Origin: Prevotella sp.
GTDB taxonomy: Bacteria > Bacteroidota > Bacteroidia > Bacteroidales > Bacteroidaceae
NCBI GenBank assembly: GCA_034101015.1
Contig: JAXEKN010000055.1
Coordinates: forward strand, 37,243 to 101,242
DNA length: 64,000 nt
Direction of reading: 5' to 3'
Shown here: one piece after another, positions 1 through 64,000 of the stretch
Position numbering within the stretch: position 1 is the first letter of the stretch
How the letters are laid out: every line of letters begins with the position of its first letter
Position numbers and translations under genes: made by a program
Notes under the pieces: model-generated
Told to the model about the DNA's origin: nothing
Database searches by the model: none
The model's input: the letters and a program-made list of their open reading frames with translations, nothing else

Positions 1-1934
1 AAACAATCTTCACTAACACTCTTCAGGGTTGATGGCAATTTTATGTACTTGATATTGTCACAAACACAGAATGCTTGATAACCTAAAGATGTCACACCCT
101 CCGGCAGTATTACCTGCTGTAGATTGTCGCAATCATAGAATGCATTACGAGATATGGTAGTAAGCGTTGACGGGAAGTCAATATTCATAATGCCAGAGCA
201 TTGATAGAAAGCATATTCACCTATTGAGGTAAGGTTGGCAGGCAATTTAACTATCTCCAAAGCCTTCCTCTGATAGAACAATCTATTAGGCAGAGCTGTC
301 ATATTAACGTCAGTCATATCTATCTCGCGCAGGTTCGTCAGGCGTGACTGGATATTTGCGATGTCATCAGAATTAAGAGTACCTGAAATCTTCAAACTCT
401 TCACATCTACAAAATTCTCCACCTTGACGAGGATAGAGTCACCCATTGAGCCTGGTACTGTAACAGCAATATCCAAATAAGTGTAATCCAAACGTTCCAA
501 TAATTTTTTAGTATAGCTGTCGGCCTTGTTAATATCATCAGTTGTATAAGCGCCAGACTCATAACATTCATCCAGTTCTTTGGTCAAAGCATTGACTTCT
601 GCTATAGTTTGGGGTGAAACCATATCGCCAATATTTGCCAGACTATCCTTAAGGGAGGCACTTAACAAAGGTATTCTTTCATAATTCTTTATGCTCGAAC
701 GAACTTCCTTCTCCCAATTAATCAAATCTACGAACGACTTGGATTTGTCCATATAAGCTGAGGTCTTCTCTGCAACAGCTATATAGTCATTCATTTTATC
801 CTTAATATCCTTATTCTGATGCAGTTTTACCAATTCCTTTTCAACATTGACGATAGAGTCCAGCATTTCCTTAACCTCTGTCTCGTTGAAATAAGTCAGC
901 TCCATATTATCCCATGCTGCCCAGCGGTTAATGTCGTTAGTTGCATAACATTTTATACCAACAGTAAGCAGGCTTTCTTCTTCTGTTGGCTCAAAGGTTG
1001 ACCACACTTCCGTTTTATACATGCCTCTTTTAAATGCAGCAGGAACACGATCAACATAATATGGTACAAAAGTACCATTTATTTCCCAATGGTAGTAACC
1101 GCCATATATATCTGTTTCAGATGGTTCTGAGAAAGCAGAAGGTATGGCACATTCTCCATTCCCAACAAATATCTTTTGGCTTAGGGTATTATTCTTGTTT
1201 GACCAAGCTGTATTATAGTCATTATAGTAATCCATACCACAAGCATTAGCCGATAATCTGTAAAGACCTGCTGGTTGCTTTTCAAACGTCTGTTTGCACT
1301 CCCAATTCCTTCCATATTTATAGCCAATTGTATTATCATCGTAAGAATGTCTGTCATAGCTTCCCGTCCAACCATTATTACTGTCAAAATAAGGATTAAC
1401 AAGGCTATTCCCAGCCAACAACCCACAATCTATATAGGCATAGCCTCCTCCAGAATCAGAAACTCTTATAGCTAACACGTTTTTCTCTTTGACAAGAATA
1501 GCAGGAATCTCAATTGTATTTAATGATGATTGTACTGAATTATATGAATAGATGCAATTTCCATTCAGATAGGCTTCACATCCATCATCATGTATAACTT
1601 TCAACAGAAGACTTCTTATGTTTTGCACATCTTCCGCATCAAAAGTTCGTCTTATCCAATAAGTGGTGTAATTGTCACCCCATAAAGTAGAATAAAAACT
1701 TGGACCACCATATTGAGTACTTATTGGACCTTTAATATCAGTCCATTCAGAATCGTCAAACGACGGTTCAAACCAATCAGCAGAAGGTTCATCTCCACCA
1801 ATAGGTGCAAAAAAGTACTTTGCATCCCAAGCCTCATTGGTTTCTTGTCCATAAGGCAAAAGAACCTTTTGAGCCACTGCCTCTCCGCTCATTGCCAATG
1901 ATGCGAGCAGGCTAATAAATAATCGATGTTTCAT
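1..1934 (-). CDS. BspA-family (LRR_5) leucine-rich-repeat surface protein with N-terminal beta-sandwich/carbohydrate-binding-like modules; 5' part only, continues past the left edge
   Basis: Translated by hand from ATG at 1934; open in every stretch read (1934-841 and 480-1; 481-840 not translated codon by codon). Signal peptide MKHRLFISLLASLAMSGEAVAQ; beta-sandwich motif WFEPSFDDSEW...YWIRRTF...HDDGCEAYLNG; LRR_5 repeats (LPANLTSIGEYAFYQCSGI, FPSTLTTISRNAFYDCDNL, LPEGVTSLGYQAFCVCDNI). Confidence 0.88.
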   Translation of the reverse strand, partial: MKHRLFISLLASLAMSGEAVAQKVLLPYGQETNEAWDAKYFFAPIGGDEPSADWFEPSFDDSEWTDIKGPISTQYGGPSFYSTLWGDNYTTYWIRRTFDAEDVQNIRSLLLKVIHDDGCEAYLNGNCIYSYNSVQSSLNTIEIPAILVKEKNVLAIRVSDSGGGYAYIDCGLLAGNSLVNPYFDSNNGWTGSYDRHSYDDNTIGYKYGRNWECKQTFEKQPAGLYRLSANACGMDYYNDYNTAWSNKNNTLSQKIFVGNGECAIPSAFSEPSETDIYGGYYHWEINGTFVPYYVDRVPAAFKRGMYKTEVWSTFEPTEEESLLTVGIKCYATNDINRWAAWDNMELTYFNETEVKEMLDSIVNVEKELVKLHQNKDIKDKMNDYIAVAEKTSAYMDKSKSFVDLINWEKEVRSSIKNYERIPLLSASLKDSLANIGDMVSPQTIAEVNALTKELDECYESGAYTTDDINKADSYTKKLLERLDYTYLDIAVTVPGSMGDSILVKVENFVDVKSLKISGTLNSDDIANIQSRLTNLREIDMTDVNMTALPNRLFYQRKALEIVKLPANLTSIGEYAFYQCSGIMNIDFPSTLTTISRNAFYDCDNLQQVILPEGVTSLGYQAFCVCDNIKYIKLPSTLKSVSEDC

Positions 1935-2227
1935 AATCTGAAATTTTATTGTTTTACATTATTATCATCTTTATCCAATTATTTCCTACTTTATTCCCTA
2001 TCACCATAACATTCCGTACGAAAAGGTGTTAAGCGGTATGACTTTTATCTATATTTTTATTTTTCGATGCAAATATAACAAAAAACCTAAAAAGACAAAA
2101 ACAAAGAACAATATTTAACGCAAATTTAACATAATTATTAGAGAGAAGTGATAAAAACAGCAATAAGTTTGAAGATATGAAATAAAAATCGTAATTTTGC
2201 AGCGCACATTTTATATGTAATATGGTT

Positions 2228-2813
2228 ATGGACGAAAGAATTGTAAAAGAAGAGGCAAAGCGCATACCGTACGGTATGATGAACCGACGAACGCAGCAAG
2301 AGCCTCACCATATCCATGCTCCGTCATTACTATGACATCAACCAATCGGACAAGTTTCAAAAATTATATGGCGACCTGTATATCGGCAAACATCCCACAC
2401 CCAATCACAACAAATATCTCATAATATACCTCAACTTTGCGGTGGTCAATGCCGACTTGGGTAATTACCGCAGTGCGTTGGATGCACATTGCAGGACTGA
2501 GTTTACCATCTTCTGCGACAGGTATTCCAATCTGCTGCCATCCAACCTTAAGGAAAACCTTCTCAAAGAGGATGGTGCGGTAAAGCAGCTTGACCTACTG
2601 TATAAAGTGTGCTATGAAGTTGGACTGAAAATCTATCTCTTCATAGACGAATATGACCACTTCACAAATCATATTCTCTCCGATGCTGCCCGCCTTGAAG
2701 AGTATCATGGTGAAACGCACGGCACAGGCTACCTGCGTACTTTTTTCTACACCATAAAGGCTGGAACAGACTCTTCTATTATCTCATGTAAGTCCGCCCG
2801 CTTCAAAGGATAA
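2228..2813 (+). pseudogene. Disrupted AAA-ATPase-like / PD-(D/E)XK family gene (Bacteroidales type)
   Basis: ATG 2228 gives MDERIVKEEAKRIPYGMMN, then the frame shifts into KSLTISMLRHYYD. The intervening YVDKT...RPRRFG (Walker A) segment is missing. Walker B FIDEYD is present. Similarity ends near 2785, far short of the 533-aa intact family member at 48390. Confidence 0.85.
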
Positions 2814-2848
2814 CCTATCAACAGATTGCGCGCTCTATCCGTCAGGCC

Positions 2849-2901
2849 ATCCCCCTCGGGGGATTATAGGGGGGCTCCTTCTGATTTACGATGCAAAGGT
2901 A
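2849..2901 (-). repeat. GC-rich REP-like hairpin (ATCCCC-CTCG-GGGGAT) beside an orphan minus-strand TACCTTTG promoter box
   Basis: Hairpin at 2849-2864; CAAAGGTA at 2894-2901; lies just downstream of where the AAA pseudogene is truncated. Confidence 0.5.
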
Positions 2902-3160
2902 CGAAATATCTTTTCACTTTCCAAATATTACCTCAACTATTTCCGCGAGTTAAACATTTTTTTAATGTTCCCTTCTCCTCCATTAACACTTCCCCCGTCG
3001 TCATTAATCTTTCCGTTGTCGCCAACGAAACTTTAATTCTTTAATTTTTTAATTTCGAAGCTCCGCTTCGACCTCGCTCTTCCTTCGCTGTAAGTCCGCT
3101 CTGACTCCGCTTCCCAAACCGGAAATAGCGGACACAGAGCGGAGTGTCTCCCTCGCCATC

Positions 3161-3204
3161 CCGAAACAATCAGAAAACAATCCTGAAACAATCCGAAAAT
3201 AATG
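3161..3204 (+). repeat. Four imperfect tandem 11-mers (nnGAAACAATC-like)
   Basis: ccgaaacaatc / agaaaacaatc / ctgaaacaatc / cgaaaataatg read directly from the sequence. Confidence 0.7.
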
Positions 3205-3212
3205 CAAATGCG

Positions 3213-3368
3213 AATTTGCAATTTGCAATTTGCAATTTGCAATATTTCGACATAAGTCCTTAAATCCCTATTTGCTATATGTTATTCATTATCAAGCACT
3301 TGTAATGATATTTTCAGCATATTTCCAACTGATTTATCCAAAATATTGCAAATTGCAAATTGCAAATT
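3213..3368. repeat. Heptamer-tandem inverted repeat: (AATTTGC)4-AATATTT ... AAATATT-(GCAAATT)3, with 28-bp perfect arms and a 93-bp spacer
   Basis: 3220-3247 is the exact reverse complement of 3341-3368. Confidence 0.9.
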
Positions 3369-3509
3369 CACTTTTTCACATTGCAAAAGCACCCCAATTT
3401 AGCCTGTAAAGTCATCAACAATGCCCGTTTTGAATCCTCAAAAAATAATTCCCCACGCCCTGCATCGTCGCAATAAAAAAGGTCGAGATGGCCTCAAAAA
3501 ATCCCCAAA

Positions 3510-3720
3510 ACATTTGCTGATTTCTCGATAGGTTTGTTTGGTTCCACCATCAGAGACGAGAACTAGCCAGACAACGACATCGACATTCTCGTGGATTTTT
3601 CAGATGGCATGGAGACACAGAAGCCACCATACTGCCAAGGGAGAGGTCCAAGACAACAACGTTGTCGCATTAACATTATTAAACGAGAAATATTTGCTAA
3701 ATCAGGAAAGATATTGTACC
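3510..3720 (+). pseudogene. Remnant of a minimal nucleotidyltransferase (MNT, antitoxin-type)
   Basis: The frame at 3528 reads IGLFGSTIRDEN*PDNDIDILVDF, matching the MNT motif hFGS.ARG....DSDhDhhV. In-frame TAG at 3564-3566; no start codon found. Confidence 0.65.
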
Positions 3721-3724
3721 TTTG
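3717..3724 (+). promoter_or_regulatory. Bacteroidota sigma-A -7 box TACCTTTG for the AAA_14 gene
   Basis: Matches TAnnTTTG, 100 bp upstream of ATG 3824. Confidence 0.7.
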
Positions 3725-3732
3725 CAACGCCA

Positions 3733-3816
3733 ATAATCTCAATTTGGTGTAAAATGCGCATATAAGATAATCTCAATTTGGTGCGGTTGGCATGGTTTGA
3801 TAATCTCAATTTGGTG
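3733..3816 (+). repeat. Three identical 17-bp direct repeats ATAATCTCAATTTGGTG with 17- and 16-bp unique spacers
   Basis: Copies at 3733-3749, 3767-3783 and 3800-3816 (period 34/33 bp). Confidence 0.95.
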
Positions 3817-3823
3817 TAATGTA

Positions 3824-5176
3824 ATGAAAAGAAAGATTTACAATAAACTGCTGGAATGGAAGAGGGAAAGCAATGGGGAATCCGCATTGCTCATAGACGG
3901 TGCACGGCGTGTAGGCAAAAGCTATATCGTGAAGCAATTTGCTGAGAAAGAATATCGTAGCTGTGTAATACTGGATTTCAACTTGGTGTCGAAATCAATC
4001 AAGGACTTGTTTGAAAACGACCTTGACAATCTTGACAGATTCTTTATGTATCTCAGTAATTACACTGGTAAAACACTTTACACGAGAGACACGCTTATAG
4101 TGTTTGACGAGGTGCAGCAATATCCCAAGGCAAGGGCTGCGATAAAATATCTTGTCAAAGACGGACGATATGACTACATTGAAACCGGGTCGCTCATATC
4201 AATAAAGAAGAATGTGGAAGGGATTGTCATCCCGTCGGAAGAAGAGCATTTAAAGATGTTTCCTATGGATTTCGAGGAGTTCCTTTGGGCGATGGGCGAA
4301 GAGATGCTTATGCCGTTCATCAAGGACTGTTTTGAGAGGAAGAAGCCATTGGGACAGCTAATGCACAGGAGGGCCATGGATTATTTCAGACTTTACATGA
4401 TTGTGGGCGGAATGCCGCAGGCTGTGGAGAAATATGTGGAGACAAGGGATTTTGCCAAGGTCGATAAATTAAAGCGCAGAATACTCGAGCTATACCGCAG
4501 CGACATCGCAAAATATGCCAAAGGATATGACACAAAGGTGAAGAGCATCTTTGAGGAGATACCATCCCAACTGCAGAAGCACGAAAAGAAATTCCGGCTT
4601 TCTGCCCTGAAAGAAGGTGCAAGGGCAAGGGACTACGAGACGGCGTTCTTCTGGCTTGACGATGCCATGATAATCAACAGCTGTTACAACACAACAGAAC
4701 CAAATGTCGGTCTGAATCTCAACAAGGACACCAATACTATGAAGTGCTATATGGCTGATACAGGATTGCTAATCAGCCATGCCTTCGATGCGAACGAAAT
4801 AGTCAGCGAGGACTTATACAGGAAGATTTTGCTTGATAAACTGGAGATGAACAGCGGAATGATTGTCGAGAACATCGTGGCACAAATGCTGCGCACTGCG
4901 GGCCACAAGTTGTTCTTCTATTCAAATTCGTCGATGACGGACAAGGATTCAAGAATGGAAATTGACTTTCTGATAGCCAAAAGCAAGATAACCACAAGGC
5001 ACAACATCTCGCCGATTGAGGTGAAATCTTCTGCGCGATATACCCTCACCTCACTAAGGAAGTGCATTGCCAAATACGGTTCTTATCTCTCGACGGCATA
5101 CGTGATTCATCCTGCCGACCTGAAGGAAGAGGGCAATATAGTGTATTTGCCTCTATACATGTGCCCACTTCTTTAA
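3824..5176 (+). CDS. AAA_14 ATPase with DUF4143 and C-terminal PD-(D/E)XK-like domain
   Basis: Walker A GARRVGKS, Walker B FDEVQ, GSL motif, K.Y..DTGL motif, C-terminal EIDF...PIEVKS. Real start taken as MKRKIY at 3824. Confidence 0.9.
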   Translation: MKRKIYNKLLEWKRESNGESALLIDGARRVGKSYIVKQFAEKEYRSCVILDFNLVSKSIKDLFENDLDNLDRFFMYLSNYTGKTLYTRDTLIVFDEVQQYPKARAAIKYLVKDGRYDYIETGSLISIKKNVEGIVIPSEEEHLKMFPMDFEEFLWAMGEEMLMPFIKDCFERKKPLGQLMHRRAMDYFRLYMIVGGMPQAVEKYVETRDFAKVDKLKRRILELYRSDIAKYAKGYDTKVKSIFEEIPSQLQKHEKKFRLSALKEGARARDYETAFFWLDDAMIINSCYNTTEPNVGLNLNKDTNTMKCYMADTGLLISHAFDANEIVSEDLYRKILLDKLEMNSGMIVENIVAQMLRTAGHKLFFYSNSSMTDKDSRMEIDFLIAKSKITTRHNISPIEVKSSARYTLTSLRKCIAKYGSYLSTAYVIHPADLKEEGNIVYLPLYMCPLL

Positions 5177-5233
5177 GAGCTAATGGCTTATTTATATAAA
5201 AAATGAATTTACTACTAAGAAAAGATAACAGAT

Positions 5234-5989
5234 ATGCAGATACTGATAGCAAACGCTAAGATAATGCACGACAGGACTGAAAGACTGCCGTGGACAGAAC
5301 CACGATTCCAAAGCATCGCCAACCGGATTGCATTGGATATGGCGGGCATGGACATCGACAAACTGGAAAGCGAACTCGACTGCAGCCGCTCCTTGGCTGC
5401 CGAGAACTGGCAGCGATACCAGAACTTCTTCACTGCCAAGGAGATGCCGGCAATAATGGCATATAACGGACAGGCCTACAAGCATCTCAAGGCTCACACC
5501 CTTGACGACGATGACTTGACGTTCGCACAAGACCACCTGTGGATTACCTGTTTCCTATACGGATTGCTTCGCCCGATGGACGGCGTGGTGCCCTATCGCA
5601 TGGAGCACTGCGTGCATCTTCCATCAGCCAAGGATATTCCTGTCAACCATTTCTGGCGCGACACCCTCACCGATGTGCTCATTGACAGCGTGAAGGCCGA
5701 CGACGGCATCCTCCTTCATCTCTCCACAGAGGAATACGAGCATCTCTTCGACTGGAAGCGTGTATGCCAGGAGGTCGCCGTGGTGCATCCGCTGTTTTAC
5801 GTGCGTCAGAAGAACGGCAGCCTCAAGATGCAGGCGGTATGGGCGAAATCGTGCCGTGGCGCCATGTTGAGATACATCCTCACCAACCGCATCACCTCGC
5901 CCAATGACCTTGGCGGCTTCTCATACGAGGGATTTGAATATGCGCCCCAACTCGGCGAACCGTCATGGCCGCATTTCGTCAGGGAATAG
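5234..5989 (+). CDS. yaaA: YaaA/DUF328 family protein (peroxide-stress DNA-binding)
   Basis: AK.M N-terminus, PAIMAYNGQAY, LYGLLRP.D...PYRME, AKSCRGAMLRYI. Confidence 0.85.
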   Translation: MQILIANAKIMHDRTERLPWTEPRFQSIANRIALDMAGMDIDKLESELDCSRSLAAENWQRYQNFFTAKEMPAIMAYNGQAYKHLKAHTLDDDDLTFAQDHLWITCFLYGLLRPMDGVVPYRMEHCVHLPSAKDIPVNHFWRDTLTDVLIDSVKADDGILLHLSTEEYEHLFDWKRVCQEVAVVHPLFYVRQKNGSLKMQAVWAKSCRGAMLRYILTNRITSPNDLGGFSYEGFEYAPQLGEPSWPHFVRE

Positions 5990-6113
5990 ACCTCATCCTA
6001 TTTCCGTTTCATCACTTTTGTCATCTTACCGACCATCAAGTTCATGACGTTTGTTAAATGAATCACTATGAACTTGATTTATATCAAACTTTGTCTTACT
6101 TTTGCAAACAAAA

Positions 6114-6218
6114 ATGCTTATGCTCAGAGGTAAGATCAATTTCAAATGCGATGAGTCGTATTTCTCCAAATGCTTCCAAAAACAGTTTGGCATCAAACCG
6201 ACAGAAATGAAGGCGTAA
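6114..6218 (+). other. 34-codon mini-ORF equal to the extreme C-terminus of an AraC/HTCS helix-turn-helix (remnant or small protein)
   Basis: MLMLRGKINFKCDESYFSKCFQKQFGIKPTEMKA*; preceded by TACTTTTG (6097-6104) and followed by a terminator. Confidence 0.6.
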
Positions 6219-6220
6219 TA

Positions 6221-6258
6221 AAAAGCCCTGTCGAGCCGTCTTGGCCGACAGGGTTTTT
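6221..6258. terminator. Bidirectional intrinsic terminator
   Basis: AAAAG-CCCTGTCG...CGACAGGG-TTTTT. Confidence 0.75.
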
Positions 6259-6493
6259 CTATCATTGATGCTTATATATATATTGAATTGTTAATTGTTC
6301 ACTATTGACATTCTTATGTATTCCCTTCCTGTTTGCGTTTGCAAAGTTACCAAATATTTATTATTTGGCAAAGCAAAAAAGGAGGAAAAAGTATGTCGAG
6401 GTGAACTATTTGCCCAATTGACCAATATTTGTTTTATTGAATAAATCAAGAGGAATTATGTATATGGATTCAGCTTTTTTTTTGAATTACACC

Positions 6494-7219
6494 TTATTTA
6501 TATATATAACGTAGCACGTCGAGCGACTTCATCTCAGGAAAAGCCGGAAGATGAAGCCGGTAATATTGGATGATGATGTCGAGCAGGCGGTTGCGCTGCT
6601 GCCGGGACATCCGGAAGAGATGCATCGTGGGATAGTTCATGCGCATCATCAATGATATGAGTGACGACTCGGCCGGATCAAGATAATCACGATGTGATGG
6701 GACTGTGATGGAGAAACTGCCGCTACGCAGGTCAAAGACACATCCCTCGACATACCCGTCGGTGTATGGGTAGAAACCAAGGAAGCGGGTCAGTCTCATC
6801 ATGAATACGAGATGGAAGTTGGCACTCGACTTGGGCGAGTCGTCAAGCCACATCAAACTGTCTGCTACATAGTCGAAAAGTTGTTCGTTGGTCTGCTCGC
6901 CATAAAGGGCATGACAGAGAAACTCGGCGAGAAACATGCCCACGGTTATCTTGTCGGGCTCAATGACCAATGACGAATAGGGGTGGATGATAGCGGCATC
7001 ACGCAACTTCTGCAACTGCAGCCGGGATCTGAAGTCATACTCGAGGTCAAGCAATGTAAGAGGCTGAAACAACTGTTTCTGCAACTTTGCCTTCGCCGAC
7101 TTAGGTATGCCCACGACAAAAGCCACGCGGCCATTCACCCGCGTGAACATGTCAACAATCATCTTGTTGTCACCATACTTGATGGTATGAATCACTAACG
7201 CCTTAGACTTTGTAAGCAT
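6494..7219 (-). CDS. recO: DNA repair protein RecO
   Basis: MLTKSKALVIHTIKYGDNKMIVDMFT...LFQPLTLL...NFHLVFMMRLTRFLGFYP...HLPAFPEMKSLDVL; start set at ATG 7219. Confidence 0.93.
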   Translation of the reverse strand: MLTKSKALVIHTIKYGDNKMIVDMFTRVNGRVAFVVGIPKSAKAKLQKQLFQPLTLLDLEYDFRSRLQLQKLRDAAIIHPYSSLVIEPDKITVGMFLAEFLCHALYGEQTNEQLFDYVADSLMWLDDSPKSSANFHLVFMMRLTRFLGFYPYTDGYVEGCVFDLRSGSFSITVPSHRDYLDPAESSLISLMMRMNYPTMHLFRMSRQQRNRLLDIIIQYYRLHLPAFPEMKSLDVLRYIYK

Positions 7220-7383
7220 TGCAAAATGAGGAAATATGGTGCAAAGGTAAGCATTAAAATGCAAAAATAGAGCCATTTAAGGCAGAAAATTCTAAAAAAA
7301 CATCAAAAAAGTGCATTTTTTTATGGAAATATTTTGCCAATTGAAATAAAAACTGTAACTTTGCACCCGCAAAATAGACAGTT

Positions 7384-7455
7384 GGTCCCTTCGTCTATCG
7401 GTTAGGACGAGAGATTTTCATTCTCTAAAGAGGAGTTCGACTCTCCTAGGGACTA
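7384..7455 (+). tRNA. tRNA-Glu (anticodon TTC)
   Basis: Acceptor GGTCCCT/AGGGACT; anticodon arm AGAGA-TTTTCAT-TCTCT; T-loop GTTCGAC; TAACTTTG promoter at 7356-7363. Confidence 0.95.
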
Positions 7456-7487
7456 CAAAGTAAAATAAAAGAAGAAGTATTATAAAG

Positions 7488-7742
7488 ATGGCAAACCACA
7501 AATCATCACTGAAAAGAATCCGTCAGGACAAGAAGAAGGCGCTGCATAACAAGTACTATGCTAAGACAATGCGCAACGCCGTTCGCAAGCTGCGCGCTCT
7601 TACAGACAAAGAGGAGGCAGTTAAGTTGTACCCAAGCGTACAGAAGATGCTGGACAAGTTGGCAAAGACCAACATCATCCACAAGAACAAGGCCGCAAAC
7701 TTGAAGTCGAGCCTTGCCCTTCACATCAATAGCCTGGGATAA
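7488..7742 (+). CDS. rpsT: 30S ribosomal protein S20
   Basis: [13 protein letters not shown]...[14 protein letters not shown]. Confidence 0.98.
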
Positions 7743-7762
7743 ATACATCGCTTCTACGATAC

Positions 7763-7805
7763 AATAAGCCACGTTCTCAAAGAGAATGTGGCTTATTTTA
7801 TTTTA
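7763..7805 (+). terminator. Intrinsic terminator after rpsT
   Basis: AATAAGCCACGTTCTC/GAGAATGTGGCTTATT stem followed by a T-rich tail. Confidence 0.85.
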
Positions 7806-7888
7806 TTTTGTTGATTTTTAGCATCAAATATTTCGGTATTTGATTTTTTTTGTGTAACTTTGCAACCACTTAGAGAATAACAGCAATT

Positions 7889-9862
7889 ATGGCAGAAGAT
7901 ATAAACAAAGAAAGCAACTATTCCGCGAGCAACATACAAGTGCTCGAAGGACTGGAGGCCGTGCGCAAGCGTCCGGCCATGTATATTGGTGACATTAGTG
8001 AAAAAGGTCTGCACCACTTGGTCAATGAGACGGTAGATAACTCCATTGACGAGGCAATGGCAGGCTATTGTACACATATTGAAGTGACTATCAACGAGGA
8101 TGAGTCAATCACTGTCCAAGACAATGGCCGCGGTATTCCCGTGGATGAGCACAAGAAGCTCCACAAGTCCGCCCTTGAGGTGGTTATGACCGTGCTTCAT
8201 GCCGGCGGTAAGTTTGACAAAGGTTCATACAAAGTCAGCGGCGGTCTGCATGGTGTCGGTGTGAGCTGTGTGAACGCCCTCTCCACCCACATGCTTTCAC
8301 AGGTTTTCCGTAACGGCAAGATATATCAGCAGGAATATGAGAAGGGAAAGCCTCTTTACTCTGTGAAGGTCGTAGGCGAGACGGAACTGACAGGTACACG
8401 CCAGCAGTTCTGGCCCGACCCCACGGTGTTCACCACCACGACATACAAATACGACATCATAGCCAAGCGAATGCGTGAGTTGGCTTATCTGAATGCCGGT
8501 ATCACCATCACACTCACCGACCTGCGTCCTGACGAGGAAGGCAAGACCAAGCAGGAGGTGTTTCATGCCAAGGACGGCTTGAAGGAGTTCGTGCGCTATG
8601 TGGATCGCCACCGCACCCATCTCTTTGACGACGTCATCTATCTCAAGACAGAAAAGCAGGGCATTCCAATCGAGGTGGCAGTGATGTACAACACCGACTA
8701 CAGTGAGAATATCCACTCCTACGTCAACAATATCAACACTATAGAGGGAGGTACGCATCTTGTGGGATTCCGCATGGCTCTCACCCGTACGCTGAAGAAA
8801 TATGCCGATGCCGACCCCGTCATATCCAAGCAGATCGAGAAGGCTAAGATAGAGATTGCGGGTGAGGACTTCCGCGAAGGACTTACAGCCGTCATCTCCA
8901 TCAAGGTGGCAGAACCCCAGTTTGAGGGACAGACGAAGACCAAGCTCGGCAACTCGGAAGTGGCGGGAGCCGTACAGCAGGCAGTGGGCGAGGCTCTTGC
9001 CTACTACTTGGAAGAGCATCCCAAGGAGGCAAAGCAGATATGCGACAAGGTGATTCTCGCCGCCACAGCACGTATAGCAGCCCGCAAGGCCCGCGAGAGT
9101 GTGCAGCGCAAGAACCCCATGACCGGAGGCGGACTGCCGGGAAAGCTCGCCGACTGCTCCAACAAGGATCCGAAGGAATGTGAGATATTCCTCGTTGAGG
9201 GAGACTCCGCCGGCGGCTCTGCCAAGCAGGGACGCGACCGCTATACTCAGGCCATCCTGCCACTGCGTGGTAAAATCCTCAACGTGGAGAAGGTGATGTG
9301 GCACAAGGTTTTTGAGAGCGAGTCAGTGATGAACATCATACAGAGCATCGGAGTGAGATTCGGCGTTGACGGCGAGGACGACAAGGAAGCCAATATCGAC
9401 AAGCTACGCTATGACAAGATTATCATCATGACCGATGCCGATGTCGATGGCTCACACATCGACACGCTCATCATGACACTCTTCTACCGCTTCATGCCGA
9501 AGATTATCCAGGAGGGACATCTGTATATCGCCACACCTCCGCTATATCTCTGTACATACAAGAACAAGGCCAAGGAATACTGCTACACCGACCAGCAGCG
9601 ACAGGCTTTCCTCGACAAATGGGGTAATGGAGTGGAGGACGGAAAGAGCCTGCACACCCAGCGCTACAAAGGTCTTGGAGAGATGAATCCCGAACAGTTG
9701 TGGGAGACAACAATGAACCCCGCCACTCGACTTCTGAAACAGGTGACTATCGAGAATGCCGCCGAGGCCGACGAGATCTTCTCAATGCTTATGGGTGATG
9801 ACGTGGAGCCACGCCGCGAGTTTATCGAGAAGAATGCCACTTACGCCAACATCGACGCGTGA
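7889..9862 (+). CDS. gyrB: DNA gyrase subunit B
   Basis: LEAVRKRPAMYIG, GGLHGVGVS, FEGQTKTKL, VEGDSAGG, TDADVDG, QRYKGLGEM, ends ANIDA. Confidence 0.99.
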   Translation: MAEDINKESNYSASNIQVLEGLEAVRKRPAMYIGDISEKGLHHLVNETVDNSIDEAMAGYCTHIEVTINEDESITVQDNGRGIPVDEHKKLHKSALEVVMTVLHAGGKFDKGSYKVSGGLHGVGVSCVNALSTHMLSQVFRNGKIYQQEYEKGKPLYSVKVVGETELTGTRQQFWPDPTVFTTTTYKYDIIAKRMRELAYLNAGITITLTDLRPDEEGKTKQEVFHAKDGLKEFVRYVDRHRTHLFDDVIYLKTEKQGIPIEVAVMYNTDYSENIHSYVNNINTIEGGTHLVGFRMALTRTLKKYADADPVISKQIEKAKIEIAGEDFREGLTAVISIKVAEPQFEGQTKTKLGNSEVAGAVQQAVGEALAYYLEEHPKEAKQICDKVILAATARIAARKARESVQRKNPMTGGGLPGKLADCSNKDPKECEIFLVEGDSAGGSAKQGRDRYTQAILPLRGKILNVEKVMWHKVFESESVMNIIQSIGVRFGVDGEDDKEANIDKLRYDKIIIMTDADVDGSHIDTLIMTLFYRFMPKIIQEGHLYIATPPLYLCTYKNKAKEYCYTDQQRQAFLDKWGNGVEDGKSLHTQRYKGLGEMNPEQLWETTMNPATRLLKQVTIENAAEADEIFSMLMGDDVEPRREFIEKNATYANIDA

Positions 9863-9876
9863 TGCCGGAATAACTA

Positions 9877-9969
9877 AGGTATTAATAATTAATAATTAAT
9901 AATTAAAAATTAAGAATTAAGGAAGTTAGTAAAGCCAATACTATTTTTCTTAATTCTTAATTTTTACCT
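9877..9969. repeat. Heptamer tandem (ATTAAnA)6 forming an 18-bp inverted repeat; possible gyrB terminator
   Basis: Units at 9881-9922; 9904-9921 is the reverse complement of 9949-9966. Confidence 0.75.
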
Positions 9970-10006
9970 AATAACTTTACTGTTTTACTCTCAATAATCA
10001 TACGAC

Positions 10007-12397
10007 ATGAGAAAAATAGCTATTCTGATTTCATTTGTAATGATGACAATAACAGCATTGGCACATGACAACTCATTGCCAATGAAACTATGGTATGACA
10101 CTCCCGCACAGTTTTTCGAAGAGTCAATGCCTATAGGCAATGGCCGACTCGGTGCCTTGGTATATGGAGGTGCCGACGACAATATGTTGCAGTTTAATGA
10201 CATAACATTATGGACAGGCAAACCAGTAAACCGTAATGACGATGCCGACGCCCACAAGTGGATACCGGAAATCAGGAAAGCCCTTTTTAATGAAGACTAC
10301 AAGCTGGCCGACTCGCTGCAACTGAATGTACAGGGCAACAACTCGCAGTTTTACCAGCCACTCGCCACACTCCATATCACGGACAAGTCGCAAGCCAAGG
10401 CAACAAAATACTATCGCGAGCTTGATATCGACAGTGCCCTATGCAAGGACACATACACCAAAGACGGCGTAAGATTCACACGTGAGTACTTCGCCTCACA
10501 TCCCGATAATGTCATAGCCATGAGAATCAGGGCGGACAGACGGGGAGCCATCAACTGTACTCTATCGCTCACCTCCCTCGTGCCCCACAAGGTGAAGGGC
10601 AACATGCTCGCTGACGATGGAAACAACAAGGGAGGCACCCTCACCATCACCGGACATGCCACAGGCGACCCTATGCAGAGCACACACTACTGCGGACAAC
10701 TGAGCGTGAAGACCGACGGCATGGTGACTGTGGCAAGCGACTCCTCGCTTGTCATCAACGGGGGAACGGATGCAGTGATATACTTCGTCAACCGCACCAG
10801 CTTCAACGGTTTCGACAAGCATCCGGTAAGCCAAGGTGCACCGTATCTCGACCAGGTGGCCGACGACCAATGGCATTTGGTCAACTACAGCTACGACCAA
10901 CTGCGCGAGCGACATGTGTCAGACTATAAATCCATCTACGACCGCTTTCGGTTAGTGCTTGGCAAACCCGTGTTTGACTCACGGCGCACCACCGCCCGGC
11001 AATTGAAAGACTATACCGACAACAAGGGAGGCAACAGTTATCTTGAGACCCTTTATGCCCAATATGGCAGATACCTGCTGATCAGTTGCTCACGCACCGC
11101 CGCCGTGCCGGCCAACCTTCAGGGACTGTGGACACCCCACCTGTGGTCGCCCTGGCGAGGCAATTACACCGTCAACATCAACCTTGAGGAAAACTATTGG
11201 CCCGCAGAGGTGGCCAACATGCCTGAGATGGTCATGCCGCTCGACGGATTCATCACAGCCCTTGCCGCCAACGGCGCATATACCGCCAAGTGCTACTATG
11301 GCATCAACGAGGGATGGTGCTCCAGCCATAACAGTGACGTCTGGGCAATGACCAACCCTGTGGGCGAAAAGCGAGAATGGCCGGAATGGGCCAACTGGAA
11401 CATGGGTGGCGCATGGTTGGTCAATGCACTGTGGGACCACTATCTCTTCGGACTCGACAAGTCATACCTCCGCACCACGGCATATCCACTGATGAAGGGC
11501 GCAACCGAATTCTGTATGGCATGGCTTATAGAAAACCCGAACAACCCTGATGAACTGATCACTGCACCAAGCACATCACCCGAAAACGAATACAAGACCG
11601 ACAAGGGATATCACGGAATGACCATGTACGGAGGCACTGCCGACCTGGCCATCATCCGTGAGTTGCTAACTAATACATTAGAGGCAGCCAAGACACTCAA
11701 TCTGGACAAGGAGTTGCAGAAAAGAATAGAAGCCACACTCTCACGTCTGCACCCTTATACCATCGGCAAGCGAGGTAACCTCCAGGAGTGGTATTACGAC
11801 TGGGACGACTGGGACTGGCAGCACCGCCACCAATCCCATCTCATCGGTCTATATCCCGGCTCACATATCACCACATCACAACCCCGGCTGATGGATGCCT
11901 GTCGCAAGTCATTGGAAATCAAAGGTGACAACACCACAGGATGGAGCACCGGATGGCGAGTGAACCTTTGGGCACGGCTTGGCGATGCAGCGCAGGCGTA
12001 TCATATCTATCAGAAACTGCTCACATACGTCAGTCCTGACAACTATGACGGTGAGGACAAGCGCCGCTCAGGCGGCACATATCCCAACCTCTTTGACGCC
12101 CATCCGCCATTCCAGATTGACGGCAACTTTGGCGGAACGGCAGGGGTATGCGAAATGCTCATGCAGAGCGACGGCAAGACCATCACACTGCTGCCCGCCC
12201 TGCCCAAGGAATGGAGCGAGGGAAGCGTGAGCGGCATACGTGCCCGTGGAGGTTGTGAGATCGCCATGGAATGGAAAGCCTCCAAGGTGACTGGACTGAA
12301 GATATCGTCAAAGACCAACCGTAAACTGACGATTCACTGCAATGGTGAGACAAAGACCGTCAAGATGAAAGCAGGCAAGACAACAACGATAATCTGA
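10007..12397 (+). CDS. Glycoside hydrolase family 95 (alpha-L-fucosidase / alpha-L-galactosidase type), secreted
   Basis: LWYDTPA...[55 protein letters not shown]; Sec signal peptide. Confidence 0.95.
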
Positions 12398-12401
12398 CAA
12401 T

Positions 12402-13283
12402 ATGGATAAACGACCTATAAGAAACACCAACTTCCAAATTGCACAGGAAGACCACAACAAGTCGGACTTCATTGCCGACGACATCATACTCAGTGAAAAA
12501 ATCCAGGAACTCGCCATAACCAAGGGACCAAGGCGAATGACATTCATACTCATTGCCCTATGCACACAAGGTAATGCAGAGTTTACCATCGACACCCAAA
12601 AGCGACAGGTGAGCAAGAATGATATCATCATCATCTCCGACCGCCACGTCATTGATGACTTTAAGGCATCCGATGACCTCAAGGGCCCCGCCATGATGCT
12701 GTCGGTCAACTTCTTCTATGACGTGATACACGACGTAAGGGACATCGCAATGCTGTTTCAGTTTTCGAGAAACCACCCAGTGGTGTCGGTCAATGAGGAG
12801 GAGGTGCAGCTCTTCATGGAATACTTCCAGATGCTTAAGAGAAAAATAGCGGAGGATACCAACCTTTTCCGCCGCGACCTGGTCCGTACATTGGTACTGG
12901 CAATGTTCTACGACTTCAGCAATGTCATATATCGTGTGCAGCAGACAGAAAACACCAAACAGTCGCGCGCCGACATGATATTCACACAGTTTATCAGGCT
13001 CGTTGAAGACCACTATCGTGAGGAACGCCGTGTGGGATGGTATGCAGAGCAGTTGTGCATCACACCGAAATATCTCTCTGAGACAGTGAAGTCGGTGAGC
13101 AAGAACACACCCAATGAGTGGATTGACAAATATGTGACACTGGAGGCCCGCATACTTCTCAAGACCACATCCATGAGCATAAAGGAGATTTCCGATGAGC
13201 TGCATTTCCCCAACCAGTCCTTTCTCGGCAAGTTTTTTAAGGAGCATGTGGGCATGTCGCCAACAGCCTACCGAAAACAATAA
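12402..13283 (+). CDS. AraC-family transcriptional regulator
   Basis: C-terminal VGWYAEQLCITPKYLS...IKEISDELHFPNQSFLGKFFKEHVGMSPTAYR. Confidence 0.95.
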   Translation: MDKRPIRNTNFQIAQEDHNKSDFIADDIILSEKIQELAITKGPRRMTFILIALCTQGNAEFTIDTQKRQVSKNDIIIISDRHVIDDFKASDDLKGPAMMLSVNFFYDVIHDVRDIAMLFQFSRNHPVVSVNEEEVQLFMEYFQMLKRKIAEDTNLFRRDLVRTLVLAMFYDFSNVIYRVQQTENTKQSRADMIFTQFIRLVEDHYREERRVGWYAEQLCITPKYLSETVKSVSKNTPNEWIDKYVTLEARILLKTTSMSIKEISDELHFPNQSFLGKFFKEHVGMSPTAYRKQ

Positions 13284-13428
13284 CCCCTTCGAAGCATGCC
13301 GAAATGCCTTGAATAAAGAGATTATTCGTGTTTTTCTCTTTCAATGATACAAAAAACAAAGTTTTCGCTACAAATTCAGATATTGTTTTGGTATTTAATT
13401 ACTACCTTTGCACCAAACTTAGAAACTT

Positions 13429-16400
13429 ATGGACAATAGAGAAATTATTTCCGACTATTATCACCGCAACCTGGCTGAGATGCAAAACTTCGCGATGCGT
13501 ATCGTGAAGAATCAGGTTGTGGCTGAGGATATAGTGCAAGACACCTTTCTCCGCCTTCTCGCCACAAAGGAAATAATCATCGAACGTAGTCTGTCGCCTT
13601 TCGTCCACAAAATGATACGCAACCAATGTATCGACTATCTCCGACGTACAAAGTATCATCAGCTTGTCTTTCAGCAACTTGCCTTGGCTTCCACCTCATG
13701 GAATAATATCGAGTCTGAGGTATATGCCAAGGAACTTAAAGAAGCAATCGACGAAGGAATCACACTTATGCCAAAACACTATCAAAACATATATCAAATG
13801 AGTATTTATGAAGGTAAGAAGGTGGCTGAGATAACTGCCACAATGGGTATCAGTTACAAGGCAACTGAAAACTATCTTGGAAGGGCGCGCGCTGCTATGC
13901 GCTCTTATTTGCGCAAGTGTATGATTATCATTAGTATGCTGGCTATGGCGATTTCATCGGATGCAGCCGACAGATTTGTCGGTTTCATCGGAGGCGACCT
14001 GCATCTCACAGCCAATGGTGCAGTTGTCATCTCAGTGGATGATGGCGACCATAAAGGAGTAAGGATAGCCGCCAACTCGTTGGCAGCCGACATACTCAAT
14101 GTCACTGGTCGTCAATCAGCCTTCAGTCAATCCAATGCCAACATTATCATCGGCACTATGGGCAAGTCGAAGACCATCGACACCATTCTAAAGCAGAACA
14201 GGCTCACCAACGAGCTAAAGGGCAAGACCGAGAAATACATTATCACCACTATTGACAACAAGATGATTATAGCCGGCAGCGACTATCGTGGCACTATCTA
14301 CGGCATCTACGAGATGTCGCGCCAGATGGGTGTGTCGCCATGGTATTGGTGGGCGGACGTGCCAGTGGTGAAGCATAGCGACATATATATAAATAAAGGT
14401 GTATATACAGACGGCGAACCCGCAGTGCGCTATCGTGGTATCTTCCTCAACGACGAGGCACCATGCCTTACTACATGGGTCAACAATACGTTTAAGACCA
14501 ACTATGGCGGTCATGAGTTTTATGAGAAGGTGTTTGAACTCATCCTGCGCCTTCGCGGCAATATGATGTGGCCGGCCATGTGGGGATGGGCATTCTACGC
14601 CGACGACCCGCTCAACCAAAAGACCGCCAATGACATGGGCATCATTATGGGTACGTCCCACCACGAGCCGATGGCACGCAACCATCAGGAATGGGCGCGT
14701 CATCGCAAGGATTATGGAGCATGGAACTATTCCACCAACAAGGAGGTGATAAAGAAGTTCTTTCGTGAGGGAATAGAGCGCATAAAAGGCACCGACGACA
14801 TGGTGACAATAGGTATGCGAGGTGATGGTGACGAGGCCATGAGCGAGGAAGCCGACACACGTTTATTGGAAGAGATAGTAGCCGACCAGCGAAAGATCAT
14901 CGAACGTGTGACGGGAAAGAAAGCCAAGGAGACCCCACAGGTGTGGGCATTGTATAAGGAAGTGTTGGACTATTACGACAAGGGAATGCGTGTGCCTGAC
15001 GATGTCATCATGCTCCTATGTGATGACAACTGGGGCAACGTGCGTCGTGTGCCGACAGACAAGGAACGCCAGCACAAGGGCGGATGGGGCCTGTATTATC
15101 ATGTTGACTACGTGGGTGCACCCCGCAATACCAAGTGGCTCAACGTCACCCCGACTCAGAATATGTGGGAACAGCTCACCCTGGCGTCACAATATGGCAT
15201 TGACCGCCTGTGGATACTTAATGTGGGCGACCTCAAGCCTATGGAATATCCCATCACCCTCTTTATGGACATGGCATGGAATCCCGCTAAGTATGATGCC
15301 GCCACACTCACTATGCATACCGAGCAATTCTGTCGCGAACTGTTTGGTTGCTGTCAGGCTACCGAGGCAGCACGTATCCTTAACCTCTGTTGCAAGTATG
15401 CCGGACGCAGCACCGCCGAGATGCTCGATGCCTCTGTGTATGACGCTGCCGGAGGGGAGTGGGCGAAAGTGGTGGCGCAATATGACGCCCTTGAAGCCGA
15501 TGCCCTTCGACAGTTTGTCAGCCTTGACGAGACTTATCGCGATACCTATCGCCAAATCATACTCTTCCCTGTCCAGGCCATGGCCAATCTCCATCGGATG
15601 TATCAGGCCAAGGCCATGAACGACATGCTCATGAAGAATGCCGGCGGCAAGTATTCTGAATACACCGCTGCCGAGATCAACCATTGGGCTGACCGTTGCG
15701 CCGAAGCCTTCCGTAGGGATTCCTTGCTATGTGATGAATACAATACCAAGATGTCGGGAGGCAAATGGAATGGTATGATGATACAAAAGCATATAGGCTA
15801 TACTTCATGGCACGACGGATTCCCACGCGACATAATGCCCGCTGTGGCACGTGTGGAAGCCAACTCCGATGGTGGCGATGTAATACCGATGGAGAATGGC
15901 GTGGCCAACATTGAGGCGATGGCGTACTTCAGCAAGACCGACGGCAAGGAAGCCCGCTGGACGGAAATCCCATTTATGGGCAAGTCGCGCTCCGCCCTTT
16001 CCCTTCAGCCATATACCGCCGCTATCGACGGTGCTTCACTCACATACAAGTTCTCCACTGTCTGCGACAACACTGGCTGTGGGAAAGCCTGTGAGAGTGG
16101 CGATGCCCCGGAAGCACGCATACACATCATCGTGAAATCCACCCTTGACTTCCTCAACGGCAATGGATTCACATATAACGTGAGTGTTGACGGCGGTGAA
16201 CCGCAAACAGTCAACTTCAACTCCGACCTCAACGAAAAGCCGGAGAATATCTACGACATATACTATCCCACAATAGCCAGGCGAGTGGTTGACAAGACGG
16301 TGACGGTCAGACTGCCCAAGACATCCGACGGCATGCACACCATTACCATCACCCCCAACTCCCCAGCCATTGTATTCGAGAAGATTGTCGTTGACTGTCG

Positions 16401-16431
16401 CAAGACTCCAGGAAGAATATCACATCTATAA
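13429..16431 (+). CDS. In-frame fusion: ECF sigma-70 factor (aa 1-165) + signal-like hydrophobic segment + GH115 alpha-glucuronidase-type enzyme
   Basis: Sigma region 2 AEDIVQDTFLRLL...IRNQCIDYLRR and region 4 GKKVAEITATMGISYKATENYLGRAR. The junction at 13897-13970 has no stop codon. GH115 motifs GVSPWYWWAD, YRGIFLNDE, GTSHHEPM, GMRGDGDE, DDNWG, YYHVDYVG. Confidence 0.9.
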   Translation: MDNREIISDYYHRNLAEMQNFAMRIVKNQVVAEDIVQDTFLRLLATKEIIIERSLSPFVHKMIRNQCIDYLRRTKYHQLVFQQLALASTSWNNIESEVYAKELKEAIDEGITLMPKHYQNIYQMSIYEGKKVAEITATMGISYKATENYLGRARAAMRSYLRKCMIIISMLAMAISSDAADRFVGFIGGDLHLTANGAVVISVDDGDHKGVRIAANSLAADILNVTGRQSAFSQSNANIIIGTMGKSKTIDTILKQNRLTNELKGKTEKYIITTIDNKMIIAGSDYRGTIYGIYEMSRQMGVSPWYWWADVPVVKHSDIYINKGVYTDGEPAVRYRGIFLNDEAPCLTTWVNNTFKTNYGGHEFYEKVFELILRLRGNMMWPAMWGWAFYADDPLNQKTANDMGIIMGTSHHEPMARNHQEWARHRKDYGAWNYSTNKEVIKKFFREGIERIKGTDDMVTIGMRGDGDEAMSEEADTRLLEEIVADQRKIIERVTGKKAKETPQVWALYKEVLDYYDKGMRVPDDVIMLLCDDNWGNVRRVPTDKERQHKGGWGLYYHVDYVGAPRNTKWLNVTPTQNMWEQLTLASQYGIDRLWILNVGDLKPMEYPITLFMDMAWNPAKYDAATLTMHTEQFCRELFGCCQATEAARILNLCCKYAGRSTAEMLDASVYDAAGGEWAKVVAQYDALEADALRQFVSLDETYRDTYRQIILFPVQAMANLHRMYQAKAMNDMLMKNAGGKYSEYTAAEINHWADRCAEAFRRDSLLCDEYNTKMSGGKWNGMMIQKHIGYTSWHDGFPRDIMPAVARVEANSDGGDVIPMENGVANIEAMAYFSKTDGKEARWTEIPFMGKSRSALSLQPYTAAIDGASLTYKFSTVCDNTGCGKACESGDAPEARIHIIVKSTLDFLNGNGFTYNVSVDGGEPQTVNFNSDLNEKPENIYDIYYPTIARRVVDKTVTVRLPKTSDGMHTITITPNSPAIVFEKIVVDCRKTPGRISHL

Positions 16432-16492
16432 TAACAAAAAATTGAAATCAATTTGCATATTTCGGAGAATATGTGTAACTTTGCACCCCGAA

Positions 16493-17455
16493 ATGAGAAT
16501 GTTTGATTTCATAAAACGATTTTCACTGCCCGTATCCCTCCTTACGGGCAGTGCTTTGTATCTGCTCTTTTCGAGAGTCAGCATACTGATGCCGGTGGGT
16601 GACGTGGCAGGTCCGATGCTATGCGACCATGTCATGCCGGTCATTCTGTTTGTCATCCTCTACGTGACATTCTGTAAGATACAGATCAAGGAGATGATGC
16701 CGCGCACATGGCACTTTATCCTTCAGGGCATACGCACCTTGCTCTCGGCAGCCATGGTGGGACTCATCGTCATCACCGACGATGCCGACCTCCGCCTTAT
16801 CCTTGAAGGCGTGTTCATCTGTATTATCTGTCCCACAGCTGCCGCCGCACCTGTAGTCACGGAGAAACTTGGTGGCAGCATAGCTTCCCTCACAATCTAC
16901 ACCATCATCGCCAATGTGGTGACCTCCATCATCATTCCCTTCTTTTTCCCCATCGTGGAGAAAGAGGCCGACATCACCTTCCTTTCCGCAATGCTGATGG
17001 TGCTGCGCAATGTCACCGTGGTGCTCATCGTGCCGCTTGTCTTGGCATTGCTTAGTCGCAAGGTCATTCCCTCGTTTACCGATTGGCTTAAGAGTAAGCG
17101 CGACCTTGCCTTCTATCTCTGGTGTATCAACCTTGCCATCGTGTCGGGAGTGACCGTCAGGAACATTCTCGCTTCCACAGTGTCTGGCACTACATTGCTT
17201 TGGCTGCTTGTACTTCCCTTGTTCGTTTGCATTGGTCTGTTTGCCATCGGAAAGTCTGTGGGCAAGCCATACGGCGAGAGTATCAGTGCCGGTCAGGCTC
17301 TTGGCCAGAAAAACACGGTGGTAGGCATCTGGCTCACAATCAGCTTTCTCAATCCCCTTGCCGCTGTGGCCCCCGGTGCATACGTGCTATGGCAGAACAT
17401 GGTCAATGCGTGGCAGCTATGGTATAAGGAAAAATATGGAAAACTGAAGTGGTAA
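16493..17455 (+). CDS. Bile acid:sodium symporter (BASS) family membrane transporter
   Basis: About 10 hydrophobic segments, ICPTAAAAPVVTEKLGG, GQALGQKNT; promoter TAACTTTG just upstream. Confidence 0.8.
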   Translation: MRMFDFIKRFSLPVSLLTGSALYLLFSRVSILMPVGDVAGPMLCDHVMPVILFVILYVTFCKIQIKEMMPRTWHFILQGIRTLLSAAMVGLIVITDDADLRLILEGVFICIICPTAAAAPVVTEKLGGSIASLTIYTIIANVVTSIIIPFFFPIVEKEADITFLSAMLMVLRNVTVVLIVPLVLALLSRKVIPSFTDWLKSKRDLAFYLWCINLAIVSGVTVRNILASTVSGTTLLWLLVLPLFVCIGLFAIGKSVGKPYGESISAGQALGQKNTVVGIWLTISFLNPLAAVAPGAYVLWQNMVNAWQLWYKEKYGKLKW

Positions 17456-17589
17456 TGTCCGCATTTGACGTTCAAAATGTAAAAAAACTAAATAAAAGTC
17501 TAATAATCACCATAAAATTTGGTGGATTCGAAAATAATGCCTACCTTTGCAGCGGTTCAACAGGAAAGGCAGAAATAATAAGCTACTGG

Positions 17590-17629
17590 GATTCTGACAT
17601 TCACGTGATGTCAGGATTCTAATTTTTTT
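17590..17629 (+). terminator. Terminator-like hairpin + T7 in the greA 5' leader (candidate attenuator)
   Basis: Promoter box at 17542-17549; stem 17590-17600 pairs with 17608-17618; T-tract 17623-17629; ATG at 17686. Confidence 0.55.
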
Positions 17630-17685
17630 CGTCCCTGTCGAACACGTCAAACATTATTAATAATATAAATAAATCAAAAGTAATT

Positions 17686-18156
17686 ATGGCTTACATGTCA
17701 CAAGAGGGCTACGACAAGATGGTAGCCGAGTTGCAGCGCTTGGAAAGCGTTGAGCGCCCAAAGGCATCAGCAGCCATTGCTGAGGCTCGTGATAAGGGTG
17801 ACCTGAGTGAGAATTCTGAATACGATGCAGCCAAGGAAGCTCAGGCTCATCTCGAAGATAAAATCAACAAAATGAAACTGGCCATTTCCGAGGCCAAGAT
17901 TATCGACACTTCGAGACTGAGCACCGGTATCGTACAGATTATGTCGAAAGTTGAGATGACCAACCTTGCCAACAATGCCAAGATGTCTTATACCATCGTG
18001 AGCGAGAGCGAGGCCAACCTGCGTGAGGGCAAGATATCCATCATGACTCCCATCGCCCAGGGATTGCTTGGCAAGAAGGTGGGCGACGAGGTGGAGATCA
18101 AGATACCCCGTGGCACCATCAAGTTGCGCATCGAGAACATCACCATTGTGGGATGA
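17686..18156 (+). CDS. greA: Transcription elongation factor GreA
   Basis: IAEARDKGDLSENSEYDAAKE...ISIMTPIAQGLLGKKVGD. Confidence 0.98.
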   Translation: MAYMSQEGYDKMVAELQRLESVERPKASAAIAEARDKGDLSENSEYDAAKEAQAHLEDKINKMKLAISEAKIIDTSRLSTGIVQIMSKVEMTNLANNAKMSYTIVSESEANLREGKISIMTPIAQGLLGKKVGDEVEIKIPRGTIKLRIENITIVG

Positions 18157-18198
18157 TGCATGATAAATAAGAATGGAAGTATAAATAGAAAGTTTATT

Positions 18199-18588
18199 AT
18201 GGATATATTTTCAAAGATTGCAGCTGGCGAGATACCCAGCTATAAGTGTGCCGAGAACGACAAGTTCTATGCCTTTCTCGACATCAACCCGGTTGTGAAG
18301 GGTCATACATTGGTCATTCCTCGTCGTGAGGTTGACTATATCTTTGACATGACAGACGATGAGCTGGCAGAATATCAGGTGTTTGCCAAGCGTGTTGCCG
18401 TTGCCATCAAAAAGGCATTCCCATGCCGTAAGGTGGCACAGGTGGTGCTTGGACTGGAGGTGCCACATGCTCATATTCACCTTATTCCGATGAACACTGA
18501 GGCAGATGTTGATTTCCGTCGCGAGAAACTTAAGCTTAGCGACGAGGAGATGTCATCCATTGCCGAGGCTATAAGAAATAATTTCTAA
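18199..18588 (+). CDS. HIT family nucleotide hydrolase
   Basis: IFSKIAAGEIP, AFLDINP...GHTLVIP, histidine triad VPHAHIHLIP. Confidence 0.93.
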   Translation: MDIFSKIAAGEIPSYKCAENDKFYAFLDINPVVKGHTLVIPRREVDYIFDMTDDELAEYQVFAKRVAVAIKKAFPCRKVAQVVLGLEVPHAHIHLIPMNTEADVDFRREKLKLSDEEMSSIAEAIRNNF

Positions 18589-18696
18589 ATTACGCCAAGA
18601 CAGCGACCATTTATTATACGCCAAGACACAGGATTACCGTAGTGCAATGTCACTCTTTGGTAATCCTGTGTCTTGTGTTTTTCTCCTTAATACTCC

Positions 18697-19788
18697 TTAT
18701 ACGTATTCTTCGCCGTATTTCAGTTGCGCCTCATTGACATACTTACGCATCAGTCCCGAGGTGTCGCTCTTCTTGCATATCAGCAGCACATTGTCCTTCT
18801 CAGCCACAATAAAGCCCTCAAGTCCGTTGATTACTGCCAATTTCCCCTTAGGCAGCTTTATCACGTTGTCCTTGCAGTTTTCCATCATCACCGTAGAGTC
18901 GATGACGACATTGTCGCCCGGCTGTCGGCTCAGGCATTCATAAATGGAGTGCCATGTGCCAAGGTCTGCCCATCCGAAGTCACATCTCATGACATTCACG
19001 TTATGGCAATGCTCCAGCACGGCATAGTCAATGGAGAGGTTGGGGAATGAGGCGTAGCTCTGTTGGCAGAACTTAAGTGCATTTTCCACACACAGCCCTC
19101 CCTCCATATTATTCACGGCTTGGGCCACTTCGGGGAATATAGTGTCAAAACAGCGTCGCATATAGTCAGCCTTGGCAATAAACATGCCCGTATTCCATAA
19201 GAACTCCCCGCTCTCCATAAACAGTTTGGCAAAGTCGCGCTCTGGTTTCTCCGTAAACGATGCCACCTTAAACACATCCGGCTGACTTGTAGGCTCACCC
19301 ATCTGAATATATCCATACCCTGGCTCCGGACGTGATGGCTTGACACCCATGGTGAGTATCATATCGCTGTCGCTTACTTGTCTCAGTCCATTCTGCACAT
19401 TTATTCCGAATGAATCGTCATTAAGCACGAACTGGTCTGATGGAGTGAATATCACCACAGCCTCTGGATGTCTCTTGGCAATCATGGCAACAGCCCAGGC
19501 AACGCTTGGCGCGGTATTGCGGCTTACTGGTTCTACAATGAGATTCTCTTCTTTGAGATGTGGCAGTTGGAACCTAACCATATCTGCATAGTCCTTATTG
19601 GTGGTCACTATGATATTCTCCTCTGGCAGTATATTGGCAAACCGGTCGTATGTCATTTGCAGTTGTGAGCGCCCTATACCAAAGAAGTCAATAAACTGCT
19701 TAGGATAAGTTTCACGGCTACTTGGCCAAAGACGTCTTCCCTTGCCTCCTGCGAGTATCACGCAATAGTCAATATTTCTCTTTTCCAT
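18697..19788 (-). CDS. manC: Mannose-1-phosphate guanylyltransferase
   Basis: ILAGGKGRRLWPSSR...PKQF, EPVSRNTAP, PETGYGY-like PEPGYGYI, FTEKP, WNTGMF, SIDYAVLE, GWADLGTW. Confidence 0.92.
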   Translation of the reverse strand: MEKRNIDYCVILAGGKGRRLWPSSRETYPKQFIDFFGIGRSQLQMTYDRFANILPEENIIVTTNKDYADMVRFQLPHLKEENLIVEPVSRNTAPSVAWAVAMIAKRHPEAVVIFTPSDQFVLNDDSFGINVQNGLRQVSDSDMILTMGVKPSRPEPGYGYIQMGEPTSQPDVFKVASFTEKPERDFAKLFMESGEFLWNTGMFIAKADYMRRCFDTIFPEVAQAVNNMEGGLCVENALKFCQQSYASFPNLSIDYAVLEHCHNVNVMRCDFGWADLGTWHSIYECLSRQPGDNVVIDSTVMMENCKDNVIKLPKGKLAVINGLEGFIVAEKDNVLLICKKSDTSGLMRKYVNEAQLKYGEEYV

Positions 19789-19926
19789 AGCGATTATTAA
19801 ATTAATGTTGTCACTTTTCAGCCGCTAAGGTACAAAAAATATATGATATAAGCAAAGATTTTATATTTTTTAGCGCAAAAATTTGCGAAATAGAAAAAAA
19901 TGTTGTATCTTTGCACCCGAAAAGAA

Positions 19927-20008
19927 GCCCAGATGGCGGAATCGGTAGACGCGCTGGTCTCAAACACCAGTGGAGCAATCCGTGCCGGTTCGACCCCGGC
20001 TCTGGGTA
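19927..20008 (+). tRNA. tRNA-Leu (anticodon CAA)
   Basis: Acceptor GCCCAGA/TCTGGGT; anticodon arm CTGGT-CTCAAAC-ACCAG; long variable arm; GGTTCGA T-loop. Confidence 0.95.
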
Positions 20009-20013
20009 CGACG

Positions 20014-20046
20014 AAGAGCTGTAGGCGTTATGCTTACAGCTTTTTC
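20014..20046. terminator. Terminator between tRNA-Leu and the convergent peptidase gene
   Basis: AGCTGTAGGC/GCTTACAGCT stem followed by TTTT. Confidence 0.7.
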
Positions 20047-20074
20047 ACTTCTATTAAGGGTTGTGTTTTCTCCT

Positions 20075-20716
20075 TTATTTTTCAAAGTGCTGATAGTCCT
20101 TGAGGCTCTTCCAGTCGCCGCCCCATCTGAATCCATGCTTCTTGAATGCCCTGACACATGGGTCATCTTTTGTGATCTTATATTCAAACGGAAGGCTGCG
20201 GTCGGCATACCGGCGTGATATGTCGGGACTGACTTTTCCCCGCTTCACCATTGGATTGTACAAAGGATTAATGTCTATGGCCATGCCCATACTGTGTTTC
20301 GACAGTTTCCTTGTCCCCGCCACACGGCGGTAGTTGAATGCTGACGTATTATTGTCTCTCATCGACTTGTCGTCATCGCCGTCGTAATCATCAATAAGGC
20401 GTATTCGCTCTATCGGGTATTTCTCCTTATACAACTCGCGGAATATGTCCAACAGATCCGCGGCAATGGTCTTGTGGCATACGATTTCCCCCTTGTGTCT
20501 TCTCCCCTCGGCATCTACATGCCACACCACAAGATACCTGAGGTCGCTTCTCTTCAATCTGCATTCTCTCTTGTATGACTTACCCTGCATTCTTGCGAAC
20601 ACATCATCAGGCACGTTGGTTGCCGCAAAACCGTCATCCACGTCTTTGCCCATTGCAAGTGTCACAGCAGCTACCGCCACCATGAGGCAGATCCACATCC
20701 ATCTCTTCATCGTCAT
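20075..20716 (-). CDS. M15 family metallopeptidase (D,D- or L,D-carboxypeptidase-like), exported
   Basis: SAFNYR...SKHSMGMAIDINP...WGGDWKSLKDYQHFE; signal peptide. Confidence 0.88.
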   Translation of the reverse strand: MTMKRWMWICLMVAVAAVTLAMGKDVDDGFAATNVPDDVFARMQGKSYKRECRLKRSDLRYLVVWHVDAEGRRHKGEIVCHKTIAADLLDIFRELYKEKYPIERIRLIDDYDGDDDKSMRDNNTSAFNYRRVAGTRKLSKHSMGMAIDINPLYNPMVKRGKVSPDISRRYADRSLPFEYKITKDDPCVRAFKKHGFRWGGDWKSLKDYQHFEK

Positions 20717-20836
20717 ATCGTCTTTCTTCCATAATTAGATGCTCTTGTCATTTATTGGGTGCAAAGATAATGCAAATATCGGAAAAAACAAAATAAAAGA
20801 GGAAAAACTTAAGGCTTTACCTCGATTTCACACAAT

Positions 20837-20878
20837 AAAAAAACTCCGGTCAGGTTGCCGAGGCGACTTGACCGGAGA
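20837..20878 (-). terminator. Intrinsic terminator after the 538-aa gene
   Basis: CTCCGGTCA/TGACCGGAG stem with an adjacent A7 (T7 on the minus strand). Confidence 0.75.
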
Positions 20879-20901
20879 TAATGGTTGATATGTGATAAGA
20901 G

Positions 20902-22518
20902 TTATCTTATAATCTTCTTGCCTTTGGAGATATAGATATTCTTGGTCTTTGCAGACTTCATCTTCATACCATTGATATTGTATATGGCATCTTCCTTGTC
21001 CGCATCAACCGATACTCCATCTATTGCAGTGACATAACCAGATGTCTTGAACACGGCAGAAACCTTGTCGGCATATTCATTTCCGTCGGGGAATGTGACT
21101 CCTGTCAATTCAAACTTGACGTCTGTATTTGCGTCACGGCTGAATTCTGGAATATCCACGGTGATGATTCTTGCATCTTCGTCCTCAGGATCGGCCTCAA
21201 CCTTAATGTTTTCAAGAGCCACATCGACAGATGCTTCCTGGCCCTCATAGACATAGCTGAACTTGGCACCCTCAAACGTCAGCACGCCATCGCCAGTCTC
21301 ACGAACCCACATCTCCACGTTCTTTGCCTTGTCGATATTGCCTCCCTTGGCAGGAGTGAAGTCAGTGGTCAGGTCATACTCAACGATCTTGAATGTATAG
21401 TTGAATGAGAATGAGCCGAGAGTACCTAATCCTTCTGAATATGCGTAGTTGCCTTTAGTATCACGTACATTGGTGATTTGGAGCGTGATATTATCATACA
21501 TGTTTGTCACCTTCATTGTTGCGAGTGTGCGCAATACACCGCGCAGGTCAACAAGAAGTGTCTCACCCTGTACCACTACTGGCAGTTCTTCGTAATATGA
21601 GTCATTCTCATATTCAATATTACCATAGGTGAGACTTGCGTGAGGCATGTATGTCCTGTTGTTCACCCTGCCATTGAATGTGAGTTTCACCACACCATTA
21701 CTGAAGTTCTCAGGCATCCAGGAAAGGAAAGTGTTAAGTCCATGACCCGGTGTGTTCTCTTGTGATACCAACATTATGGGCTTGGCAGCTGCCTTGTATG
21801 TGACTTTTACGTCACCCAACTCCTGCGTGCCGTCAGCCGATGTCACTCCAGAGATGGTAAATGTGATGTCATCGCCTTCCTTGAGCAAGTTGTTCTCATA
21901 CAGGTCGATAAGCACAGCCTTTGCTTCTGTGGAGATAAAGCGGCCTTGCGGGTTGGCTGTGATTGAATAATCCTCGCCTCTAACAGTGATTTTGGCAGTA
22001 TTAAACTTTACGTCCTTGTTGAATGTAAAGGACACAAGGCTGTTTGAAGCAGAAAGCACGCTGCCCTCTTCGGGTGTTATCGACATAAGCTGCAAGGGCT
22101 TTATAGCCACAGCGTTCTCGCCGTATGCCACCGTCACGGAATATGTTGACTGTGGGAATCTGAAATATATATAATATGTAGTGCCCGCCTCTGTCCCCTT
22201 GGCTATAGGCACCTTGAATGTGAATGGGCTTGAACCCAGTGTCTGGCTCTCCACTTCGTTTTGCATCTCTGCGTCTGAATAGCAGAATACAGCGGTCTCA
22301 AGCAAGTCGTCGATGACGAGCGACACATTGTCGGTGGTGACCGTTTCCGGCACGACAAACTTTGCATAGCATTCCTTCATTGATGTCAGTTGCAATGACT
22401 TGCCATTTTCCAGTACGTAGGGATCCTCCTTCGTACCCGTTCCTTCTGCCCATGATGTCATTCCGACCAAGAGGGTGGCAATAAGCATCAATGTGCGGCT
22501 CTTAAAAATGTTCTTCAT
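20902..22518 (-). CDS. Secreted Ig-like (Big_5-type) domain protein with T9SS-type C-terminal domain; function unknown
   Basis: Signal peptide; TPEEGSVL...VSFTFNKDV and TPAKGGNI modules; tail TAIDGVSVD...IYNINGMKM...IYISKGKKIIR. Confidence 0.7.
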   Translation of the reverse strand: MKNIFKSRTLMLIATLLVGMTSWAEGTGTKEDPYVLENGKSLQLTSMKECYAKFVVPETVTTDNVSLVIDDLLETAVFCYSDAEMQNEVESQTLGSSPFTFKVPIAKGTEAGTTYYIYFRFPQSTYSVTVAYGENAVAIKPLQLMSITPEEGSVLSASNSLVSFTFNKDVKFNTAKITVRGEDYSITANPQGRFISTEAKAVLIDLYENNLLKEGDDITFTISGVTSADGTQELGDVKVTYKAAAKPIMLVSQENTPGHGLNTFLSWMPENFSNGVVKLTFNGRVNNRTYMPHASLTYGNIEYENDSYYEELPVVVQGETLLVDLRGVLRTLATMKVTNMYDNITLQITNVRDTKGNYAYSEGLGTLGSFSFNYTFKIVEYDLTTDFTPAKGGNIDKAKNVEMWVRETGDGVLTFEGAKFSYVYEGQEASVDVALENIKVEADPEDEDARIITVDIPEFSRDANTDVKFELTGVTFPDGNEYADKVSAVFKTSGYVTAIDGVSVDADKEDAIYNINGMKMKSAKTKNIYISKGKKIIR

Positions 22519-22551
22519 AATAATAATGTATTAATAGTGAATGATGATTTA

Positions 22552-22590
22552 TAAAAAGAATGGGACTACATTGATTGCAATCCCATTCTC
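22552..22590 (-). terminator. Intrinsic terminator after the 783-aa gene
   Basis: GAATGGGA/TCCCATTC stem with an adjacent A-run. Confidence 0.65.
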
Positions 22591-22635
22591 TTATTTATAG
22601 GATAATCTAACTAAAGCGTCTCAAACAATGGAGAA

Positions 22636-24987
22636 TTACTTTCTGATGATAACCTTCTTGCCGTTGATGATATACATCTTGTTAGGCTCAAGGGTCTTAA
22701 TCACACTTGCATCGCCACGCTTAACCAATACACCGGCTGCATTGTAAATCTCAACATTCTTCTCTTTTGCAAACATTGCCTGGATCTCTGTGGCGCATCC
22801 AACACCCCACTCAAATGTAAGGTCTTTGTCAACTACATTTGAATTGTTCGTATATTCAAATACGAAGCCGGCAGGCAAGAAGAGCTTGTAGATACCTGTT
22901 GCTGTGTATTCATTTCCAAGATTAACTGTCATAATATTATATGGGTATCCATAATAAATATTTGTGTTTCCAAGATTTACAACTTCTCCACTTGGCAATG
23001 TGAATGTAGGCTGCTTAGTAACAAAGTCAAAATCAACACCATTTTCTTCAGAAATCTTATTGAATGTAACAGTGATATTAGACAAGCTCTCAACTGTTGA
23101 ACCATTTGCAGGAGTTACCTCAAATTCTGCCTTTGGAGCCTCGATAGTCCATGTGAAAGTAATGTCCTCCTCATTTGATGTATCACCTTCCCAACCATAA
23201 ACTACAGCACCAGCAGGTATTGTCAGAGTGTATGTGCCAGGAGTTGTGATTTCTTCTCCAAGAGTGAAGATGCCTTCATTATTAGCAGTACCATAAGTGC
23301 AGTCAACCTTGTACTCATTGTTGTCCGCATCAGTTATGACGGGGTTACCATTACCCCAGCCAATGATTTCCTGACCATCGAATGTAACGCTGATAGTCTT
23401 CAGACTTTCAACAACACCCTCAGCAGGATTTACAGTGTAAGTCTGGACAACAGGAGCCTCAATCTCGTACTTAAAGTAGAATGGCTCTGTGTTTACGTTA
23501 GCCTCATCGTTGTTGAAGTAAACAGCACCAGCGGGGATAGTAATTGTGTAATTTCCAGGCTCAGTGAATGAACCTTCATCAAGAAGAGCAGCTCTCAACA
23601 GGTTGTTGCCCTGTCCCGGAGTGTAGAGAGGCATGGCGTATGTGTATGTCCATCCATACTTCTCCAAAGAAATAGTAGGAGCAAATGCACCTGTCCATGC
23701 AATGTTATCTACACCGTTGAATGTGAAGGTGAAGCCATCAAGTGCAGATACAGGACCTTGGGCTGGGTCAGAGATTGTAGATATTGTTTCTGGAACGTTT
23801 GTTGTAGGAGCGGCAACGGTGAATGTGTATGTTTCAGCCTTGCAAGGCTTAGATGTAAATCCATCACCAGTCTGGTCGAGGTTGAACACTCCCTTAGGTA
23901 CATTCACGGTGTATGTACCAGGAGTTGTAATAACGTTGTCCAAAGAAACGATAACTTCATTCACTAAGTAATTATAATTATCTCTTTGTGCAAATGGAAT
24001 AACACTCTCTATTTCTGTAGATGTAGCAACAACGTTGCCTACACCATCTGTAATGGTGATAGTTTTGCCAGTATATGCATCCAGAATACCATCAGTATAT
24101 GCAAACTTCAGTGCATTTACAAAGCTAGGCTTAGCTGTTTCAGATGGCCAAGCAATATTGGCAGTAGGCAGGTTGAAGTCAACGTCAACATTTACCTGAT
24201 AAGCAGAAGCTTCTTTCTCGCCGCTATTACCCTTTACTGCGCCACCATTGTCCTTGCCATAGGCATATACGTTAAGAGTAAACTGGTGGTAAGTTGAAAG
24301 GATAGACTCTGGGATAGTGACAGTGACGGTCTTCTCATCTTCAGACAAAGCTACACCGCAATCCACAGTGCCATCACCCATTCCACGAGGAATTGTGGAT
24401 TTTACATTCTGAACAGGACCGCTGTATGTGAAGCTGATGGTGTTCTGACTTGGATCGGCGAGAGCAAACTGAGACTCCGAAGTAACGATAGTATTGGGAT
24501 CCGGGTCAACGAGAGTCACGGAGCTATATTCATACTGCTTTGTGCCACCCTTGATAACCTGGTCAGTGCTGGTGAAGTTTGAAGGAACATCTCCTGCGGC
24601 ATCAGGGTTGGTCTCATATCCTGTGATAATAACAGGATAATCAACACCTGAGGCCAGTTCGTAATCAAGTGGAATCCAGAAAGTGAATTTTCCATCATCA
24701 CCCTTGGCTACGCTCGACCAAGTCTTCATGTAGGTGTCACCCTCGCCAAGCTTGAGAATCAGGTAATTGACATTTGCGTCATCCTCAAGAGTTACAACAA
24801 CGTTGTAGCCAGCGATAAGTTTCTCGACAGATTCTGCCGCAAGAAGGTCAATCTTCTCAGTACCACCCTCATTTTGCATAACGAGACTTTTGAGTGTCTG
24901 TGCATTGACATTCCCACCAAAGAGGGTGAGAAGCATCACAGCGAGAGTCACGAGCATGCCGTGCTTTGAGTAAAATTCTTCTCTCAT
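22636..24987 (-). CDS. Secreted multi-Ig-repeat protein with T9SS-type C-terminal domain
   Basis: At least three ~100-aa repeats (PAQG/PAEG/PANG...TF...Y.hTIPAG.h); tail IYNAAGVLV...MYIINGKKVIIRK. Confidence 0.72.
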   Translation of the reverse strand: MREEFYSKHGMLVTLAVMLLTLFGGNVNAQTLKSLVMQNEGGTEKIDLLAAESVEKLIAGYNVVVTLEDDANVNYLILKLGEGDTYMKTWSSVAKGDDGKFTFWIPLDYELASGVDYPVIITGYETNPDAAGDVPSNFTSTDQVIKGGTKQYEYSSVTLVDPDPNTIVTSESQFALADPSQNTISFTYSGPVQNVKSTIPRGMGDGTVDCGVALSEDEKTVTVTIPESILSTYHQFTLNVYAYGKDNGGAVKGNSGEKEASAYQVNVDVDFNLPTANIAWPSETAKPSFVNALKFAYTDGILDAYTGKTITITDGVGNVVATSTEIESVIPFAQRDNYNYLVNEVIVSLDNVITTPGTYTVNVPKGVFNLDQTGDGFTSKPCKAETYTFTVAAPTTNVPETISTISDPAQGPVSALDGFTFTFNGVDNIAWTGAFAPTISLEKYGWTYTYAMPLYTPGQGNNLLRAALLDEGSFTEPGNYTITIPAGAVYFNNDEANVNTEPFYFKYEIEAPVVQTYTVNPAEGVVESLKTISVTFDGQEIIGWGNGNPVITDADNNEYKVDCTYGTANNEGIFTLGEEITTPGTYTLTIPAGAVVYGWEGDTSNEEDITFTWTIEAPKAEFEVTPANGSTVESLSNITVTFNKISEENGVDFDFVTKQPTFTLPSGEVVNLGNTNIYYGYPYNIMTVNLGNEYTATGIYKLFLPAGFVFEYTNNSNVVDKDLTFEWGVGCATEIQAMFAKEKNVEIYNAAGVLVKRGDASVIKTLEPNKMYIINGKKVIIRK

Positions 24988-25111
24988 AATCAAATGTTTT
25001 AAAAGTTAATGTATTAATATTTAAGTGTTATTATCAAATTCACGTGGCAAAATTACATAAAATTATTTAGAACACAAAACATTTTTGTGAAAAAGTGATG
25101 AAAATAAGCAA

Positions 25112-25165
25112 GAAAAAGAATACTGCCGTGCAGATTGGCCTAAAAAAGACGCTCTGCACGGCAGT
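25112..25165 (-). terminator. Terminator/hairpin after the large Omp28-domain gene
   Basis: 13-bp perfect inverted repeat ACTGCCGTGCAGA (25122-25134) / TCTGCACGGCAGT (25153-25165). Confidence 0.75.
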
Positions 25166-25195
25166 TAAATAATAAGAGAGAAATATTATAAATGA

Positions 25196-28100
25196 CTATT
25201 CGACAATAGTCTTCTTGGCTTTGTTGCCCTTCTTGACAATCACGAGACCCTTGTCGGCGGCGCGACCACCCACATTATAGGTATGTGTAGGTCCGTTGCC
25301 GTCCTCACTGTCCATCTCGATGCCCTCGATGCCAGTTGAGTCAACAACCTTCGCACGAGCCACGTTGAGTATCTCGCCAGTGGTGGTGTTGATGGCCATC
25401 ACAGTCACCTTGCAGTTGTTGATGTCGTTGACATACTGTGCATTCTCCTTCACACCGAATGAGATGGTGGCAGTATATGTCTCTCCGCTCTTCATGGTGT
25501 TGGGCAGGAGACCTGTCTGGCCGAGATAGTTGTTGGCGGGATAGAGGGCGCGTGCCACGTCGTTGAACGTGTAAGGATAAGCCACGCTCTTGCCGTATAT
25601 GCCGCCTGCCTGCCATTCACCGAGGTCGTCATCGTTGATGTTGTAGAGGTTGTTCTGCTGATAGCCAGTCAGGTTGTCTTCAGTGACTACGCAGAAGAGT
25701 CCGATGGTGGTGTTGTCGATATCGAGAGCCGGGCGCAATGTCACGGGTATGGAGAGCTTGTCGGTGGCAGCATCGTATGAAGCGGTGATGTCAAGGTCAG
25801 CCTCGGCGGCATTCGACATGATATTGCCAACCCTTTCGAGCCACAGTATCTGGTTGGACGTAGAGAAGACATAATCCACCTCACCCTGGTTGGTGATGCT
25901 TGTCATGGGCGAGTAAGCGCCTGCATATCTGTGGATAGTGGCTGAAGGAGCCGCATTCAGTCCGAGGAACGACTGCACGTAGGATGTCATGCCGCTCTCA
26001 AGGTTGTCGCCGGTATATGTGTGATAGCAAAGAGGAATGACCTTTTCGCCATATACCGACTCCAGTTTTTCGAGGGCAAGGTGTCCGAGCGGGCAGTTCT
26101 GGCAGCCCTGTCCAGTCATCTCCTCAAGCACTACCTTCTTTTCAGTCTGGAACAAGAGGTTCTTGATGGTTACATCCATCTGATATGATGTCTCACCGTC
26201 ATTGAGCACAGCCTGAACGGCGAAGGTATTACTCTTACCGGTGGCGAGGGCAATCTCCTTGGTGAAGTCGAAGTCGAAGGTGTCGCCCTTCTTCATCTCC
26301 ACGTTGTCCTTGCCCACTTCCTCGATGACATTGCCTTCGGAGTCAATGAGCTTGACGGCAATCTTCTGGTATGTCTTGGTCTCGTTGGCAATAGTGGCTG
26401 TACCCTTCACCTTCTGTGATGTGCCGTTGACCTGTGATGTCTCCACACCTGATAGTGAGATGGTCACGTCCATCATCCTCTTCACCGCAATGTCAGTGAC
26501 GAAGATGGCACTTTGGTTGGTGTTTTCATTGACGAAGGCGATATATACCTTCTTGCCGGCATATTTGGCGAGATCTACTGTGTAGTCCGTCCAGTCGCCG
26601 TCGAGAGTGTTCTCGTATTCTCCGGGGAAGAGCTGCTCGTTGAAGACCACGTCACCGTCGGTGCGCATCTTTGCCACGATGTCAGCGTCAAGTTCGTTGA
26701 TTACATCGTCACTTTCATATACGATTACCTTCAGGATGTCCTTTTTCGTGCTCAGATAGCTCTGTCCCTTGAATGAAAGTACTGTGTTCTTGTCGGGAAC
26801 GGTGATCTGCGGACAAACCATCCAGTCGTTAGACTTGCCTGTAGGCATATACATGGAATGGGAGATGGCACATGTGTTGCTGTAGTCATCATCCGCACCG
26901 TGAATCCACGGCATGTTCTTCTCGAAGCCCCATTCACTCATGGCAGAGGTGGGTTTCTTCTGGTCGCCGTCGTAGAGCAACATATTGTTTACACCGCCTG
27001 AGAAGTCTTCGAAGATGATATTGTTGTCGTCGCCCTGAATGGTGCGCTCATATACACCCTCGTATTCCACTGAGCATTCAGTGTTCTTGCAACTGCCGCT
27101 GAGGTCGGTCACAGCACCGGCGGGCAGCACTACGCGATAGTTGGTGCCCTTGTAGAGCAACTGAGTGGCTACGGGATAAACCATCACTTGCTTGTATGTC
27201 TCGGAGGTCTTTCCTGAAAGGATGCTCAACTCACATTGTGGCTCATCCTCGCCTACCTTATATAAATAAGCCTTGGCACCGGAAGCCACGGCCACCTCTG
27301 TGTCGAACGAGAACACCACTGGGCTTGTCGTCATGTCAAACTGTCCCATCATACTGCCGTTTTCGGGCGAAACACCAGTCATAGTGAGGTCCTTGGAGCC
27401 ATAGCCCTTGTATTTCACGGTAATCTCGCTGTTGCTGCGTCCGGTGTCGCCCTTCAGACAGATAGCCCCCGCGGGTATGACGAGAGTGTATTCCTTGCCC
27501 TCCTCCAATGAGAAGGTGCGGAAACCGATGTTGACAATCTTGGAGTTGTTGGCGTTGACCTCAAACTTAATGGCGTTCTTGACCACGTTGCCCTCGGCGT
27601 CCTTCACTGCTATGCCCGACATATCGCCAATGACCTCCACATTGCGGCTGAAGGTAAGTGAGATGCTTGATATCTTGGATAATGTGGCGCCGTTCATAGG
27701 CGTGATGCTGAACTTCTTCAGCAGATCGACCTTCTCGCATACAGAGCCAAATGTCTCTGGCACAGTGAGATGGTAGTTTTCTGTGTTGATATATGCTATT
27801 GACACCATCGACTTGCAGTCGGCAGCCACGGAGATAGCCAGACCAGTGGCGTCATATCCCGTGTGGGTGTAGTAATTGATGCCATATACCTGGCTCAGTA
27901 TCTCGTCCAGGCCATACCAGTAACCGTTATGTCGTACATAAAGCGAGCGGCTGGGGCTTACGGCAGGAGTGGCGGCATACACCGTGCCCTTGTTGTCGAT
28001 GCTCACGCAGCCCTTGTCGATGTCCTCTGAGTCGAGATAATACTCCATCTCCTTGGTCTCGGTGTTGTAGCGGAAGGGGGCGCGCTCGTCGTTCATGGTA

Positions 28101-28894
28101 TAGAGCACACCCGACACCCACTTGCCGTTGGGGCTGACGCATATACCGTCGAGTCCATAAACATTGTCGTGTTTCTGAGTATAAGGGAGTTTCTTCGTGT
28201 CGTCGAAGTCAAAGACGATGGGGTCGAATGTCTCCGTCTGGCGGTCATAGAGGAAATAGACCACGTCCTGCGGATAGCTGAAGCTGATACATCCCGTGAT
28301 GTAGCGCGCGTCGGCTGACAGACCCGTGAATCGTGTCATCAGCTGGTACTCGCCCGACAGGTCTTTCTGCGGGATGTTGGGAGTGCTGATCACTTTTCCC
28401 GTCGTAAGGTCCCACATCGTCGGCACCTCAAAGAGCATGTTGGAGTTGATGCCGCATGTACCCACGGCATACTTGCCGTCGGGAGTGACAGCATTGATGC
28501 GTCCGTTCTCGCATCCCTCGGGCAGCGACACCTTGGTCCACTCCTTCGTGGCGGTGTTCCATGTGGCGGGATAACCCTGATATGAGCCGACAACCATCTG
28601 TCCGTCGTCAGTCACGTCGCCAGCGTTGCTGACGATGACACCGTCACCATCGGCGAGGTTGATGGTCTCCTTGGTTTGCAGATTGATGAGCTTGGGGAAG
28701 GCATCCTGGTCGTTGGCATTCGGACCGTATGCTATGGCCCATTTGCCATTGTCCGACATTGCACGGAATGTCGAGCCGTCACTCATCGTGTAGGTGGTCA
28801 GTTGGGCACTGGCATTTTGAGCCGCCATACCCAAAGTCGAAAAAAGACATGCCACAAGCATGCAGATTTTCATAGTAATTCCGTTTCTCAGCAT
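25196..28894 (-). CDS. Large T9SS cargo: beta-propeller-like N-terminus, two Ig-like domains, cleaved-adhesin-like domain, Omp28-related domain (CxxC), C-terminal sorting domain
   Basis: xSxDGKyAVG propeller repeats; NDWMVCPQI...FSFKGQS...KKVYIAFVN adhesin-like motif; VVLEEMTGQGCQNCPLG; GEILNVAR; tail TYNVGGR...VKKGNKAKKTIVE. Confidence 0.8.
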   Translation of the reverse strand: MLRNGITMKICMLVACLFSTLGMAAQNASAQLTTYTMSDGSTFRAMSDNGKWAIAYGPNANDQDAFPKLINLQTKETINLADGDGVIVSNAGDVTDDGQMVVGSYQGYPATWNTATKEWTKVSLPEGCENGRINAVTPDGKYAVGTCGINSNMLFEVPTMWDLTTGKVISTPNIPQKDLSGEYQLMTRFTGLSADARYITGCISFSYPQDVVYFLYDRQTETFDPIVFDFDDTKKLPYTQKHDNVYGLDGICVSPNGKWVSGVLYTMNDERAPFRYNTETKEMEYYLDSEDIDKGCVSIDNKGTVYAATPAVSPSRSLYVRHNGYWYGLDEILSQVYGINYYTHTGYDATGLAISVAADCKSMVSIAYINTENYHLTVPETFGSVCEKVDLLKKFSITPMNGATLSKISSISLTFSRNVEVIGDMSGIAVKDAEGNVVKNAIKFEVNANNSKIVNIGFRTFSLEEGKEYTLVIPAGAICLKGDTGRSNSEITVKYKGYGSKDLTMTGVSPENGSMMGQFDMTTSPVVFSFDTEVAVASGAKAYLYKVGEDEPQCELSILSGKTSETYKQVMVYPVATQLLYKGTNYRVVLPAGAVTDLSGSCKNTECSVEYEGVYERTIQGDDNNIIFEDFSGGVNNMLLYDGDQKKPTSAMSEWGFEKNMPWIHGADDDYSNTCAISHSMYMPTGKSNDWMVCPQITVPDKNTVLSFKGQSYLSTKKDILKVIVYESDDVINELDADIVAKMRTDGDVVFNEQLFPGEYENTLDGDWTDYTVDLAKYAGKKVYIAFVNENTNQSAIFVTDIAVKRMMDVTISLSGVETSQVNGTSQKVKGTATIANETKTYQKIAVKLIDSEGNVIEEVGKDNVEMKKGDTFDFDFTKEIALATGKSNTFAVQAVLNDGETSYQMDVTIKNLLFQTEKKVVLEEMTGQGCQNCPLGHLALEKLESVYGEKVIPLCYHTYTGDNLESGMTSYVQSFLGLNAAPSATIHRYAGAYSPMTSITNQGEVDYVFSTSNQILWLERVGNIMSNAAEADLDITASYDAATDKLSIPVTLRPALDIDNTTIGLFCVVTEDNLTGYQQNNLYNINDDDLGEWQAGGIYGKSVAYPYTFNDVARALYPANNYLGQTGLLPNTMKSGETYTATISFGVKENAQYVNDINNCKVTVMAINTTTGEILNVARAKVVDSTGIEGIEMDSEDGNGPTHTYNVGGRAADKGLVIVKKGNKAKKTIVE

Positions 28895-29055
28895 AGTATT
28901 ATTACTTAATAAAATTAAAATCTTCGGCAAAGTTACACAATAAATATTTATTTTTGCTTGTTTTATTGCTTTTTCTAAGAAAATAAAGCATTATTTAATA
29001 GAAATTTCGTAATTTTGCAGCAAAAACATAACGAAATGCGTTAATTCAATTAATT

Positions 29056-29547
29056 ATGAAGAACTTAAGATTTTTGTTAGCCATCGCACTAATCATGGCA
29101 TGTACTGCTGCTTCCGCGCAGCTTCCGTCCGTAATGCTCAAGACCCTTGACGGCAAGACCGTTGACACATCTAAGCTCAACAACGACGGCAAACCGTTCA
29201 TCATCAGTTTCTTTGCCACATGGTGCAAGCCCTGCAACCGTGAGCTGAAAGCCATCCATGAGCAGTATGCCGACTGGCAGGATGAGACTGGTGTCAAGCT
29301 GATTGCCATCAGTATCGACCAAGCCCAGAATATCAATAAGGTTAAGCCTCTCGTTGACAGTGAGGAATGGGAGTATGAAGTGCTTCTCGACCCCAACAGC
29401 GAGTTTCGCCGTGCATTGGGCGTGCAGATGATTCCCCATGTCTTCATTATCGGCGGCGACGGCAAGATTGTCGAGTCGCGCTCCGGATATACCGAGGGCG
29501 GCGAGAACCATCTCATAGAGAAGGTCAGGGAACTTGTAAAGAATTAA
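29056..29547 (+). CDS. TlpA/ResA-like periplasmic thioredoxin-fold oxidoreductase
   Basis: FFATWCKPCNREL, AISIDQ, IPHVFIIG; signal peptide. Confidence 0.92.
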   Translation: MKNLRFLLAIALIMACTAASAQLPSVMLKTLDGKTVDTSKLNNDGKPFIISFFATWCKPCNRELKAIHEQYADWQDETGVKLIAISIDQAQNINKVKPLVDSEEWEYEVLLDPNSEFRRALGVQMIPHVFIIGGDGKIVESRSGYTEGGENHLIEKVRELVKN

Positions 29548-29600
29548 AGAATTAAAATATTGAAAAATTAAAGAATTAAAGAATTAAAAATATTTTAATT
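29538..29600 (+). repeat. AT-rich octamer tandem (AAAGAATT-like, about 6 units; a duplicated ~32-bp block)
   Basis: Read directly across the TlpA stop codon and up to the next ATG. Confidence 0.6.
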
Positions 29601-31283
29601 ATGGGAATAACACCATTCGCCTTTAGGACTTTTGGCTTTATGCTTGCGGGACTTGTGCTTTCTTCCTCTGCCTTGGCACAGGAAGGGCAGAAGAGCGACC
29701 AAGTGGTGGTGCACGGAAGCATACAGAGCGACATCCTCTTACCACAAGAGGACAATAAGATAGGTACCGGCACCTATAAGGACGACGTGCTGACCAATAC
29801 ATACGCCGACCTCAGCGTGGCATACAAGCAGTTTGAGGTGGGCGGACGGTTCGAGTTTCTCGAACATCCCCTCCCAGGATTTGAGAACGACTTCAAGGGT
29901 TGGGGTGTGCCGCATTTCTATGCCAAGTATAACCCCTGTGCCGAACTGGAGGTTACATTGGGAGATTTTTACGACCAGTTTGGCAGTGGTTTCATATTCC
30001 GCTCCTATGAGGAGCGCAGCCTTGGAATTGACAATTCCGTCAGGGGAGTGCGCATCGCAGCCACCCCGCTGAAGGGAGTGAGATTCAAGTTTATCGAAGG
30101 CGTGCAGCGCCGCTATTGGGACTGGGACACCGACTCATGGATAACGGGTACTGACCTTGAGGTCAACCTCGACCAATACAGTCAGAAGATGCGCGACAAT
30201 AACATCACATGGATGGTAGGCGGCTCATACGTTCTGCTCAACTATGACAAGGACAAGCAGATACTCGTCCCCGGCACCAACTATGAGCTTAATATGCCAT
30301 CGAATGTGCATGCCTTCGACCTCCGTTCGAATCTCACCATGGGCAACTATAACATCCTTGCCGAATACGCATGGCGCTCACAAGACCCGTCGTTCGACAA
30401 TGGTTATATCTATCGCCGCGGTTCAGCCGTGATGCTCTCGGCGTCATATTCGTCGCGCGGCATGAGTGCCCTCATTCAGGCCAAGCGCAGCGAGAACATG
30501 TCATTCCGCTCCCAGCGTTCCGTCAATGGCATCTCGGCATTCCTCAACAACATGCCCGCATTCGCCTACCAGCATACCTACGCCCTGCCTTCGCTCTATC
30601 CCTATGCCACACAGGCGGCTCCCGGAGAATGGGCATTCCAGGGAGAGTTTGGATATAACTTCAAGCGCAAGACTCCTCTCGGCGGTAAGTACGGTACGAA
30701 GATGAAACTTAATATCAGCCATATCCGCGGATTGCAGAAGACACCGGTTGAGCCTGTCAACGGCACACTGATGGGCACCGACGGCTATGAGACGAGTTTC
30801 TTCAAGATGGGCAAGCTCTACTATCAGGACATCAACGTGCAGATGGAGAAGAAGCTCTCGAAGAGTTTCAAGCTCAACCTCATGTATATGAACCAGCAAT
30901 ACGACAAGACTGTCATTGAGGGTGAGGGCGGCATGATCAAGTCGAATATCGCCGTGGCTGAGGGAAAGTACCAGTTTAACAAAAAATACACGTTGAGAGG
31001 CGAGGTGCAGTATCTATGGACAAGCCAGGACCAGGGCGACTGGGCATACGGACTGCTCGAACTGTCTGCCCTGCCTTATCTGATGTTTACAGTCAGCGAC
31101 ATGTGGAACACAGGCGAGACCGACCTGCATTATTATATGGGCAGTGTGACAGCCACCTATAAGGCCCACCGCCTGATGGTGGGCTACGGTCGCACTCGCG
31201 CTGGCTACAACTGCTCCGGCGGAGTATGTCGCTATGTTCCTGCAAGCAAGGGTCTCAACGTATCGTATAATTTCACATTCTAA
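29601..31283 (+). CDS. Outer-membrane beta-barrel protein, DUF6029-like, with a C-terminal Cys pair
   Basis: Signal peptide; alternating beta-strand pattern; FGSGFIFRSYEERSLGIDNS; tail RTRAGYNCSGGVCRYVPASKGLNVSYNFTF ending in an aromatic residue. Confidence 0.75.
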   Translation: MGITPFAFRTFGFMLAGLVLSSSALAQEGQKSDQVVVHGSIQSDILLPQEDNKIGTGTYKDDVLTNTYADLSVAYKQFEVGGRFEFLEHPLPGFENDFKGWGVPHFYAKYNPCAELEVTLGDFYDQFGSGFIFRSYEERSLGIDNSVRGVRIAATPLKGVRFKFIEGVQRRYWDWDTDSWITGTDLEVNLDQYSQKMRDNNITWMVGGSYVLLNYDKDKQILVPGTNYELNMPSNVHAFDLRSNLTMGNYNILAEYAWRSQDPSFDNGYIYRRGSAVMLSASYSSRGMSALIQAKRSENMSFRSQRSVNGISAFLNNMPAFAYQHTYALPSLYPYATQAAPGEWAFQGEFGYNFKRKTPLGGKYGTKMKLNISHIRGLQKTPVEPVNGTLMGTDGYETSFFKMGKLYYQDINVQMEKKLSKSFKLNLMYMNQQYDKTVIEGEGGMIKSNIAVAEGKYQFNKKYTLRGEVQYLWTSQDQGDWAYGLLELSALPYLMFTVSDMWNTGETDLHYYMGSVTATYKAHRLMVGYGRTRAGYNCSGGVCRYVPASKGLNVSYNFTF

Positions 31284-31298
31284 CCAATTTTGTTATAT

Positions 31299-32087
31299 AT
31301 GAAAACAAGCAAGATAATCCTCTCTCTCGCCCTTGCCGCCACCGCCCTTGGCTTCACAGCCTGCGACGAAGTCGATGAGGCCGACCGCTTCAAGGAACTG
31401 GGAAAGATTGAGAGCAAGCGCAATGTGCTCATTGAGGACTTCACCGGACAGATGTGTACCAACTGTCCCGACGGACACAGACTTATATCAACACTACAGG
31501 AGCAATATGGCGAGAATATTATTGCCGTGGGCATTCATGCTGGCAGTTTTGGTATAGCAGAGAATTCCATGCCTGGTGTTATAGGACTTATGCGACCCGA
31601 GGGTGACGAATATGCCAAGAAATTCGGGGTTGAGTCATATCCTTCAGGTATCATAAACCGCAATACCACTACACTTAAATATACAGAATGGGCAGCTTCT
31701 GTACGTTCAGAGATGGAGCGAGAGTCCTACCTGAATATCCTATTATCTGCAAAGGTGGATAATGGAAAGATTGTCATTTACTCCGAATTGCAACCTGCCA
31801 AAGACATCAAAGGCAAACTCCAAGTATGGATTACAGAGAGCAATATAGTAACGCTACAAGTGGATAATGGCAAATATCTTATGGATTATGTCCACAACCA
31901 TGTATATCGCGCCTCTGTAAATGGAACATGGGGTGAGGACGTGAGTCTTAAGGCTAATGTCTTCAATAACTCCACACATGAGATTGAAGTGAGAGACGGG
32001 TGGAATGTGGATAACTTGTCGGTTGTGGCTTTCGTATATAACGACAACGATGGAGTTTGTCAAGCCGTGGAGTGCAAGGTTGAATAA
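31299..32087 (+). CDS. Omp28-family lipoprotein (thioredoxin-like CxxC)
   Basis: Lipobox FTAC; VLIEDFTGQMCTNCPDG; YPSGIINR; HNHVYR; LSVVAFVYN. Confidence 0.85.
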   Translation: MKTSKIILSLALAATALGFTACDEVDEADRFKELGKIESKRNVLIEDFTGQMCTNCPDGHRLISTLQEQYGENIIAVGIHAGSFGIAENSMPGVIGLMRPEGDEYAKKFGVESYPSGIINRNTTTLKYTEWAASVRSEMERESYLNILLSAKVDNGKIVIYSELQPAKDIKGKLQVWITESNIVTLQVDNGKYLMDYVHNHVYRASVNGTWGEDVSLKANVFNNSTHEIEVRDGWNVDNLSVVAFVYNDNDGVCQAVECKVE

Positions 32088-32120
32088 ATCACAAATTATT
32101 AATCAAAAAAGATATTAGTT

Positions 32121-32726
32121 ATGAAGAAGCTATTTACACTTATTACATTATTTGCCATGGCAATGGCTGTCAATGCACAACTTCATTTTGTGTATAACAA
32201 CGAGAATGTAGCCAATGGCGCAACTATTGTATCTGACAAGGTACATATGGAATCACTTATTCCTGGTGTACTTGAATTGTATCAATTTAAACCAGATGTA
32301 TTCCTCAAATCTGAAAAGGCTGGCAATATTACAGTGACAGGTGAATTTGTTGATGAGGCTTACAGTATATGTTGGGGGTCACAATGTAAATCACTTGACC
32401 CCGCTAATCTAACTCAATATGTAAATGGGACTCTTGAAGCAGGGAGCAATATAGACCTTCAAATCCACTCTGTCGATGTACAATCAAGAGATGCCCTGAA
32501 GACAACAACCGTGAAAGTGTCAGCACAATATGACGGTGATGCATCATCGAAGATTACTGCTACATTTATCCTGTCTTTAGACCCATCACTTGGTGTTAAT
32601 GAGATTCAGGCTTCTGATGACGCCAACGCTCCCGTCAAGGAGTATAATGTTGGCGGTCGCACAGCCTCAGGCAAGGGACTGTCCATCATCAAGCGCGGCA
32701 AGAGCGTTAAGAAGATAATTAAATAA
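32121..32726 (+). CDS. Small secreted protein with T9SS-type C-terminal domain
   Basis: Signal MKKLFTLITLFAMAMAVNA; tail GVNEIQ...YNVGGRTASGKGLSIIKRGKSVKKIIK. Confidence 0.7.
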   Translation: MKKLFTLITLFAMAMAVNAQLHFVYNNENVANGATIVSDKVHMESLIPGVLELYQFKPDVFLKSEKAGNITVTGEFVDEAYSICWGSQCKSLDPANLTQYVNGTLEAGSNIDLQIHSVDVQSRDALKTTTVKVSAQYDGDASSKITATFILSLDPSLGVNEIQASDDANAPVKEYNVGGRTASGKGLSIIKRGKSVKKIIK

Positions 32727-32744
32727 AATCAAGTCGGCGTGATA

Positions 32745-32789
32745 GCGGGTCAGCGGGGACAAGTATGTCCTTCTGACCCGCATTTTTTT
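32745..32789 (+). terminator. Intrinsic terminator
   Basis: GCGGGTCAG/CTGACCCGC stem followed by T7. Confidence 0.85.
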
Positions 32790-32793
32790 AGTT

Positions 32794-33762
32794 ATGAGAA
32801 AGATATTCGACCTATTCAAGAGAGAGAAAAAGCCAGTCAAGGGACTCTTGGCGGTGGAGTGGGTGATGATGGCCTATCTGATTACCACCACGCTCATCGT
32901 CCTGTTTGCATTCACCAAGGCAGACAATCCCACGGGTATGTTGTGGGGCAGGGTGCAGATTGTGGTGATGACCATCGCCCTGTGGGCGGTATATCGAATG
33001 TGGCCATGCCGCTTCACCCGTCTATGCCGCATACTTGCCCAAATGGCGCTGTTGTCATGGTGGTACCCCGACACCTACGACATCAACCGTATGTTTCCCA
33101 ATCTCGACCATCTGTTTGCATCATGGGAGCAGTCGCTATTCCATTGCCAGCCCTCGCTGCTTTTCTCGCAGTGGGCATCCAATGCCGTGTTCAGCGAACT
33201 GATGGACTTGGGTTATTGGTCATATTATCCGATGATAGCCGCCACTGCCCTTTATTTCTTCTTTTGGCGCTACGACCAGTTTGGCCGTGCGTCATTCATC
33301 ATCCTCACCTCCTTCTTCCTCTATTACCTTATATATATATTAGTGCCGGTCACCGGTCCGCAGTATTATTATGCCGCGGTGGGAGTGGATAATATAGCCA
33401 AGGGAATATTCCCTAATGTCCACGACTGGTTCGCCACGCATCAGGACTGCCTTCCATCCCCTGGATGGCACGACGGAATTTTTTACAATCTTGTAGCCGA
33501 CGCACATGCGGCGGGCGAGCGTCCCACGGCAGCCTTCCCGAGCAGTCATGTCGGAGTGAGCACCATATTGATGCTCCTCATCTGGTATGCCCCCAACCGC
33601 CGGCTGCTTAAGTGGCTGTTGCCATTCTATGTATTGCTATGTCTATCCACAGTGTATATATATGCCCATTACGCCATCGACGTTCTTGGGGGTTGGGTGT
33701 CGGCAACAGTGTTCTTTTATGGTCTGAAAGTCTATTGGGACCGGATTATTGTTAAAGAGTGA
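32794..33762 (+). CDS. PAP2-superfamily membrane protein (PAP2_3 / Aur1-like lipid phosphatase or phosphotransferase)
   Basis: VPVTGPQY, AAFPSSHVG, AHYAIDVLGG; multiple transmembrane segments. Confidence 0.8.
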   Translation: MRKIFDLFKREKKPVKGLLAVEWVMMAYLITTTLIVLFAFTKADNPTGMLWGRVQIVVMTIALWAVYRMWPCRFTRLCRILAQMALLSWWYPDTYDINRMFPNLDHLFASWEQSLFHCQPSLLFSQWASNAVFSELMDLGYWSYYPMIAATALYFFFWRYDQFGRASFIILTSFFLYYLIYILVPVTGPQYYYAAVGVDNIAKGIFPNVHDWFATHQDCLPSPGWHDGIFYNLVADAHAAGERPTAAFPSSHVGVSTILMLLIWYAPNRRLLKWLLPFYVLLCLSTVYIYAHYAIDVLGGWVSATVFFYGLKVYWDRIIVKE

Positions 33763-33866
33763 AAAATGCGTTGTGTTCGCACACAATAGGGTTGATATGT
33801 ATCAATATAACACGAATATTCAGAAAAAAGTGAGTATAAAATGATTGCTGAATGAAAAAATAGTCG

Positions 33867-34132
33867 TACCTTTGCAGCGTCAAAAGACAACAAGAGTGTT
33901 AGTCTTGAAATTCATAATGAGATTACATTTATTTAGGATACATCATACTTAGGTTTTTAGTTATAAAGGTTATTAGGTAATAAGATTGATTTGTTTCGTT
34001 TGATAGGTTAGTTTTTTTAGGTAAAAGATTAGATTGTTTCGGATAATACAAAAGGAGGCCGTGAGGCTGTGAATTTGGTAAATTAATTTTTTACAATAGA
34101 GTCTGGAGTTCTTCTTCAGGCTCTATTGTTTT
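33867..34132 (+). ncRNA. Candidate ~250-nt small RNA rich in TAGGT/TTAG motifs
   Basis: Promoter TACCTTTG at 33867-33874; no ORF in the ORF track; strong terminator 34093-34132. Confidence 0.5.
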
Positions 34133-34223
34133 ATATACGCTCGGTATGAGTATTGATAAGAGAATTCTGAATGGGGAGAGATACCTCTGCAAACCATAGG
34201 GCAAAAGTCGAGGTATGAGATGG

Positions 34224-34260
34224 AAAAGCGGTATGGTTTGCATCGCGCATACCATACCGC
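34224..34260 (-). terminator. Terminator downstream of susD
   Basis: GCGGTATGGT/ACCATACCGC stem with an adjacent A4. Confidence 0.7.
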
Positions 34261-34320
34261 CCAAATACTAACTACTAAATATAAACCTAAATCGAAACCA
34301 AAACTTTAATAGTATTATTA

Positions 34321-35874
34321 TTAAAAACCATTGTTCTGGGTCAATACTCCATTGCTCTTGTCAATCTCGCTTTGTGGGATAGGCAGGAGATAATCACGTG
34401 AGTCATTGAAGTTGCGACCTTTCTGCACGTCATACTTCTCGGCATAGGCGCGCATCACCTCTCCGAAGCGATGCTGACGCATCAGGTCGTCACGGCGCCA
34501 TCCTTCCATAGCCAGTTCGACACGGCGTTCATGCCAGATAATCTTTTCAAGTGCATCCTTGGATGTCTCTGTGATGTCGGGCAGTGAGGCGGCAGTCGTG
34601 GGTGGGATATATGCCTGCATATCCTTGCGCGGGTCCATTGGGTTGGTGTTGCGGGCACGCTCGCGCACCTGGTTAAGGTATTTAAGAGCTTCTTGCGACT
34701 TGCCGTTTTCATTGAGGGCCTCAGCATAGAGAAGGAGCACGTCGGCATATCTGATGAGTCGGATGTTATAGCTGATCATCCACACGTCTTCACCAGCCTT
34801 ATCGGCTATGGGCACGGTCATCTTGTAATCATGGAATCCCGTGGCCGACTGATGGTTGTCCTGACACTGGGTGTCGCCGATGTATCTGTCGCCTGTGCGT
34901 GTGAAGACGTAGGTCTGACGAGGGTCGTCAACGTCGTAGGCATCAAACAAGTCTGTTGTAGGCACATGGAAACCGTATCCCTGATAACCTGGAACATCAC
35001 GCGAGGTGAAGAAGTGGGGCACATTAGTTCCCGTGGCTATGGTCTTGTCGTAGATCTTGTTGGGGATTTCAAAGATGGACTCAGAACTGTTCTCATATTC
35101 CTTACGCCAGTTCATGCCGTAGTCAGGCAGGAGTGAGTAGTCCTTGTCCAGCTCAACGATCTCGTGGAGCACGGTTTCTGCCTTCGCATAGTCGTTGATG
35201 AACATATATGTCTTGGCGAGCATGGTCTTAGCGAAACCGCGGGTTGCCCTGTATTTGTCGGCTTCCGGGTATAGAGCCTTTGCCGGCAGTTCCTTTGCGT
35301 CGTTGAGGTCCTTCACGATCTGTGCATACACCTCGTCGGCAGTGGCGCGTGGGGTAGAGAGCACCTGTTCGGGAGTCATCGGCTCAGTGATGAGAGGCAC
35401 TCCTCCGAAGGTGGTGACCAAGCAGTAGTAGCCGAATCCGCGCAGGGCTTTTGCCTCATTGACATATCTCTGTATGATATTCTTGTCGCCCTGTGCATTA
35501 GGTGCATAATGGATCACCTCATTACAGCGGTTGACAAGCGAGTATAGGATGTTCCATCTCTTTCCCACCTGCTCGTTGTTGGTGTAGATGGTGAAGTTTT
35601 GCAGTTCCATGATGGCTGGTTGGTCGCCGTCGGTAGAGCCCTTGAGGGCGTCGTCGGTGGAGCAGTCGCCCAGTATATAGTGGTTGAGAGCATACTCGTT
35701 CCATGTCTGGCGTAGTTGCAGGTAGGCACCGGTAAGTGCCTGTTCTATCTGGCTCTCAGTCTGATAGAAGTTATCTGTTGTTGTTTTTGCGTACGTCGGT
35801 TCGTCGAGGTCGCAACTGGTCATCGAGCCACATAGTGCGAGGCTGAGGATGCCATAAAATATCTTTTTGTTCAT
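34321..35874 (-). CDS. SusD/RagB family glycan-binding lipoprotein
   Basis: Lipobox MTSC; EAKALRG.YY.LV..FGGVP; IRYADVLLLYAEALNE; ERRVELAMEG.R..DL.R; PIPQSEID. Confidence 0.95.
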   Translation of the reverse strand: MNKKIFYGILSLALCGSMTSCDLDEPTYAKTTTDNFYQTESQIEQALTGAYLQLRQTWNEYALNHYILGDCSTDDALKGSTDGDQPAIMELQNFTIYTNNEQVGKRWNILYSLVNRCNEVIHYAPNAQGDKNIIQRYVNEAKALRGFGYYCLVTTFGGVPLITEPMTPEQVLSTPRATADEVYAQIVKDLNDAKELPAKALYPEADKYRATRGFAKTMLAKTYMFINDYAKAETVLHEIVELDKDYSLLPDYGMNWRKEYENSSESIFEIPNKIYDKTIATGTNVPHFFTSRDVPGYQGYGFHVPTTDLFDAYDVDDPRQTYVFTRTGDRYIGDTQCQDNHQSATGFHDYKMTVPIADKAGEDVWMISYNIRLIRYADVLLLYAEALNENGKSQEALKYLNQVRERARNTNPMDPRKDMQAYIPPTTAASLPDITETSKDALEKIIWHERRVELAMEGWRRDDLMRQHRFGEVMRAYAEKYDVQKGRNFNDSRDYLLPIPQSEIDKSNGVLTQNNGF

Positions 35875-35907
35875 AATGGTATTCTATATTATAGTATATT
35901 AAAATGC

Positions 35908-38900
35908 TTAGAAAGTGAGGTTCACGCCAAACATATATGTTCTTGACGAAGGATATCTGGTGTTGTCGTAACCCATGTTAAGAGGACTGTTGGAGCCCAA
36001 GTCGGGGTCGAGACCGCTATATCCAGTGATGGTGAAGAGGTTCTGTGCTGACATATAGATGCGGCAGTTCTTGACATATTGCAGGGCCTTGATCCACTTG
36101 CCTGGCAGAGTATAGCCAATCTGCAGGTTTTGCAGCCTGAGGTAGCTGCCGTCCTCCACCATGAACGACGATGTGCGGAAGTTCTGGTTGTCGTTCTCAG
36201 TGGTGATGCGTGGATAAACGGCGTTGTCACCTTCCTTGCGCCATGCTTTGGTGTATGCGTCGGCAAGCGCGTTCTGATATCCAGGAGTACCGAGTGTACC
36301 CTTAGATGAATTGTAGATGTCATTGCCGATAGTACCCTGGAATGCCATTGTGATGTCAAGTCCCTTCCATTCTGCTCCAAGGTTGAAACCGAAGATCAGG
36401 TCTGGGTTGGGGTCGCCGATAAATGTTCGGTCATTGTCGTTGAGCTCGCCTTCTTCAGTCAGTTTGGCAAACTTGAAGTCACCTGGTTTGGCATGGGGCT
36501 GAATCTTTGTTCCGTTCTTGTCAACGTATGAGTCAATCTCCTGTTGGTTTTGGAAGATGCCTATCTGCTTGAATCCATAGAATCGTCCGATAGGACCGCC
36601 TTCGTATGTACGGCTGACATTGCCAGTGAGATATTCACCGTTGAGTTTGGTGACCTTCGTCTTATATGTTGACAGGTTCAAGCCGATATTGTAGTTCACC
36701 TTGCCGATGTTGTTGCGGTAGTTGGCCACAAAGTCGAAACCAGTGTTGCGCAGGTCGCCGGCATTGAAGAATGGGTCATTGACATAACCGCTGAATGACG
36801 GTATTGGTCGCTGCAGGAGCATGTCCTTGGTGTTCTTGACATAGAAGTCAAAGCTCATGTCGAGGGCATTGTGGAAGAGAGTGACGTCGATACCTATATT
36901 GGTCTGCTGGCTGGTCTCCCATTTGATGTCGGGATTACCGTTGTATGTAGGCACATATCCGGTGTGGAAACCATTGCCGAAGTACCACTGCTTCTCATTG
37001 TTGGTGCCGATGAGTGTGAGAGGAGCGTTGGCGTCGATGCGCTGGTTACCGTTCTGTCCCCATCCGGCTCTTACCTTCACGTTGTCCACCACCTTGGAGA
37101 TGCTTGAGTTTTGGAAGAACTTTTCGTTGCTCAGTCTCCATCCCAATGAGAATGAGGGGAAGTAGCCCCATCTGTTGTTCTTGGCGAAGCGTGATGAGCC
37201 GTCGGCACGGAAACTGGCGGTGAGCAGGTATCTGTCGTCGAATGAGTAGTTCACACGTGCTATGTATGAGAGCATGGAAGTGGTTTGCTTGGGTCCTGAC
37301 ACCTGGTCGCCCACGGTGCCGGCATCAAGTACGCGGTATGCTTCGTCGTTGCCTAATGCTCCACGCTTGAAGGCGTTGATGCCCTCTGATGTGTTCTTCT
37401 CGTAGGTCATGGCTCCCATCAGGTCAAGACGATGCTTGCCGAAAGTGTGGTTGTAGTTGAGTCGCTGCTCCACGAGATAATTCTGCACCAGTCCTGAGTT
37501 GTTGGTCATCTGTGTCTCCGTGTTGTATTTGCTTTCACGATTGCCAAGCATGTCGTCTGAGAAGATGGCCTCATAGATTGGCTTGAATCCGTAGAATGTG
37601 TCATGGTTTCGCTCAAAGCTGAACTGCACGCGGTATGAGAAGTCCTTTGTGAAGTTGATCTTTGCAAACAGGTTGCCAAAGACATTGAAGAGGTCGTTGT
37701 GGCGGTCGTTGAGCTTCAGCACCGATACGGGGTTGGGGTCAAATGACCATTCCGTGGGTGCCCACTTGTTGTATTCATAGTTGGCTGACGATGGGTCAAC
37801 GAGGGGATTGATGACCGGTGTGAACGGGTCGGCCTTCAGTATGAAGTCGAATGAGGGCAGGCTGTTGGCATCTCTTTTCTTCATCTTGGCGATGTTGACC
37901 ACTCCACCCACGGTGAGATATTTGTTGATGTCATATTCATGGCTCAGGCGTGCGGTGATACGCTTGAAGTCGGTCTCGATGATTGTACCCTGCTCGTCCA
38001 CGTAGCCCAAACTCAGTGAGGTGCGTGATGTCTCGTTTCCTGTGCGTATGCCTACATTGTAGTTTTGGTTGAATGCACTTCTTGTACACTCGTCCCACCA
38101 GTTGGTGCTGTAGCCCTTTTTGTACTGGTTGGTAAACTTGGTCTTGTCGAATGTGGCGTCACCGGCAAATGCAGTGGTGATATAGTCGTAGTATTGGTCG
38201 CTGTTCATCATGTCGAGAGCCTTGTAGCTGCTGCGTACACCGATGGCTGCGTCAAACGTGACGGTAGTTGCGCCCTTCTGTCCACCCTTGGTGGTGACGA
38301 GGATGACACCGTTGGAACCTCTTGAACCATAGATGGCACATGCAGAAGCGTCCTTGAGCACCTCAATGCGCTCGATGTCCGACGGGTTGATGCTTGAGAT
38401 GTTGTCCATAAACTGCCCATCGACAACGTAGAGAGGATTACAGTCGTTGACAGTGCCCAGTCCGCGCACTCTCACCACGGCGTCAGCTCCAGGCTGTCCG
38501 GAACTTGTGCTGACAAACACACCGGCAGCCTTACCAGCCATCATGTTCGACACATTGGATGTGGCATAGTTCTTGAAGTCCTTCTCGCTCATTGAGGAGA
38601 GAGAGCCGGTGAGGTCACTCTTGCGCTGCGTACCATAACCCACTACCACGATTTCCTCTATCTCATTGTCCGACTTCATCTTCACGTCACACCTTCCATT
38701 GGCATCAGCCTTGACAGTGAGAGTGACATAGCCTACGTATGACACTTGCAGTTCATTGCCCTGGGCCTTCAGCGTGAAGTTGCCGTCGAAGTCCGTTATT
38801 GTACCATTGGATGAACCTACCTCCTTGACAGTAGCGCCGATAAGCGGTTCTCCTGTAGCACCGTCGGTGACGGTACCGGTGATTGTCTTACCCTGCTGTG

Positions 38901-38958
38901 CGAGAGCCACAGTAGCGATGATAAGGGTAAAGATGCTGATAAAAAATCTCTTAAACAT
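35908..38958 (-). CDS. SusC/RagA TonB-dependent receptor
   Basis: VVVGYGTQRK, NPLYVVDG, IEVLKDASACAIYGSRGSNGVILVTTK, KWETSQQ, YPSSRTYMFGVNLTF. Confidence 0.97.
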   Translation of the reverse strand: MFKRFFISIFTLIIATVALAQQGKTITGTVTDGATGEPLIGATVKEVGSSNGTITDFDGNFTLKAQGNELQVSYVGYVTLTVKADANGRCDVKMKSDNEIEEIVVVGYGTQRKSDLTGSLSSMSEKDFKNYATSNVSNMMAGKAAGVFVSTSSGQPGADAVVRVRGLGTVNDCNPLYVVDGQFMDNISSINPSDIERIEVLKDASACAIYGSRGSNGVILVTTKGGQKGATTVTFDAAIGVRSSYKALDMMNSDQYYDYITTAFAGDATFDKTKFTNQYKKGYSTNWWDECTRSAFNQNYNVGIRTGNETSRTSLSLGYVDEQGTIIETDFKRITARLSHEYDINKYLTVGGVVNIAKMKKRDANSLPSFDFILKADPFTPVINPLVDPSSANYEYNKWAPTEWSFDPNPVSVLKLNDRHNDLFNVFGNLFAKINFTKDFSYRVQFSFERNHDTFYGFKPIYEAIFSDDMLGNRESKYNTETQMTNNSGLVQNYLVEQRLNYNHTFGKHRLDLMGAMTYEKNTSEGINAFKRGALGNDEAYRVLDAGTVGDQVSGPKQTTSMLSYIARVNYSFDDRYLLTASFRADGSSRFAKNNRWGYFPSFSLGWRLSNEKFFQNSSISKVVDNVKVRAGWGQNGNQRIDANAPLTLIGTNNEKQWYFGNGFHTGYVPTYNGNPDIKWETSQQTNIGIDVTLFHNALDMSFDFYVKNTKDMLLQRPIPSFSGYVNDPFFNAGDLRNTGFDFVANYRNNIGKVNYNIGLNLSTYKTKVTKLNGEYLTGNVSRTYEGGPIGRFYGFKQIGIFQNQQEIDSYVDKNGTKIQPHAKPGDFKFAKLTEEGELNDNDRTFIGDPNPDLIFGFNLGAEWKGLDITMAFQGTIGNDIYNSSKGTLGTPGYQNALADAYTKAWRKEGDNAVYPRITTENDNQNFRTSSFMVEDGSYLRLQNLQIGYTLPGKWIKALQYVKNCRIYMSAQNLFTITGYSGLDPDLGSNSPLNMGYDNTRYPSSRTYMFGVNLTF

Positions 38959-38979
38959 AATTAGTCTTTACTTATAAGG

Positions 38980-40716
38980 TTATTTGTATGAAATGATTGT
39001 TTTTTCTCCTGCTATTATCTTGCCGTCCTGCAGTTTCAGCGGTGTACCTTCAGGTAGTGCATATACCACCATTGCCTGCTTGGCCGCGATGTTGATCTTG
39101 CTGCCGTTTTTCACTCCGCGTGCTATATATTTCTTTGTCACGATGTCGAAGAGGTCCACATTTCCGTCGGCCATGTCGATAGTGACTTGCTTGGCATCGT
39201 CGAAGGGATTATAATATAGGTAGCAAGGATAGGTGCGGTCGGCATAGAAGTCAGTGGCATTGCAGTCAAGTCGCAGTATGCCCTCCACATCAGTCTTGTT
39301 GACGATGGCGCCGAGAATACCCACTGGCGATGTGCTGTAGAGGCTCATCATGCTCTCCGTCGGGTTGCCTTCGATCCATTTCGGTCCGTCGCCAATAGCC
39401 ACTGGGCTGACACCCTTCAGTTCGGGTTTGCCATAGTCGTCCACCTTTCTCAGTCCCTCGTATGCCACGTTGTTGTCTGTGAGGTCGCGCAGTTCAGGAG
39501 CCCACTGGTGCTTTTCGTCGATACATCCGGGGAAGAAGAGTCGGCATGCGCTGGCATTGTTGAGCATCCACTTGCCTATGGCAGCGGCATATTGCGGTTG
39601 GTATTTCACCATCGGGACGAACGGCCAAGCCGGTTTGATACTGTTCATGAGGAAGGCATATCCGCCGAGGTCAGTGATGCTGCCCTGGAGTCCGCTCACG
39701 TCATAGTCGCCCCATTTGCCCACGATGATACCCCATCCTGTGCGTCCTGTCTCGCTCTTGCAGCCGTCAAACACCCAGTTGAGCAGTTTGGTCACGTCAT
39801 ATTGCTTGCCTTCGGCAGCGTTCAGATAGGCTGCGGTATATACTCCGAGCGGCAGGAGAGCCTCGTAGAAACGGCTTTCCTTCTGTGCGAGCAGAGCCTC
39901 GATGGCACTTTCGCTATGGCTGAGATAGCGCTGGTCGCCGAATTTCCTGTAGGCATTGAGCAATACATAGGCATGACCTCCTGCTGCATCCTGCTGGTAG
40001 GGGATATGATTGCGTCCGCCCTTCATCTGCCCATAGTCAAAATATGAATAGTCGTAATTGCCGTTGAGCACAGAGTCGGCCTTGGTGAACTGTTCTGCTA
40101 TCGTGTGCATGATTTCGTCAGCACCGTCAACACCGGGGAACACATCGCTCACGGCATAGAAGAGTGCGTTGGGCAGCACGTCATACCACCAGTCGCGGCC
40201 ATATCCACCGCCTAAGCCTCCCACCTTGGACACGGTATTGTTCATCATGATGTTCCATCCATTGTCCCTGTTGAAGAAGTTCTGTATCATCTTCACATAG
40301 TTGCGGCCGTCCTGATTGGTCTTGTCTATGCCCACCAGTCCTGCACCGAGAAGGGCTGCAAGCGAGTTGAGCGACTCGTGAAACTCGCCGTTGTTGTGGT
40401 TGGGTCCCTGGCGAATGTCGCACATGGCAGTGTATAGACCGAATGTCTCCTGATTGACGTTGCGGCGTGCATTGTCGGCCCAGATCAGTGGTCCTGCCTT
40501 GCCCTTGTTGTCCCAGTTGAAGACGTAGGCGTCGAAGTCAAGGGCTTTCTGTCGCCAGTCAAGCATCTCGTATGTGGAAGGCATATCGGGCATGGAGTCG
40601 ATACGTGAGATTGACACCTGCTGTATGGCCTCGCCATAGTTGTCGCCTTCTCCGGAGCATGATATCATGGCAGCCGAAGCTACGCATGTCATTGCTGAAA
40701 GAATGTATTTATTCAT
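38980..40716 (-). CDS. Uncharacterised PUL lipoprotein; candidate glycoside hydrolase/lyase of unassigned family
   Basis: Lipobox ISC; aromatic- and acid-rich motifs (FHESLN, WWYDVLPN, QQDAAGG, FYEALLP, YEGLRK); I recognise no CAZy signature. Confidence 0.6.
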   Translation of the reverse strand: MNKYILSAMTCVASAAMISCSGEGDNYGEAIQQVSISRIDSMPDMPSTYEMLDWRQKALDFDAYVFNWDNKGKAGPLIWADNARRNVNQETFGLYTAMCDIRQGPNHNNGEFHESLNSLAALLGAGLVGIDKTNQDGRNYVKMIQNFFNRDNGWNIMMNNTVSKVGGLGGGYGRDWWYDVLPNALFYAVSDVFPGVDGADEIMHTIAEQFTKADSVLNGNYDYSYFDYGQMKGGRNHIPYQQDAAGGHAYVLLNAYRKFGDQRYLSHSESAIEALLAQKESRFYEALLPLGVYTAAYLNAAEGKQYDVTKLLNWVFDGCKSETGRTGWGIIVGKWGDYDVSGLQGSITDLGGYAFLMNSIKPAWPFVPMVKYQPQYAAAIGKWMLNNASACRLFFPGCIDEKHQWAPELRDLTDNNVAYEGLRKVDDYGKPELKGVSPVAIGDGPKWIEGNPTESMMSLYSTSPVGILGAIVNKTDVEGILRLDCNATDFYADRTYPCYLYYNPFDDAKQVTIDMADGNVDLFDIVTKKYIARGVKNGSKINIAAKQAMVVYALPEGTPLKLQDGKIIAGEKTIISYK

Positions 40717-40727
40717 AGTTGTTGTGA

Positions 40728-41978
40728 TTATTTTGAAAGTTTGTCTGATTGTTTTGTTATGTTTTTCGCCAAAGGATAGGCAAGGGTTTGGAGTGCTGCC
40801 ACGATGATGAGTGCATATTTCAGTGCAAAGTCTTCTGATACGCAGTAGGCAAGAAGGATGAATAGTCCCAGTCCGAGAAACCTGCCCACAAACATGCCCA
40901 CCTCATGAGTCATGATATATGTGTATTCATTGCGCTTCTCAATCTTGGCCACCACATCTATCGTCCTCATCATCACCGGGAAGTAGGCGAGGTCAAAGAG
41001 CGGTTGGAAAATCACCTTGCACAATACGAATGCAATCACTCCCGCAGCCGAGAAGAGTATGCCGTTGAACAATGTTCCGATGAAGAACACCAGCACGCTG
41101 CCGAGGAATATCCACAGACGATGCTCCGGGCGTGCCACACGGCCAAGTATATACACCAATATGGCTGTCAATGCTCCGCTGATGCCCTGTATGGCACCAA
41201 GAGCCCCTTCGTCGCCTACAAACTTCATCACGAGTATGGCGGGAGCCGTGACAAGGAATCCCTGCACCATTCCCTTGAGCGAAGCCAATGTGAGCATCTT
41301 GCGCCAAAGGACGTGAAAGTGGATATGGAAGAAACGTGTGTCTTGGGGCATCTCAAAGCGTCCATGTGACAATACCGACACGGCAAGGATGGTGGTGAGA
41401 ATCACCATTCCCATGACAATCTTGTAGCATAGTGAGGCATCAAATTGTATGCCAAGCATTTCCTTTCCGTTCATGTAGCCTATGAAGGCACCGATCACCA
41501 ATGGCACTGTGATGTTGGCTACCGAGAAGAAGAATGACTCCAGTCCGAAGAAGTAGTTGCGGTTGTCGTCATGGGTATTGTAGAGGGTGAGCAGGTAGCG
41601 GTTGGTCCAGAAGAATCCTGATGCGGCTCCAAGGAGGAAACCTGCTATGCCGAGCTCCACGATGCCCAGACCCTCAATGAGCATCATGCCTCCAAGCGAC
41701 AATCCGCTCACCAAGATGCCGGCAGCATACAACACCTTTATCTGTATCTTCTTCAGCAGCAGTCCGTTGAGCATTGACGTGGCCACTACTCCCACATACA
41801 TGGCCAACTGGTAGTAGGCCACCATAGCGGGAGCGTTTGTGCTTCGCATAACGTATGCTCCGGCGAATATCTCCACCACAGGCAGGACAAACGCATAGAT
41901 CATATTGGTCAGCAATAGCACCTTCATGTTGTGCTCCTGGCTACAGAAGAATTTGAATTCTTTAGTCAATCCTTTCAT
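40728..41978 (-). CDS. MFS transporter
   Basis: About 12 hydrophobic helices, AASGFFWTNR; no signal peptide. Confidence 0.85.
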   Translation of the reverse strand: MKGLTKEFKFFCSQEHNMKVLLLTNMIYAFVLPVVEIFAGAYVMRSTNAPAMVAYYQLAMYVGVVATSMLNGLLLKKIQIKVLYAAGILVSGLSLGGMMLIEGLGIVELGIAGFLLGAASGFFWTNRYLLTLYNTHDDNRNYFFGLESFFFSVANITVPLVIGAFIGYMNGKEMLGIQFDASLCYKIVMGMVILTTILAVSVLSHGRFEMPQDTRFFHIHFHVLWRKMLTLASLKGMVQGFLVTAPAILVMKFVGDEGALGAIQGISGALTAILVYILGRVARPEHRLWIFLGSVLVFFIGTLFNGILFSAAGVIAFVLCKVIFQPLFDLAYFPVMMRTIDVVAKIEKRNEYTYIMTHEVGMFVGRFLGLGLFILLAYCVSEDFALKYALIIVAALQTLAYPLAKNITKQSDKLSK

Positions 41979-41996
41979 ATAAAGGCTGTGAATTGG

Positions 41997-43040
41997 TTAT
42001 ACGTTCAGTGTGGAAAGTATCTCATTGATGGATAGGTCTGCCTGGCATATCACCTCGTCGCTTGCACCATAATATATACGTATGGTGTCGCCATCCACAA
42101 TCTGTCCGTTGGAGAACACGACGTTGCCGAAGAAACCGGTCTGCTCGTAGGGGGCAACGGGTTCCATGATGGGCTCTTCGCTGCGTGCCAGAACCTTTGT
42201 CGGGTCGTTGAGGTCGAGGAGCATGGCTCCAAGGCAGTATCTGTTTTCCTTTGTGGCACCATGGTATATCTCCAACCATCCCTTGTCGGTCTTGACGGGT
42301 GAGCAACCGGCACCAAGGCGCGCACTGTCAAACTTGCCCTCCCTTGTGGTGGCGATACACTCATGGCGTCCCCAGTGGATGCGGTCGAAGCTCTCGGCTA
42401 TCCACATATAGTTGCCGCCTAATTCCGGACTGCTCGGACGGTGAAGCGCGAAATATTTGTCGCCTATCTTCTCGTCGAAGAGTGCGCAGTCCTTGTTGTG
42501 TGCCGGGAAGATCATTCCCTCATGCTCATAGTTGATGAAGTCCTTGGTGTGAATCATGCCCACTCCCACTGCCACTGGCGACACCTCGGTGAAGGTAAGG
42601 AAATATCCGTCGTCCATGGTTGCCACCCGACAGTCCTCTATGCCGAATGACTCTGACGGACGGCTGCCGAAGATGGGCTTGTAGCGTTCATCCTCATGGA
42701 AGTGGATGCCGTCCTCGCTAAAGGCAAGACGTAGATAGGATAGGGTGGTGAGATAGTCCTGCCCCTTGTATTTTATCACTCGCGGGTCGCTGGCGTCAAG
42801 GTCTTTGTCGTCCTCGTTAAACTCCATCACCTTGAATCCCTCCGGGGTGTAGATGGGAAAGGAGATCTTGCCCTTCTGTTGCTTTGGTCTCTCGGCTACA
42901 CGTATCACGAGTCCTATACGACCGTCCATTTTGAATACTCCGGGATTCAGCAAGCAGGCTATCTCCATTCCGTCAATTGCCGGTGTGAAGTCTTTCGGTG
43001 ACAGAATAGGATTCTGCTGGTTTCTTTTGGCTATGTCCAT
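41997..43040 (-). CDS. Glycoside hydrolase family 130 (beta-mannoside phosphorylase-type), cytoplasmic
   Basis: NPGVF, GIEDCRV, NKDCALF, LHRP, IYHGA, NVVFSNG, YYGASD. Confidence 0.92.
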   Translation of the reverse strand: MDIAKRNQQNPILSPKDFTPAIDGMEIACLLNPGVFKMDGRIGLVIRVAERPKQQKGKISFPIYTPEGFKVMEFNEDDKDLDASDPRVIKYKGQDYLTTLSYLRLAFSEDGIHFHEDERYKPIFGSRPSESFGIEDCRVATMDDGYFLTFTEVSPVAVGVGMIHTKDFINYEHEGMIFPAHNKDCALFDEKIGDKYFALHRPSSPELGGNYMWIAESFDRIHWGRHECIATTREGKFDSARLGAGCSPVKTDKGWLEIYHGATKENRYCLGAMLLDLNDPTKVLARSEEPIMEPVAPYEQTGFFGNVVFSNGQIVDGDTIRIYYGASDEVICQADLSINEILSTLNV

Positions 43041-43318
43041 TTCGTTTGATGTTTTTTAATTGTTAATAAATAAGGTTGTTCAGATTGCAGGACGACGCGT
43101 CTTTTTGTCCTATTGCGCTGCAAAGGTAGCCATTTGTCCGCAATGATGCGATATACACATGTCCAAAGTTGTATGTTTGCGTACCTACACCAAATTAGAC
43201 ACTAATATATACTATTTAGGTACAAATATATACAAAATATTCATAATTTCTCAGTGAAAATATCCGTATATACATACTTTTTTGTATCTTTGCCCCGAAA
43301 AAGCTAATTGTGAACGTT

Positions 43319-46300
43319 ATGAAGATGTCAATAATGCGATGTGTGATTGTGATATACAGCCTCTTGTGGGTGTCCTTTGGCAATGCCAAGGAGTGGAAGA
43401 CGGTGAATATCAACAATACGAAGGGACTGAACAATAGTGCTGTCAACATCCTGTTTCAGGACAGGGCCGGAGTGCTGTGGATAGGCACGTGGGATGGACT
43501 CAACCGCTATGACGGTTGTCAGATATCCCACGTAAAGGCTGTGCCCAACAATTCCACGACACTGTCACACCCCGTAGTGCGCGACATACATGAGGATGTG
43601 CATGATAATGTGTTGTGGGTTGTGACCGACTGGGGTATCAACCGCATGAGCCGTCTCGACAGGTCGTGCCGCCAGTATTATCTTGACAGCCCTCACAATG
43701 TCAAGCGCACCGAGAAGTCGTTCATGGCAGCTGCCGATGACAAGGGTAATGTCGTGGCATACTACAATGGCGGCAATCTCCATATATATAATAATGTGGC
43801 GGACAAGTTTGTCCCGATAGCCACCGACTTGCCCAAGTCCGTCCATCTCAAGGCGATGGCTTTTGACTCGAATGGCTTTCTTATGGCTACCGACAGTGAC
43901 AGGCTGTATATGATGAAGATGACCGACGGGGCATTGCGCACCATACGTCGCTATCCCTTGCCTCAGAATGTATCAGCCATGACATTCGACAACTATTCCC
44001 GCCTGTGGGTGCAGACCGGCAACCGTTTGTTGTATGTCAACAATGGACGGTTTGTTGAAGCCGGGATGGAGATCGACGGCAGGTTGACCTGTGTGAGCTT
44101 TTCAAAAAAGGGATGTATAGTGGGCACCAACAATGGGTATTATGCCTATCAGTCGGGACATTTGGTGGCCCGTCAGTTGGAGAATATCTACGTGACCTCC
44201 ATCCTTCACGGCACACAGGACATCATTTGGATAGGCACCGACGGCAAGGGAGTATATCAGTATTATCAGGACGAGTCGTTTGCCAAGTCTTATGAGATAG
44301 GCGACAAGAACCTTCCCGTAAGGGCCATCTGTCTTTTCGGCAATAAGATGCTCATAGGCACCAAAGGTGAGGGGCTTTTGGTGTTTGATGTCAATGAAAA
44401 CCGTCCCATCCAACATATCAACACCATCAATGTCGGCAATGGCAGGGCATATAATGCCGTGTTCTCTCTATGTCCCAGCCGCGACGGAAGAATTTGGGTG
44501 GGAGCTGATGTTGACGGTCTCGGTTATTACAAGGACGGACAGCTATTGCGAATGGACTATACCCGTGCAGCTGACGCTGCCGTCACCAGTTCAATATACT
44601 CCATAGTGGAGGTCAATGACTCCACCCTTTATCTCGGATGCAGCGGCAGTGGCTTGGTCAAGGTAAGCCGCAGGGGAAATCTCATAACCCATGTGAAGCA
44701 ATACGGCAAGAACGTCGGTGCAGGCACCTATGGCAATATCGTCTATTCCGTCATTACCGACGGTCATTATATATGGGCAGGTACCCGTGGCGGCGGTCTT
44801 ATGCGACTCGACACACACACTGAGCAGTTGGTCACCTATAGTAATGACCCGACAAATCCACGTTCACTTTGGAGCAACGACATAATATCCCTCTATAAGG
44901 ACAGCAGGGGCAGGTTGTGGATAGGCATGTCACAAGGACTTGACATGATGTGTGATGACAATGGGCAGGCGGTGTTCCTTCATTACAATAATTGCGGGCT
45001 TGCCGATCTCAACATCCACAGCATCCGCGAGGACTATCAGGGAAATATATGGGTCAGCACCAGTTATGGCGTGTCAAAGATAACACCCAAGGGAGAGACA
45101 TTCAACTTCACCTACCGTGACGGACTGCAGGGCAATGAGTTCAGCGATGGGGCCGGGCTGAGCTATAAGAAAGGACAGGCATTGCTCTTTGGAGGCACCA
45201 ATGGCATCACCGCCATACGTCCGGCATTGCTCAATGACGGCCAGTTCATGCCCAAGCTCATTCTCTCAGGGATAAAGATCGACAACACCCCCGTGGCATT
45301 GAGCAATGAGTATGCCTTTGACAATGAGACGATGTCATATCTCTTTTCTTTCAGCATTATGGATTACATCAGCAATGACCGCTGCGAGATATCCTATCGT
45401 CTGGAACGCCATTCGCTGTTGGGCGGCAAGGAGCACGAATGGATCAACATAGGCGCGGAAAAAGACATATTGCTCAACCAACTCCCCCCGGGAGAATACA
45501 CACTCTACGTCAGACAAAGCAATTCGGCGCATATATGGGCTCAACAGCCATTGGTCATCAGTTTCTATGTCCGATATCCATGGTGGCTCAGATGGTGGAG
45601 CATATCGCTGTACGTCATTGTCATCACTGCGGTCATCGTATATTACTATCGGGAGAAAAAACGCAAGGAGATGCAGAGGCATGAACGCGAGATGGAGCGC
45701 CAGGCCGCACAGTTTCAGCAGGACACCCACCATGCCAAACTGCGATTCTTTGCCAATGTGTCGAGCCAGTTCTCAAGCCATATCACACATATATATAATG
45801 CCATTGACAAGATCAATGCCGCTCGTCCGGAGGATAATGTGGCTGAAAACGTGAAATACATACTGGGCAACGTCAAGGATATGGACAGGCAGATACAGCG
45901 TCTGTCCGAGATACAGTCGGCTGGGATAGATGATTCGGATGTCACGGCTAATGTGGTTAAGATCACCGAGGCGGTCAAATATTCCCTTGACGACTATACG
46001 CAGAAGATAATAGCCAACAGGATTAACCTCGACATCAAGGATGACGACGTCATGGTGGTGACGGACAAGATGCTATTTCTCAAGGCTATACACAATATTC
46101 TAAGCTATATCTTCAGGACCATCGACGAGAAAGGCGCGTTTGCTGTGGGATGGAAGATGAAAAACAATCAGGCTGTCATTGACTTTGACTATTCCGCCAC
46201 CACACCCGACAATGACCAGCTTGAGATTATCTTCAACCAGTTTAAGGCTCTCGACATATATGAGAGAAGACTCGTGCAGGGTGAGGACGACAAGAACTTC

Positions 46301-47233
46301 CGACTCACCATCGGCAACGAGCTGGCAAAGCGTCTCGGAGGTGGTATCACAGTGGCTGCACATGGCGAGGGAATGACGCGCATATCCCTGACAGTCACCT
46401 CTATGCCCAAGACCTTGATAAAGACGTCAAAGGAAGACGAAAAGACCTCGGGCATTGAGAAGATCATAAGCAGCGGCATGAAACGAATACTTGTGGTGAT
46501 GGACGACGGCGACATGACGTCTCTCGTGAGGTCCATACTCGAAAAGTCGTTTATCATTGATGTCGTCGAGGAGCAATATATCGCCCAGGGCAACGAATTG
46601 GAGAATACCTACGAAATGGTGATATATGAACCAGCGCATGTCTCTGACCTCTCGTTCATATCCCATGTCAAAAACAACGAGAGGACACGTTTCATGCCCA
46701 TCGTGGCTATATGCAGCAGCAGTGACAAGGAGACGGGGGCAAGGATGCTGCGTCTCGGAGCAAACAGTATCTTGGAAAAACCATTCCAGAGCGACTATCT
46801 CAAGGCCATCGTCGAGAGGGAGATGATGTCGTCCGACCAGATGCGCGACTATTCCGACTCCACATTGTCATATATGCGGCGCTTCAACACCAAGGACATG
46901 ACCAAGGAGGATACCGAGTTCTTGTATAAGCTCACCGCCACAGTGAGCCAACATTATGCCGACGAGGACTATAATCCCTCCTCACTCGCACAGGACATGG
47001 CGATGAGCCGCACCCAACTGTATCGCAAGTTCAAACTCGTGAGCGACCTGTCGCCCACTGACTTCATCCTGCAATACCGAATGTACAAGGCTGTAAAGGC
47101 ATTGCGCAATACCGACAAAAGTATATCCGAGATAATATCGCAATGCGGATTCCGCAACCGGGCCTTCTTCTACAGGGAGTTTGCCCGCCAGTATAATTGC
47201 TCGCCTAAGGAATACAGGAACTCGTCAGTCTGA
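43319..47233 (+). CDS. Hybrid two-component-like regulator (beta-propeller sensor, Y_Y_Y, TM, degenerate kinase, degenerate receiver, AraC HTH)
   Basis: LWIGTWDGLNRYDG propeller repeats, YRLE...LPPGEYTLYVR, TM helix, AraC tail MSRTQLYRKFK...GFRNRAFFYREF. H-box and receiver Asp are altered. Confidence 0.9.
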   Translation: MKMSIMRCVIVIYSLLWVSFGNAKEWKTVNINNTKGLNNSAVNILFQDRAGVLWIGTWDGLNRYDGCQISHVKAVPNNSTTLSHPVVRDIHEDVHDNVLWVVTDWGINRMSRLDRSCRQYYLDSPHNVKRTEKSFMAAADDKGNVVAYYNGGNLHIYNNVADKFVPIATDLPKSVHLKAMAFDSNGFLMATDSDRLYMMKMTDGALRTIRRYPLPQNVSAMTFDNYSRLWVQTGNRLLYVNNGRFVEAGMEIDGRLTCVSFSKKGCIVGTNNGYYAYQSGHLVARQLENIYVTSILHGTQDIIWIGTDGKGVYQYYQDESFAKSYEIGDKNLPVRAICLFGNKMLIGTKGEGLLVFDVNENRPIQHINTINVGNGRAYNAVFSLCPSRDGRIWVGADVDGLGYYKDGQLLRMDYTRAADAAVTSSIYSIVEVNDSTLYLGCSGSGLVKVSRRGNLITHVKQYGKNVGAGTYGNIVYSVITDGHYIWAGTRGGGLMRLDTHTEQLVTYSNDPTNPRSLWSNDIISLYKDSRGRLWIGMSQGLDMMCDDNGQAVFLHYNNCGLADLNIHSIREDYQGNIWVSTSYGVSKITPKGETFNFTYRDGLQGNEFSDGAGLSYKKGQALLFGGTNGITAIRPALLNDGQFMPKLILSGIKIDNTPVALSNEYAFDNETMSYLFSFSIMDYISNDRCEISYRLERHSLLGGKEHEWINIGAEKDILLNQLPPGEYTLYVRQSNSAHIWAQQPLVISFYVRYPWWLRWWSISLYVIVITAVIVYYYREKKRKEMQRHEREMERQAAQFQQDTHHAKLRFFANVSSQFSSHITHIYNAIDKINAARPEDNVAENVKYILGNVKDMDRQIQRLSEIQSAGIDDSDVTANVVKITEAVKYSLDDYTQKIIANRINLDIKDDDVMVVTDKMLFLKAIHNILSYIFRTIDEKGAFAVGWKMKNNQAVIDFDYSATTPDNDQLEIIFNQFKALDIYERRLVQGEDDKNFRLTIGNELAKRLGGGITVAAHGEGMTRISLTVTSMPKTLIKTSKEDEKTSGIEKIISSGMKRILVVMDDGDMTSLVRSILEKSFIIDVVEEQYIAQGNELENTYEMVIYEPAHVSDLSFISHVKNNERTRFMPIVAICSSSDKETGARMLRLGANSILEKPFQSDYLKAIVEREMMSSDQMRDYSDSTLSYMRRFNTKDMTKEDTEFLYKLTATVSQHYADEDYNPSSLAQDMAMSRTQLYRKFKLVSDLSPTDFILQYRMYKAVKALRNTDKSISEIISQCGFRNRAFFYREFARQYNCSPKEYRNSSV

Positions 47234-47245
47234 CCTGTCATAGGA

Positions 47246-48007
47246 TTATAGCCGCAGGCGGTAGCCTACGGTAAGGCTGAAGACGCTGGTGCGTATCGAC
47301 GAGCCGTATGTGGCGGCAAGGTCCTTCAGGCCTATGCGATACTGTGCATCGAGGATGACATTCTCGTATTCGTAGGATATGCCCATGGGTATGGACATGT
47401 CGAAGTGGTGGTATGTGGCCTTCGCGTCTTGGTCCCACGACAGATACACTTGGCTGCCCTCTTCCGCCGGATTGCCGTTGGCGTCGTAATATATGATATT
47501 GTTGGGGTTCTTCTTGTCATATAAGCCAGCCACGGTGTTGCCCTTGGATTTTGCCGAGAGCATGAAGCCGAGCTGCACTCCCGCCTTCAGCGCGATATTG
47601 TCGGTGAGATAGTAGCTGACCTTTATAGGCACGTTGAGAAAGCCGAAGTTCTCCCTGATGTTTTCAAACTTCTCGAATTTCAGCAGGTTGTCCGAACCTG
47701 CCACCTTTTCCGTCGTGTGATAATCCTTGAATTTCTCGCTTTGCATGGCATACATAGCCCCGACCGTCACTCCAATCCTGTCGCTGACCATATACTCCAA
47801 GTCCACGCCTGCCTCATAGCCTGGCTTGTACGACGAATTGATATATTCATCCACTCCCGATTCGCCAATCCATAGCTTGTCGTTGTTCAGTCTCGACAGG
47901 TTCACTCCCACCTTCGGGATGACCGACCATTCGCCTGCATCCCGCCTTTGTGCCGTCATTCCCGTGGCAATGAACATTGCCAATAACATTACCAATGTCT
48001 TTTTCAT
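47246..48007 (-). CDS. Outer-membrane beta-barrel (porin family, OMP_b-brl_2 type)
   Basis: PKVGVNLS, FLNVPIKVSY, LKAGVQLGF, SIPMGISYEY, FSLTVGYRL. Confidence 0.85.
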   Translation of the reverse strand: MKKTLVMLLAMFIATGMTAQRRDAGEWSVIPKVGVNLSRLNNDKLWIGESGVDEYINSSYKPGYEAGVDLEYMVSDRIGVTVGAMYAMQSEKFKDYHTTEKVAGSDNLLKFEKFENIRENFGFLNVPIKVSYYLTDNIALKAGVQLGFMLSAKSKGNTVAGLYDKKNPNNIIYYDANGNPAEEGSQVYLSWDQDAKATYHHFDMSIPMGISYEYENVILDAQYRIGLKDLAATYGSSIRTSVFSLTVGYRLRL

Positions 48008-48389
48008 AATGTCTGTCTTTTTTATATATGTATCTGTCGTTTAAATAGTTGTGGGAATGTCTGGCCCACAATATGGTGCAAAGGTAATGCATTTATTTCA
48101 TATCTCCAAACATATTGCATTTTTTTAATCTTTCTTTGACTATGATTATGACATTCGGATGCCCGTCTTTGTATCATAAGAAAGGCCGTTGTCGTAGTGT
48201 CTTGCGAGTTGGCAAATGGACTTTTGCTGACTAACAAATGAACTTTTGCCAGTTGGCAAAAGCAGCTTTCATAGTTTGAGAAATATTATATCATAGAAAA
48301 ACCAATGCAATTTGATTAAAAAACCTCTGTAATGTTTGGATATGTGAAATTAAATGTCTATCTTTGCCGAATAATTCAAGAGCACGATT

Positions 48390-49991
48390 ATGAAGTACCC
48401 AATTGGAATGCAATGCTTTGAGCAAATCCGCGAAGATGGATTTGTGTATGTTGACAAGACGGCGTTAGTGTATGACCTTGTCACTATGGGGAAAATATAT
48501 TTCCTCAGTCGTCCCCGCCGTTTTGGCAAGAGTCTTCTCCTATCGACTATCGAGAACTACTTCCTCGGGCGCAAGGAACTCTTTCGTGGACTTGCCATCG
48601 ACTCACTTGAGAAGGAGTGGGCGGAATTTCCCGTGTTTCATATTGACTTTAATGGAAAGAACTTCACCTCGCCGTTGGAACTAAAGGAAACTATCGAGAC
48701 ATTTGTTTCAAAATCAGAGGAAAAATATGGCAAAGATCCTCTTGCCGCCACTTACGGCGACCGGATTTCATACGTGTTTGAGAAAGCACATGAACAGACT
48801 GGAAGGCGAGTTGTCGTTTTGGTTGATGAATACGACAAACCTCTGCTTGATGTGATGAACACGGGCATACAATCTCCAGTGGTGGAGGGAGAAATAAAAA
48901 CCCTTGAGGATTACAATCGCGAGATTCTCAAGGGCTTCTATAGCGTCTTTAAGCTGGCCGACAAGCATCTGAGGTTTGTAATGCTTACAGGAGTGACGAA
49001 GTTCTCGCAAGTCAGTGTGTTCAGCGGCTTCAACCAGCCCAACGACATTAGCAATGATGGCAGATACGACGCACTCTGTGGCATAACCAAGGACGAGCTT
49101 CTGACTGTATTCAGTGAACAGATAAAAGAGTTGGGCAAGGCGAAAGGTATGACCGAGGAAGAGACCATTGATAGACTGAAGCGCAAATATGATGGCTACC
49201 ACTTTAGTGAAAATATGGTGGATGTCTTCAATCCATTCAGTCTGCTTAACTGTTTGCAAAAAAGCCAGTTTAGGGATTTTTGGTTCTCTACTGGCACTCC
49301 GACCTATCTGATGCGTCTTCTCTCTGACAACCATGTGACTGTCAATGAATTGTTGGGAAATTATTATCCCGCCGCCGAGTTTGTTGACTATAAGGCAACC
49401 AAGCAAAGACCTTTGCCTATGCTTTACCAAAGTGGTTATCTTACAATCAAGGGATATGACCCCTTCTTGGATGTATATCGTCTTGATTTCCCCAACGAGG
49501 AAGTGAGAAGCGGAATGACATCTGCTCTTGCAAATGATTATTTCAGCTCAGAGAATTACTCTGATTCATGGATTGTTGACGTGACCCATACCCTTGTAAG
49601 TGGCGACCTCGAGAAGTTCAAGCTCCAACTCACAGCATTCCTCGCCAATATCTCATATCGTTTCCAGCGCAAGCAGGACGCTATGGAGTGCGAGCGTCAT
49701 TTCCAATACACCTTCTATCTCATTATGTGCTTGCTCGGCAGATACAATACATATATTGAGAAGGAGACAAGCCAAGGGCGCATCGACTGCATACTTGAAT
49801 GCCCAGGATATGTATATATCTTCGAGTTCAAGATTAATTCCACCGCAGAAGATGCCCTGAAGCAAATAGAGGAAAAGGGCTATGCCCTGCCATACGCAGC
49901 CGACGCGCGCAAGACATATAAGGTGGGCATCAGTTTCTCGTCAGATACTGGCACTGTCAATGATTTCGAATATGTACCACATGACAAATAA
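48390..49991 (+). CDS. AAA-ATPase-like protein with C-terminal PD-(D/E)XK nuclease domain (intact)
   Basis: YPIG...YVDKT, SRPRRFGKS, LVDEYDKP, LTGVTKF, LYQSGYLTIK, PNEEV, GRIDC, IFEFK. Confidence 0.92.
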   Translation: MKYPIGMQCFEQIREDGFVYVDKTALVYDLVTMGKIYFLSRPRRFGKSLLLSTIENYFLGRKELFRGLAIDSLEKEWAEFPVFHIDFNGKNFTSPLELKETIETFVSKSEEKYGKDPLAATYGDRISYVFEKAHEQTGRRVVVLVDEYDKPLLDVMNTGIQSPVVEGEIKTLEDYNREILKGFYSVFKLADKHLRFVMLTGVTKFSQVSVFSGFNQPNDISNDGRYDALCGITKDELLTVFSEQIKELGKAKGMTEEETIDRLKRKYDGYHFSENMVDVFNPFSLLNCLQKSQFRDFWFSTGTPTYLMRLLSDNHVTVNELLGNYYPAAEFVDYKATKQRPLPMLYQSGYLTIKGYDPFLDVYRLDFPNEEVRSGMTSALANDYFSSENYSDSWIVDVTHTLVSGDLEKFKLQLTAFLANISYRFQRKQDAMECERHFQYTFYLIMCLLGRYNTYIEKETSQGRIDCILECPGYVYIFEFKINSTAEDALKQIEEKGYALPYAADARKTYKVGISFSSDTGTVNDFEYVPHDK

Positions 49992-50012
49992 TCACCCGAT
50001 TTTCATACATTC

Positions 50013-50098
50013 TCTGCACGTACGTTCAAAGGGTCTAAGGACGTACGTGCAGAGGTGGTATGGACGTACGTCCTTAGGGTGCCTGGACGTACGTCCAT
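50013..50098. repeat. REP-like double hairpin built from four ACGTACGT palindromes
   Basis: 50013-50025 pairs with 50041-50053; 50060-50073 pairs with 50085-50098. Confidence 0.85.
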
Positions 50099-50311
50099 AG
50101 AACCTTTGAACGGCGTTGAACAGATGTGCTCAAAAAGCCGCCAAAACCACCCCTTTTTCAAACGGTTTTTGAACGCCATTGAACCAAATCGCCACAGGAC
50201 TGTTTTGTAAACACAGAGGCACAGAGATACAGAGTCTTTTATTCTTGAACACAAAGACACGAAGTTGTTTAGCGCAGCCCGACCTTATCATATTATCAGT
50301 CCGATATCTTT

Positions 50312-52654
50312 TTAATATACGAAGATGCGGATATGCTTGACGCTGCCTGGCGCACCCTGTTCGGCGCGCGGCAGATAGTCGAGAGCCTTGACGGTCTGCT
50401 CACCGCCGAGGTCTATGACAAGGAGATGGGGGAAGTCCGCGCCACGCTGGGTCTGCCAATAGGTTGACTCCTGAAGGTCGAACACCTTGTCGCCGGTATG
50501 GTTGCCCACCTCATTCTCACTGTCAGCATACTTCACAGTCCACGGCTCACGACTGATACGCTTGCCATTGGCATCCTGAAGATAAATCTCAGCCACAGCC
50601 ACCTGGTCGGACGAATGGGCGGAGCGACACTCGATAGCCACATACCTACCCTTTGCGGGAGAGGCGAAGGAAACAGTCTGCCATCCGTTGCCAGCCTTCA
50701 GGTTGGTGTCAGCCACGGGCGAGGCGGAGTTGAGGTCAGGACGGTCGCCGGGGTTGTTGTGCTTGTTGCTCTTCTCAAGGTTGAGCTTGTCGAGTTCGGG
50801 CTTGTTCTGGCAATGCGCCACAGCCTTACCCCTTGGCCCGACGATGTCGAGAACCACCACCTCGTTCTTTCCCTTCTTCAGCCAGCATCCGGGGACATAG
50901 AGCGTCTGTTGGGGACCGATGTTCCAGAATCGTCCGAGAGCATGGCCGTTGACATATACCATACCCTTGCCGAAAGCCTCCATATTGATAAACGTGTCGC
51001 CCACCTTCTTTAAGTCAAACCAGCCACGATAGTAGCCGATGGTATTGTTGAGAGGAGAGGGATTGAAGATGGGATTGGACGGGCGCGGGGCGAAAGCCTT
51101 CACGGCAGTCTGATAGTCGCAGGGCAGGGTGGAGATAGTCCAGTTCTTAAGGTCGAAAGTCATGGCGTGACCTTCGGATTCCGCCGATAGCGTGACATTT
51201 GAAGTGATACCCTTGTAGTCCTTTATGGCGCGTCCGAAGTTGATGCGTCCCATAGCCTCGATGAGGATGGTGAGTCGCTGTCCGCTCTTGACGGCAGGCA
51301 GCATGATGCTCTTCTCATTCTTCACGCGGTCGATCTTGCCGATATACTTGCCGTCGATAAACACCTGTGCGAAGTCATGACAGTCATTGAGAGTGAGCAG
51401 CGAGGACGAGCTGACTGCGGGCAGGGTGGCCTCATAGATGAGCGAGCCCCATCCCATGTCGAGATCCTCCATGCACTTCACGTCGCGCGACTTGACCGTC
51501 TTGTCAATGCCACAGGCGATGGGTGCATACTCCGTGAGCTTGAACTCAGGCACGGAGATGATAGGCATTGGAGCCTTTGGCACCGACGGCATCTTTTTGC
51601 CATCGTAATACTTCTCCATGGTGCGGCGCAAGGTCCAGTATTTCTCCGTCGGCTGTCCCCACTCATTGATGGGAGCGTCATAGTCGTATGATGTCACGTC
51701 GGGAGCGAAGCCCGGACTGTTGGCACCCGCCCAATGGCCGAACGACGTGCCGCCGTGAGTCATATAGAGCGAGAAGCTGATACCCTTGGAGAGCATCTCG
51801 TCGATGCCCGCCACCATATCGTCGGCAGGACGGGTCTCATGGCGCGCGCCCCACTTGTCGAACCATCCGCTCCAGAACTCCGAGCACATCAGTGGCGACT
51901 CCGGGCGCAGTTCCTTGAGACGGCGGAACTGATTGTCGATATTGGCACCCGTGCCGAAGTTCATCGTCCATATCAGGTCGTCGAGACCATTGCGTGTGAA
52001 ATTGCTTGCCCAGTCGCACTGAAACAAGGTGACCTTGTCGAATCCCGACTCACGCACGATGTCGCGAATCTCCGAGACGTAGGGCTTGTCCGTGCCATAC
52101 GAGCCGTATTCGTTCTCCACCTGCACCATGATAATCGGTCCGCCGTTTTCGATGGTGAGCGAGGCGAGTTGCTTGCCCACCTCCTTCTCAAACAGGCGCA
52201 CACGCTCCATGAAGTAGGGGTCGCGCTCGCGCAGACGGATGTCTTTCTTCTTCAACAGCCACCATGGCAGGCCGCCCATCTCCCATTCTGCGCAAACATA
52301 CGGGCCTGGGCGCACGATGACGTACATGCCATTTTTCTGGGCCAAGCGGCAAAACTCCGCCACGTCGTTCTGACCGGTGAAGTCATACACGCCCTCCTTC
52401 TGCTCATGGATATTCCAGAAGACATACAGGCAGAGGGTGTTCATGCCAAGAGCCTTGCACATCTTGATGCGATGTTCCCAATAAGGGCGGGGAATACGCG
52501 GATAATGCACCTCGGCAGCCTTCACCACAAACGGTTTGCCGTCGAGCATGAAGGTGTTCTTGCCAGCAGTAAACACCCCAGAGGCCATCGCCTCATTGGG
52601 CAATAAAAGAGCCAACAACAGGGCCAAAATGATATTTCCAAATGTCTTTCTCAT
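50312..52654 (-). CDS. GH35 beta-galactosidase with C-terminal F5/8 (CBM32-like) domain
   Basis: EVHYPRIP, VRPGPYVCAEWEMGGLP, VQVENEYG, SEFWSGWFDKWG, YMTHGGTSFG, TSYDYDAP; ESTYW...IDLG. Confidence 0.95.
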   Translation of the reverse strand: MRKTFGNIILALLLALLLPNEAMASGVFTAGKNTFMLDGKPFVVKAAEVHYPRIPRPYWEHRIKMCKALGMNTLCLYVFWNIHEQKEGVYDFTGQNDVAEFCRLAQKNGMYVIVRPGPYVCAEWEMGGLPWWLLKKKDIRLRERDPYFMERVRLFEKEVGKQLASLTIENGGPIIMVQVENEYGSYGTDKPYVSEIRDIVRESGFDKVTLFQCDWASNFTRNGLDDLIWTMNFGTGANIDNQFRRLKELRPESPLMCSEFWSGWFDKWGARHETRPADDMVAGIDEMLSKGISFSLYMTHGGTSFGHWAGANSPGFAPDVTSYDYDAPINEWGQPTEKYWTLRRTMEKYYDGKKMPSVPKAPMPIISVPEFKLTEYAPIACGIDKTVKSRDVKCMEDLDMGWGSLIYEATLPAVSSSSLLTLNDCHDFAQVFIDGKYIGKIDRVKNEKSIMLPAVKSGQRLTILIEAMGRINFGRAIKDYKGITSNVTLSAESEGHAMTFDLKNWTISTLPCDYQTAVKAFAPRPSNPIFNPSPLNNTIGYYRGWFDLKKVGDTFINMEAFGKGMVYVNGHALGRFWNIGPQQTLYVPGCWLKKGKNEVVVLDIVGPRGKAVAHCQNKPELDKLNLEKSNKHNNPGDRPDLNSASPVADTNLKAGNGWQTVSFASPAKGRYVAIECRSAHSSDQVAVAEIYLQDANGKRISREPWTVKYADSENEVGNHTGDKVFDLQESTYWQTQRGADFPHLLVIDLGGEQTVKALDYLPRAEQGAPGSVKHIRIFVY

Positions 52655-52750
52655 ATATTTCTTTTTATTATTAATACGCAAAGGTATCGTTTTTTTCCCT
52701 ATTCATTTATCCTTTTTTCTGATAATATAGGGAAAAATAGGACTAATTAA

Positions 52751-53917
52751 CTATTGAACCATCCAAGAATCGCGCCATTCGATAAATGGAACTCCATTAT
52801 TGTCGAAGTCGATGGGCAGCCACACATACCGCCCGTCGGAAGGATGCTTCGGTCGCCAGATGTCGGCCATGAAGATATATCCGTCCTTATATGGCAGGAC
52901 AAATGTTGACTGTCCGCCGAAGGTGATGTTGGCCTTTGGACCACGGCATGGGTTGGGATGCTGCTTCCACGGTCCCCAGATGCTTGGCGCCGAGAACATC
53001 CGGGCCTCGTTGGGGTCCCAGCCTGTGCATCCACTGGTAATCATCCAGTAGGTGTTGCCACGGCGGAACACGGCGGGAGCCTCGTTCTGTCCGCCGGGAG
53101 CCACGCGGGTGTAACGTCCGGTGTGGGCAGTGAAGTCATCGTTGAGTTCGGCGATATGCAATGTCAGGTTGTCCTCCGACGAGAAGATATGATAAGCCCT
53201 GCCGTCGGTATCCACGAAGAGGGTCATGTCGCGCGCCATCTGTCCTGCTGGCAGGTTATGTCCGTCAACCGTGCGTGCGGTGAGGTCGCGCTTCAGGAAC
53301 AATCCTTGTCGAATGGCCTTGCGCCATGTGGGTGTCCACCAGTCCTTATAGTTGTTGGCATTGAGAGTGTCGAGACTCTTGATGTCGGCATCAGAAAACT
53401 CCAATGGATAGAATCCGGGATTGGCCCTGCCGGAGCGCAGGAAGCGGAACGGTCCCTTGGGACTGTCGGACACTGCCACACCATATCGGGCCTGCCAGTA
53501 GCCCTCGCCCTTGAGCTCAAGGTGGAACCACATCACAAACTTCTTGGTCTTGGGATTATAGATCACCTTCGGGCGTTCGAGAATACATCCGCGCTCGATG
53601 TCGTGTCCCTTCTCATCGACAACACTAAGGGCAACACCCTCATAACGCCAGTCGGTGAGATTCTTCGACGAATAGCATGTCACGCCCACGTAAGCCGAAC
53701 AAGTGGTGTCGGCCTTGTGCTCACCATACCAATAATAGGTATTGCCATGCTTCATAACACCTCCACCGTGGGCATTGATATGCTCGCCACGATTGTCGGG
53801 CCATAATTCCCCGGGGCGGATAATGCCCTTCCCAAACATCACGCTTGGGAAGGACACAACGAGTAATGAAATAGTGACAATAAAGTCTTTTACAAACCTT
53901 TTATCAAGTGTTACCAT
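52751..53917 (-). CDS. GH43 family, subfamily 24-like (exo-beta-1,3-galactanase type)
   Basis: INAHGGG, YYWYGE, ERPKVIYN..TKKFVMWFH, ARDMTLFVD, EAPA, FGGQSTF, YVWLP. Confidence 0.85.
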   Translation of the reverse strand: MVTLDKRFVKDFIVTISLLVVSFPSVMFGKGIIRPGELWPDNRGEHINAHGGGVMKHGNTYYWYGEHKADTTCSAYVGVTCYSSKNLTDWRYEGVALSVVDEKGHDIERGCILERPKVIYNPKTKKFVMWFHLELKGEGYWQARYGVAVSDSPKGPFRFLRSGRANPGFYPLEFSDADIKSLDTLNANNYKDWWTPTWRKAIRQGLFLKRDLTARTVDGHNLPAGQMARDMTLFVDTDGRAYHIFSSEDNLTLHIAELNDDFTAHTGRYTRVAPGGQNEAPAVFRRGNTYWMITSGCTGWDPNEARMFSAPSIWGPWKQHPNPCRGPKANITFGGQSTFVLPYKDGYIFMADIWRPKHPSDGRYVWLPIDFDNNGVPFIEWRDSWMVQ

Positions 53918-53955
53918 ATAAATAATAATATTGTGTGTTGTTCGTAATGAATTGA

Positions 53956-56316
53956 CTATTTCGCAAACTTCTTGCCATTAACGACATAAATGCCCTTGGG
54001 CAGGGAGTCAATCGAACGGTTGTCCATGTCAATCTTCCGTCCGTCCAATGTATAGACACCCTGACGCAGACCGGGATTGTCCTCAACCGTCACATTGTCA
54101 ATGCCAGTGACATCCTCTTTGGACATCTTGCCATAGAAATAGAGACGGAAGTCATCAAAGATGCACCAGTAGCTGCTGCCCATGTTGGCGGAACGTACAC
54201 CCAACTTGAGTGATGACCCTGACTTGGTCAGTTCGGTGACTACGGAATTGTCGTACAATCCATTGGAGAAATAGATGCTTGCGGCATTCATGTCGTTGGG
54301 TACATACATCACCGGCGACGAACCGACGCTGCTTTCCTTGCCACCCAGTTTGCTCTCAGAGGCATCGCTGCAGATGTTGGCAAGGCGCTGCACCTTATTG
54401 CCGGCATAGAGGAATGCCGTGACACTGGTCTTGCCCGACGTGTAATTCGACCACGCCTCGGCGGAAGTGCCCGGACGCTGGAATGCGCGCACGCTGACAC
54501 GGTAAGTGCCTAAAGGCATATTGGCAAGCGACTGGTTCATGTCGAACGTCTTTTGGTAAAACTCTCCGCAAGAGTAGTTGATGGTGGGAGCCACCGACCA
54601 TCCCTCGGCTGAGTCCATACCTGGATTAGCCAGCATATAAGTGATGTCGAACGGATGGGCGGGGTCGGTCGGCGAAACCCCGTTGAGGAAGAGTGAAATG
54701 GCCGTTCTTATCTCCTCCTCGGCCGGCACTAACTCTTCGATGCTGTTGGAAGAAGCGATAAGGTCGTTCACACGCGAGATGGTCGCGTTGACAGAAGCAT
54801 CCGTGCCAGCCACCTCTTCAATGTGCGGCACGTCAACCAAGGTCTGCAAGGTGGCAAGGGCATCGGTAATCTGTGACTTGACACCGCCAATGAAGAACGT
54901 CTCCATCTCATTCATCTCTCCCGCCGAAAGGATGAGCCATCTCTGCTGAGAAGCAGAAGAGGCGATGTTAAACTGCGAGGCGGAAACGGCGCCGTTCTTG
55001 TCGGCCTGGAGGCAATAGGGCTGCCAGTTGCTTTCTGGATGGATGAGCCAATATCCACGTTGTCCCGTGGTCTCATTTCCCACGGACACATCGTCACGAC
55101 CGCGCATCAACTGGAAATTCTCGGAATTAGCGGGTGTGGCGGTCTCAGCGGTCTTTATGCCGTTTGTACCAGTGGCAGAATAAGACATGTACCTGCCCGT
55201 GGCCACATTCCTCAACTGGTAATACTGATTTGACGGAGTGAATGACATGGTCCATGCCACACTGTCGTTGGCGGCTGCCTCGGCGGCAGTCATGCTGCGC
55301 CATACAAGAGAGCCTGTCTTGGTGGGGACAAGGAAAGAGCTGTACAGTCCGCGTTCGTCCGACTCGTTCTTGATATAGTACTTCTCTTCATCCTTATGCT
55401 GGAATGAATAGTACGGACGTGAGAAACTCGTCGATGAGTGTTGCAGTCCGTCTTCGCCAAGTGCCTGGCAAACCAGTCCGTTGCCGATGTAAAGAATGTC
55501 GGTGCCATTGTCCTCATGCGCCCCGTTGATACCATAAGGCCACATGTGCTGGTAGTCGCCGTTGAGCATTTCAGTCTTGCTGTTGTCTAGGAATCTCACC
55601 ACCTCGGTGACACGGTCGCCGAGCCAATAGCCGGTGCCATATCCGTCGGACGTGACTGACGTCCTGAGATTGTGGCGGCTCCATTCAGTGTCGGCCCATG
55701 GTATGACACCCACACCATGCAGCAATTCGTGGAGGATTGTGCCCGTGCGCTGATAAGACTCATTCGGTCCTACTCTGACCCATCCGCCGTATGAGCAGTC
55801 GGCGGTGGGCACCGAGGCATCATATCCCACGTTAGTGGAGAAACCCGTGATTGACGTCAGGTCGTTCCAATAGCCCACGGCTTTCTCCACGGCATTGGTG
55901 ATGCGTGTCTTGACAGCGTCGGTGCCACCGTCGCGGATGGTATATTTAATCTGTCCCTTGGGGATGGTATAGAAGCGTATCACGTCACCATAACCCACAT
56001 TTCCCGCCTTGTCGATGGCATAGGCGCGCATATAATACAAGGTGGCGGGAGTAAGGTCCTGCAACCAATATATATTGCCGTTGTTGCTGAGATACTTCAC
56101 CGTCTTGTGGTCATCGACCGTGGGTTCAGGAGTCTCCGCCCAGCAAAAACCGCGTTCCACGATGTTCTGTCCTGTGGCTGTCATACGTCCGAATGCCATG
56201 GTGGCGCCACGTGCATAGCGCATGTCGGTGGTGACAACAGGCCCGTCCTGCGCAAAGCCATTGAGCATTGTCGCTCCAAACAGGAGGCAGGTAATAAAAA
56301 AGCGTTTGTCTATCAT
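53956..56316 (-). CDS. T9SS cargo with FN3-like domain, HExxH zinc-metallopeptidase-like domain, ricin/beta-trefoil-like and CBM-like domains
   Basis: YYMRAYA..GYG FN3-like motif; GTILHELLHGVG; YYQLRNVATGRYM; NPGMDSAEGW...GTYRVSVRAF; tail TGIDNV...YTLDG...KGIYVVNGKKF. Confidence 0.72.
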   Translation of the reverse strand: MIDKRFFITCLLFGATMLNGFAQDGPVVTTDMRYARGATMAFGRMTATGQNIVERGFCWAETPEPTVDDHKTVKYLSNNGNIYWLQDLTPATLYYMRAYAIDKAGNVGYGDVIRFYTIPKGQIKYTIRDGGTDAVKTRITNAVEKAVGYWNDLTSITGFSTNVGYDASVPTADCSYGGWVRVGPNESYQRTGTILHELLHGVGVIPWADTEWSRHNLRTSVTSDGYGTGYWLGDRVTEVVRFLDNSKTEMLNGDYQHMWPYGINGAHEDNGTDILYIGNGLVCQALGEDGLQHSSTSFSRPYYSFQHKDEEKYYIKNESDERGLYSSFLVPTKTGSLVWRSMTAAEAAANDSVAWTMSFTPSNQYYQLRNVATGRYMSYSATGTNGIKTAETATPANSENFQLMRGRDDVSVGNETTGQRGYWLIHPESNWQPYCLQADKNGAVSASQFNIASSASQQRWLILSAGEMNEMETFFIGGVKSQITDALATLQTLVDVPHIEEVAGTDASVNATISRVNDLIASSNSIEELVPAEEEIRTAISLFLNGVSPTDPAHPFDITYMLANPGMDSAEGWSVAPTINYSCGEFYQKTFDMNQSLANMPLGTYRVSVRAFQRPGTSAEAWSNYTSGKTSVTAFLYAGNKVQRLANICSDASESKLGGKESSVGSSPVMYVPNDMNAASIYFSNGLYDNSVVTELTKSGSSLKLGVRSANMGSSYWCIFDDFRLYFYGKMSKEDVTGIDNVTVEDNPGLRQGVYTLDGRKIDMDNRSIDSLPKGIYVVNGKKFAK

Positions 56317-56329
56317 ACTCTATTATATC

Positions 56330-59300
56330 TTAACGGTTGTTTGACTTGACAATTTTTCTTGTCTTTCCCTTGGTCTTCTTGATGACAACACCAGAAGAAT
56401 GTGAGTCGGAAGTCCTGATGCCAGATACTGAGTAATACTTGGCGTCATCATCTTCGTCAATAACAGAAGTTCCGATGTTTGTCAGTGTGCACAACGGAAG
56501 GGTCACGCCGCTCCAGTTTTCCACCATCTGTATGTCATCCATCTTCTTTATATAAGCGGAGAAGTTGGACATCTGTACACGCTCGTTGCGGTCGGACGAG
56601 TCCTGGATGACCCATCTGCCATTAACAAGCGCGATGCTGTTTTGAGGCAATACCGACGAGGTGACAAACAGTCCGTTGAGTCCATTGGGGCCAGCCGTCC
56701 TCTTGGTGGTCTTCTCACCACTTTCATATATCACCACATCCTTATGGTCGGAATAAACCACGCAAGGCACACCGGCCTCACACTCTGCAATCTCCTCCAA
56801 ACAGATGGCAGACATGTCGGGTAGTATTCCCGCTATCTGATAGAAGGTGACACCTTCAGAAGGTGTTGCCTTATACGGCAGACATATTGTTGACCATCCG
56901 GAAGCGTTGGCCTTGAAATGGTATTCCGGCTTGTAGAGCAAGGTGAAGTCAGTGGCACACCACCATCCCTCACGAAGGTCGCCCTTGCCGTCGATCTCAG
57001 CGTATGGTTTCCATGCGTAGTCAGAGGCTCCGTCCTTGGATGCGGTGAAACCGATGGTGAGCGTCTCCCGTTCATCGACATAGATGACGGGGGTGACAAG
57101 TGTCTGCCATTTCTCTTCGGATGTGAATGTCGGTATGTCAACACGGTCTGTTGACAATAATGACGAAACGATGCTGTCGCCATTATGCACGATATAGGCA
57201 TGCTGGTCGCTAAGACAATAATGGTCGGTGGCAGCCTTGCATTGCAATGCGTAGAGTCCGTGGGAAAGATAGTCCGACGAACTGTTTTTGGTCAGCTCCT
57301 GGGCAATGCCCATAGACAGGTCCTTGCCGGCAGATGCCTCCACGTCATTCCATATCGCTTTCCAGCATTTGCGTCCGGCAACCTCAGCCACACCCTGTGT
57401 TCCCTCGGTATATGTGCCGCATTTCTTCCAGTCGGATGTCTGGGTGTCGAATGATGGATGAAGGATAAACGGCAATTCAGTCAATCCATCCACTTGTTCT
57501 GTCAACGGGTCGTGGGATATGAACGCATACAGTTCCTCTATAGCCTCGTCGATGGAGGAGGAGAGTAGGGTGAGGTATTCCGCATAACTGTCGGCTCCCT
57601 CCATAATCTGGCGGATATTGGTGTTCAGATGTGCGAGACTTGTATTGTGAGCCATGAACATCTCCGCCCGACGTGTCTCGGCTTTTATACCATCGGCAAT
57701 GGCCTCCTCCTGTGTGGCGAAGAGCGGATAAACGCCCATCTGGTCAAACTGGGCTTTCGAACCGAGGTTTCTGAACGAGAGGAAAGCCTTGTCGTATGTG
57801 CCGCTATTGAATACTGAGCCAAACTTGGTCCATACGGTGTTGTTGGGTATGCTGACGGCAGTGGAGTCGGAAGCCACTCCGTCGCGGGACATATACAGAC
57901 GGTTATAGGAGATTCCGTCGAAGAATGTGGAGGCACTCAGATAATAATTGGTATAAGGAGATACCTCCAAGGATGTCTTGACAGAACCCGCCTTGTCCAT
58001 CGCCTCGTTGGAGAATGCCTGCAGATAGGTTCCGCCGTCATATCCTCTATTGCGGAACACCTTGAAGTGGGGAGCACAAAGGGCTGTGCCCTCGCCGTTG
58101 GTCCAACCAGCCATATCAAAGTCGAAGTTGCCATTCGCGAGGAGATTGCCGCCAATATACATTGTCGTCTCGCCCACGGTCATTGCGTCGCCTGGATTGA
58201 CCTTGCCGGGGACGGCTGTGGCGGTCTTGGCTGTATAGTAGTCCTTATTGTCGGCATAGATGACATGAACGCGATATTCAGCACCGTCGAACGACTCATT
58301 GTCAACGGCGGTGTAGTCGGCGCCATCCTCCTGAAGGTCAATCTCCATGATGCTCTGCCATGCCATGCCTTTCTTACGTCGTTCGAGCGTCATGCTCTTA
58401 TTGTATTCGCCATTGGGTTCGTGCCATGTCAGCACAGACACGCCAGTAGAACCATCGAACTTACATGCCAAGGCAGACGGTGCCCCCTTGGATTTTGGTA
58501 TCTTTGGCACATAGTCGTATTTCTTGTTATAGCCCACGGCACTCTCAAGAGCGGCATAATACTCGCCGGCTGCAGTCAGGGCACCATTGAGATAAACCTT
58601 GGAACGGTCGGCCTCGGAGTTCCAGAACGCATAACGCTCCACAAAGTCGTAACCGTCCATCAGCTCCGACAATTCCTTGACCCTGTCGGCATTCTGGCGG
58701 GCAGCTTCTGTGTCGGACAGGGAGGAGTTGAACACACCATTATGATTCCATGACGCACCCCAGCACCATTCGGAAATCCACAAAGGACGGCGATACTGGT
58801 TGTACCACGACGTGAGATTGTAGAAACTGCCTTCCGGCCAATAGGAATGGACGTCAACGACATCACATCTCCATCCGCGTGCATCCACGGAGTCCATAAA
58901 CTCCTTGAGCCAGGAGAGACTGCCGTCATGGGATGACGGTGAGCAGAGACGCATACCTGTGGCCATGTGACGCTCCCATTCAGCAAGGACGGTAGCCACA
59001 CTCTGCGGATGGTCGTCGGCACTGTTGCCCGGTTCATTGTTGGTCTTCATGGTCGGTGCCGACGTGGTGTAGTTGTTGCGTCCGCAGTCAGCGAGTGCCG
59101 GCCATCCCTCATAGATATGATGGGCCACACATTCACGGTCGATACCGGTGTCCTCGCCCAGTCCGAAGGCATAGCACCATGTGGTGTTGAGAGCGTTGTT
59201 GGTCTGTGAGCGTGTGTCATTGGCAAGGCCTTTCTTGCCCGTGTCATTCCATTTGAACACACGATATGACGTGATGCTGCGGTCGAGGATAGCAGGCATC

Positions 59301-59878
59301 TCAGCCATCTCTAAGTCCTCGGTGTCGGCGATGAAGCAACGGTTGTAGCCATATCCTCCGGCACGGGTGGAGAAGGTCACCATATATCCACGCTTGAGTT
59401 TGAAGCTGCGTATCTTGTTGTTTAGTTTGGCATCGGTGAGGGTGTTCATGAATCCTCCCGCGCTCTCCAGTCCGAAGTCGTTGACAGCCTCGCCGGTGAA
59501 GTTTTGTCCGCTATAAACGGTCAGGGGTTTGATGTCGCTGCCATACGGCATAAGGATAGAGCCGCGGTTGTGGATCTTCACTTGGCAGGTCTGGTTGTTT
59601 ACCGCCTTCTCGCCGTTGACGGTGATGAAGGAGAGATAGTTTAGAAGCTTCGACGGTTTGACATTGTCGAATATTATCACAGAATGCTCCGTGCCCGTTA
59701 TGTCAATGCTGCCAGTGGTGGCAAAAGGCACAGAAGCGGTGACGTGGTAGTCCACGTCGCCGCTAACCGTAACTGCTGTCGTCACCTGGTCGATGGTCTC
59801 GACGGTGTTGGTTGCTATTGCCGGAGACAAGGCTGCCATGCAGGATAAAGACAGTATGTATTTACTTATATTCTTCAT
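56330..59878 (-). CDS. GH128-like (Glyco_hydro_cc, clan GH-A) glycoside hydrolase with FN3/CBM-like modules and T9SS-type tail
   Basis: NNEP (acid/base), RLCSPS, DVHSY, RPLWISEW (nucleophile), VERYAFW; start set at MKNISKY, 59878. Confidence 0.75.
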   Translation of the reverse strand: MKNISKYILSLSCMAALSPAIATNTVETIDQVTTAVTVSGDVDYHVTASVPFATTGSIDITGTEHSVIIFDNVKPSKLLNYLSFITVNGEKAVNNQTCQVKIHNRGSILMPYGSDIKPLTVYSGQNFTGEAVNDFGLESAGGFMNTLTDAKLNNKIRSFKLKRGYMVTFSTRAGGYGYNRCFIADTEDLEMAEMPAILDRSITSYRVFKWNDTGKKGLANDTRSQTNNALNTTWCYAFGLGEDTGIDRECVAHHIYEGWPALADCGRNNYTTSAPTMKTNNEPGNSADDHPQSVATVLAEWERHMATGMRLCSPSSHDGSLSWLKEFMDSVDARGWRCDVVDVHSYWPEGSFYNLTSWYNQYRRPLWISEWCWGASWNHNGVFNSSLSDTEAARQNADRVKELSELMDGYDFVERYAFWNSEADRSKVYLNGALTAAGEYYAALESAVGYNKKYDYVPKIPKSKGAPSALACKFDGSTGVSVLTWHEPNGEYNKSMTLERRKKGMAWQSIMEIDLQEDGADYTAVDNESFDGAEYRVHVIYADNKDYYTAKTATAVPGKVNPGDAMTVGETTMYIGGNLLANGNFDFDMAGWTNGEGTALCAPHFKVFRNRGYDGGTYLQAFSNEAMDKAGSVKTSLEVSPYTNYYLSASTFFDGISYNRLYMSRDGVASDSTAVSIPNNTVWTKFGSVFNSGTYDKAFLSFRNLGSKAQFDQMGVYPLFATQEEAIADGIKAETRRAEMFMAHNTSLAHLNTNIRQIMEGADSYAEYLTLLSSSIDEAIEELYAFISHDPLTEQVDGLTELPFILHPSFDTQTSDWKKCGTYTEGTQGVAEVAGRKCWKAIWNDVEASAGKDLSMGIAQELTKNSSSDYLSHGLYALQCKAATDHYCLSDQHAYIVHNGDSIVSSLLSTDRVDIPTFTSEEKWQTLVTPVIYVDERETLTIGFTASKDGASDYAWKPYAEIDGKGDLREGWWCATDFTLLYKPEYHFKANASGWSTICLPYKATPSEGVTFYQIAGILPDMSAICLEEIAECEAGVPCVVYSDHKDVVIYESGEKTTKRTAGPNGLNGLFVTSSVLPQNSIALVNGRWVIQDSSDRNERVQMSNFSAYIKKMDDIQMVENWSGVTLPLCTLTNIGTSVIDEDDDAKYYSVSGIRTSDSHSSGVVIKKTKGKTRKIVKSNNR

Positions 59879-59883
59879 AAGCG

Positions 59884-61668
59884 TTAGTATTGAATACCTA
59901 TTTTTCCGTTCCAAGATATAAACCAGTTATTGCTGTCGAGCAGGTCGCACTTGATCTCCGACCGTGTCTCCGCTTCTTTGTCAGCACCCTTTCGGGCATA
60001 GATGCGGTCGGCGAGATAGTGCGGGTCGCTGCGTCGCAATGCCACGCGTAGGAGGTCGTAATAGCGTGTACCCTCAAATGCGAGTTCAAGCGCACATTCA
60101 TCGACAATCATGTCCTCCACCTTCTCCATCTGATAGGCAGTCAGAGCCTGGCCGGATAGTTCCGGGTCGTCGGGCATCAGATAGTACTTGTTGCACTGGC
60201 TGTAGCCAGAGCCCCGCGAGTGGATGCCAATGGTGTTGTAGTTGACGAGGTCGTTGGTGACATCCTCAACGAGGTAGCCCTGTGTACCGCTGCTCGGGAA
60301 GCTGAACGACTTGACAAAAGCCGAGTCGGATGGAGTCTGGCAATAAGGCAGCACATCACGCTCAACGACCTTGTCGTTGACACCTTCCGACAGTATCTCG
60401 TAGGCAAAGTGAGGATAACCGGCACGGTTGAGTGCCTCGGCGAGACGCAGATAGACTGTGCCTCGGCGATAGAGGTGGATGTTGCGGGTCCTGAACTTCG
60501 AAATGGACTGGTCGGTGACGGTGTTGCCGTTATAGACTGTCTCTCGTGAACTCCAGCAAAGTGGCAGTCGCAAGTCGCCCGCACGTCCTAAACTGAGGTT
60601 GGTAGGTGCATAGATGGTGTCCTTGCCATCGTTCATCACCTGGCAATATATCTGAGAGCGCGAGATGTCCTTAAGTGACTGTGAAGGCACAAGGCTCACC
60701 TGATAGTTGTTTTCATCGTTGCTGTTGTAGATATTGCGCAGTTGGCTGTAGTTACCGTCAGAGGGGATTGAGTCACCGGCAATCATGAAGATATTCTCAC
60801 GGCCGGATTCAAAACTCTCTCTGGAGAAATTGCCTGTCCAACTATCATACGCATAAATCCAACTGGTTCCTTCCCATGTACATCTGCGAGTGAGTGTAGG
60901 GAAGATGGAGTTGCTGCCGTTGGCAGTGGTGATATACTTGTAATATGCCTGTGCGGCCTCCTTGTAATTGCCAGCCCATAGGTTCAGTTCGCCCATCAGG
61001 AGATAGATGGGGAAATAAAGCAGTTTGGAGTCCGTGATACCGATGTTGCCGTAGTCAGGTGTCTCCACGTCAGCGAGAGGAGCTATGTCGGCAACGAGAG
61101 TATTGCACAGGTCGGTGATGTCCTTCACCTCATATTGTGCTTCCGACTGCTCCTTGGTGGTGATAGGCTCGGTGACATACGGCACCCTGCCATAGTTGAT
61201 GGCAAGTTGCAGATAGGTCCATGCGCGGAATGCCTTGGCGGCTGCATACTCCTTGATGAAGATCTGCTTGTTGCTGCTGTTTCTTATCGTGGTGTCTGCC
61301 TTGGCAATAAACAGGTTGCAATTGTTGATTACTGCATAATAGTCCTTGGGACTGTTATACTTGTTGTTGTCGCTGATATTAAACAGCGACAGCTCTCTCA
61401 GGTCGGAGTTGGCGGCATTGGTCACATCGACCAAATCGCCCCTAACCTCTCCAAGCAGTATGGTGCGGTCGCCGAGGGCCTGCATCTTCTGCATTATTCC
61501 GGCAATGGAGAAGAGGGTGTCCGAGGCCTGACCCAAACCATGGTCATCGGTGAAGATGACATGGTCGGAGTCCTGGTCGAAGAAATCGCCACACGATGAG
61601 AACATCACTGATGATGCGGCAAGTATGACACCGCTGAATATATATTTTGCTTTCATATAATTCTTCAT
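59884..61668 (-). CDS. SusD/RagB family lipoprotein
   Basis: Lipobox FSSC; YYAVINNCN; EYAAAKAFRAWTYLQL..NYG.VP; YLRLAEALNR; ALELAFEG.RYYDLLR. Confidence 0.92.
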   Translation of the reverse strand: MKNYMKAKYIFSGVILAASSVMFSSCGDFFDQDSDHVIFTDDHGLGQASDTLFSIAGIMQKMQALGDRTILLGEVRGDLVDVTNAANSDLRELSLFNISDNNKYNSPKDYYAVINNCNLFIAKADTTIRNSSNKQIFIKEYAAAKAFRAWTYLQLAINYGRVPYVTEPITTKEQSEAQYEVKDITDLCNTLVADIAPLADVETPDYGNIGITDSKLLYFPIYLLMGELNLWAGNYKEAAQAYYKYITTANGSNSIFPTLTRRCTWEGTSWIYAYDSWTGNFSRESFESGRENIFMIAGDSIPSDGNYSQLRNIYNSNDENNYQVSLVPSQSLKDISRSQIYCQVMNDGKDTIYAPTNLSLGRAGDLRLPLCWSSRETVYNGNTVTDQSISKFRTRNIHLYRRGTVYLRLAEALNRAGYPHFAYEILSEGVNDKVVERDVLPYCQTPSDSAFVKSFSFPSSGTQGYLVEDVTNDLVNYNTIGIHSRGSGYSQCNKYYLMPDDPELSGQALTAYQMEKVEDMIVDECALELAFEGTRYYDLLRVALRRSDPHYLADRIYARKGADKEAETRSEIKCDLLDSNNWFISWNGKIGIQY

Positions 61669-61677
61669 GGTTTTGTT

Positions 61678-64000
61678 TTACAAATTGATTTTCACACCGG
61701 CTGTGAACGAGCGGCTCTGCGGGAGTTGTCCGAGGTCGATGCCCTGGCCGATGACAGATGTGGTGGTAGAGAACTCAGGGTCGCTGCCAAGATACTTGCT
61801 GAGGGTGAAGAGGTTGTTGGCCTGCACCCAGAACTCAAGGCCCTGGAGGAATGTGGAGTTCATAGGCAACTTATAGCTCAGGGTGACGGTCTTAAGGCGC
61901 AGATAACTGCCGTCCTCAATCCAACGGTCGCTGAAGCGGGAGTTGCCCATCGGGTCCTGGAAGGTCAGCTTGGGCACAGAGGTCACTTGTCCCTCTGTCT
62001 GCCAGCGTGAGAGGAGGTTGGTGGTCTGGTTCATGAACCTGCTTCCACCTTCAAGCTGTGAGCGCATATAGTTATACACATCGTTGCCAAGACTGTAATT
62101 GAAGCAGATGTCGAGCTTGAAGTTCTTGTATGACAATGCGGTTGAGATATTACCGTAGATGTCGGGATTGGGGTCGCCGATGGCCACGCGGTCCTTCTCG
62201 TTGATCTCGTGGTTGTCGTCGGTATCGACGAAGATCATGTCGCCGGCACCGAAATAATGCTTTGTCACGCCGTTGTCGTCGAGGATGTATAGTCCAGCAG
62301 CTTCAGCCTGTTCGCTGGTCGAGAACACGCCTGCTGTCTTATAGCCATAGAACAAATTGACGGGCTGACCTATCTCCGAGCGAATGGTGGCGCCATACAA
62401 CTCTGTGTCCATGTATGTCTTGTTGTCGGGCAGTTCGGTTAGCTTGTTCTTGTAGTGGCCGATGCTACCGCCCACTTCCCACTGCCAGTCCTTGGTGGAG
62501 ATGACCTTCACGTTGGCAGCGACGTCAAAACCGACATTCTCCAACTTACCGCCGTTGGACCAGTTGGAATCCAGGCCGGAGAGGAAGTTGAGGCTCTGCA
62601 TGGTCAGCAGGTCGCTTGTCCAGCTCTTATAGGCATTGAGCGAGAGGTTGACACGGTTGGCGAAGAGAGAGGCGTCGATGCCGATATTGGCACGCCGGGT
62701 GGTCTCCCACTTGATCTTGGTATTGCCGATGCCGTCGATGGTGAGGCTACCGAGAGCGTGGAGGAAGAGCTTGGAGCGCAGGTAGCTGCGGGCGGCATAG
62801 TAGTCGATGTCGTCATTGCCGCTCACGTCATATCCGGCAGTGAGCCGCAGGTAGTTGACAATATTTGACTTGGCCATCCAAGGCTCATTGGAGATGACCC
62901 ATGATGCCTGTAATGACGGGAACACGCCCCATGACGCGCCAAAGAGATCCAGTCCGTCGGCATCCTCGCCAAATCGTGAAGAGCCTTCAGCCGTAAGGTT
63001 GGCCTGGAGGAAGTATCGTCCCATATAGTCGTAGTTGCCCTGCAGATACCAGGCTATCGACTTCCAGTTGTCGCTTGTTCCGAATGAGTTGGCGTTCATA
63101 AGGCTGGAACTCATGAACGGAGTCTTGTCGCTACCGGTGTTATATCCCAACTGGTTGTTGAGCGAATAAGTGTCCCAGTGTACCCTTGCACCGCCAAACA
63201 CCTCAATGCTGTGGGCGTCATAGCGGTTGTGCCAGTCGATACGAGTGTCGCTCATCACCGAGTTTTGCTTGGAGAAGAGAGAGCGCACCTCATTGGTACG
63301 GTAGCCATTGACGGCTGTGACATAATACGAAGGCACACCGTTGATAGGTATGTAGTACTTCTCATTGGTATTGACCAAGGTATAGCTGAAATGCTCGCTA
63401 ATCGAGAGGTTGGGGGTGATATTGTACTTAGGCATCACTGAGATATTCAGGAGAGAGTTCTCGAAGCGGTTCTTGTTCTCTGCCTCTGCATACTCGTTGA
63501 GAGCCACGGGATTGGCAAGACGCCAGTTGTAGTTCTTATAGTCTGCGAGTGCCTCGTCGAGATAGCTTTCCTGAGTTATGTCGAGATGTGTCTTGGAAAA
63601 CTCACCACGTCCGTATGCGTATGGACTCAGGAAGGGCGACTTGACATAAGCGAGGAAAGAGGGAGCGGTGGCTGTGCCCTCGTCATATCCAGAGGGAGCA
63701 CCGTCGTCACGGATGTCGCGGGTGAGGTTGGAGAACGAGGCATCGAAGCGCACTGAGAAGTTCTTCAACAGGTTGATGTCGGTGTTGAAGCGGATGTTCA
63801 GACGGCTCATGTCGTTATATTCCAAAGTACTCTTGGCATTGGTGTAGCCCACCGAAAGGTTATATGTAGCCACGTTGTCACCACCCTCGACATTGATGCC
63901 GTAGTTTTGGGTCATGGCAGTGCGGTAGATCATATCCTTCCAGTCGGTGTTGTTATGATACTGCTTGTAGTAGTAATAGTTGGGGTCCGCATTGAGAAAC
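61678..64000 (-). CDS. SusC/RagA TonB-dependent receptor, 3' part (continues past the right edge)
   Basis: The frame stays open from 64000 (FLNADPNYYYYKQYHNNTDWKDMI...); KWETT, IEDGSYLRLKTVTLSY, LPQSRSFTAGVKINL. Confidence 0.93.
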   Translation of the reverse strand, partial: FLNADPNYYYYKQYHNNTDWKDMIYRTAMTQNYGINVEGGDNVATYNLSVGYTNAKSTLEYNDMSRLNIRFNTDINLLKNFSVRFDASFSNLTRDIRDDGAPSGYDEGTATAPSFLAYVKSPFLSPYAYGRGEFSKTHLDITQESYLDEALADYKNYNWRLANPVALNEYAEAENKNRFENSLLNISVMPKYNITPNLSISEHFSYTLVNTNEKYYIPINGVPSYYVTAVNGYRTNEVRSLFSKQNSVMSDTRIDWHNRYDAHSIEVFGGARVHWDTYSLNNQLGYNTGSDKTPFMSSSLMNANSFGTSDNWKSIAWYLQGNYDYMGRYFLQANLTAEGSSRFGEDADGLDLFGASWGVFPSLQASWVISNEPWMAKSNIVNYLRLTAGYDVSGNDDIDYYAARSYLRSKLFLHALGSLTIDGIGNTKIKWETTRRANIGIDASLFANRVNLSLNAYKSWTSDLLTMQSLNFLSGLDSNWSNGGKLENVGFDVAANVKVISTKDWQWEVGGSIGHYKNKLTELPDNKTYMDTELYGATIRSEIGQPVNLFYGYKTAGVFSTSEQAEAAGLYILDDNGVTKHYFGAGDMIFVDTDDNHEINEKDRVAIGDPNPDIYGNISTALSYKNFKLDICFNYSLGNDVYNYMRSQLEGGSRFMNQTTNLLSRWQTEGQVTSVPKLTFQDPMGNSRFSDRWIEDGSYLRLKTVTLSYKLPMNSTFLQGLEFWVQANNLFTLSKYLGSDPEFSTTTSVIGQGIDLGQLPQSRSFTAGVKINL

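What the first reader, a model, noticed from the sequence alone, without database searches (positions are those of the whole stretch)
13429..16431. ECF sigma factor fused in frame to a secreted GH115 enzyme: candidate one-polypeptide sensor-enzyme-transcription factor
Seen: one 1000-aa ORF. Residues 1-165 are a complete ECF sigma (regions 2 and 4). It runs without a stop through RSYLRKC-MIIISMLAMAISSDAA into a full-length GH115. The sigma's basic last helix plus the hydrophobic stretch and DAA end look like a Sec signal (n-, h- and c-regions). The internal ATGs (13897, 13921) have non-A-rich upstream contexts (GC-rich at 13897), unlike the A/T-rich starts typical of this window, which argues against independent GH115 initiation. 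No FecR-type anti-sigma is present in the window. Known: Bacteroidota glycan ECF sigmas are normally separate proteins held by membrane anti-sigmas and freed by proteolysis. Inference: the sigma is membrane-tethered with the hydrolase outside the cytoplasm, and signal-peptidase plus intramembrane cleavage releases it, coupling enzyme export or substrate engagement to transcription. Alternative: a recent deletion removed the sigma stop codon and joined two neighbours, since the junction falls about where such sigmas usually end.
Basis: partly seen in the sequence, partly recalled or inferred. Interest (0 to 1): 0.9.

Follow-up and report, generated by a model that had tools for sequence, protein, structure and literature searches.

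The report
Sigma factor fused to secreted glucuronidase
In a group of pig-gut Prevotella, a complete transcription sigma factor is encoded in one reading frame with the export signal of a secreted xylan-debranching enzyme; the fusion is old, conserved and under selection, which suggests that the sigma factor is made, and probably freed, only when the enzyme is exported.

Summary
ORF 13429-16431 (1000 aa) encodes a full ECF sigma factor (aa 1-~163), a 23-residue signal-peptide-like segment (157-179) and a full GH115 alpha-glucuronidase. It is neither an assembly error nor a recent accident. Independent metagenome contigs cross the junction unchanged, and two metatranscriptome contigs span it. 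Five lineages 75-77% identical keep the same fusion in the same GH95-AraC-fusion synteny. Synonymous sites are saturated, and dN/dS is 0.04-0.15 for the sigma part and 0.04-0.09 for GH115.

The join sits at the natural C-terminus of the sigma factor. Its last basic helix serves as the n-region. The hydrophobic core is only 12-13 residues. The S-x-A|A-D site aligns with the cleavage site of stand-alone GH115 precursors. There is no anti-sigma domain, no FecR gene, no internal promoter box and no start-like context at the internal ATGs.

In relatives GH115 was deleted four independent times while the sigma factor was always kept; one of these lineages carries a stop codon exactly at the sigma/hydrophobic border.

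Best reading: a sigma factor carried as the cytoplasmic extension of a cleavable signal peptide and released after export. A substrate-sensor role for GH115 is not supported. This is a new variant of membrane-tethered one-polypeptide ECF sigma factors. The mechanism is inferred, not shown.

The parts
13343..13375 (+). Conserved upstream blocks (AATGAwACAAA ... AAAGnATTnGCTACAAAT): candidate operator, possibly for the neighbouring AraC-type regulator
   Evidence: Alignment of the AraC-to-fusion intergenic region from 9 lineages. Any function is inferred.
13403..13410 (+). Bacteroidota housekeeping-type -7 promoter box TAnnTTTG (TACCTTTG), 19 nt before the ATG
   Evidence: TAnCTTTGCAC is conserved in all 9 lineages. 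It is the only such box on the + strand between 12300 and 16475. RNA contigs of two metatranscriptomes begin at 13426 and 13428. The motif consensus is from my own knowledge of Bacteroides promoters.
13429..16431 (+). Single ORF (1000 aa + stop) encoding sigma factor, signal-like segment and GH115
13429..13917 (+). ECF sigma factor, aa 1-163 (sigma2 about 11-75 = 13459-13653; sigma4 about 105-157 = 13741-13899). Its last basic helix (M157-K163) also serves as the n-region of the signal segment.
   Evidence: Pfam and NCBIfam. PDB sequence matches to SigL, SigE and SigW end at aa 162. AF2 sigma2 pLDDT 80-91 and sigma4 62-78; Foldseek top hits are all ECF sigma factors. dN/dS 0.04-0.15. Stand-alone relatives end 3-9 residues after this helix.
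13897..13965 (+). Signal-peptide-like segment, aa 157-179: n-region MRSYLRK, h-region CMIIISMLAMAI (13918-13953), c-region SSDA. Predicted signal peptidase I cut between A179 and A180 (13965|13966).
   Evidence: Aligns with the N-terminal signal peptides and the (S/A)-x-A|A-(D/E)-(R/K)-F-V site of stand-alone GH115 enzymes; A179 and A180 are invariant in all 11 sequences. The 11-mer hydropathy is 2.75 but the best 19-mer is only 1.3. dN/dS over 157-205 is 0.10-0.14. No signal-peptide predictor was available; cleavage is inferred.
13897..13899 (+). Internal ATG (Met157), invariant in the clade and aligned with the start Met of stand-alone GH115 enzymes: a possible but poorly placed internal start. 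A second invariant Met165 lies at 13921-13923.
   Evidence: invariance; upstream A 0.10, GC 0.70. Met/Val/Ile at this position is also common in stand-alone sigma relatives.
13966..16428 (+). Mature GH115 alpha-glucuronidase, aa 180-1000 (catalytic domain 14413-15420; GH115_C 15892-16404)
   Evidence: 1075 bits against Bacteroides ovatus alpha-glucuronidase GH115 4C90, aligned over almost the full length. Pfam. dN/dS 0.04-0.09 overall and 0.01-0.045 in the catalytic domain.
12402..13283 (+). AraC-family regulator (293 aa), always immediately upstream of the fusion: candidate transcriptional controller
   Evidence: HTH_18 and HTH_AraC. Synteny holds in every lineage examined. Any regulatory link is inferred.
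10007..12397 (+). GH95 glycoside hydrolase, first gene of the conserved GH95-AraC-fusion cluster. Its stop lies 4 nt before the AraC start.

Best explanation
The gene encodes a precursor in which a complete ECF sigma factor occupies the position of a 156-residue N-terminal extension of the Sec signal peptide of a GH115 alpha-glucuronidase.

Shown: there is one ORF. RNA contigs cover both halves. The architecture is kept in at least five lineages whose synonymous sites are saturated. The sigma part, the signal-like segment and the enzyme are each under purifying selection. No anti-sigma domain or gene is present.

Inferred: transcription starts from a housekeeping-type promoter 19 nt upstream of the ATG, probably controlled by the adjacent AraC-type regulator. 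The ribosome makes the sigma factor first. The basic last helix of sigma4 plus the 12-13-residue hydrophobic core then act as an internal signal sequence. GH115 is translocated and cut off by signal peptidase I at S-x-A|A, as in its stand-alone relatives. The sigma factor stays attached to the 23-residue signal-peptide remnant at the inner face of the membrane, where its sigma4 C-terminus is held against the bilayer. It becomes free for RNA polymerase when the remnant is cleaved (site-2-protease or signal-peptide-peptidase type) or slips out of the membrane.

On this reading the sigma factor is produced one-for-one with the enzyme, and its release depends on export rather than on a separate anti-sigma factor. 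Its regulon is unknown.
For: The ORF and its domains are confirmed. The fusion is conserved in P0002-P0005 and L025, 988-1003 aa, in the synteny GH95-AraC-fusion. Selection: sigma part dN/dS 0.04-0.15, residues 157-205 0.10-0.14, GH115 0.04-0.09, with dS mostly above 1. In a search of 1.84 billion representative proteins the next relatives of this sigma factor are stand-alone proteins of 160-175 aa that end 3-9 residues after the MRxYLRK helix, so the join is at the natural sigma C-terminus with no linker and no anti-sigma domain. The signal-like segment aligns with genuine N-terminal signal peptides of unfused GH115 enzymes, with the same (S/A)-x-A|A-(D/E)-(R/K)-F-V site and invariant A179 and A180. 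The h-region has signal-peptide length, not anchor length. Two metatranscriptome contigs (13281-14382 and 13426-14451) span sigma part, junction and enzyme. No TAnnTTTG box lies inside the sigma part. The internal ATGs look like ordinary internal codons. No FecR is present in the window. Literature: RseP removes remnant signal peptides in E. coli (PMC8144685), and the sigma/anti-sigma hybrid IutY is released by Prc and RseP (PMC5411451, PMC8999054).
Against: There is no direct evidence for membrane targeting, cleavage or release, and no signal-peptide or topology predictor could be run. A signal sequence placed behind a 156-residue folded domain is unusual for signal peptidase I substrates. 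Met157 and Met165 are invariant, and Met157 aligns with the start of stand-alone GH115 enzymes, so separate initiation of the enzyme cannot be excluded. The tether is not essential. GH115 was lost four times, and in lineage P0122 a TCA-to-TAA change at codon 166 leaves a free 165-aa sigma factor. The coupling may therefore be dispensable, or a neutral frozen accident. The AF2 model of the full protein was unusable (pLDDT 50), and the continuous helix 143-177 in the short model has low confidence. No target promoter was found.
Confidence: 0.5

Rival explanations
1. Uncleaved type II membrane protein. The hydrophobic segment is a permanent anchor, and GH115 is an extracytoplasmic sensor of glucuronoxylan-type ligands. 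Ligand binding triggers site-1 then site-2 proteolysis, which frees the sigma factor. This is the first reader's 'substrate engagement' version, analogous to RsgI6-GH10 and ECF52.
For: The architecture sigma-hydrophobic segment-glycan-binding domain resembles ECF52 SCO4117 (PMC5826349) and, as two proteins, SigI6/RsgI6 with a GH10 sensor module (PMC4711584). No anti-sigma gene is present.
Against: The hydrophobic core is only 12-13 residues, with a best 19-mer hydropathy of 1.3, and is followed by a helix-breaking Pro or Ser and a conserved S-x-A|A site identical to that of secreted stand-alone enzymes. The catalytic domain evolves like a working enzyme, with dN/dS 0.01-0.045, whereas RsgI6-GH10 has very low catalytic activity (PMC4711584). 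GH115 was deleted four times with the sigma factor retained and still constrained. No anti-sigma domain lies between sigma4 and the membrane segment.
Confidence: 0.15
2. Two functionally unrelated products locked together by a neutral accident. An old loss of the sigma stop codon joined neighbouring genes. The enzyme is made mainly from an internal start (Met157 or Met165), or the precursor is simply cut apart. The fusion persists because undoing it needs both a stop and a new start, not because coupling is useful.
For: Met157 and Met165 are invariant, and Met157 aligns with the stand-alone start Met. The join lies exactly at the natural sigma end. The sigma factor survives without GH115, and in one lineage without the hydrophobic segment. 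The closest stand-alone relative, P0129, has no adjacent anti-sigma gene, so this sigma lineage may not need one.
Against: The contexts of the internal ATGs are GC-rich and A-poor, unlike presumed starts in the window. No internal promoter box is present. Met at position 157 is also common in stand-alone sigma factors, so its conservation need not mean a start. Even in this scenario the sigma factor can only be made as part of the precursor, so processing is still required. It differs from the best explanation only in whether the coupling is adaptive.
Confidence: 0.25
3. Cytoplasmic fusion. The internal hydrophobic segment is not recognised for export, and the long isoform stays in the cytoplasm with GH115 acting as a ligand-binding regulatory C-terminal extension of the sigma factor, as in ECF41/ECF42. 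The exported enzyme comes only from the internal start.
For: C-terminal extensions are the second most common mode of ECF regulation (PMC7826278). Signal sequences placed far from the N-terminus can fail to be recognised in some systems (PMC6513831, a eukaryote).
Against: The hydrophobic, positively flanked segment would be exposed to the targeting machinery as it leaves the ribosome, and internal membrane segments behind N-terminal cytoplasmic domains are targeted co-translationally in bacteria (PMC5674894). The internal start context is poor. The deletion lineages keep the sigma factor without the supposed regulatory domain.
Confidence: 0.06
4. Artefact or pseudogene: a chimeric assembly, a sequencing error removing a stop codon, or a recent strain-specific deletion.
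For: None found.
Against: The identical junction appears in contigs of independent metagenomes and metatranscriptomes. The same architecture appears in lineages 23-25% divergent in protein, with saturated synonymous sites and low dN/dS.
Confidence: 0.01

Closest known systems
IutY of Pseudomonas putida (ECF243), a sigma/anti-sigma hybrid protein
   Same: One polypeptide carries an N-terminal ECF sigma factor, one membrane-spanning segment and a periplasmic part. The sigma factor is freed by proteolysis involving the site-2 protease RseP (PMC5411451, PMC8999054).
   Different: IutY carries a FecR-type anti-sigma domain and works with an outer-membrane receptor. Here no residues lie between sigma4 and the hydrophobic segment and there is no FecR. 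The periplasmic part is a complete enzyme behind a signal-peptidase site. The phylum also differs.
Actinobacterial ECF48/ECF52/ECF53 sigma factors, e.g. SCO4117 of Streptomyces coelicolor
   Same: An ECF sigma factor is fused through transmembrane helices to an extracytoplasmic carbohydrate-related domain, and release by proteolysis has been proposed (PMC5826349, PMC8999054).
   Different: Those proteins have a zinc-finger anti-sigma domain, true transmembrane helices, a proline-rich linker and a non-catalytic carbohydrate-binding module. Here there is no anti-sigma domain, the hydrophobic core has signal-peptide length, and the partner is a full GH115 enzyme.
SigI/RsgI biomass-sensing pairs of Clostridium thermocellum (RsgI6 with a GH10 module)
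   Same: A glycoside-hydrolase-family domain outside the cell is physically linked to control of an alternative sigma factor, with RseP as the final protease (PMC4711584, PMC10328401, PMC12203970).
   Different: Those are two separate proteins. The sigma factor is SigI-type, not ECF. The GH10 module is a nearly inactive binding domain on an anti-sigma factor. Here the sigma factor itself is fused and the GH115 evolves like an active enzyme.
Canonical Bacteroidota glycan-sensing ECF sigma / FecR anti-sigma / SusC-like transducer systems
   Same: The sigma part is most similar to this family: TIGR02985 is the best NCBIfam hit. More distant relatives sit in sigma-FecR-SusC operons.
   Different: The score is below the family cutoff (106.6-111.4 against 126.4). 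The window has no FecR and no adjacent SusC. The closest stand-alone relative also lacks a neighbouring anti-sigma gene.
Remnant signal peptides cleared by the site-2 protease RseP; eukaryotic signal-peptidase-released signalling domains (iRhom2)
   Same: After signal peptidase cuts, the N-terminal piece stays in the membrane and is processed by an intramembrane protease (PMC8144685). In iRhom2, signal peptidase cleavage releases an N-terminal cytoplasmic domain that then acts on transcription (PMC7618786).
   Different: No bacterial case is known to me in which the piece left behind is a sigma factor. This is an analogy of mechanism, not homology, and it was not tested here.
BoAgu115A (PDB 4C90), xylan alpha-1,2-glucuronidase of Bacteroides ovatus
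   Same: The enzyme part aligns over almost its whole length (1075 bits).
   Different: BoAgu115A and the roughly 115 closest unfused homologues have an ordinary N-terminal signal peptide and no sigma domain.

Membership tests
ECF (group 4) sigma-70 family | Sigma2 and sigma4 domains only, with conserved region 2 and region 4.2 motifs | tested here: met
   Pfam r2 47.8 bits and r4_2 29.1 bits, both above cutoffs. TIGR02937 67.7-72.8 bits against cutoff 42.9. PDB sequence hits SigL, SigE and SigW. Foldseek top hits are all ECF sigma factors. DIVQD, RN..D..R and the LGxARxxMR helix are conserved in the clade.
ECF (group 4) sigma-70 family | Binds RNA polymerase core and directs promoter-specific transcription | not testable with these tools
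   Supported only indirectly by purifying selection (dN/dS 0.04-0.15).
Bacteroidota TIGR02985 sigma factors with FecR anti-sigma and SusC-like transducer | Score above the subfamily cutoff | tested here: not met
   106.6 bits (whole protein) and 111.4 bits (sigma part alone) against cutoff 126.4.
Bacteroidota TIGR02985 sigma factors with FecR anti-sigma and SusC-like transducer | Adjacent FecR-type anti-sigma gene | tested here: not met
   No FecR in +/-10 kb. No hit in the six-frame window at E<=10, with a working positive control.
Sigma/anti-sigma hybrid proteins (IutY type; ECF48/52/53) | Anti-sigma domain (FecR N-terminal or zinc-finger type) between sigma4 and the membrane segment | tested here: not met
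   The hydrophobic segment starts at C164, directly after the last sigma4 helix. Stand-alone relatives end at the same place. There is no Pfam hit between aa 157 and 220.
Sigma/anti-sigma hybrid proteins (IutY type; ECF48/52/53) | Stable transmembrane helix | tested here: inconclusive
   The hydrophobic core is 12-13 residues. The 11-mer hydropathy is 2.75 but the 19-mer only 1.3. No topology predictor was available.
Sigma/anti-sigma hybrid proteins (IutY type; ECF48/52/53) | Release of the sigma factor by regulated intramembrane proteolysis | not testable with these tools
   Inference only.
Sec-type signal peptide cleaved by signal peptidase I | Basic n-region, 7-15-residue h-region, and c-region with small residues at -3 and -1 | tested here: met
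   MRSYLRK / CMIIISMLAMAI / S-S-D-A|A. The segment aligns with the signal peptides of unfused GH115 enzymes, and the site is conserved in all fused and unfused sequences.
Sec-type signal peptide cleaved by signal peptidase I | Located at the N-terminus of the precursor | tested here: not met
   It starts at residue 157, behind a folded sigma factor, unless translation also starts at Met157.
Sec-type signal peptide cleaved by signal peptidase I | Actual cleavage and export | not testable with these tools
   Needs tagging, N-terminal proteomics or fractionation.
Glycoside hydrolase family 115 | GH115 catalytic domain plus GH115 C-terminal domain, full length | tested here: met
   PF15979 486 bits, PF17829 88 bits. 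4C90 1075 bits over residues 41-836 of 856.
Glycoside hydrolase family 115 | Alpha-glucuronidase activity | not testable with these tools
   Very low dN/dS in the catalytic domain (0.01-0.045) is consistent with an active enzyme.

The most novel reading that the evidence does not exclude
A sigma factor that is part of a signal peptide. The ECF sigma factor is the cytoplasmic n-region extension of a cleavable Sec signal peptide. Signal peptidase frees the enzyme on one side of the membrane, and clearance of the signal-peptide remnant frees the sigma factor on the other. Successful export of one enzyme molecule therefore licenses one sigma molecule, without any anti-sigma factor. Short hydrophobic tails on about a third of related Bacteroidota ECF sigma factors could mean that membrane parking of sigma4 is a wider, unrecognised feature from which this fusion evolved.
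Probability: 0.35. Interest if true: 0.85.

Novelty: new variant of a known kind. Interest (0 to 1): 0.72.

Why it matters
ECF sigma factors are normally controlled by a separate anti-sigma protein. The few known one-polypeptide versions still carry an anti-sigma domain. Here a naturally conserved protein joins a bare sigma factor directly to the export signal of a working glycan-degrading enzyme. If the inferred processing is right, it is a minimal export-coupled transcription switch: the act of secreting an enzyme releases a transcription factor. That would add a mode of ECF control. It would give a bacterial parallel to signalling by signal-peptidase-released domains in eukaryotes. It would also offer a compact design for synthetic secretion reporters. 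The relatives provide ready-made controls: the enzyme is deleted in four lineages, and one of them carries a stop exactly at the border, so the question is directly testable. If the coupling proves neutral, it remains a clear case of a gene fusion locked in because separating the two genes again needs two mutations.

Tried and rejected
1. AF2 of the full 1000-aa protein with an 11-sequence alignment gave mean pLDDT 50 and was unusable. The 180-aa model was adequate only for the sigma domains.

2. I searched for an internal promoter. No TAnnTTTG box lies inside the sigma part. RNA data were available only as assembled contigs, so transcription start sites and depth steps could not be read reliably.

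3. I looked for the sigma factor's own target promoter by aligning regions upstream of GH95 across lineages. Start-site differences made the alignment uninformative.

4. I tried a post-deletion dN/dS test using L016 against L026. They are too similar (dS 0.011) to say anything. Amino-acid diversity within the deletion clusters was used instead. It is only suggestive: sigma part 0.022-0.026 against stub 0.077-0.086, Fisher p = 0.016 in one cluster and not significant in the other.

5. The 5' deletion breakpoints cluster at about aa 192, 199, 206 and 230. I considered arguing for selection against long enzyme stubs. I rejected this as unsafe, because the searches that found these proteins favour short ones.

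7. A programmed frameshift producing a free sigma factor was considered. A +1-frame TGA overlaps the ATG at 13921 in the window but is absent in the other lineages, so I rejected it.

8. The literature search found no description of a sigma-GH115 fusion. One member is in NCBI, named only 'sigma-70 family RNA polymerase sigma factor'.


Full report
OBSERVATION

The window holds a single ATG-to-stop ORF at 13429..16431 on the + strand, 1000 aa. Pfam places Sigma70_r2 at aa 11-75, Sigma70_r4_2 at 105-157, Glyco_hydro_115 at 329-664 and GH115_C at 822-992. NCBIfam confirms an ECF-type sigma factor: TIGR02937 scores 67.7 bits against a cutoff of 42.9. The best subfamily, TIGR02985, stays below its cutoff at 106.6-111.4 bits against 126.4.

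The enzyme part aligns over nearly its whole length with the Bacteroides ovatus GH115 alpha-glucuronidase 4C90 (1075 bits). The sigma part aligns with M. tuberculosis SigL and SigE and B. subtilis SigW up to residue 162. A short AF2 model gives pLDDT 80-91 for sigma2 and 62-78 for sigma4, and its best structural matches are all ECF sigma factors. The junction reads GRARAAMRSYLRKC-MIIISMLAMAISSDAA-DRFVG without a stop.

IS IT REAL?

The exact protein is called on three independent assemblies. At least 20 public runs, mostly pig-gut metagenomes from many studies, hold the sequence. Contigs of three DNA runs cross 12300-15774 with no indel or difference at the junction. Two metatranscriptome contigs, 13281-14382 and 13426-14451, cover the sigma part, the junction and the first 480-530 nt of the enzyme in one piece.

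IS IT CONSERVED?

Four further protein clusters (P0002-P0005; 988-1003 aa; 75-77% identical; 844, 87, 30 and 78 member sequences) have the same architecture. So does a Prevotella MAG in the species-representative genome set (L025, 1001 aa). All lie in the same neighbourhood, (RecO-S20-GyrB)-GH95-AraC-fusion.

Nei-Gojobori estimates on codon alignments give dN/dS of 0.04-0.15 for the sigma part, 0.10-0.14 for residues 157-205, 0.04-0.09 for GH115 and 0.01-0.045 for its catalytic domain. Synonymous sites are at or near saturation between most lineages. The fusion is therefore old, and all three parts are maintained by selection. The closest unfused GH115 enzymes (about 65% identical, 835-840 aa) lie in a different context without a sigma gene.

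ANATOMY OF THE JUNCTION

A profile of the sigma part was searched against 1.84 billion representative proteins. Only two representative clusters belong to this sigma clade. The next relatives are stand-alone ECF sigma factors of 160-175 aa, 29-36% identical, that end 3-9 residues after the helix corresponding to MRSYLRK. The join is thus at the natural C-terminus of the sigma factor, with no linker and no anti-sigma domain.

Downstream, the segment MRSYLRK / CMIIISMLAMAI / SSDA|A aligns column by column with the N-terminal signal peptides of unfused GH115 enzymes. The (S/A)-x-A|A-(D/E)-(R/K)-F-V site is conserved in all of them, and A179 and A180 are invariant. The hydrophobic core is 12-13 residues in every lineage. 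Its 11-mer hydropathy is 2.75, but the best 19-mer reaches only 1.3, which is signal-peptide-like rather than anchor-like. AF2 draws one continuous helix from 143 to 177, but at low confidence.

EXPRESSION SIGNALS

A Bacteroidota housekeeping-type -7 box (TACCTTTG, 13403-13410) lies 19 nt before the ATG and is conserved in nine lineages. Two further conserved blocks at 13343-13375 look like an operator. RNA contigs from two metatranscriptomes begin at 13426 and 13428.

Between 12300 and 16600 the only other such box on this strand is at 16476, in front of the next gene. None lies inside the sigma part. The 20 nt before the internal ATGs are A-poor and GC-rich (A 0.10 and 0.15; GC 0.70 and 0.45). 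Presumed gene starts in the window average A 0.44 and GC 0.26.

Met157 and Met165 are nevertheless invariant, and Met157 aligns with the start of unfused enzymes. Met, Val or Ile at that position is also usual in stand-alone sigma relatives. Internal initiation is therefore unlikely but not excluded.

NO ANTI-SIGMA FACTOR

Precomputed Pfam annotation shows no anti-sigma gene within 10 kb. A FecR profile built from the genes next to related sigma factors finds nothing in the six-frame translation of the whole window at E<=10, although it finds FecR in a control locus outside the training set. The closest stand-alone relative, P0129, also has no anti-sigma neighbour. More distant relatives sit in classical sigma-FecR-SusC operons.

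NATURAL EXPERIMENTS IN RELATIVES

A search with the sigma part alone returned proteins of 177-237 aa from the same GH95-AraC locus in which GH115 is gone. DNA comparison shows four independent events.
- L026/L016 lack 2386 nt, from about codon 206 to exactly the GH115 stop codon.
- L019-L022 lose homology after about codon 192. Some cluster members still end in a remnant of the GH115 C-terminus.
- In L023/L024 the enzyme from about codon 230 onward is replaced by 7.5 kb of cobalamin-related genes.
- L108/L109 lack the enzyme from about codon 199 to just past its stop. They also carry a TCA-to-TAA change at codon 166, exactly at the sigma/hydrophobic border. This leaves a free 165-aa sigma factor followed by decaying, now non-coding, remnants of the signal segment.

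Each deleted form is closest to a different full-length form. The sigma part of deleted lineages shows the same dN/dS against full-length relatives (0.09-0.12) as full-length forms show among themselves (about 0.085). Within two deletion clusters, amino-acid diversity is 0.022-0.026 in the sigma part and 0.077-0.086 in the stub after the cleavage site, and the tails end at variable positions. This last comparison is suggestive only.

The sigma factor is therefore the constant, selected element. The enzyme is dispensable, and the tether is dispensable in at least one lineage.

MECHANISM

Shown:
- The sigma factor in the window and its full-length relatives can only be synthesised as the N-terminal part of the precursor.
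- The precursor carries a conserved signal-peptide-type segment and cleavage motif.
- No anti-sigma factor is present.

Inferred, at about 50% confidence:
- The segment acts as an internal signal sequence.
- GH115 is exported and cut off by signal peptidase I between A179 and A180.
- The sigma factor is left on a 23-residue remnant at the membrane.
- It is freed when the remnant is cleaved or leaves the bilayer. In E. coli such remnants are cleared by the site-2 protease RseP (PMC8144685).

The neighbouring AraC-type regulator probably sets transcription.

Rivals:
- An uncleaved sensor protein (about 0.15). The short hydrophobic core, the conserved cleavage site, the enzyme-like evolution of the catalytic domain and the four enzyme losses all weigh against it.
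- A neutral, locked-in fusion, possibly with some internal initiation (about 0.25). This differs from the best model mainly in whether the coupling is useful.
- A cytoplasmic fusion with GH115 as a regulatory extension (about 0.06).
- An artefact (refuted).

COMPARISON WITH KNOWN SYSTEMS

Functionally the closest systems are one-polypeptide, membrane-linked ECF sigma factors. These are IutY of P. putida, released by Prc and RseP (PMC5411451, PMC8999054), and the actinobacterial ECF48/52/53 groups, such as SCO4117 with its carbohydrate-binding module (PMC5826349). The clostridial SigI/RsgI pairs, in which a GH10 module on the anti-sigma factor senses xylan, are also close (PMC4711584, PMC10328401, PMC12203970).

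The present protein fails the defining test of the hybrids, because it has no anti-sigma domain. It also differs in carrying a complete, enzyme-like hydrolase behind a signal-peptidase site, and in phylum. The large ECF reclassification lists many C-terminal extensions, but in the main-text passages I searched I found none of this kind (PMC7826278). Full-text searches found no report of a sigma-GH115 fusion. NCBI names one member simply a sigma-70 family protein.

VERDICT

The fusion, the signal-peptide reading and the absence of an anti-sigma factor hold. The 'recent deletion' alternative is refuted. The 'substrate sensor' idea is not supported.

This is a new variant of a known kind, restricted as far as seen to one Prevotella clade found mostly in pig-gut samples. 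Its mechanism is plausible but untested. Interest 0.72.

Noticed in passing
L016/L017/L018/L026 (about codon 206 to the GH115 stop), L019-L022 (from about codon 192), L023/L024 (from about codon 230; 7.5 kb insert), L108/L109 (from about codon 199): Four independent deletions or replacements of the GH115 part in relatives. All keep the GH95-AraC-sigma genes. Two of them end within a few bases of the GH115 stop codon.
   Followed up: yes
L108 3912-3914 (and L109), codon 166 of the fusion frame: In a GH115-less lineage a TCA-to-TAA nonsense change sits exactly at the border between the sigma factor and the hydrophobic segment. It creates a free 165-aa sigma factor. The former signal segment and stub follow as decaying non-coding DNA with small indels.
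   Followed up: yes
L027, L028, L029, L031-L033, L036-L039, L042, L051, L054, L071, L075, L084, L087, L091, L093, L103 and others (25 of 77 loci): About a third of the related Bacteroidota ECF sigma factors fetched end in a hydrophobic tail of about 9-12 residues directly after the last sigma4 helix (e.g. ...LKDYLPLLLLLLG). Several of these sit in sigma-FecR-SusC operons. This may be a membrane-association feature, and possibly the raw material for the fusion.
   Followed up: partly
L044 4935-5999, L048 4983-6083, L052 4974-6071 (and L059, L064, L065, L069, L070, L086): Chryseobacterium and Flavobacterium ECF sigma factors of about 355-366 aa. Each has a linker of about 65 residues, one strongly hydrophobic 19-mer (aa about 241-261) and a low-complexity tail of about 100 residues. 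These are apparent membrane-spanning sigma hybrids within the same phylum. Pfam sees only the sigma domains.
   Followed up: partly
window 13343-13375: Two sequence blocks upstream of the fusion's promoter (AATGAwACAAA and AAAGnATTnGCTACAAAT) are conserved across nine lineages whose synonymous sites are saturated. They may be the binding site of the adjacent AraC-type regulator.
   Followed up: partly
window 43310-47233 (+): A 1307-aa hybrid-two-component-like regulator has Reg_prop repeats, Y_Y_Y and an AraC-type HTH. It has no HisKA or HATPase_c hit, and only a sub-threshold Response_reg hit (24.9 bits against cutoff 30.2). The phosphorelay core may be degenerate.
   Followed up: partly
window 34321-43040 (-): A polysaccharide utilisation locus unrelated to the finding: SusD-like (34321-35874), SusC-like (35908-38958), a 577-aa protein with no Pfam hit, an MFS transporter (40728-41978) and GH130 (41997-43040), next to the regulator above. 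It looks mannan- or mannoside-directed.
   Followed up: no
window 16476-17455 (+): The gene after the fusion has its own TAACTTTG box at 16476. It most likely starts at 16493 (320 aa), not at the TTG at 16370 that overlaps the GH115 end. It has no Pfam hit and its sequence looks multi-spanning hydrophobic.
   Followed up: partly
L105 4084-6575: The closest stand-alone relative of the sigma factor (P0129, 169 aa, ends ...MRRHLRKCLRMAL) lies between a PASTA-domain gene and EF-P-GT2-RadC. In L004 those same genes lie a few kb upstream of the fusion locus. It has no anti-sigma neighbour.
   Followed up: partly
L004 10001-10045; L019 7891-7911: Some gene calls extend the fusion ORF upstream through a TTG or other start into the promoter region (15 or 7 extra residues). 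The conserved ATG aligned with 13429 is the more likely start.
   Followed up: no
window 25196-28930 (-): A 1243-aa protein with a Big_5 Ig-like domain and a C-terminal Omp28-like domain, next to a 784-aa protein without any Pfam hit (22636-24993).
   Followed up: no

Follow-up and report, generated by a model that had tools for sequence, protein, structure and literature searches.

A protein family linked to GH130 beta-1,2-mannoside phosphorylases as a candidate new glycoside hydrolase family

Background

Systems that degrade beta-1,2-linked glucan combine two activities, since an endo-beta-1,2-glucanase of the GH144/GH162 type, which is a six-hairpin enzyme, feeds a cytoplasmic beta-1,2-oligoglucan phosphorylase. 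Other six-hairpin enzymes rely on quite different residues: GH127 enzymes have a Cys nucleophile and a Cys3-Glu zinc site, and those of the AGE superfamily use a His pair. To our knowledge, no six-hairpin family cleaves beta-1,2-mannosides, and beta-1,2-mannosidases are known only in GH130. Within that family, Uhgb_MS is a characterised beta-1,2-mannobiose/-triose phosphorylase, which phosphorolyses beta-1,2-mannosides of DP 2-3 and whose abundance is reported to rise 27-fold in metagenomes from IBD (PMC12814180).

In this work we analysed a gene coding for a lipoprotein that lies in an operon with an orthologue of Uhgb_MS. Our search of the literature found no description of the family to which this lipoprotein belongs or of its PUL.

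Results

Organisation of the locus

The gene under study is located in the window, that is, the whole 64-kb stretch of DNA that was analysed, and is the third gene of a minus-strand operon with the order GH130, MFS transporter, lipoprotein, SusC and SusD, with gaps of 11-33 nt between genes (Table 1). This order, proposed in a first-pass annotation of the same DNA, agreed with both the ORFs and the Pfam matches. The annotation had also stated that no recognisable extracellular glycanase was encoded in the operon, and Pfam indeed found no further glycanase there besides GH130. Having adjacent SusC and SusD genes, a linked regulator and one carbohydrate-active enzyme (GH130), the locus is a PUL. 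The MFS protein is presumed to be the inner-membrane importer of a di- or trisaccharide.

The regulator of the window bears FFANVSSQF as its H-box, as compared with FFTNIAHEF in most of the cassette-linked orthologues, and the usual His is absent; judged from these residues, the kinase H-box appears to be degenerate. The hairpin located downstream of SusD is a possible terminator of the operon, proposed from a promoter/terminator consensus scan that returned 18 sites when 11.6 were expected and that has little value in Bacteroidota. Contigs of a pig-gut metatranscriptome gave partial, low-depth coverage of the lipoprotein gene and its neighbours.

Table 1. Positions in the window of the operon genes, the divergent regulator and the features of the lipoprotein
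Feature	Positions	Strand	Basis
GH130 subfamily 4, Uhgb_MS orthologue	41997..43040	-	Pfam PF04041, E 1e-45
MFS transporter	40728..41978	-	Pfam MFS_1, 31.3 bits, slightly under cut-off
Target gene, 578-aa lipoprotein, A-type (window-type) family member	38980..40716	-	ORF and translation
Signal peptide and lipobox, aa 1-20, Cys20; SGEGD next	40657..40716	-	Sequence, lipobox scan
Predicted (alpha/alpha)6-barrel domain, aa ~30-471	39304..40629	-	AF2 (~12 helices); conservation; Foldseek
Predicted C-terminal beta-sandwich, aa ~472-578	38983..39303	-	AF2 (strands aa 472-576); conservation
SusC-like TonB-dependent outer-membrane transporter	35908..38958	-	Pfam CarbopepD_reg_2, Plug, TonB_dep_Rec_b-barrel
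SusD-like outer-membrane glycan-binding lipoprotein	34321..35874	-	Pfam SusD_RagB (E 3e-43), SusD-like_3
Hairpin, 16-bp stem, ~190 nt downstream of SusD stop	34093..34129		Consensus scan only
Hybrid two-component-type (HTCS-type) regulator, divergent	43310..47233	+	Pfam Reg_prop/Y_Y_Y sensor, receiver, AraC HTH

The lipoprotein and its family

The ORF call in the 64-kb window places an ATG at the start of the target gene, and the N-terminus of the product, MNKYILSAMTCVASAAMISC followed by SGEG, corresponds to a signal peptide with Cys20 as the lipobox cysteine. The ORF, the signal peptide and the lipobox of the 578-aa lipoprotein described earlier were thus all present. The five motifs singled out in the first-pass annotation were each located in the protein (FHESLN at aa 112, WWYDVLPN at 176, QQDAAGG at 241, FYEALLP at 283 and YEGLRK at 419), and family-invariant residues fall inside four of them (E114; W177/Y178; Y284/E285; Y419/E420). 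The protein had been called Trp/Tyr- and Asp/Glu-rich as well, which was right for Trp (2.2%), Tyr (6.2%) and Asp (7.6%) but not for Glu; at 4.0% Glu, the target is Trp/Tyr/Asp-rich and not Glu-rich.

More than 3,300 homologues were found in a 90%-identity database, showing that the target is a real gene, and the family falls into about 1,000 clusters when grouped at 50% identity (1,018 representatives) and has at least 569 loci among species-representative genomes. The libraries compared were Pfam 2025, NCBIfam June 2026 and the PDB 2026 sequences and folds. When the target was used as a single-sequence query, nothing significant was obtained in Pfam, NCBIfam or the PDB sequences, and a profile made of 56 sequences of the family recovered only LanC-like noise (E 0.19) from the PDB sequences. 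Across the 56 members, Pfam at E<=1 gave only C5-epim_C and LANC_like, both sub-threshold, and Glyco_hydro_127 was matched by none of them (0/56). Because Foldseek against the PDB did not give a family-level match either, the proposal that the lipoprotein represents a candidate new CAZyme family stands. The family has no database name, Pfam model or structure.

Five carboxylates (E114, E285, E420, D443 and D489) and six aromatic residues (W177, Y178, Y284, W328, Y372 and Y460) are invariant across the A-type members, to which the target belongs, the B-type paralogues described below and the distant members. The invariant residues also include D131 and N299 in the barrel domain, and D489, N503 and P504 are those of the beta-sandwich. 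No invariant His was found in the alignment columns of the family, H113 being conserved in the A-type only and replaced by Ala in the B-type, and no Cys apart from that of the lipobox occurs in an invariant or near-invariant column. Such a set of carboxylates and aromatic residues would be compatible with a glycosidase. Multidomain relatives and paralogues carry F5/8-type-C, Laminin_G_3 (LamG), PKD, SLH and T9SS-tail domains.

Predicted fold

AlphaFold2 models of the target reached a pLDDT of 94 and a pTM of 0.92-0.94 and consist of an (alpha/alpha)6 barrel followed by a C-terminal beta-sandwich, so that the barrel guessed earlier was borne out by confident models. The Foldseek matches in the PDB were all six-hairpin proteins, the best being distant glycosidases and epimerases (GH127/146, GH116, GH76, GH125, GH9, GH78, GH88 and AGE epimerases), with TM <=0.53 and about 10% identity. 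With the whole chain, GH127/GH146 enzymes ranked first (7EXW, E 2e-7; also 4QJY, 8K7Y and 8QF8), and the barrel alone gave weaker and non-specific six-hairpin matches, again with TM <=0.53. No family-level structural relative was found with either the full model or the barrel. According to the AlphaFold2 secondary structure, E114, E285, E420, D443 and D489 lie at helix ends or in loops of the barrel, and from these positions we infer that the conserved residues would cluster in three dimensions.

Epimerases and isomerases scored about as high as glycosidases in these comparisons, cellobiose 2-epimerase and mannose isomerase appearing alongside the latter in the search with the barrel, which raises the alternative of an (alpha/alpha)6 epimerase/isomerase or lyase that remodels the imported sugar before transport. 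A sub-threshold C5-epim_C match in 33 of the 56 members (best E 8.5e-4) also points to it, as do 'D-glucuronyl C5-epimerase' and 'linalool dehydratase', which are among the automatic UniRef names of the relatives. However, this weak likeness to the C-terminal domain of glucuronyl C5-epimerase scores 16 bits in the target, under the cut-off of 23.3, and spans a single helix hairpin (aa 244-279). Moreover, uronate-processing genes are absent from the cassette, no His is invariant in the family, and the T9SS-secreted or SLH-anchored relatives have lectin-like modules, which are typical of depolymerases, all of which makes this alternative very improbable. An AGE-type epimerase in particular was rejected, as the conserved His pair is absent.

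The GH130 partner and the conservation of the cassette

The GH130 of the window aligned with Uhgb_MS (PDB 9EQQ) over its full length (348 aa) with 574 bits and 70% identity. The residues P206, N211 and R242 of Uhgb_MS are conserved in it and the segments SPELGGNY and AR(L/V)GAG are kept; by these sequence features it is a subfamily 4 orthologue of Uhgb_MS. Its N-terminus (MDIAKRNQQNP) is not a signal peptide, indicating that the enzyme is cytoplasmic. Uhgb_MS itself was identical (348/348) to the product of the first cassette gene in two loci on Phocaeicola coprocola-type contigs (L001/L002), in which the third cassette gene codes for a protein (P0032) sharing 76% identity with the target. The P. 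coprocola orthologue of the target has the accession WP_410523246.1. The link to beta-mannosides made earlier has therefore become sharper, because the GH130 of this operon is orthologous to a beta-1,2-specific enzyme whose gene heads the same cassette.

The cassette GH130, MFS, target, SusC and SusD was syntenic in about 80 Bacteroidota loci. Counts were made on 85 loci with enough flank, which came from a search using an alignment of closer relatives, and gene order and strand were kept in essentially all of them: GH130 was present in 75, the MFS orthologue in 82 (at the identical position), SusC in 81 and SusD in 72. These loci span the Bacteroidales, Marinilabiliales and Cytophagales, and the cassette was present in Bacteroides xylanisolvens XB1A as well as on plasmids of Aureibacter and Persicobacter. 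Across the loci the target remained 57-76% identical where SusC and SusD dropped to about 30%, which is an enzyme-like conservation.

Distant members from other phyla (35-42% identity) have no signal peptide and were encoded beside GH130 and ABC importer genes in 5 of 7 contexts. Three of the GH130s in the distant loci gave clear beta-1,2 matches, one with 410 bits to Teth514_1788/1789, another with 44% identity to Uhgb_MS and the third being nearest to BT3780-type beta-1,2-mannosidases, and a fourth was weakly nearest to beta-1,2-mannobiose phosphorylases (90 bits). Thus, among the neighbours that could be assigned to characterised enzymes, the family was associated with beta-1,2-specific GH130 subfamilies. 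Two distant secreted members (P0281 and P0277) had no GH130 neighbour. Teth514_1791 and Teth514_1785 are absent from the supplement of the Thermoanaerobacter paper.

The content of some loci bears on whether the bond cleaved is the beta-1,2-mannosidic one. In 9 loci the PUL includes a GH13 alpha-glucosidase-like gene, and the P. coprocola cassette is adjoined by a GH97 gene, a hint that the glycan is a heteroglycan and not beta-1,2-mannan alone. The cassette also occurred in marine, sediment and digester habitats, for which we know of no abundant natural source of beta-1,2-mannan, and several loci outside the Bacteroidota hold two or three GH130-type enzymes, which could process all the beta-1,2 bonds. 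The target could then be a glycoside hydrolase of a new family acting on another bond, either removing a decoration or releasing beta-1,2-mannobiose from a heteroglycan or a phosphodiester-linked glycan. Bonds of this kind would include a mannosyl-phosphate linkage and an alpha-glucosyl or other cap. We consider such a specificity improbable, given that all the assignable GH130 neighbours belong to beta-1,2-specific subfamilies and that nothing else in the minimal cassette would shorten oligomannosides to the DP 2-3 used by Uhgb_MS (PMC12814180).

Fuller PULs and the compartment of the lipoprotein

In its more complete forms the PUL also encodes a surface LamG lipoprotein, located in the SGBP position in 43 loci, and a T9SS-secreted paralogue of about 1,040 residues (B-type), which bears PKD and LamG domains and a T9SS tail and whose gene follows those of SusD and the LamG protein in 34 of 81 loci. 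The target had been placed in a 'depolymerase slot', but the extracellular place is taken in these PULs by the secreted paralogue. The 808-aa protein encoded after the P. coprocola SusD, which has no Pfam match, was considered as a hidden paralogue and rejected as unrelated (hhalign probability 0.3%).

The five residues after the lipobox cysteine were compared, counting those that are acidic. The window protein has two (CSGEGD; E at +3, D at +5), as against means of 0.66 in the A-type and 2.31 in the LamG surface lipoproteins of the same loci, and it exceeds 59 of the 64 A-type lipoproteins, which have none or one. The lipobox was missing from 16 of 80 A-type copies, and close Prevotella-type orthologues (L010/L024, L013, L019 and L044) have a plain signal peptide and no Cys, which in Bacteroidota implies a periplasmic location. 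Since the acidic export signal is mostly absent in the A-type and close relatives have plain signal peptides, the target is more likely to be a periplasmic trimming enzyme than a cell-surface depolymerase, as far as these N-terminal sequences indicate; a surface location was not supported.

A surface-exposed endo-beta-1,2-mannanase, making importable oligosaccharides for SusC/SusD, would nevertheless agree with the two acidic residues of the window protein and with the lack of any other exported enzyme in the operon. In the gut-type minimal PULs, which have no T9SS paralogue, this task could have passed to the one copy that is left. Besides the signal peptides and the separate extracellular paralogue, the position of the gene between MFS and SusC, and not after SusD, speaks against a surface enzyme, and we regard it as unlikely.

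The lipoprotein gene adjoins SusC and the enzymatic role of its product is a prediction, both of which would also suit a non-catalytic, SGBP-like glycan-binding lipoprotein or a structural accessory of SusCD. The SGBPs of PULs are encoded just after SusD, bear an acidic export signal and are weakly conserved, whereas the target gene lies upstream of SusC, its product is far better conserved than SusC and SusD, and most orthologues have no such export signal, that of the window protein being ambiguous. In addition, the SGBP position is already filled in 43 loci by a dedicated LamG surface lipoprotein, the carboxylates are invariant in cytoplasmic, periplasmic and secreted members alike, and cytoplasmic homologues adjoin ABC importers. 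An SGBP role was rejected because of the gene position, the conservation and the cytoplasmic homologues, and a non-catalytic role of any kind seems barely credible.

Discussion

Synteny, conservation and the predicted fold together suggest that the target is an exported, lipid-anchored enzyme, which as a periplasmic hydrolase would cut imported beta-1,2-manno-oligosaccharides down to substrates of the phosphorylase, and the dedicated partner of GH130 beta-1,2-mannoside phosphorylases; we give this reading a probability of roughly 0.55. We infer the catalysis, the hydrolytic chemistry, the substrate, the compartment and the catalytic residues of the target. The family as a whole is a strong candidate for a new glycoside hydrolase family. 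The more specific proposal that the target is the founding member of a new GH family specific for beta-1,2-mannosidic glycans, which would form a conserved catabolic module with GH130_4/_6 phosphorylases, is tentative, with odds slightly under even.

In the trimming pathway, SusC/SusD would import beta-1,2-linked manno-oligosaccharides or small glycoconjugates bearing them. The target lipoprotein, most likely facing the periplasm, would hydrolyse these oligosaccharides to beta-1,2-mannobiose or -triose, with E114, E285, E420 and D443 as candidate catalytic carboxylates in a putative central pocket of the barrel. The MFS permease would carry mannobiose or -triose to the cytoplasm, where phosphorolysis by the Uhgb_MS-type GH130 would yield alpha-mannose-1-phosphate and mannose. 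In the fuller PULs, the T9SS paralogue with its PKD and LamG domains would depolymerise the glycan outside the cell, and binding of the polymer would fall to the surface LamG lipoprotein.

What is new here is the strict synteny that connects an unnamed family with characterised beta-1,2-mannoside phosphorylases. If the target is a hydrolase, it would supply the step that is missing upstream in beta-1,2-mannoside catabolism. Uhgb_MS, an enzyme over-prevalent in IBD, would thereby be placed in its physiological setting and assigned to a source organism (Phocaeicola coprocola-type). The target would also provide an enzyme tool for dissecting the immunologically important beta-1,2-mannans of Candida and trypanosomatids, and would show the shrinkage of a PUL from six to seven genes with secreted enzymes to a five-gene cassette for scavenging oligosaccharides. 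If the proposal of a beta-1,2-mannoside-specific family is true, the module would take the form of a PUL in several Bacteroidota orders and that of ABC-importer loci outside this phylum, and beta-1,2-mannans and -oligomannosides from yeast, protozoa or other microbial sources would be a far more widespread nutrient than is recognised.

Comparison with known systems

The closest fold is that of GH127/GH146 (HypBA1, BT3674 and BT0349; DUF1680 fold), which likewise combine an (alpha/alpha)6 barrel with one or more beta-sandwich domains. The target differs from them in sequence (about 10% identity) and superposes poorly (TM 0.3-0.45, RMSD 9-15 Å). A GH127-like Cys/Zn mechanism was rejected, the family having no conserved Cys.

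Enzymes of the AGE superfamily (cellobiose 2-epimerase and mannose isomerase) share a six-hairpin barrel and a similar size with the target, with TM 0.42-0.53 for the barrel alone. They are cytoplasmic, whereas the target is exported and has relatives fused to lectin-like and T9SS modules. YPO2471 of Yersinia pestis (PDB 7TEM), a putative exported protein, was one of the top-ranking structures for the barrel (TM 0.47-0.51), but it has 405 aa, shares 11% identity with the target and is devoid of the C-terminal beta-sandwich.

The beta-1,2-specific GH130 enzymes (Uhgb_MS, Lin0857, Teth514_1788/1789 and BT3780) share with the target a pathway and probably a class of substrate, and they are its constant genomic partners. 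They are five-bladed beta-propellers that act as phosphorylases or exo-mannosidases, in contrast to the six-hairpin target, with which they have no sequence relationship.

Endo-beta-1,2-glucanases of GH144/GH162 gave no sequence match to the target and were not among its top 50 Foldseek matches, and their sugar is glucose instead of mannose. Even so, the logic of both systems may be analogous, because in the endo-beta-1,2-glucanase systems a beta-1,2 homoglycan is cut by an (alpha/alpha)6 enzyme outside the cytoplasm into shorter chains for a cytoplasmic phosphorylase, as the target would do for its GH130 partner.

Organisation of the operon

The GH130, MFS, lipoprotein (target), SusC and SusD genes, which form the cassette, were separated by intergenic gaps of only 11-33 nt, and a hybrid two-component-type regulator lay upstream in divergent orientation. 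This corroborated the ORF and gene order proposed in the first-pass annotation, whose motifs were found at aa 112, 176, 241, 283 and 419. The target was also said to be rich in Trp, Tyr, Asp and Glu, which held for Trp (2.2%), Tyr (6.2%) and Asp (7.6%) but not for Glu (4.0%). Its N-terminus (MNKYILSAMTCVASAAMISC, followed by SGEG) was a signal peptide with the lipobox Cys20 at its end. No glycanase other than GH130 was detected in the operon with Pfam. The SusD and PAP2 genes converge, and between them lay a perfect hairpin (34093-34129; stem of 16 bp), likely a bidirectional terminator judging from its sequence.

The bacterium carrying the window came from pig gut, and pig-gut metatranscriptome contigs (four datasets) matched pieces of the GH130, MFS, target and SusC genes at low depth. 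This coverage hints at transcription, with DNA carry-over also possible.

Coordinates of the cassette genes, of the target stretches covered by metatranscriptome contigs and of an example of a fuller PUL
Feature	Position	Strand	Remarks
Hybrid two-component-type regulator	43310-47233	plus	divergent from operon
GH130	41997-43040	minus	
MFS	40728-41978	minus	
Target	38980-40716	minus	ATG start, 578 aa
SusC	35908-38958	minus	
SusD	34321-35874	minus	
Target stretch in metatranscriptome contigs	39204-39363		
Target stretch in metatranscriptome contigs	39580-39836		
Target stretch in metatranscriptome contigs	40105-40584		
LamG lipoprotein, fuller PUL	L025:16316-17407		
Paralogue of ~1,040 aa, fuller PUL	L025:17450-20695		

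Other features of the window

Pfam detected neither HisKA nor HATPase_c in the regulator, and its H-box (aa ~798-815) read FFANVSSQF, as against FFTNIAHEF in most of the cassette-linked orthologues. The phospho-acceptor His was also lost in five Prevotella-type relatives (loci L007, L010, L013, L024 and L050), and on their sequence these altered regulators may represent a clade of kinase-dead sensors.

Elsewhere, a 1,000-aa ORF (13429-16431, plus strand) contained ECF sigma-70 regions 2 and 4 (aa 11-157) and, in the same frame, a complete GH115 alpha-glucuronidase (aa 329-992); it represents either two genes joined mechanically or a genuine fusion. A second PUL-like cluster (50312-63933, minus strand) had GH35, GH43 and SusD (59884-61668) genes, a 786-aa protein whose sole match, a weak one, was to ricin lectin, a 1,194-aa Glyco_hydro_cc protein and a 751-aa ORF lacking Pfam matches, which is probably part of SusC. 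Large Big_5/Omp28-domain proteins (538, 785 and 1,244 aa; 20902-28930, minus strand, and 29601-32087, plus strand) adjoined DUF6029 and Omp28 genes, all of them encoding poorly annotated surface proteins.

A candidate glycoside hydrolase family

The only Pfam match of the target was C5-epim_C, at 16 bits (below the 23.3 cut-off) and confined to one helix hairpin (aa 244-279); NCBIfam gave no match, nor did PDB sequences at E<=10. A profile built from 56 members retrieved only noise from PDB sequences (top, a LanC-like protein, E 0.19), and the 56 members themselves matched only C5-epim_C and LANC_like, weakly, in Pfam at E<=1. The family is nevertheless large: more than 3,300 homologues were found in a 90%-identity database, every one labelled 'hypothetical', a 50%-identity library held 1,018 representatives at E<=1e-3 (355 at E<=1e-30), and a pattern scan covering a single genome of each species confirmed at least 569 loci. 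No Pfam, NCBIfam or PDB entry covered it and no description was found in the literature searched, in support of the earlier claim of novelty. We propose that these six-hairpin proteins of PULs constitute a candidate new family of glycoside hydrolases, newness being judged from these sources.

AlphaFold2, run on the whole target with the 56-sequence alignment, gave a confident model (pLDDT 94.0, pTM 0.92) of about 12 helices (aa 54-471) followed by a beta-sandwich (aa 472-576); the barrel by itself reached pLDDT 94.5 and pTM 0.94. When the whole chain was compared with PDB entries up to April 2026 using Foldseek, the top matches were GH127/GH146 beta-L-arabinofuranosidases (E 2e-7, TM 0.3-0.45, ~10% identity). 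The barrel matched GH116, YPO2471, cellobiose 2-epimerase, mannose isomerase, GH76, GH125, GH127, GH9, GH88 and GH78, among others, always with TM <=0.53 and E 1e-4 or weaker. Since the model was of the (alpha/alpha)6 type and Foldseek returned only distant six-hairpin proteins from PDB, the (alpha/alpha)-barrel predicted at first pass was right, with no family-level structural relative.

Whether 133 representatives, the set of 56 sequences or the two paralogue types were considered, E114, D131, W177, Y178, Y284, E285, N299, W328, F355, N358, Y372, E420, D443, Y460, D489 and N503 were invariant or nearly so, while H113, R325 and D81 were particular to the window-type copy (the one between the MFS and SusC genes). 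In the model most of the shared residues appear to be placed at the start of barrel helices or just ahead of them, which is the active-site region of six-hairpin enzymes, and they would include the catalytic residues. That the target is a non-catalytic binder is the least probable reading. The family had no invariant Cys or His, arguing against a GH127-type Cys/Zn mechanism and an AGE-type His-pair epimerase, respectively. An epimerase, isomerase or lyase, to which some barrel matches could point, is very unlikely.

Localisation and fuller PULs

Clustering of all ORFs in the loci revealed another member of the family downstream of SusD in 34 of 81 loci, and a Laminin_G_3 lipoprotein of ~356 aa after SusD in 43. 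The latter began with C-S-D-D-D, C-G-D-D-D or C-K-E-E-D (mean 2.31 acidic residues at +1 to +5), which we take to be the Bacteroidota surface-export signal. The long second copies (~1,035-1,080 aa, 33-36% identity to the window type) had a plain signal peptide followed by the catalytic region, then PKD and Laminin_G_3 domains and, last, a type IX secretion tail, and are predicted to be extracellular. Window-type copies, in contrast, had a mean of 0.66 acidic residues after Cys (0-1 in 59 of 64); the lipobox was absent in 16 of 80, among them close Prevotella-type relatives with clear plain signal peptides.

The first-pass annotation had placed the target in the depolymerase slot of the PUL. 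This has to be corrected: in the ancestral PUL the type IX-secreted paralogue would fill that slot, and the minimal PUL of the window has lost it. A surface endo-mannanase, which would be a form of the depolymerase first proposed, is thus rather unlikely, although the two acidic residues after Cys of the window protein (CSGEGD) are ambiguous. From these signals the window protein probably faces the periplasm (about 0.6).

Both the LamG lipoprotein and the ~1,040-aa paralogue were lost from the PUL versions of gut Bacteroides, Phocaeicola and Prevotella. In P. coprocola-type contigs (six loci; L001:16476-18902) the place of these genes after SusD was taken by a secreted protein of 808 aa that lacked Pfam matches; hhalign found no relation between it and the target family.

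Conservation of the cassette

The cassette genes were sought by tblastn in 85 loci, from P. coprocola-type contigs, two Cytophagales plasmids and 80 species genomes, including Bacteroides xylanisolvens XB1A, Parabacteroides, Alistipes, Dysgonomonas, Barnesiella, Paludibacter, Lentimicrobium, Prolixibacteraceae, Cyclobacteriaceae and Ohtaekwangia. GH130 was found in 75, MFS in 82, SusC in 81 and SusD in 72, with constant order and strand, and the genes missed fell at contig ends, locus L053 excepted. Identity was 57-76% for the target, whereas SusC and SusD fell to ~30%.

In five of the seven contexts examined, distant members (35-42% identity, no signal peptide) had GH130 genes and ABC importers as neighbours. 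Among those GH130 neighbours compared with characterised enzymes, one matched Teth514_1788/1789 (410 bits), one had 44% identity to Uhgb_MS, a beta-1,2-mannobiose/-triose phosphorylase, another was nearest to BT3780-type beta-1,2-mannosidases, and a fourth was only weakly nearest to beta-1,2-mannobiose phosphorylases (90 bits); the others received no assignment. Wherever assignable, the partners of the family were specifically enzymes of beta-1,2-mannosides, irrespective of phylum and compartment. Two non-Bacteroidota contigs with cytoplasmic members (L087 and L089) also had DUF1861 proteins, a 785-aa protein without Pfam match and DUF5696, and L087 additionally had genes for URO-D-like and glycyl-radical enzymes. 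Beta-1,2-mannoside metabolism may have further, uncharacterised components among these.

Proposed pathway and comparison with Uhgb_MS

The window GH130 was 70% identical to Uhgb_MS (PDB 9EQQ/9ERG/9ERH) over its full length (574 bits) and retained its P206, N211 and R242, so that the beta-mannoside link first suggested was narrowed to beta-1,2. Uhgb_MS acts as an inverting phosphorylase, specifically on beta-1,2-mannosides of DP 2-3, with weak GDP-mannose transferase activity on the side, and is reported to be strongly over-represented in IBD metagenomes (PMC12814180).

Such a partner would fix the pathway of the target. SusCD would import beta-1,2-manno-oligosaccharides, naturally short or freed by other organisms; the lipoprotein would hydrolyse them to DP 2-3; the MFS carrier would import these products and GH130 would phosphorolyse them to Man-1-P and mannose. 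Beta-1,2-mannan is known from Candida phosphopeptidomannan and from the reserve mannans of trypanosomatids (PMC4264767, PMC7660257), and cassette habitats also include marine, sediment and digester environments. A heteroglycan substrate is possible because some loci hold GH13 or GH97 genes; that the target cleaves some other bond of a glycan carrying beta-1,2-mannose is nonetheless improbable beside the nature of its GH130 partners.

Uhgb_MS was published from an 'unknown human gut bacterium', with no identical sequence reported from a sequenced genome (PMC12814180). The gene neighbouring GH130 is discussed neither there nor in a paper on GH130 diversity (PMC7660257). By tblastn we found it to be identical (348/348) to the first cassette gene of two ENA gut metagenome contigs (L001/L002:7690-8733), whose third gene encodes a family member (P0032; WP_410523246.1, Phocaeicola coprocola) with 76% identity to the target. 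Uhgb_MS is therefore an operon partner of the target family, and its source and operon can now be named.

What the first reader, a model, noticed from the sequence alone, without database searches (positions are those of the whole stretch)
43319..47233. Hybrid two-component regulator with every phosphotransfer motif lost but the ORF intact
Seen: the H-box reads AKLRFFANVSSQFSSH (canonical FFTNISHEFRTP; His to Ser at 45764). The N-box reads HNILSYIF (Asn lost), the G1 and G2 glycines are absent (DYSATTP; NFRLTIG), and the receiver phospho-site reads MVIYEP (Asp to Glu at 46628). The sensor propeller, Y_Y_Y domain, TM helix and AraC HTH are preserved over 1.3 kaa without a stop. Known: Bacteroidota HTCS signal by His-to-Asp phosphotransfer, and Asp-to-Glu can mimic phosphorylation. 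Inference: a phosphorylation-independent, purely conformational transmembrane regulator, or a constitutive activator or repressor, for the divergent GH130 PUL.
Basis: partly seen in the sequence, partly recalled or inferred. Interest (0 to 1): 0.7.

Follow-up and report, generated by a model that had tools for sequence, protein, structure and literature searches.

The report
Phosphorelay-dead HTCS regulator of mannoside PUL
A pig-gut Prevotella sugar-sensing membrane regulator has lost every residue needed to pass a phosphate signal, yet it and about 40 relatives are kept intact by selection next to the same sugar-utilisation genes, so it probably signals by shape change alone.

Summary
ORF 43319-47233 (+) encodes a 1304-aa hybrid two-component (HTCS) architecture. 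The phospho-His is Ser816, the N-box Asn is Tyr930, G1 and G2 are lost, and the receiver Asp is Glu1104. Pfam finds no HisKA or HATPase_c.

This is not a decaying copy. It belongs to a monophyletic Prevotellaceae clade of about 40 non-redundant full-length members that go down to 36% identity, and all of them lack the His. Every phospho-chemistry position varies freely in this clade but is invariant in 100 canonical orthologues from other Bacteroidales. The pseudo-kinase and pseudo-receiver region is still under purifying selection (dN/dS 0.08-0.13, like the sensor domain).

Degenerate and canonical forms are true orthologues:
- Both sit divergently beside the same GH130 (beta-1,2-mannoside phosphorylase)-MFS-unknown-SusC-SusD locus.
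- Both share a GTATAC direct-repeat operator with a 21-bp period.

Partly degenerate forms that still carry the His are the sister group.

Best explanation: a ligand-responsive, phosphorylation-independent allosteric transmembrane activator. This is inferred, not shown. Constitutive activity is less likely, because the sensor is still conserved and the PUL appears nearly silent in metatranscriptomes.

It is a new variant of a known kind. I found no earlier description of it.

The parts
43319..47233 (+). Full ORF of the phosphorelay-dead HTCS-like regulator (1304 aa; alternative GTG start at 43310).
43334..43387 (+). N-terminal hydrophobic signal-anchor / TM1 (MRCVIVIYSLLWVSF...).
   Evidence: read directly from the translation; inference
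43397..45571 (+). Periplasmic sensor: Reg_prop beta-propeller repeats plus the Y_Y_Y domain (residues ~27-751). It is as conserved as in canonical orthologues.
45581..45652 (+). TM2 (WWLRWWSISLYVIVITAVIVYYY), which continues as one helix into DHp helix 1 in the model.
45701..45925 (+). DHp-like helical hairpin (pseudo-HisKA). The phospho-His is replaced by Ser816 (45764-45766) and Glu by Gln817. The HHAKLRFF stretch is retained.
45947..46399 (+). CA-like alpha/beta domain (pseudo-HATPase). Tyr930 (46106-46108) replaces the N-box Asn. Tyr958 (46190-46192) replaces the G1 Asp/Asn. Asn993 and Arg995 (46295-46303) replace the G2 glycines. The two Tyr are invariant in 40/40 clade members.
46484..46855 (+). 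Pseudo-receiver domain. Met1061 sits in the acidic pocket and Glu1104 (46628-46630) at the phospho-site. The beta3-alpha3 loop is shortened and Lys1154 is kept. The REC half of the latch reads RFMP (46688-46699) instead of S/C-H-I-P.
46904..47224 (+). AraC-type double HTH DNA-binding domain. Latch residues Asp1198 and Lys1237 are present.
43151..43176 (.). Orthologous-position operator candidate: ATATAC-N14-GTATGT with CCAAAG between the half-sites. It is a weakened version of the family repeat GTATAY-N15-GTATAC.
   Evidence: operator role is inferred
43204..43233 (.). Perfect 9-bp direct repeat AATATATAC x2 with a 21-bp period. Second operator candidate. A further ATATAC lies at 43268.
   Evidence: operator role is inferred
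41997..43040 (-). GH130, first gene of the divergent PUL. Closest relative is the beta-1,2-mannoside phosphorylase Uhgb_MS (571 bits).
40728..41978 (-). MFS transporter of the PUL.
38980..40716 (-). Conserved 577-aa PUL protein of unknown family.
35908..38958 (-). SusC-like TonB-dependent transporter.
34321..35874 (-). SusD-like glycan-binding protein.

Best explanation
The gene encodes an HTCS-derived inner-membrane transcription activator of the adjacent beta-1,2-mannoside PUL. It has given up the His-to-Asp phosphorelay and signals by allostery alone.

Proposed path:
1. A periplasmic oligosaccharide, most likely a beta-1,2-manno-oligosaccharide, binds the propeller/Y_Y_Y sensor dimer.
2. 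The resulting change in dimer geometry passes through TM2 and the still-conserved DHp-like coiled coil.
3. It repositions the nucleotide-free pseudo-CA and pseudo-receiver modules, so that the two tethered AraC domains can occupy the 21-bp-spaced GTATAC direct repeat and turn on the GH130-MFS-unknown-SusC-SusD operon.

Shown: loss of all phospho-chemistry motifs; retention of the four folds in a model; purifying selection on them; orthology to canonical HTCSs of the same PUL; a shared repeat in the promoter region.

Inferred: lack of ATP binding and phosphorylation, the identity of the ligand, binding to the repeat, and the allosteric route.
For: - Motif loss: His, N-box, G1, G2 and the receiver Asp are replaced in WIN. 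Pfam gives no HisKA or HATPase_c hit.
- Clade: 40 non-redundant clade members all lack His and the N-box Asn. Their phospho-positions have entropy 1.2-2.6 bits, against 0 in 100 canonical orthologues.
- New constraints: Tyr930 and Tyr958 are invariant 40/40. 40 positions in residues 801-1170 are >=90% conserved.
- Purifying selection inside the degenerate clade: DHp+CA+REC dN/dS is 0.079 and 0.12-0.13, against 0.055-0.127 for the sensor. At matched divergence, DHp/CA/REC identity is 0.39/0.31/0.32, close to the sensor at 0.41. HTH identity equals that of canonical orthologues.
- Population data: four independent pig-gut assemblies carry an intact ORF, with 13 synonymous and 9 non-synonymous SNPs and no disruptive change.
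- Folds kept: AF2 mean pLDDT is 84. Foldseek top hits are HK853, CusS and YycG, and also the pseudokinases DivL and RetS.
- Orthology: the same five-gene PUL lies next to degenerate and canonical regulators across Bacteroidales. A tree built only on sensor+HTH columns gives clade monophyly in 46/50 and 40/40 replicates, with His-retaining intermediates as sister in 40/40.
- Shared operator: GTATAC-like pairs at 20-22 bp occur in 14/14 degenerate and 26/47 canonical intergenic regions. Shuffled controls give 0.4 and 1.2.
- Published mechanism: the HTCS REC-DBD latch (S/CHIP-D.K) that phosphorylation normally opens (PMC11253607, PMC13292587) has lost its His in all clade members, and the alpha6 Asp is variable. 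This fits a rewired output step.
- Expression: regulator transcripts are present and PUL transcripts nearly absent in four pig-gut metatranscriptomes. This argues weakly for an inducible rather than always-on system.
Against: - There is no biochemical evidence. Absence of ATP binding, autophosphorylation and receiver phosphorylation is deduced from motifs only.
- About two thirds of clade members still have the receiver Asp, and all keep Lys or Arg. Phosphorylation by small donors or a foreign kinase is therefore not formally excluded for those members.
- WIN's subclade has extra His residues (His821, His824) on DHp helix 1.
- The latch is degraded, which by the published AD/AG mutant data could equally mean constitutive DNA binding.
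- In WIN the orthologous operator pair is weakened (20-bp spacing, GTATGT).
- The metatranscriptome evidence is from assembled contigs of low depth and may include DNA.
- The AF2 inter-domain arrangement is uncertain (pTM 0.43).
Confidence: 0.55

Rival explanations
1. Constitutive regulator. With the kinase dead, the receiver locked (Glu1104 as a phosphomimic in WIN) and the REC-DBD latch broken, the AraC domains bind DNA all the time. The protein would then act as an always-on activator or repressor. PUL control would come from elsewhere, for example global catabolite control or substrate-dependent mRNA or protein effects.
For: - The latch His is absent in all clade members and the alpha6 Asp is variable.
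- Mutating S/C-H of the latch gives phosphorylation-independent DNA binding in BT4124 and BT4663 (PMC11253607, PMC13292587).
- Asp->Glu at the phospho-site can mimic phosphorylation in some response regulators (general knowledge).
- Glu arose in two subclades.
Against: - The 720-aa periplasmic sensor and TM2 are under purifying selection as strong as in canonical orthologues (sensor dN/dS 0.055-0.127; matched identities). That is hard to explain if no signal is read.
- The phospho-site is D, E or G within the clade, so there is no consistent phosphomimic.
- The nearest canonical sisters already have Tyr instead of the latch His.
- PUL transcripts are almost absent while regulator transcripts are present in four metatranscriptomes (weak).
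Confidence: 0.17
2. The protein is a sensor or modulator that no longer activates directly. It keeps ligand binding and dimerisation and works through partners, for example by heterodimerising with or titrating another HTCS or regulator. The pseudo-CA or pseudo-receiver might also have been repurposed to bind a cytoplasmic metabolite or protein, as in DivL, RetS, or the ShkA and CikA pseudo-receivers.
For: - There are clade-specific invariant residues in the dead domains (Ile865, Tyr930, Tyr958, Ala977, Thr997, Asn1000, Met1066, Glu1153). These indicate a new constraint.
- Foldseek matches include DivL and RetS.
- Pseudo-receivers often bind ligands or partners (PMC12632262).
Against: - The AraC domain is as conserved as in canonical orthologues.
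- The promoter repeat is retained in all 14 degenerate loci. Direct DNA binding at this PUL therefore appears to be kept.
- No conserved partner gene lies beside the locus. The outer flanks differ between species.
Confidence: 0.13
3. The protein is still phosphorylated, through an alternative His/Asp pair or by a kinase acting in trans.
For: - Every clade member has a His at position 803 or 804 of DHp helix 1.
- WIN's subclade has His821 and His824.
- 26 of 40 members keep the receiver Asp, and Lys or Arg is retained.
Against: - The N-box Asn, G1 and G2 are lost, so cis ATP binding is implausible.
- The 803/804 His is also present in canonical orthologues beside the true His, so it is not a replacement.
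- The receiver Asp, the Mg-binding Asp1062 position and T/S are all variable, and WIN has Glu.
- The beta3-alpha3 active-site loop is shortened clade-wide.
Confidence: 0.07
4. Neutral decay: the gene is a pseudogene in the making, whose reading frame is open by chance.
For: - Canonical orthologues exist.
- One relative (Leyella lascolaii, L025) is 5'-truncated with no PUL nearby.
- One intermediate (P0050) is split before the HTH.
Against: - About 40 independent full-length lineages exist with synonymous sites saturated.
- dN/dS is about 0.1 in the dead domains.
- Synteny and the operator are conserved.
- The ORF is intact in four populations.
- The gene is transcribed.
Confidence: 0.02

Closest known systems
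Canonical Bacteroides hybrid two-component systems (e.g. BT4663, BT1754, BT4124; propeller/Y_Y_Y or PBP sensor-TM-HisKA-HATPase-REC-AraC)
   Same: The domain order, membrane topology and AraC output are the same. The gene is placed divergently next to a PUL. It is a true orthologue, by synteny and tree, of canonical HTCSs that control the same GH130 PUL in Bacteroides, Dysgonomonas, Paludibacter, Barnesiella and others. The same direct-repeat operator is present.
   Different: The phospho-His, N-box Asn, G1/G2 and the receiver acidic pocket and Asp are lost or unconstrained. The REC half of the S/CHIP-D.K latch is lost. The defining intramolecular His-to-Asp phosphotransfer therefore cannot run.
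Bacterial pseudo-histidine kinases (DivL with Tyr for His; RetS; ChrS pseudokinase variant)
   Same: The HK fold is retained while catalytic residues are lost. The protein is kept under selection and the dead module is used for conformational or protein-protein signalling. DivL and RetS are among the Foldseek hits.
   Different: Those proteins act on other kinases or regulators and have no fused DNA-binding output. Here the His, the ATP site and the receiver are all dead together within one polypeptide that ends in its own transcription-factor domain.
Pseudo-receiver domains / atypical phosphorylation-independent response regulators (e.g. NblR, BldM, HP1043, FrzS; reviewed in PMC12632262)
   Same: The receiver fold is present but lacks the DD/D/T/K quintet. 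Activity is presumed independent of phosphorylation. Asp is replaced by Glu or Gly.
   Different: Those are soluble proteins. Here the pseudo-receiver is sandwiched between a dead kinase and an AraC domain in a membrane sensor, and a canonical orthologue of the same locus exists for direct comparison.
Membrane-bound one-component transcription regulators (ToxR, CadC, TcpP)
   Same: This is a functional analogy. A periplasmic sensor is coupled through a TM helix directly to a cytoplasmic DNA-binding domain without phosphotransfer.
   Different: They are not homologous. ToxR-type proteins carry an N-terminal OmpR-like winged helix and a single TM segment. This protein has a C-terminal AraC domain and about 400 aa of relic kinase and receiver in between.
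Plant subfamily-2 ethylene receptors and phytochrome HK-related domains (from general knowledge, not tested here)
   Same: These are sensor proteins whose histidine-kinase domain has lost most catalytic motifs but is retained as a signalling scaffold.
   Different: They are eukaryotic with different outputs, and there is no fused transcription factor.

Membership tests
Hybrid two-component system (HTCS) | Periplasmic glycan sensor (Reg_prop propellers + Y_Y_Y) flanked by two membrane segments | tested here: met
   Reg_prop 87.8 bits and Y_Y_Y 26.9 bits. Hydrophobic segments are at residues ~6-23 and 755-778.
Hybrid two-component system (HTCS) | HisKA/DHp domain with the phospho-accepting His in the H-box | tested here: not met
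   No HisKA hit at E<=1. Ser816 aligns with the His of canonical orthologues and of PDB 5C93.
Hybrid two-component system (HTCS) | HATPase_c with N, G1 and G2 boxes for Mg-ATP binding | tested here: not met
   No HATPase_c hit. Tyr930, Tyr958/Ala960/Thr962 and Asn993/Arg995 occupy the motif positions. ATP binding itself cannot be tested here.
Hybrid two-component system (HTCS) | Receiver domain with the acidic pocket, phospho-Asp, T/S and Lys | tested here: not met
   Response_reg scores 24.9 bits, below the 30.2 cut-off. Met1061 and Glu1104 replace pocket and phospho-site residues. Lys1154 and Ser1133 are kept.
Hybrid two-component system (HTCS) | C-terminal AraC-type HTH output domain | tested here: met
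   HTH_18 77.4 bits and HTH_AraC 44 bits.
Hybrid two-component system (HTCS) | Evolutionary descent from, and orthology with, HTCS genes, and linkage to a PUL | tested here: met
   Best homologues beyond the clade are canonical HTCSs. The same PUL is adjacent in about 70 loci.
Hybrid two-component system (HTCS) | S/CHIP-D.K REC-DBD inhibitory latch (present in ~74% of Bacteroides HTCSs; PMC13292587) | tested here: not met
   WIN reads RFMP-D.K. No clade member has the His, and the alpha6 Asp is variable.
Pseudo-histidine kinase | HK (DHp+CA) fold retained | tested here: met
   AF2 mean pLDDT is 84.2 with a helical hairpin plus an alpha/beta CA. Foldseek gives E of about 1e-13 to HK853, CusS, YycG, DivL and RetS. 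This is a model, not an experimental structure.
Pseudo-histidine kinase | One or more catalytic functions lost while the protein is maintained by selection | tested here: met
   Motif loss is. dN/dS is 0.08-0.13 in DHp+CA+REC.
Pseudo-histidine kinase | Demonstrated lack of autokinase activity | not testable with these tools
   Needs an autophosphorylation or nucleotide-binding assay.
Pseudo-receiver (PsR) | Recognisable (beta-alpha)5 receiver fold that lacks key phosphotransfer residues | tested here: met
   The sub-threshold PF00072 match spans 1-110 of 111 profile positions. The predicted fold is beta-alpha repeats. Glu1104 and Met1061 replace key residues.
ToxR/CadC-type membrane one-component regulators | N-terminal OmpR-like winged-helix DBD, single TM, C-terminal periplasmic sensor | tested here: not met
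   The topology is opposite and the output is an AraC domain. The resemblance is a functional analogy only.

The most novel reading that the evidence does not exclude
A whole Prevotellaceae lineage runs an HTCS-type transmembrane glycan switch with no phosphotransfer at all. The ATP pocket would be plugged by two invariant tyrosines, and the relic DHp/CA/REC modules would serve only as an allosteric transmission shaft to the AraC domain. Canonical, phosphorelay-competent orthologues control the same PUL through the same operator in other Bacteroidales, and His-retaining intermediates exist. Together these form a natural evolutionary series showing that the intramolecular phosphorelay of HTCSs is dispensable. 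The same aromatic pocket-filling solution appears to have arisen again in unrelated His-less HTCS lineages.
Probability: 0.45. Interest if true: 0.78.

Novelty: new variant of a known kind. Interest (0 to 1): 0.66.

Why it matters
HTCSs are a major class of regulators of polysaccharide use in gut Bacteroidota. Their mechanism is currently framed entirely around His-to-Asp phosphotransfer that opens a REC-DBD latch.

A selection-maintained clade that has lost the His, the ATP site and the receiver chemistry, yet keeps the sensor, the DNA-binding domain, the target PUL and the operator, would show that the same architecture can signal without phosphorylation.

The locus also offers a ready-made comparative system. 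Canonical, intermediate and dead orthologues of one locus can be compared to ask what the phosphorelay adds, such as gain, kinetics or insulation.

There are two practical consequences:
- Domain-based annotation ('hybrid sensor histidine kinase/response regulator') and PUL-regulator predictions in Prevotella or Segatella may mislead.
- Phospho-dependent activation tricks developed in Bacteroides may not transfer.

The controlled PUL probably targets beta-1,2-mannosides, as found in Candida mannan. That links the regulator to fungal-glycan foraging in the pig gut.

Tried and rejected
- **Neutral decay:** rejected on dN/dS, the number of intact lineages, and population data.
- **Alternative phospho-His at 803/804:** this His is also present in canonical orthologues, so it is not a replacement.
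- **Glu1104 as a clade-wide phosphomimic:** rejected, because the site is D, E or G.
- **Literature:** searches for an earlier description of phospho-dead HTCSs found only general work on pseudo-receivers and pseudo-kinases and the latch papers. 'HTCS-like' is used loosely in mannan-PUL papers.
- **NCBIfam on the regulator** gave only sub-threshold partial matches.
- **The 577-aa PUL protein** has no Pfam, NCBIfam or PDB relative.
- **First bootstrap test of clade plus intermediates** gave 0/50 only because my test set omitted two members. It was redone correctly and gave 40/40.
- **dN/dS for WIN against its nearest relatives** was not usable. P0001 is 99% identical and P0002-4 are 51% identical with synonymous sites saturated. 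Closer pairs elsewhere in the clade were used instead.
- **The window's own species** was not found among the GTDB representative genomes scanned.
- **The metatranscriptome data** are low-depth contigs and are treated only as weak evidence.

Full report
**1. What is at the coordinates**

A single ORF runs from 43310 (GTG) or 43319 (ATG) to 47233 on the + strand. It is 1304 aa from the ATG and has no stop. All residue numbers below count from the ATG at 43319.

Pfam finds four Reg_prop repeats, a Y_Y_Y domain and a C-terminal AraC-type HTH (HTH_18, HTH_AraC). It finds no HisKA or HATPase_c match even at E<=1. The Response_reg match scores 24.9 bits, below the gathering score of 30.2. NCBIfam gives only sub-threshold partial matches to kinases and response regulators. 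Two hydrophobic segments, at residues ~6-23 and 755-778, bracket the sensor.

**2. The motif claims**

I aligned the protein with 70 database homologues, and later with 87 genomic loci. Canonical relatives read as follows:
- H-box: FFTNIAHEFSNS
- N-box: NLLSNAxKYTP
- G1: (T)NSGPGI
- G2: GIGLAL
- Receiver acidic pocket: VVDDQ
- Receiver phospho-site: LIICDIxMP
- Receiver Lys: KPF

The window protein reads:
- FFANVSSQFSSH: His->Ser816, codon 45764-45766; Glu->Gln817
- HNILSYIF: Asn->Tyr930
- DYSATTP: Tyr958, Ala960, Thr962
- NFRL: Asn993, Arg995
- VVMDD: Met1061
- VIYEP: Asp->Glu1104, codon 46628-46630

Lys1154 is retained. An independent HMMER alignment to a solved kinase (PDB 5C93) places the same residues opposite the His, N-box Asn, G1 DxGxG and G2 GxGL.

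**3. It is a clade, not a lone decaying copy**

The 26 closest database clusters are 99% to 36% identical and 1269-1332 aa long. All of them lack a precomputed HisKA hit. From about 36% identity downward the hits are canonical HTCSs with the full domain set.

I compared 40 non-redundant clade members with 100 non-redundant canonical relatives:

| Group | H-box His/Glu, N-box Asn, G1/G2 Gly, second acidic Asp, phospho-Asp, Lys |
|---|---|
| Canonical (100) | invariant, entropy 0 |
| Degenerate clade (40) | variable, entropy 1.2-2.6 bits |

In the clade the His position is S/G/R/N/K/Q and the phospho-Asp position is D26/E11/G3.

Not everything drifts, however. Tyr930 and Tyr958 are invariant (40/40) at the former N-box Asn and G1 positions. 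Six further clade-specific residues are fixed. Forty positions in residues 801-1170 are >=90% conserved, against 74 in canonical relatives.

An NJ tree built only from sensor and HTH columns excludes the degenerate region. It recovers the clade in 46/50 bootstraps and in 40/40 bootstraps on a thinned set. Its sister group is a small set of intermediates: Prevotella sp. UBA5379 (L030), P0029, P0030 and P0050. Clade plus intermediates is monophyletic in 40/40 replicates. Three of the four intermediates (L030, P0029, P0030) still have the His and the N-box Asn; P0050 has Tyr at the His position. All four already carry Tyr at G1, a damaged G2, and a lost or altered acidic pocket. This suggests stepwise decay, with the ATP site and receiver pocket lost first and the His later.

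The genomic loci name the clade as Prevotellaceae: Prevotella sp. KH2C16, P. illustrans A2931, Leyella lascolaii and many uncultured Prevotella.

**4. Selection**

At matched sensor divergence (35-45% identity), per-domain identity is as follows:

| Domain | Degenerate clade | Canonical relatives |
|---|---|---|
| DHp | 0.39 | 0.575 |
| CA | 0.31 | 0.46 |
| REC | 0.32 | 0.47 |
| HTH | 0.55 | 0.535 |

The relic modules are therefore relaxed, but they remain about as conserved as the sensor itself (0.41).

Nei-Gojobori dN/dS was computed for close pairs inside the clade. For DHp+CA+REC it is 0.079 (L012/L013) and 0.124-0.128 (L015 against L017 and L024). For the sensor it is 0.055-0.127, and for the HTH 0.03-0.05.

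For the window's own species, four independent pig-gut assemblies carry the full-length gene. They show 13 synonymous and 9 non-synonymous differences and no disruptive change. None of the replaced motif residues varies except Thr962Ala.

The degenerate state is fixed, and the region is under purifying selection.

**5. Orthology and target**

The gene lies divergently beside five genes:
- GH130 (41997-43040). It scores 571 bits to the beta-1,2-mannoside phosphorylase/synthase Uhgb_MS (PDB 9EQQ), and is also related to Lin0857.
- An MFS transporter.
- A conserved 577-aa protein of unknown family.
- SusC.
- SusD.

The same array flanks degenerate orthologues at 51%, 41%, 38%, 36% and 36% identity, with unrelated outer flanks. 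It also flanks canonical His-containing HTCSs.

In a scan of GTDB species genomes, nearly every locus retrieved has GH130-MFS-unknown next to the regulator. The taxa include Prevotella, Bacteroides, Dysgonomonas, Paludibacter, Proteiniphilum, Barnesiella and Muribaculaceae. The degenerate and canonical proteins are therefore orthologous regulators of one order-wide PUL.

The GH130-regulator intergenic regions share a direct repeat, GTATAY-N15-GTATAC, with a 21-bp period and CAAAG between the half-sites. Pairs with at most one mismatch occur in 14/14 degenerate and 26/47 canonical regions. Shuffled controls give 0.4 and 1.2.

The window has a weakened copy at the orthologous place (43151-43176, 20-bp spacing, second half GTATGT). 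It also has a perfect AATATATAC pair with a 21-bp period at 43204-43233. That the repeat is the operator is an inference. It fits tandem AraC domains tethered in a dimer.

**6. Structure**

An AlphaFold2 model of residues 770-1304 was built with a 60-sequence alignment. Mean pLDDT is 84.2. The model shows:
- a long TM2/DHp helix and a helical hairpin
- an alpha/beta CA-like domain
- a (beta-alpha)5 receiver-like domain
- the double HTH

Inter-domain geometry is uncertain (pTM 0.43). Foldseek against the PDB returns DHp-CA structures (HK853, CusS, YycG) at E of about 1e-13. The known pseudokinases DivL and RetS are also among the hits. The folds are kept while the chemistry is gone.

**7. Link to the published HTCS mechanism**

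Gao et al. showed that most Bacteroides HTCSs hold the AraC domain in a closed, inactive state through an S/CHIP-D.K latch between the receiver alpha3-beta4 loop and the DBD. Phosphorylation opens the latch, and mutating S/C-H gives phosphorylation-independent DNA binding (PMC11253607, PMC13292587).

In this family the distant canonical orthologues read xHIP-D.K and the nearest canonical sisters read xYIP-D.K. No degenerate member has the His (Y, F or N instead). The alpha6 Asp is variable. The window reads RFMP-D.K. The phosphorylation-operated latch has therefore been remodelled along with the loss of phosphorylation.

**8. Mechanism**

My best reading is a ligand-responsive allosteric transmembrane activator (confidence 0.55).
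- The sensor is as constrained as in canonical orthologues, so a periplasmic signal is still being read.
- DHp helix 1 is strongly conserved apart from the His and Glu, so the dimeric coiled coil is still the transmission element.
- The AraC domain and the promoter repeat are conserved, so the output is still direct activation of this PUL.
- The two invariant tyrosines sit at positions that line the nucleotide pocket in real kinases. I infer that they stabilise a nucleotide-free CA fold. This was not checked in coordinates.

The main rival is constitutive DNA binding. The broken latch and, in the window's subclade, Glu1104 support it. The conserved sensor speaks against it, as does the D/E/G variability at the phospho-site. 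So do four pig-gut metatranscriptomes in which short contigs cover the regulator but almost none cover the 9-kb PUL. That last point is weak, because the data are low-depth assembled contigs.

Phosphorylation through other residues, a partner-dependent modulator role, and neutral decay are less likely. The reasons are given under the rival explanations.

**9. How unusual is it?**

A HMMER scan of 1.84 billion 50%-identity representatives used the cytoplasmic part as query. The clade collapses to about six representatives (P0003, P0006, P0121, P0016, P0017, P0026), followed by the intermediate P0029 and then canonical HTCSs.

Among 127 further representatives with an alignable H-box, 11 lack the His; one of these (P0121) belongs to the clade itself. 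Most of the other ten are only 22-31% identical to the clade and 20-45% identical to each other. One pair with Arg at the His position (P0059/P0068) sits next to a different PUL of GH43/GH5-like type. His-less HTCS-like proteins have therefore arisen several times. Several of them again carry Tyr or Phe at the N-box or G1 positions.

Pseudo-kinases and pseudo-receivers are established concepts (PMC12632262, PMC4211667). I found no description of a phosphorelay-dead HTCS in six full-text searches. Those searches cover only open-access papers and preprints.

**10. Verdict**

- Observation: confirmed.
- Interpretation: supported, with the conformational-regulator alternative favoured over the constitutive one.
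- Novelty: a new variant of a known kind. It is an HTCS-derived regulator that fails the defining phosphotransfer features of HTCSs yet is a selection-maintained orthologue of canonical ones.
- Value: the locus provides a natural series (canonical, intermediate, dead) for asking what the phosphorelay contributes.
- Interest: 0.66.

Noticed in passing
window 38980-40716 (-): A 577-aa protein is conserved at 59-81% identity in every orthologous PUL across Bacteroidales. It has no Pfam, NCBIfam or PDB sequence relative. It is a candidate new enzyme or binding protein of beta-1,2-mannoside catabolism.
   Followed up: partly
canonical orthologues, e.g. L006, L072, P0027-P0120 (G1 box): All canonical orthologues of this regulator carry Asn instead of the usual Asp at the G1 DxGxG position (NxGxG: 100/100 and 88/88). 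In the wider set of HTCS representatives, 107 have Asn and only 19 have Asp at this position. The ancestral kinase of this family may already have had atypical nucleotide binding.
   Followed up: partly
P0059/P0068 (L088), P0130, P0193, P0155, P0198, P0220, P0224, P0230, P0231, P0246, P0247: These are other, mutually distant HTCS-like proteins that lack the phospho-His (Arg, Gln, Lys, Asn, Tyr or Glu instead). P0059 lies next to a GH43/GH5-like PUL. Several again have Tyr or Phe at the N-box or G1 positions, which suggests recurrent, convergent loss.
   Followed up: partly
L025 (Leyella lascolaii khD1) 9962-12649: Only the part matching residues 425-1300 of the regulator remains, and no PUL genes lie within 10 kb. 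It looks like a truncated relic left where the PUL was lost.
   Followed up: partly
L089 (P0050) 9122-13100: This intermediate-type regulator is split into a 1232-aa ORF and a separate 83-aa HTH ORF. It is either a frameshift or pseudogene, or an assembly error.
   Followed up: no
L012 vs L013 regulator genes: dS is about 0.95 in the sensor and DHp but 0.12-0.27 in CA, REC and HTH. This mosaic suggests recombination within the gene between Prevotella lineages.
   Followed up: no
L013 and L022: Contigs labelled Lachnospiraceae and Clostridia MAGs carry the Prevotella-type regulator and PUL (75-82% identity to the window's PUL proteins). This is probably a binning error.
   Followed up: no
window 44910-44913: The window differs from four pig-gut assemblies by a compensated +1/-1 indel three bases apart (net effect Arg532Gln). 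It may be a sequencing or assembly artefact in one of the sources, or a real micro-variant.
   Followed up: partly
window 34000-47600: The sequence is present nearly identically in at least 20 pig-gut metagenomes from many studies, so the host is a widespread pig-gut Prevotella-like species. No species-level match appeared among the GTDB representatives scanned.
   Followed up: partly
window 48390-49991 (+): A gene for a predicted AAA-ATPase_like plus PD-(D/E)XK (PDDEXK_9) protein lies downstream of an OMP beta-barrel gene (47246-48007). It is unrelated to the PUL.
   Followed up: no
window 25196-28930 (-) and 29601-31283 (+): A large Omp28/Big_5 surface protein and a DUF6029 protein lie upstream of the PUL. 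They were not examined further.
   Followed up: no
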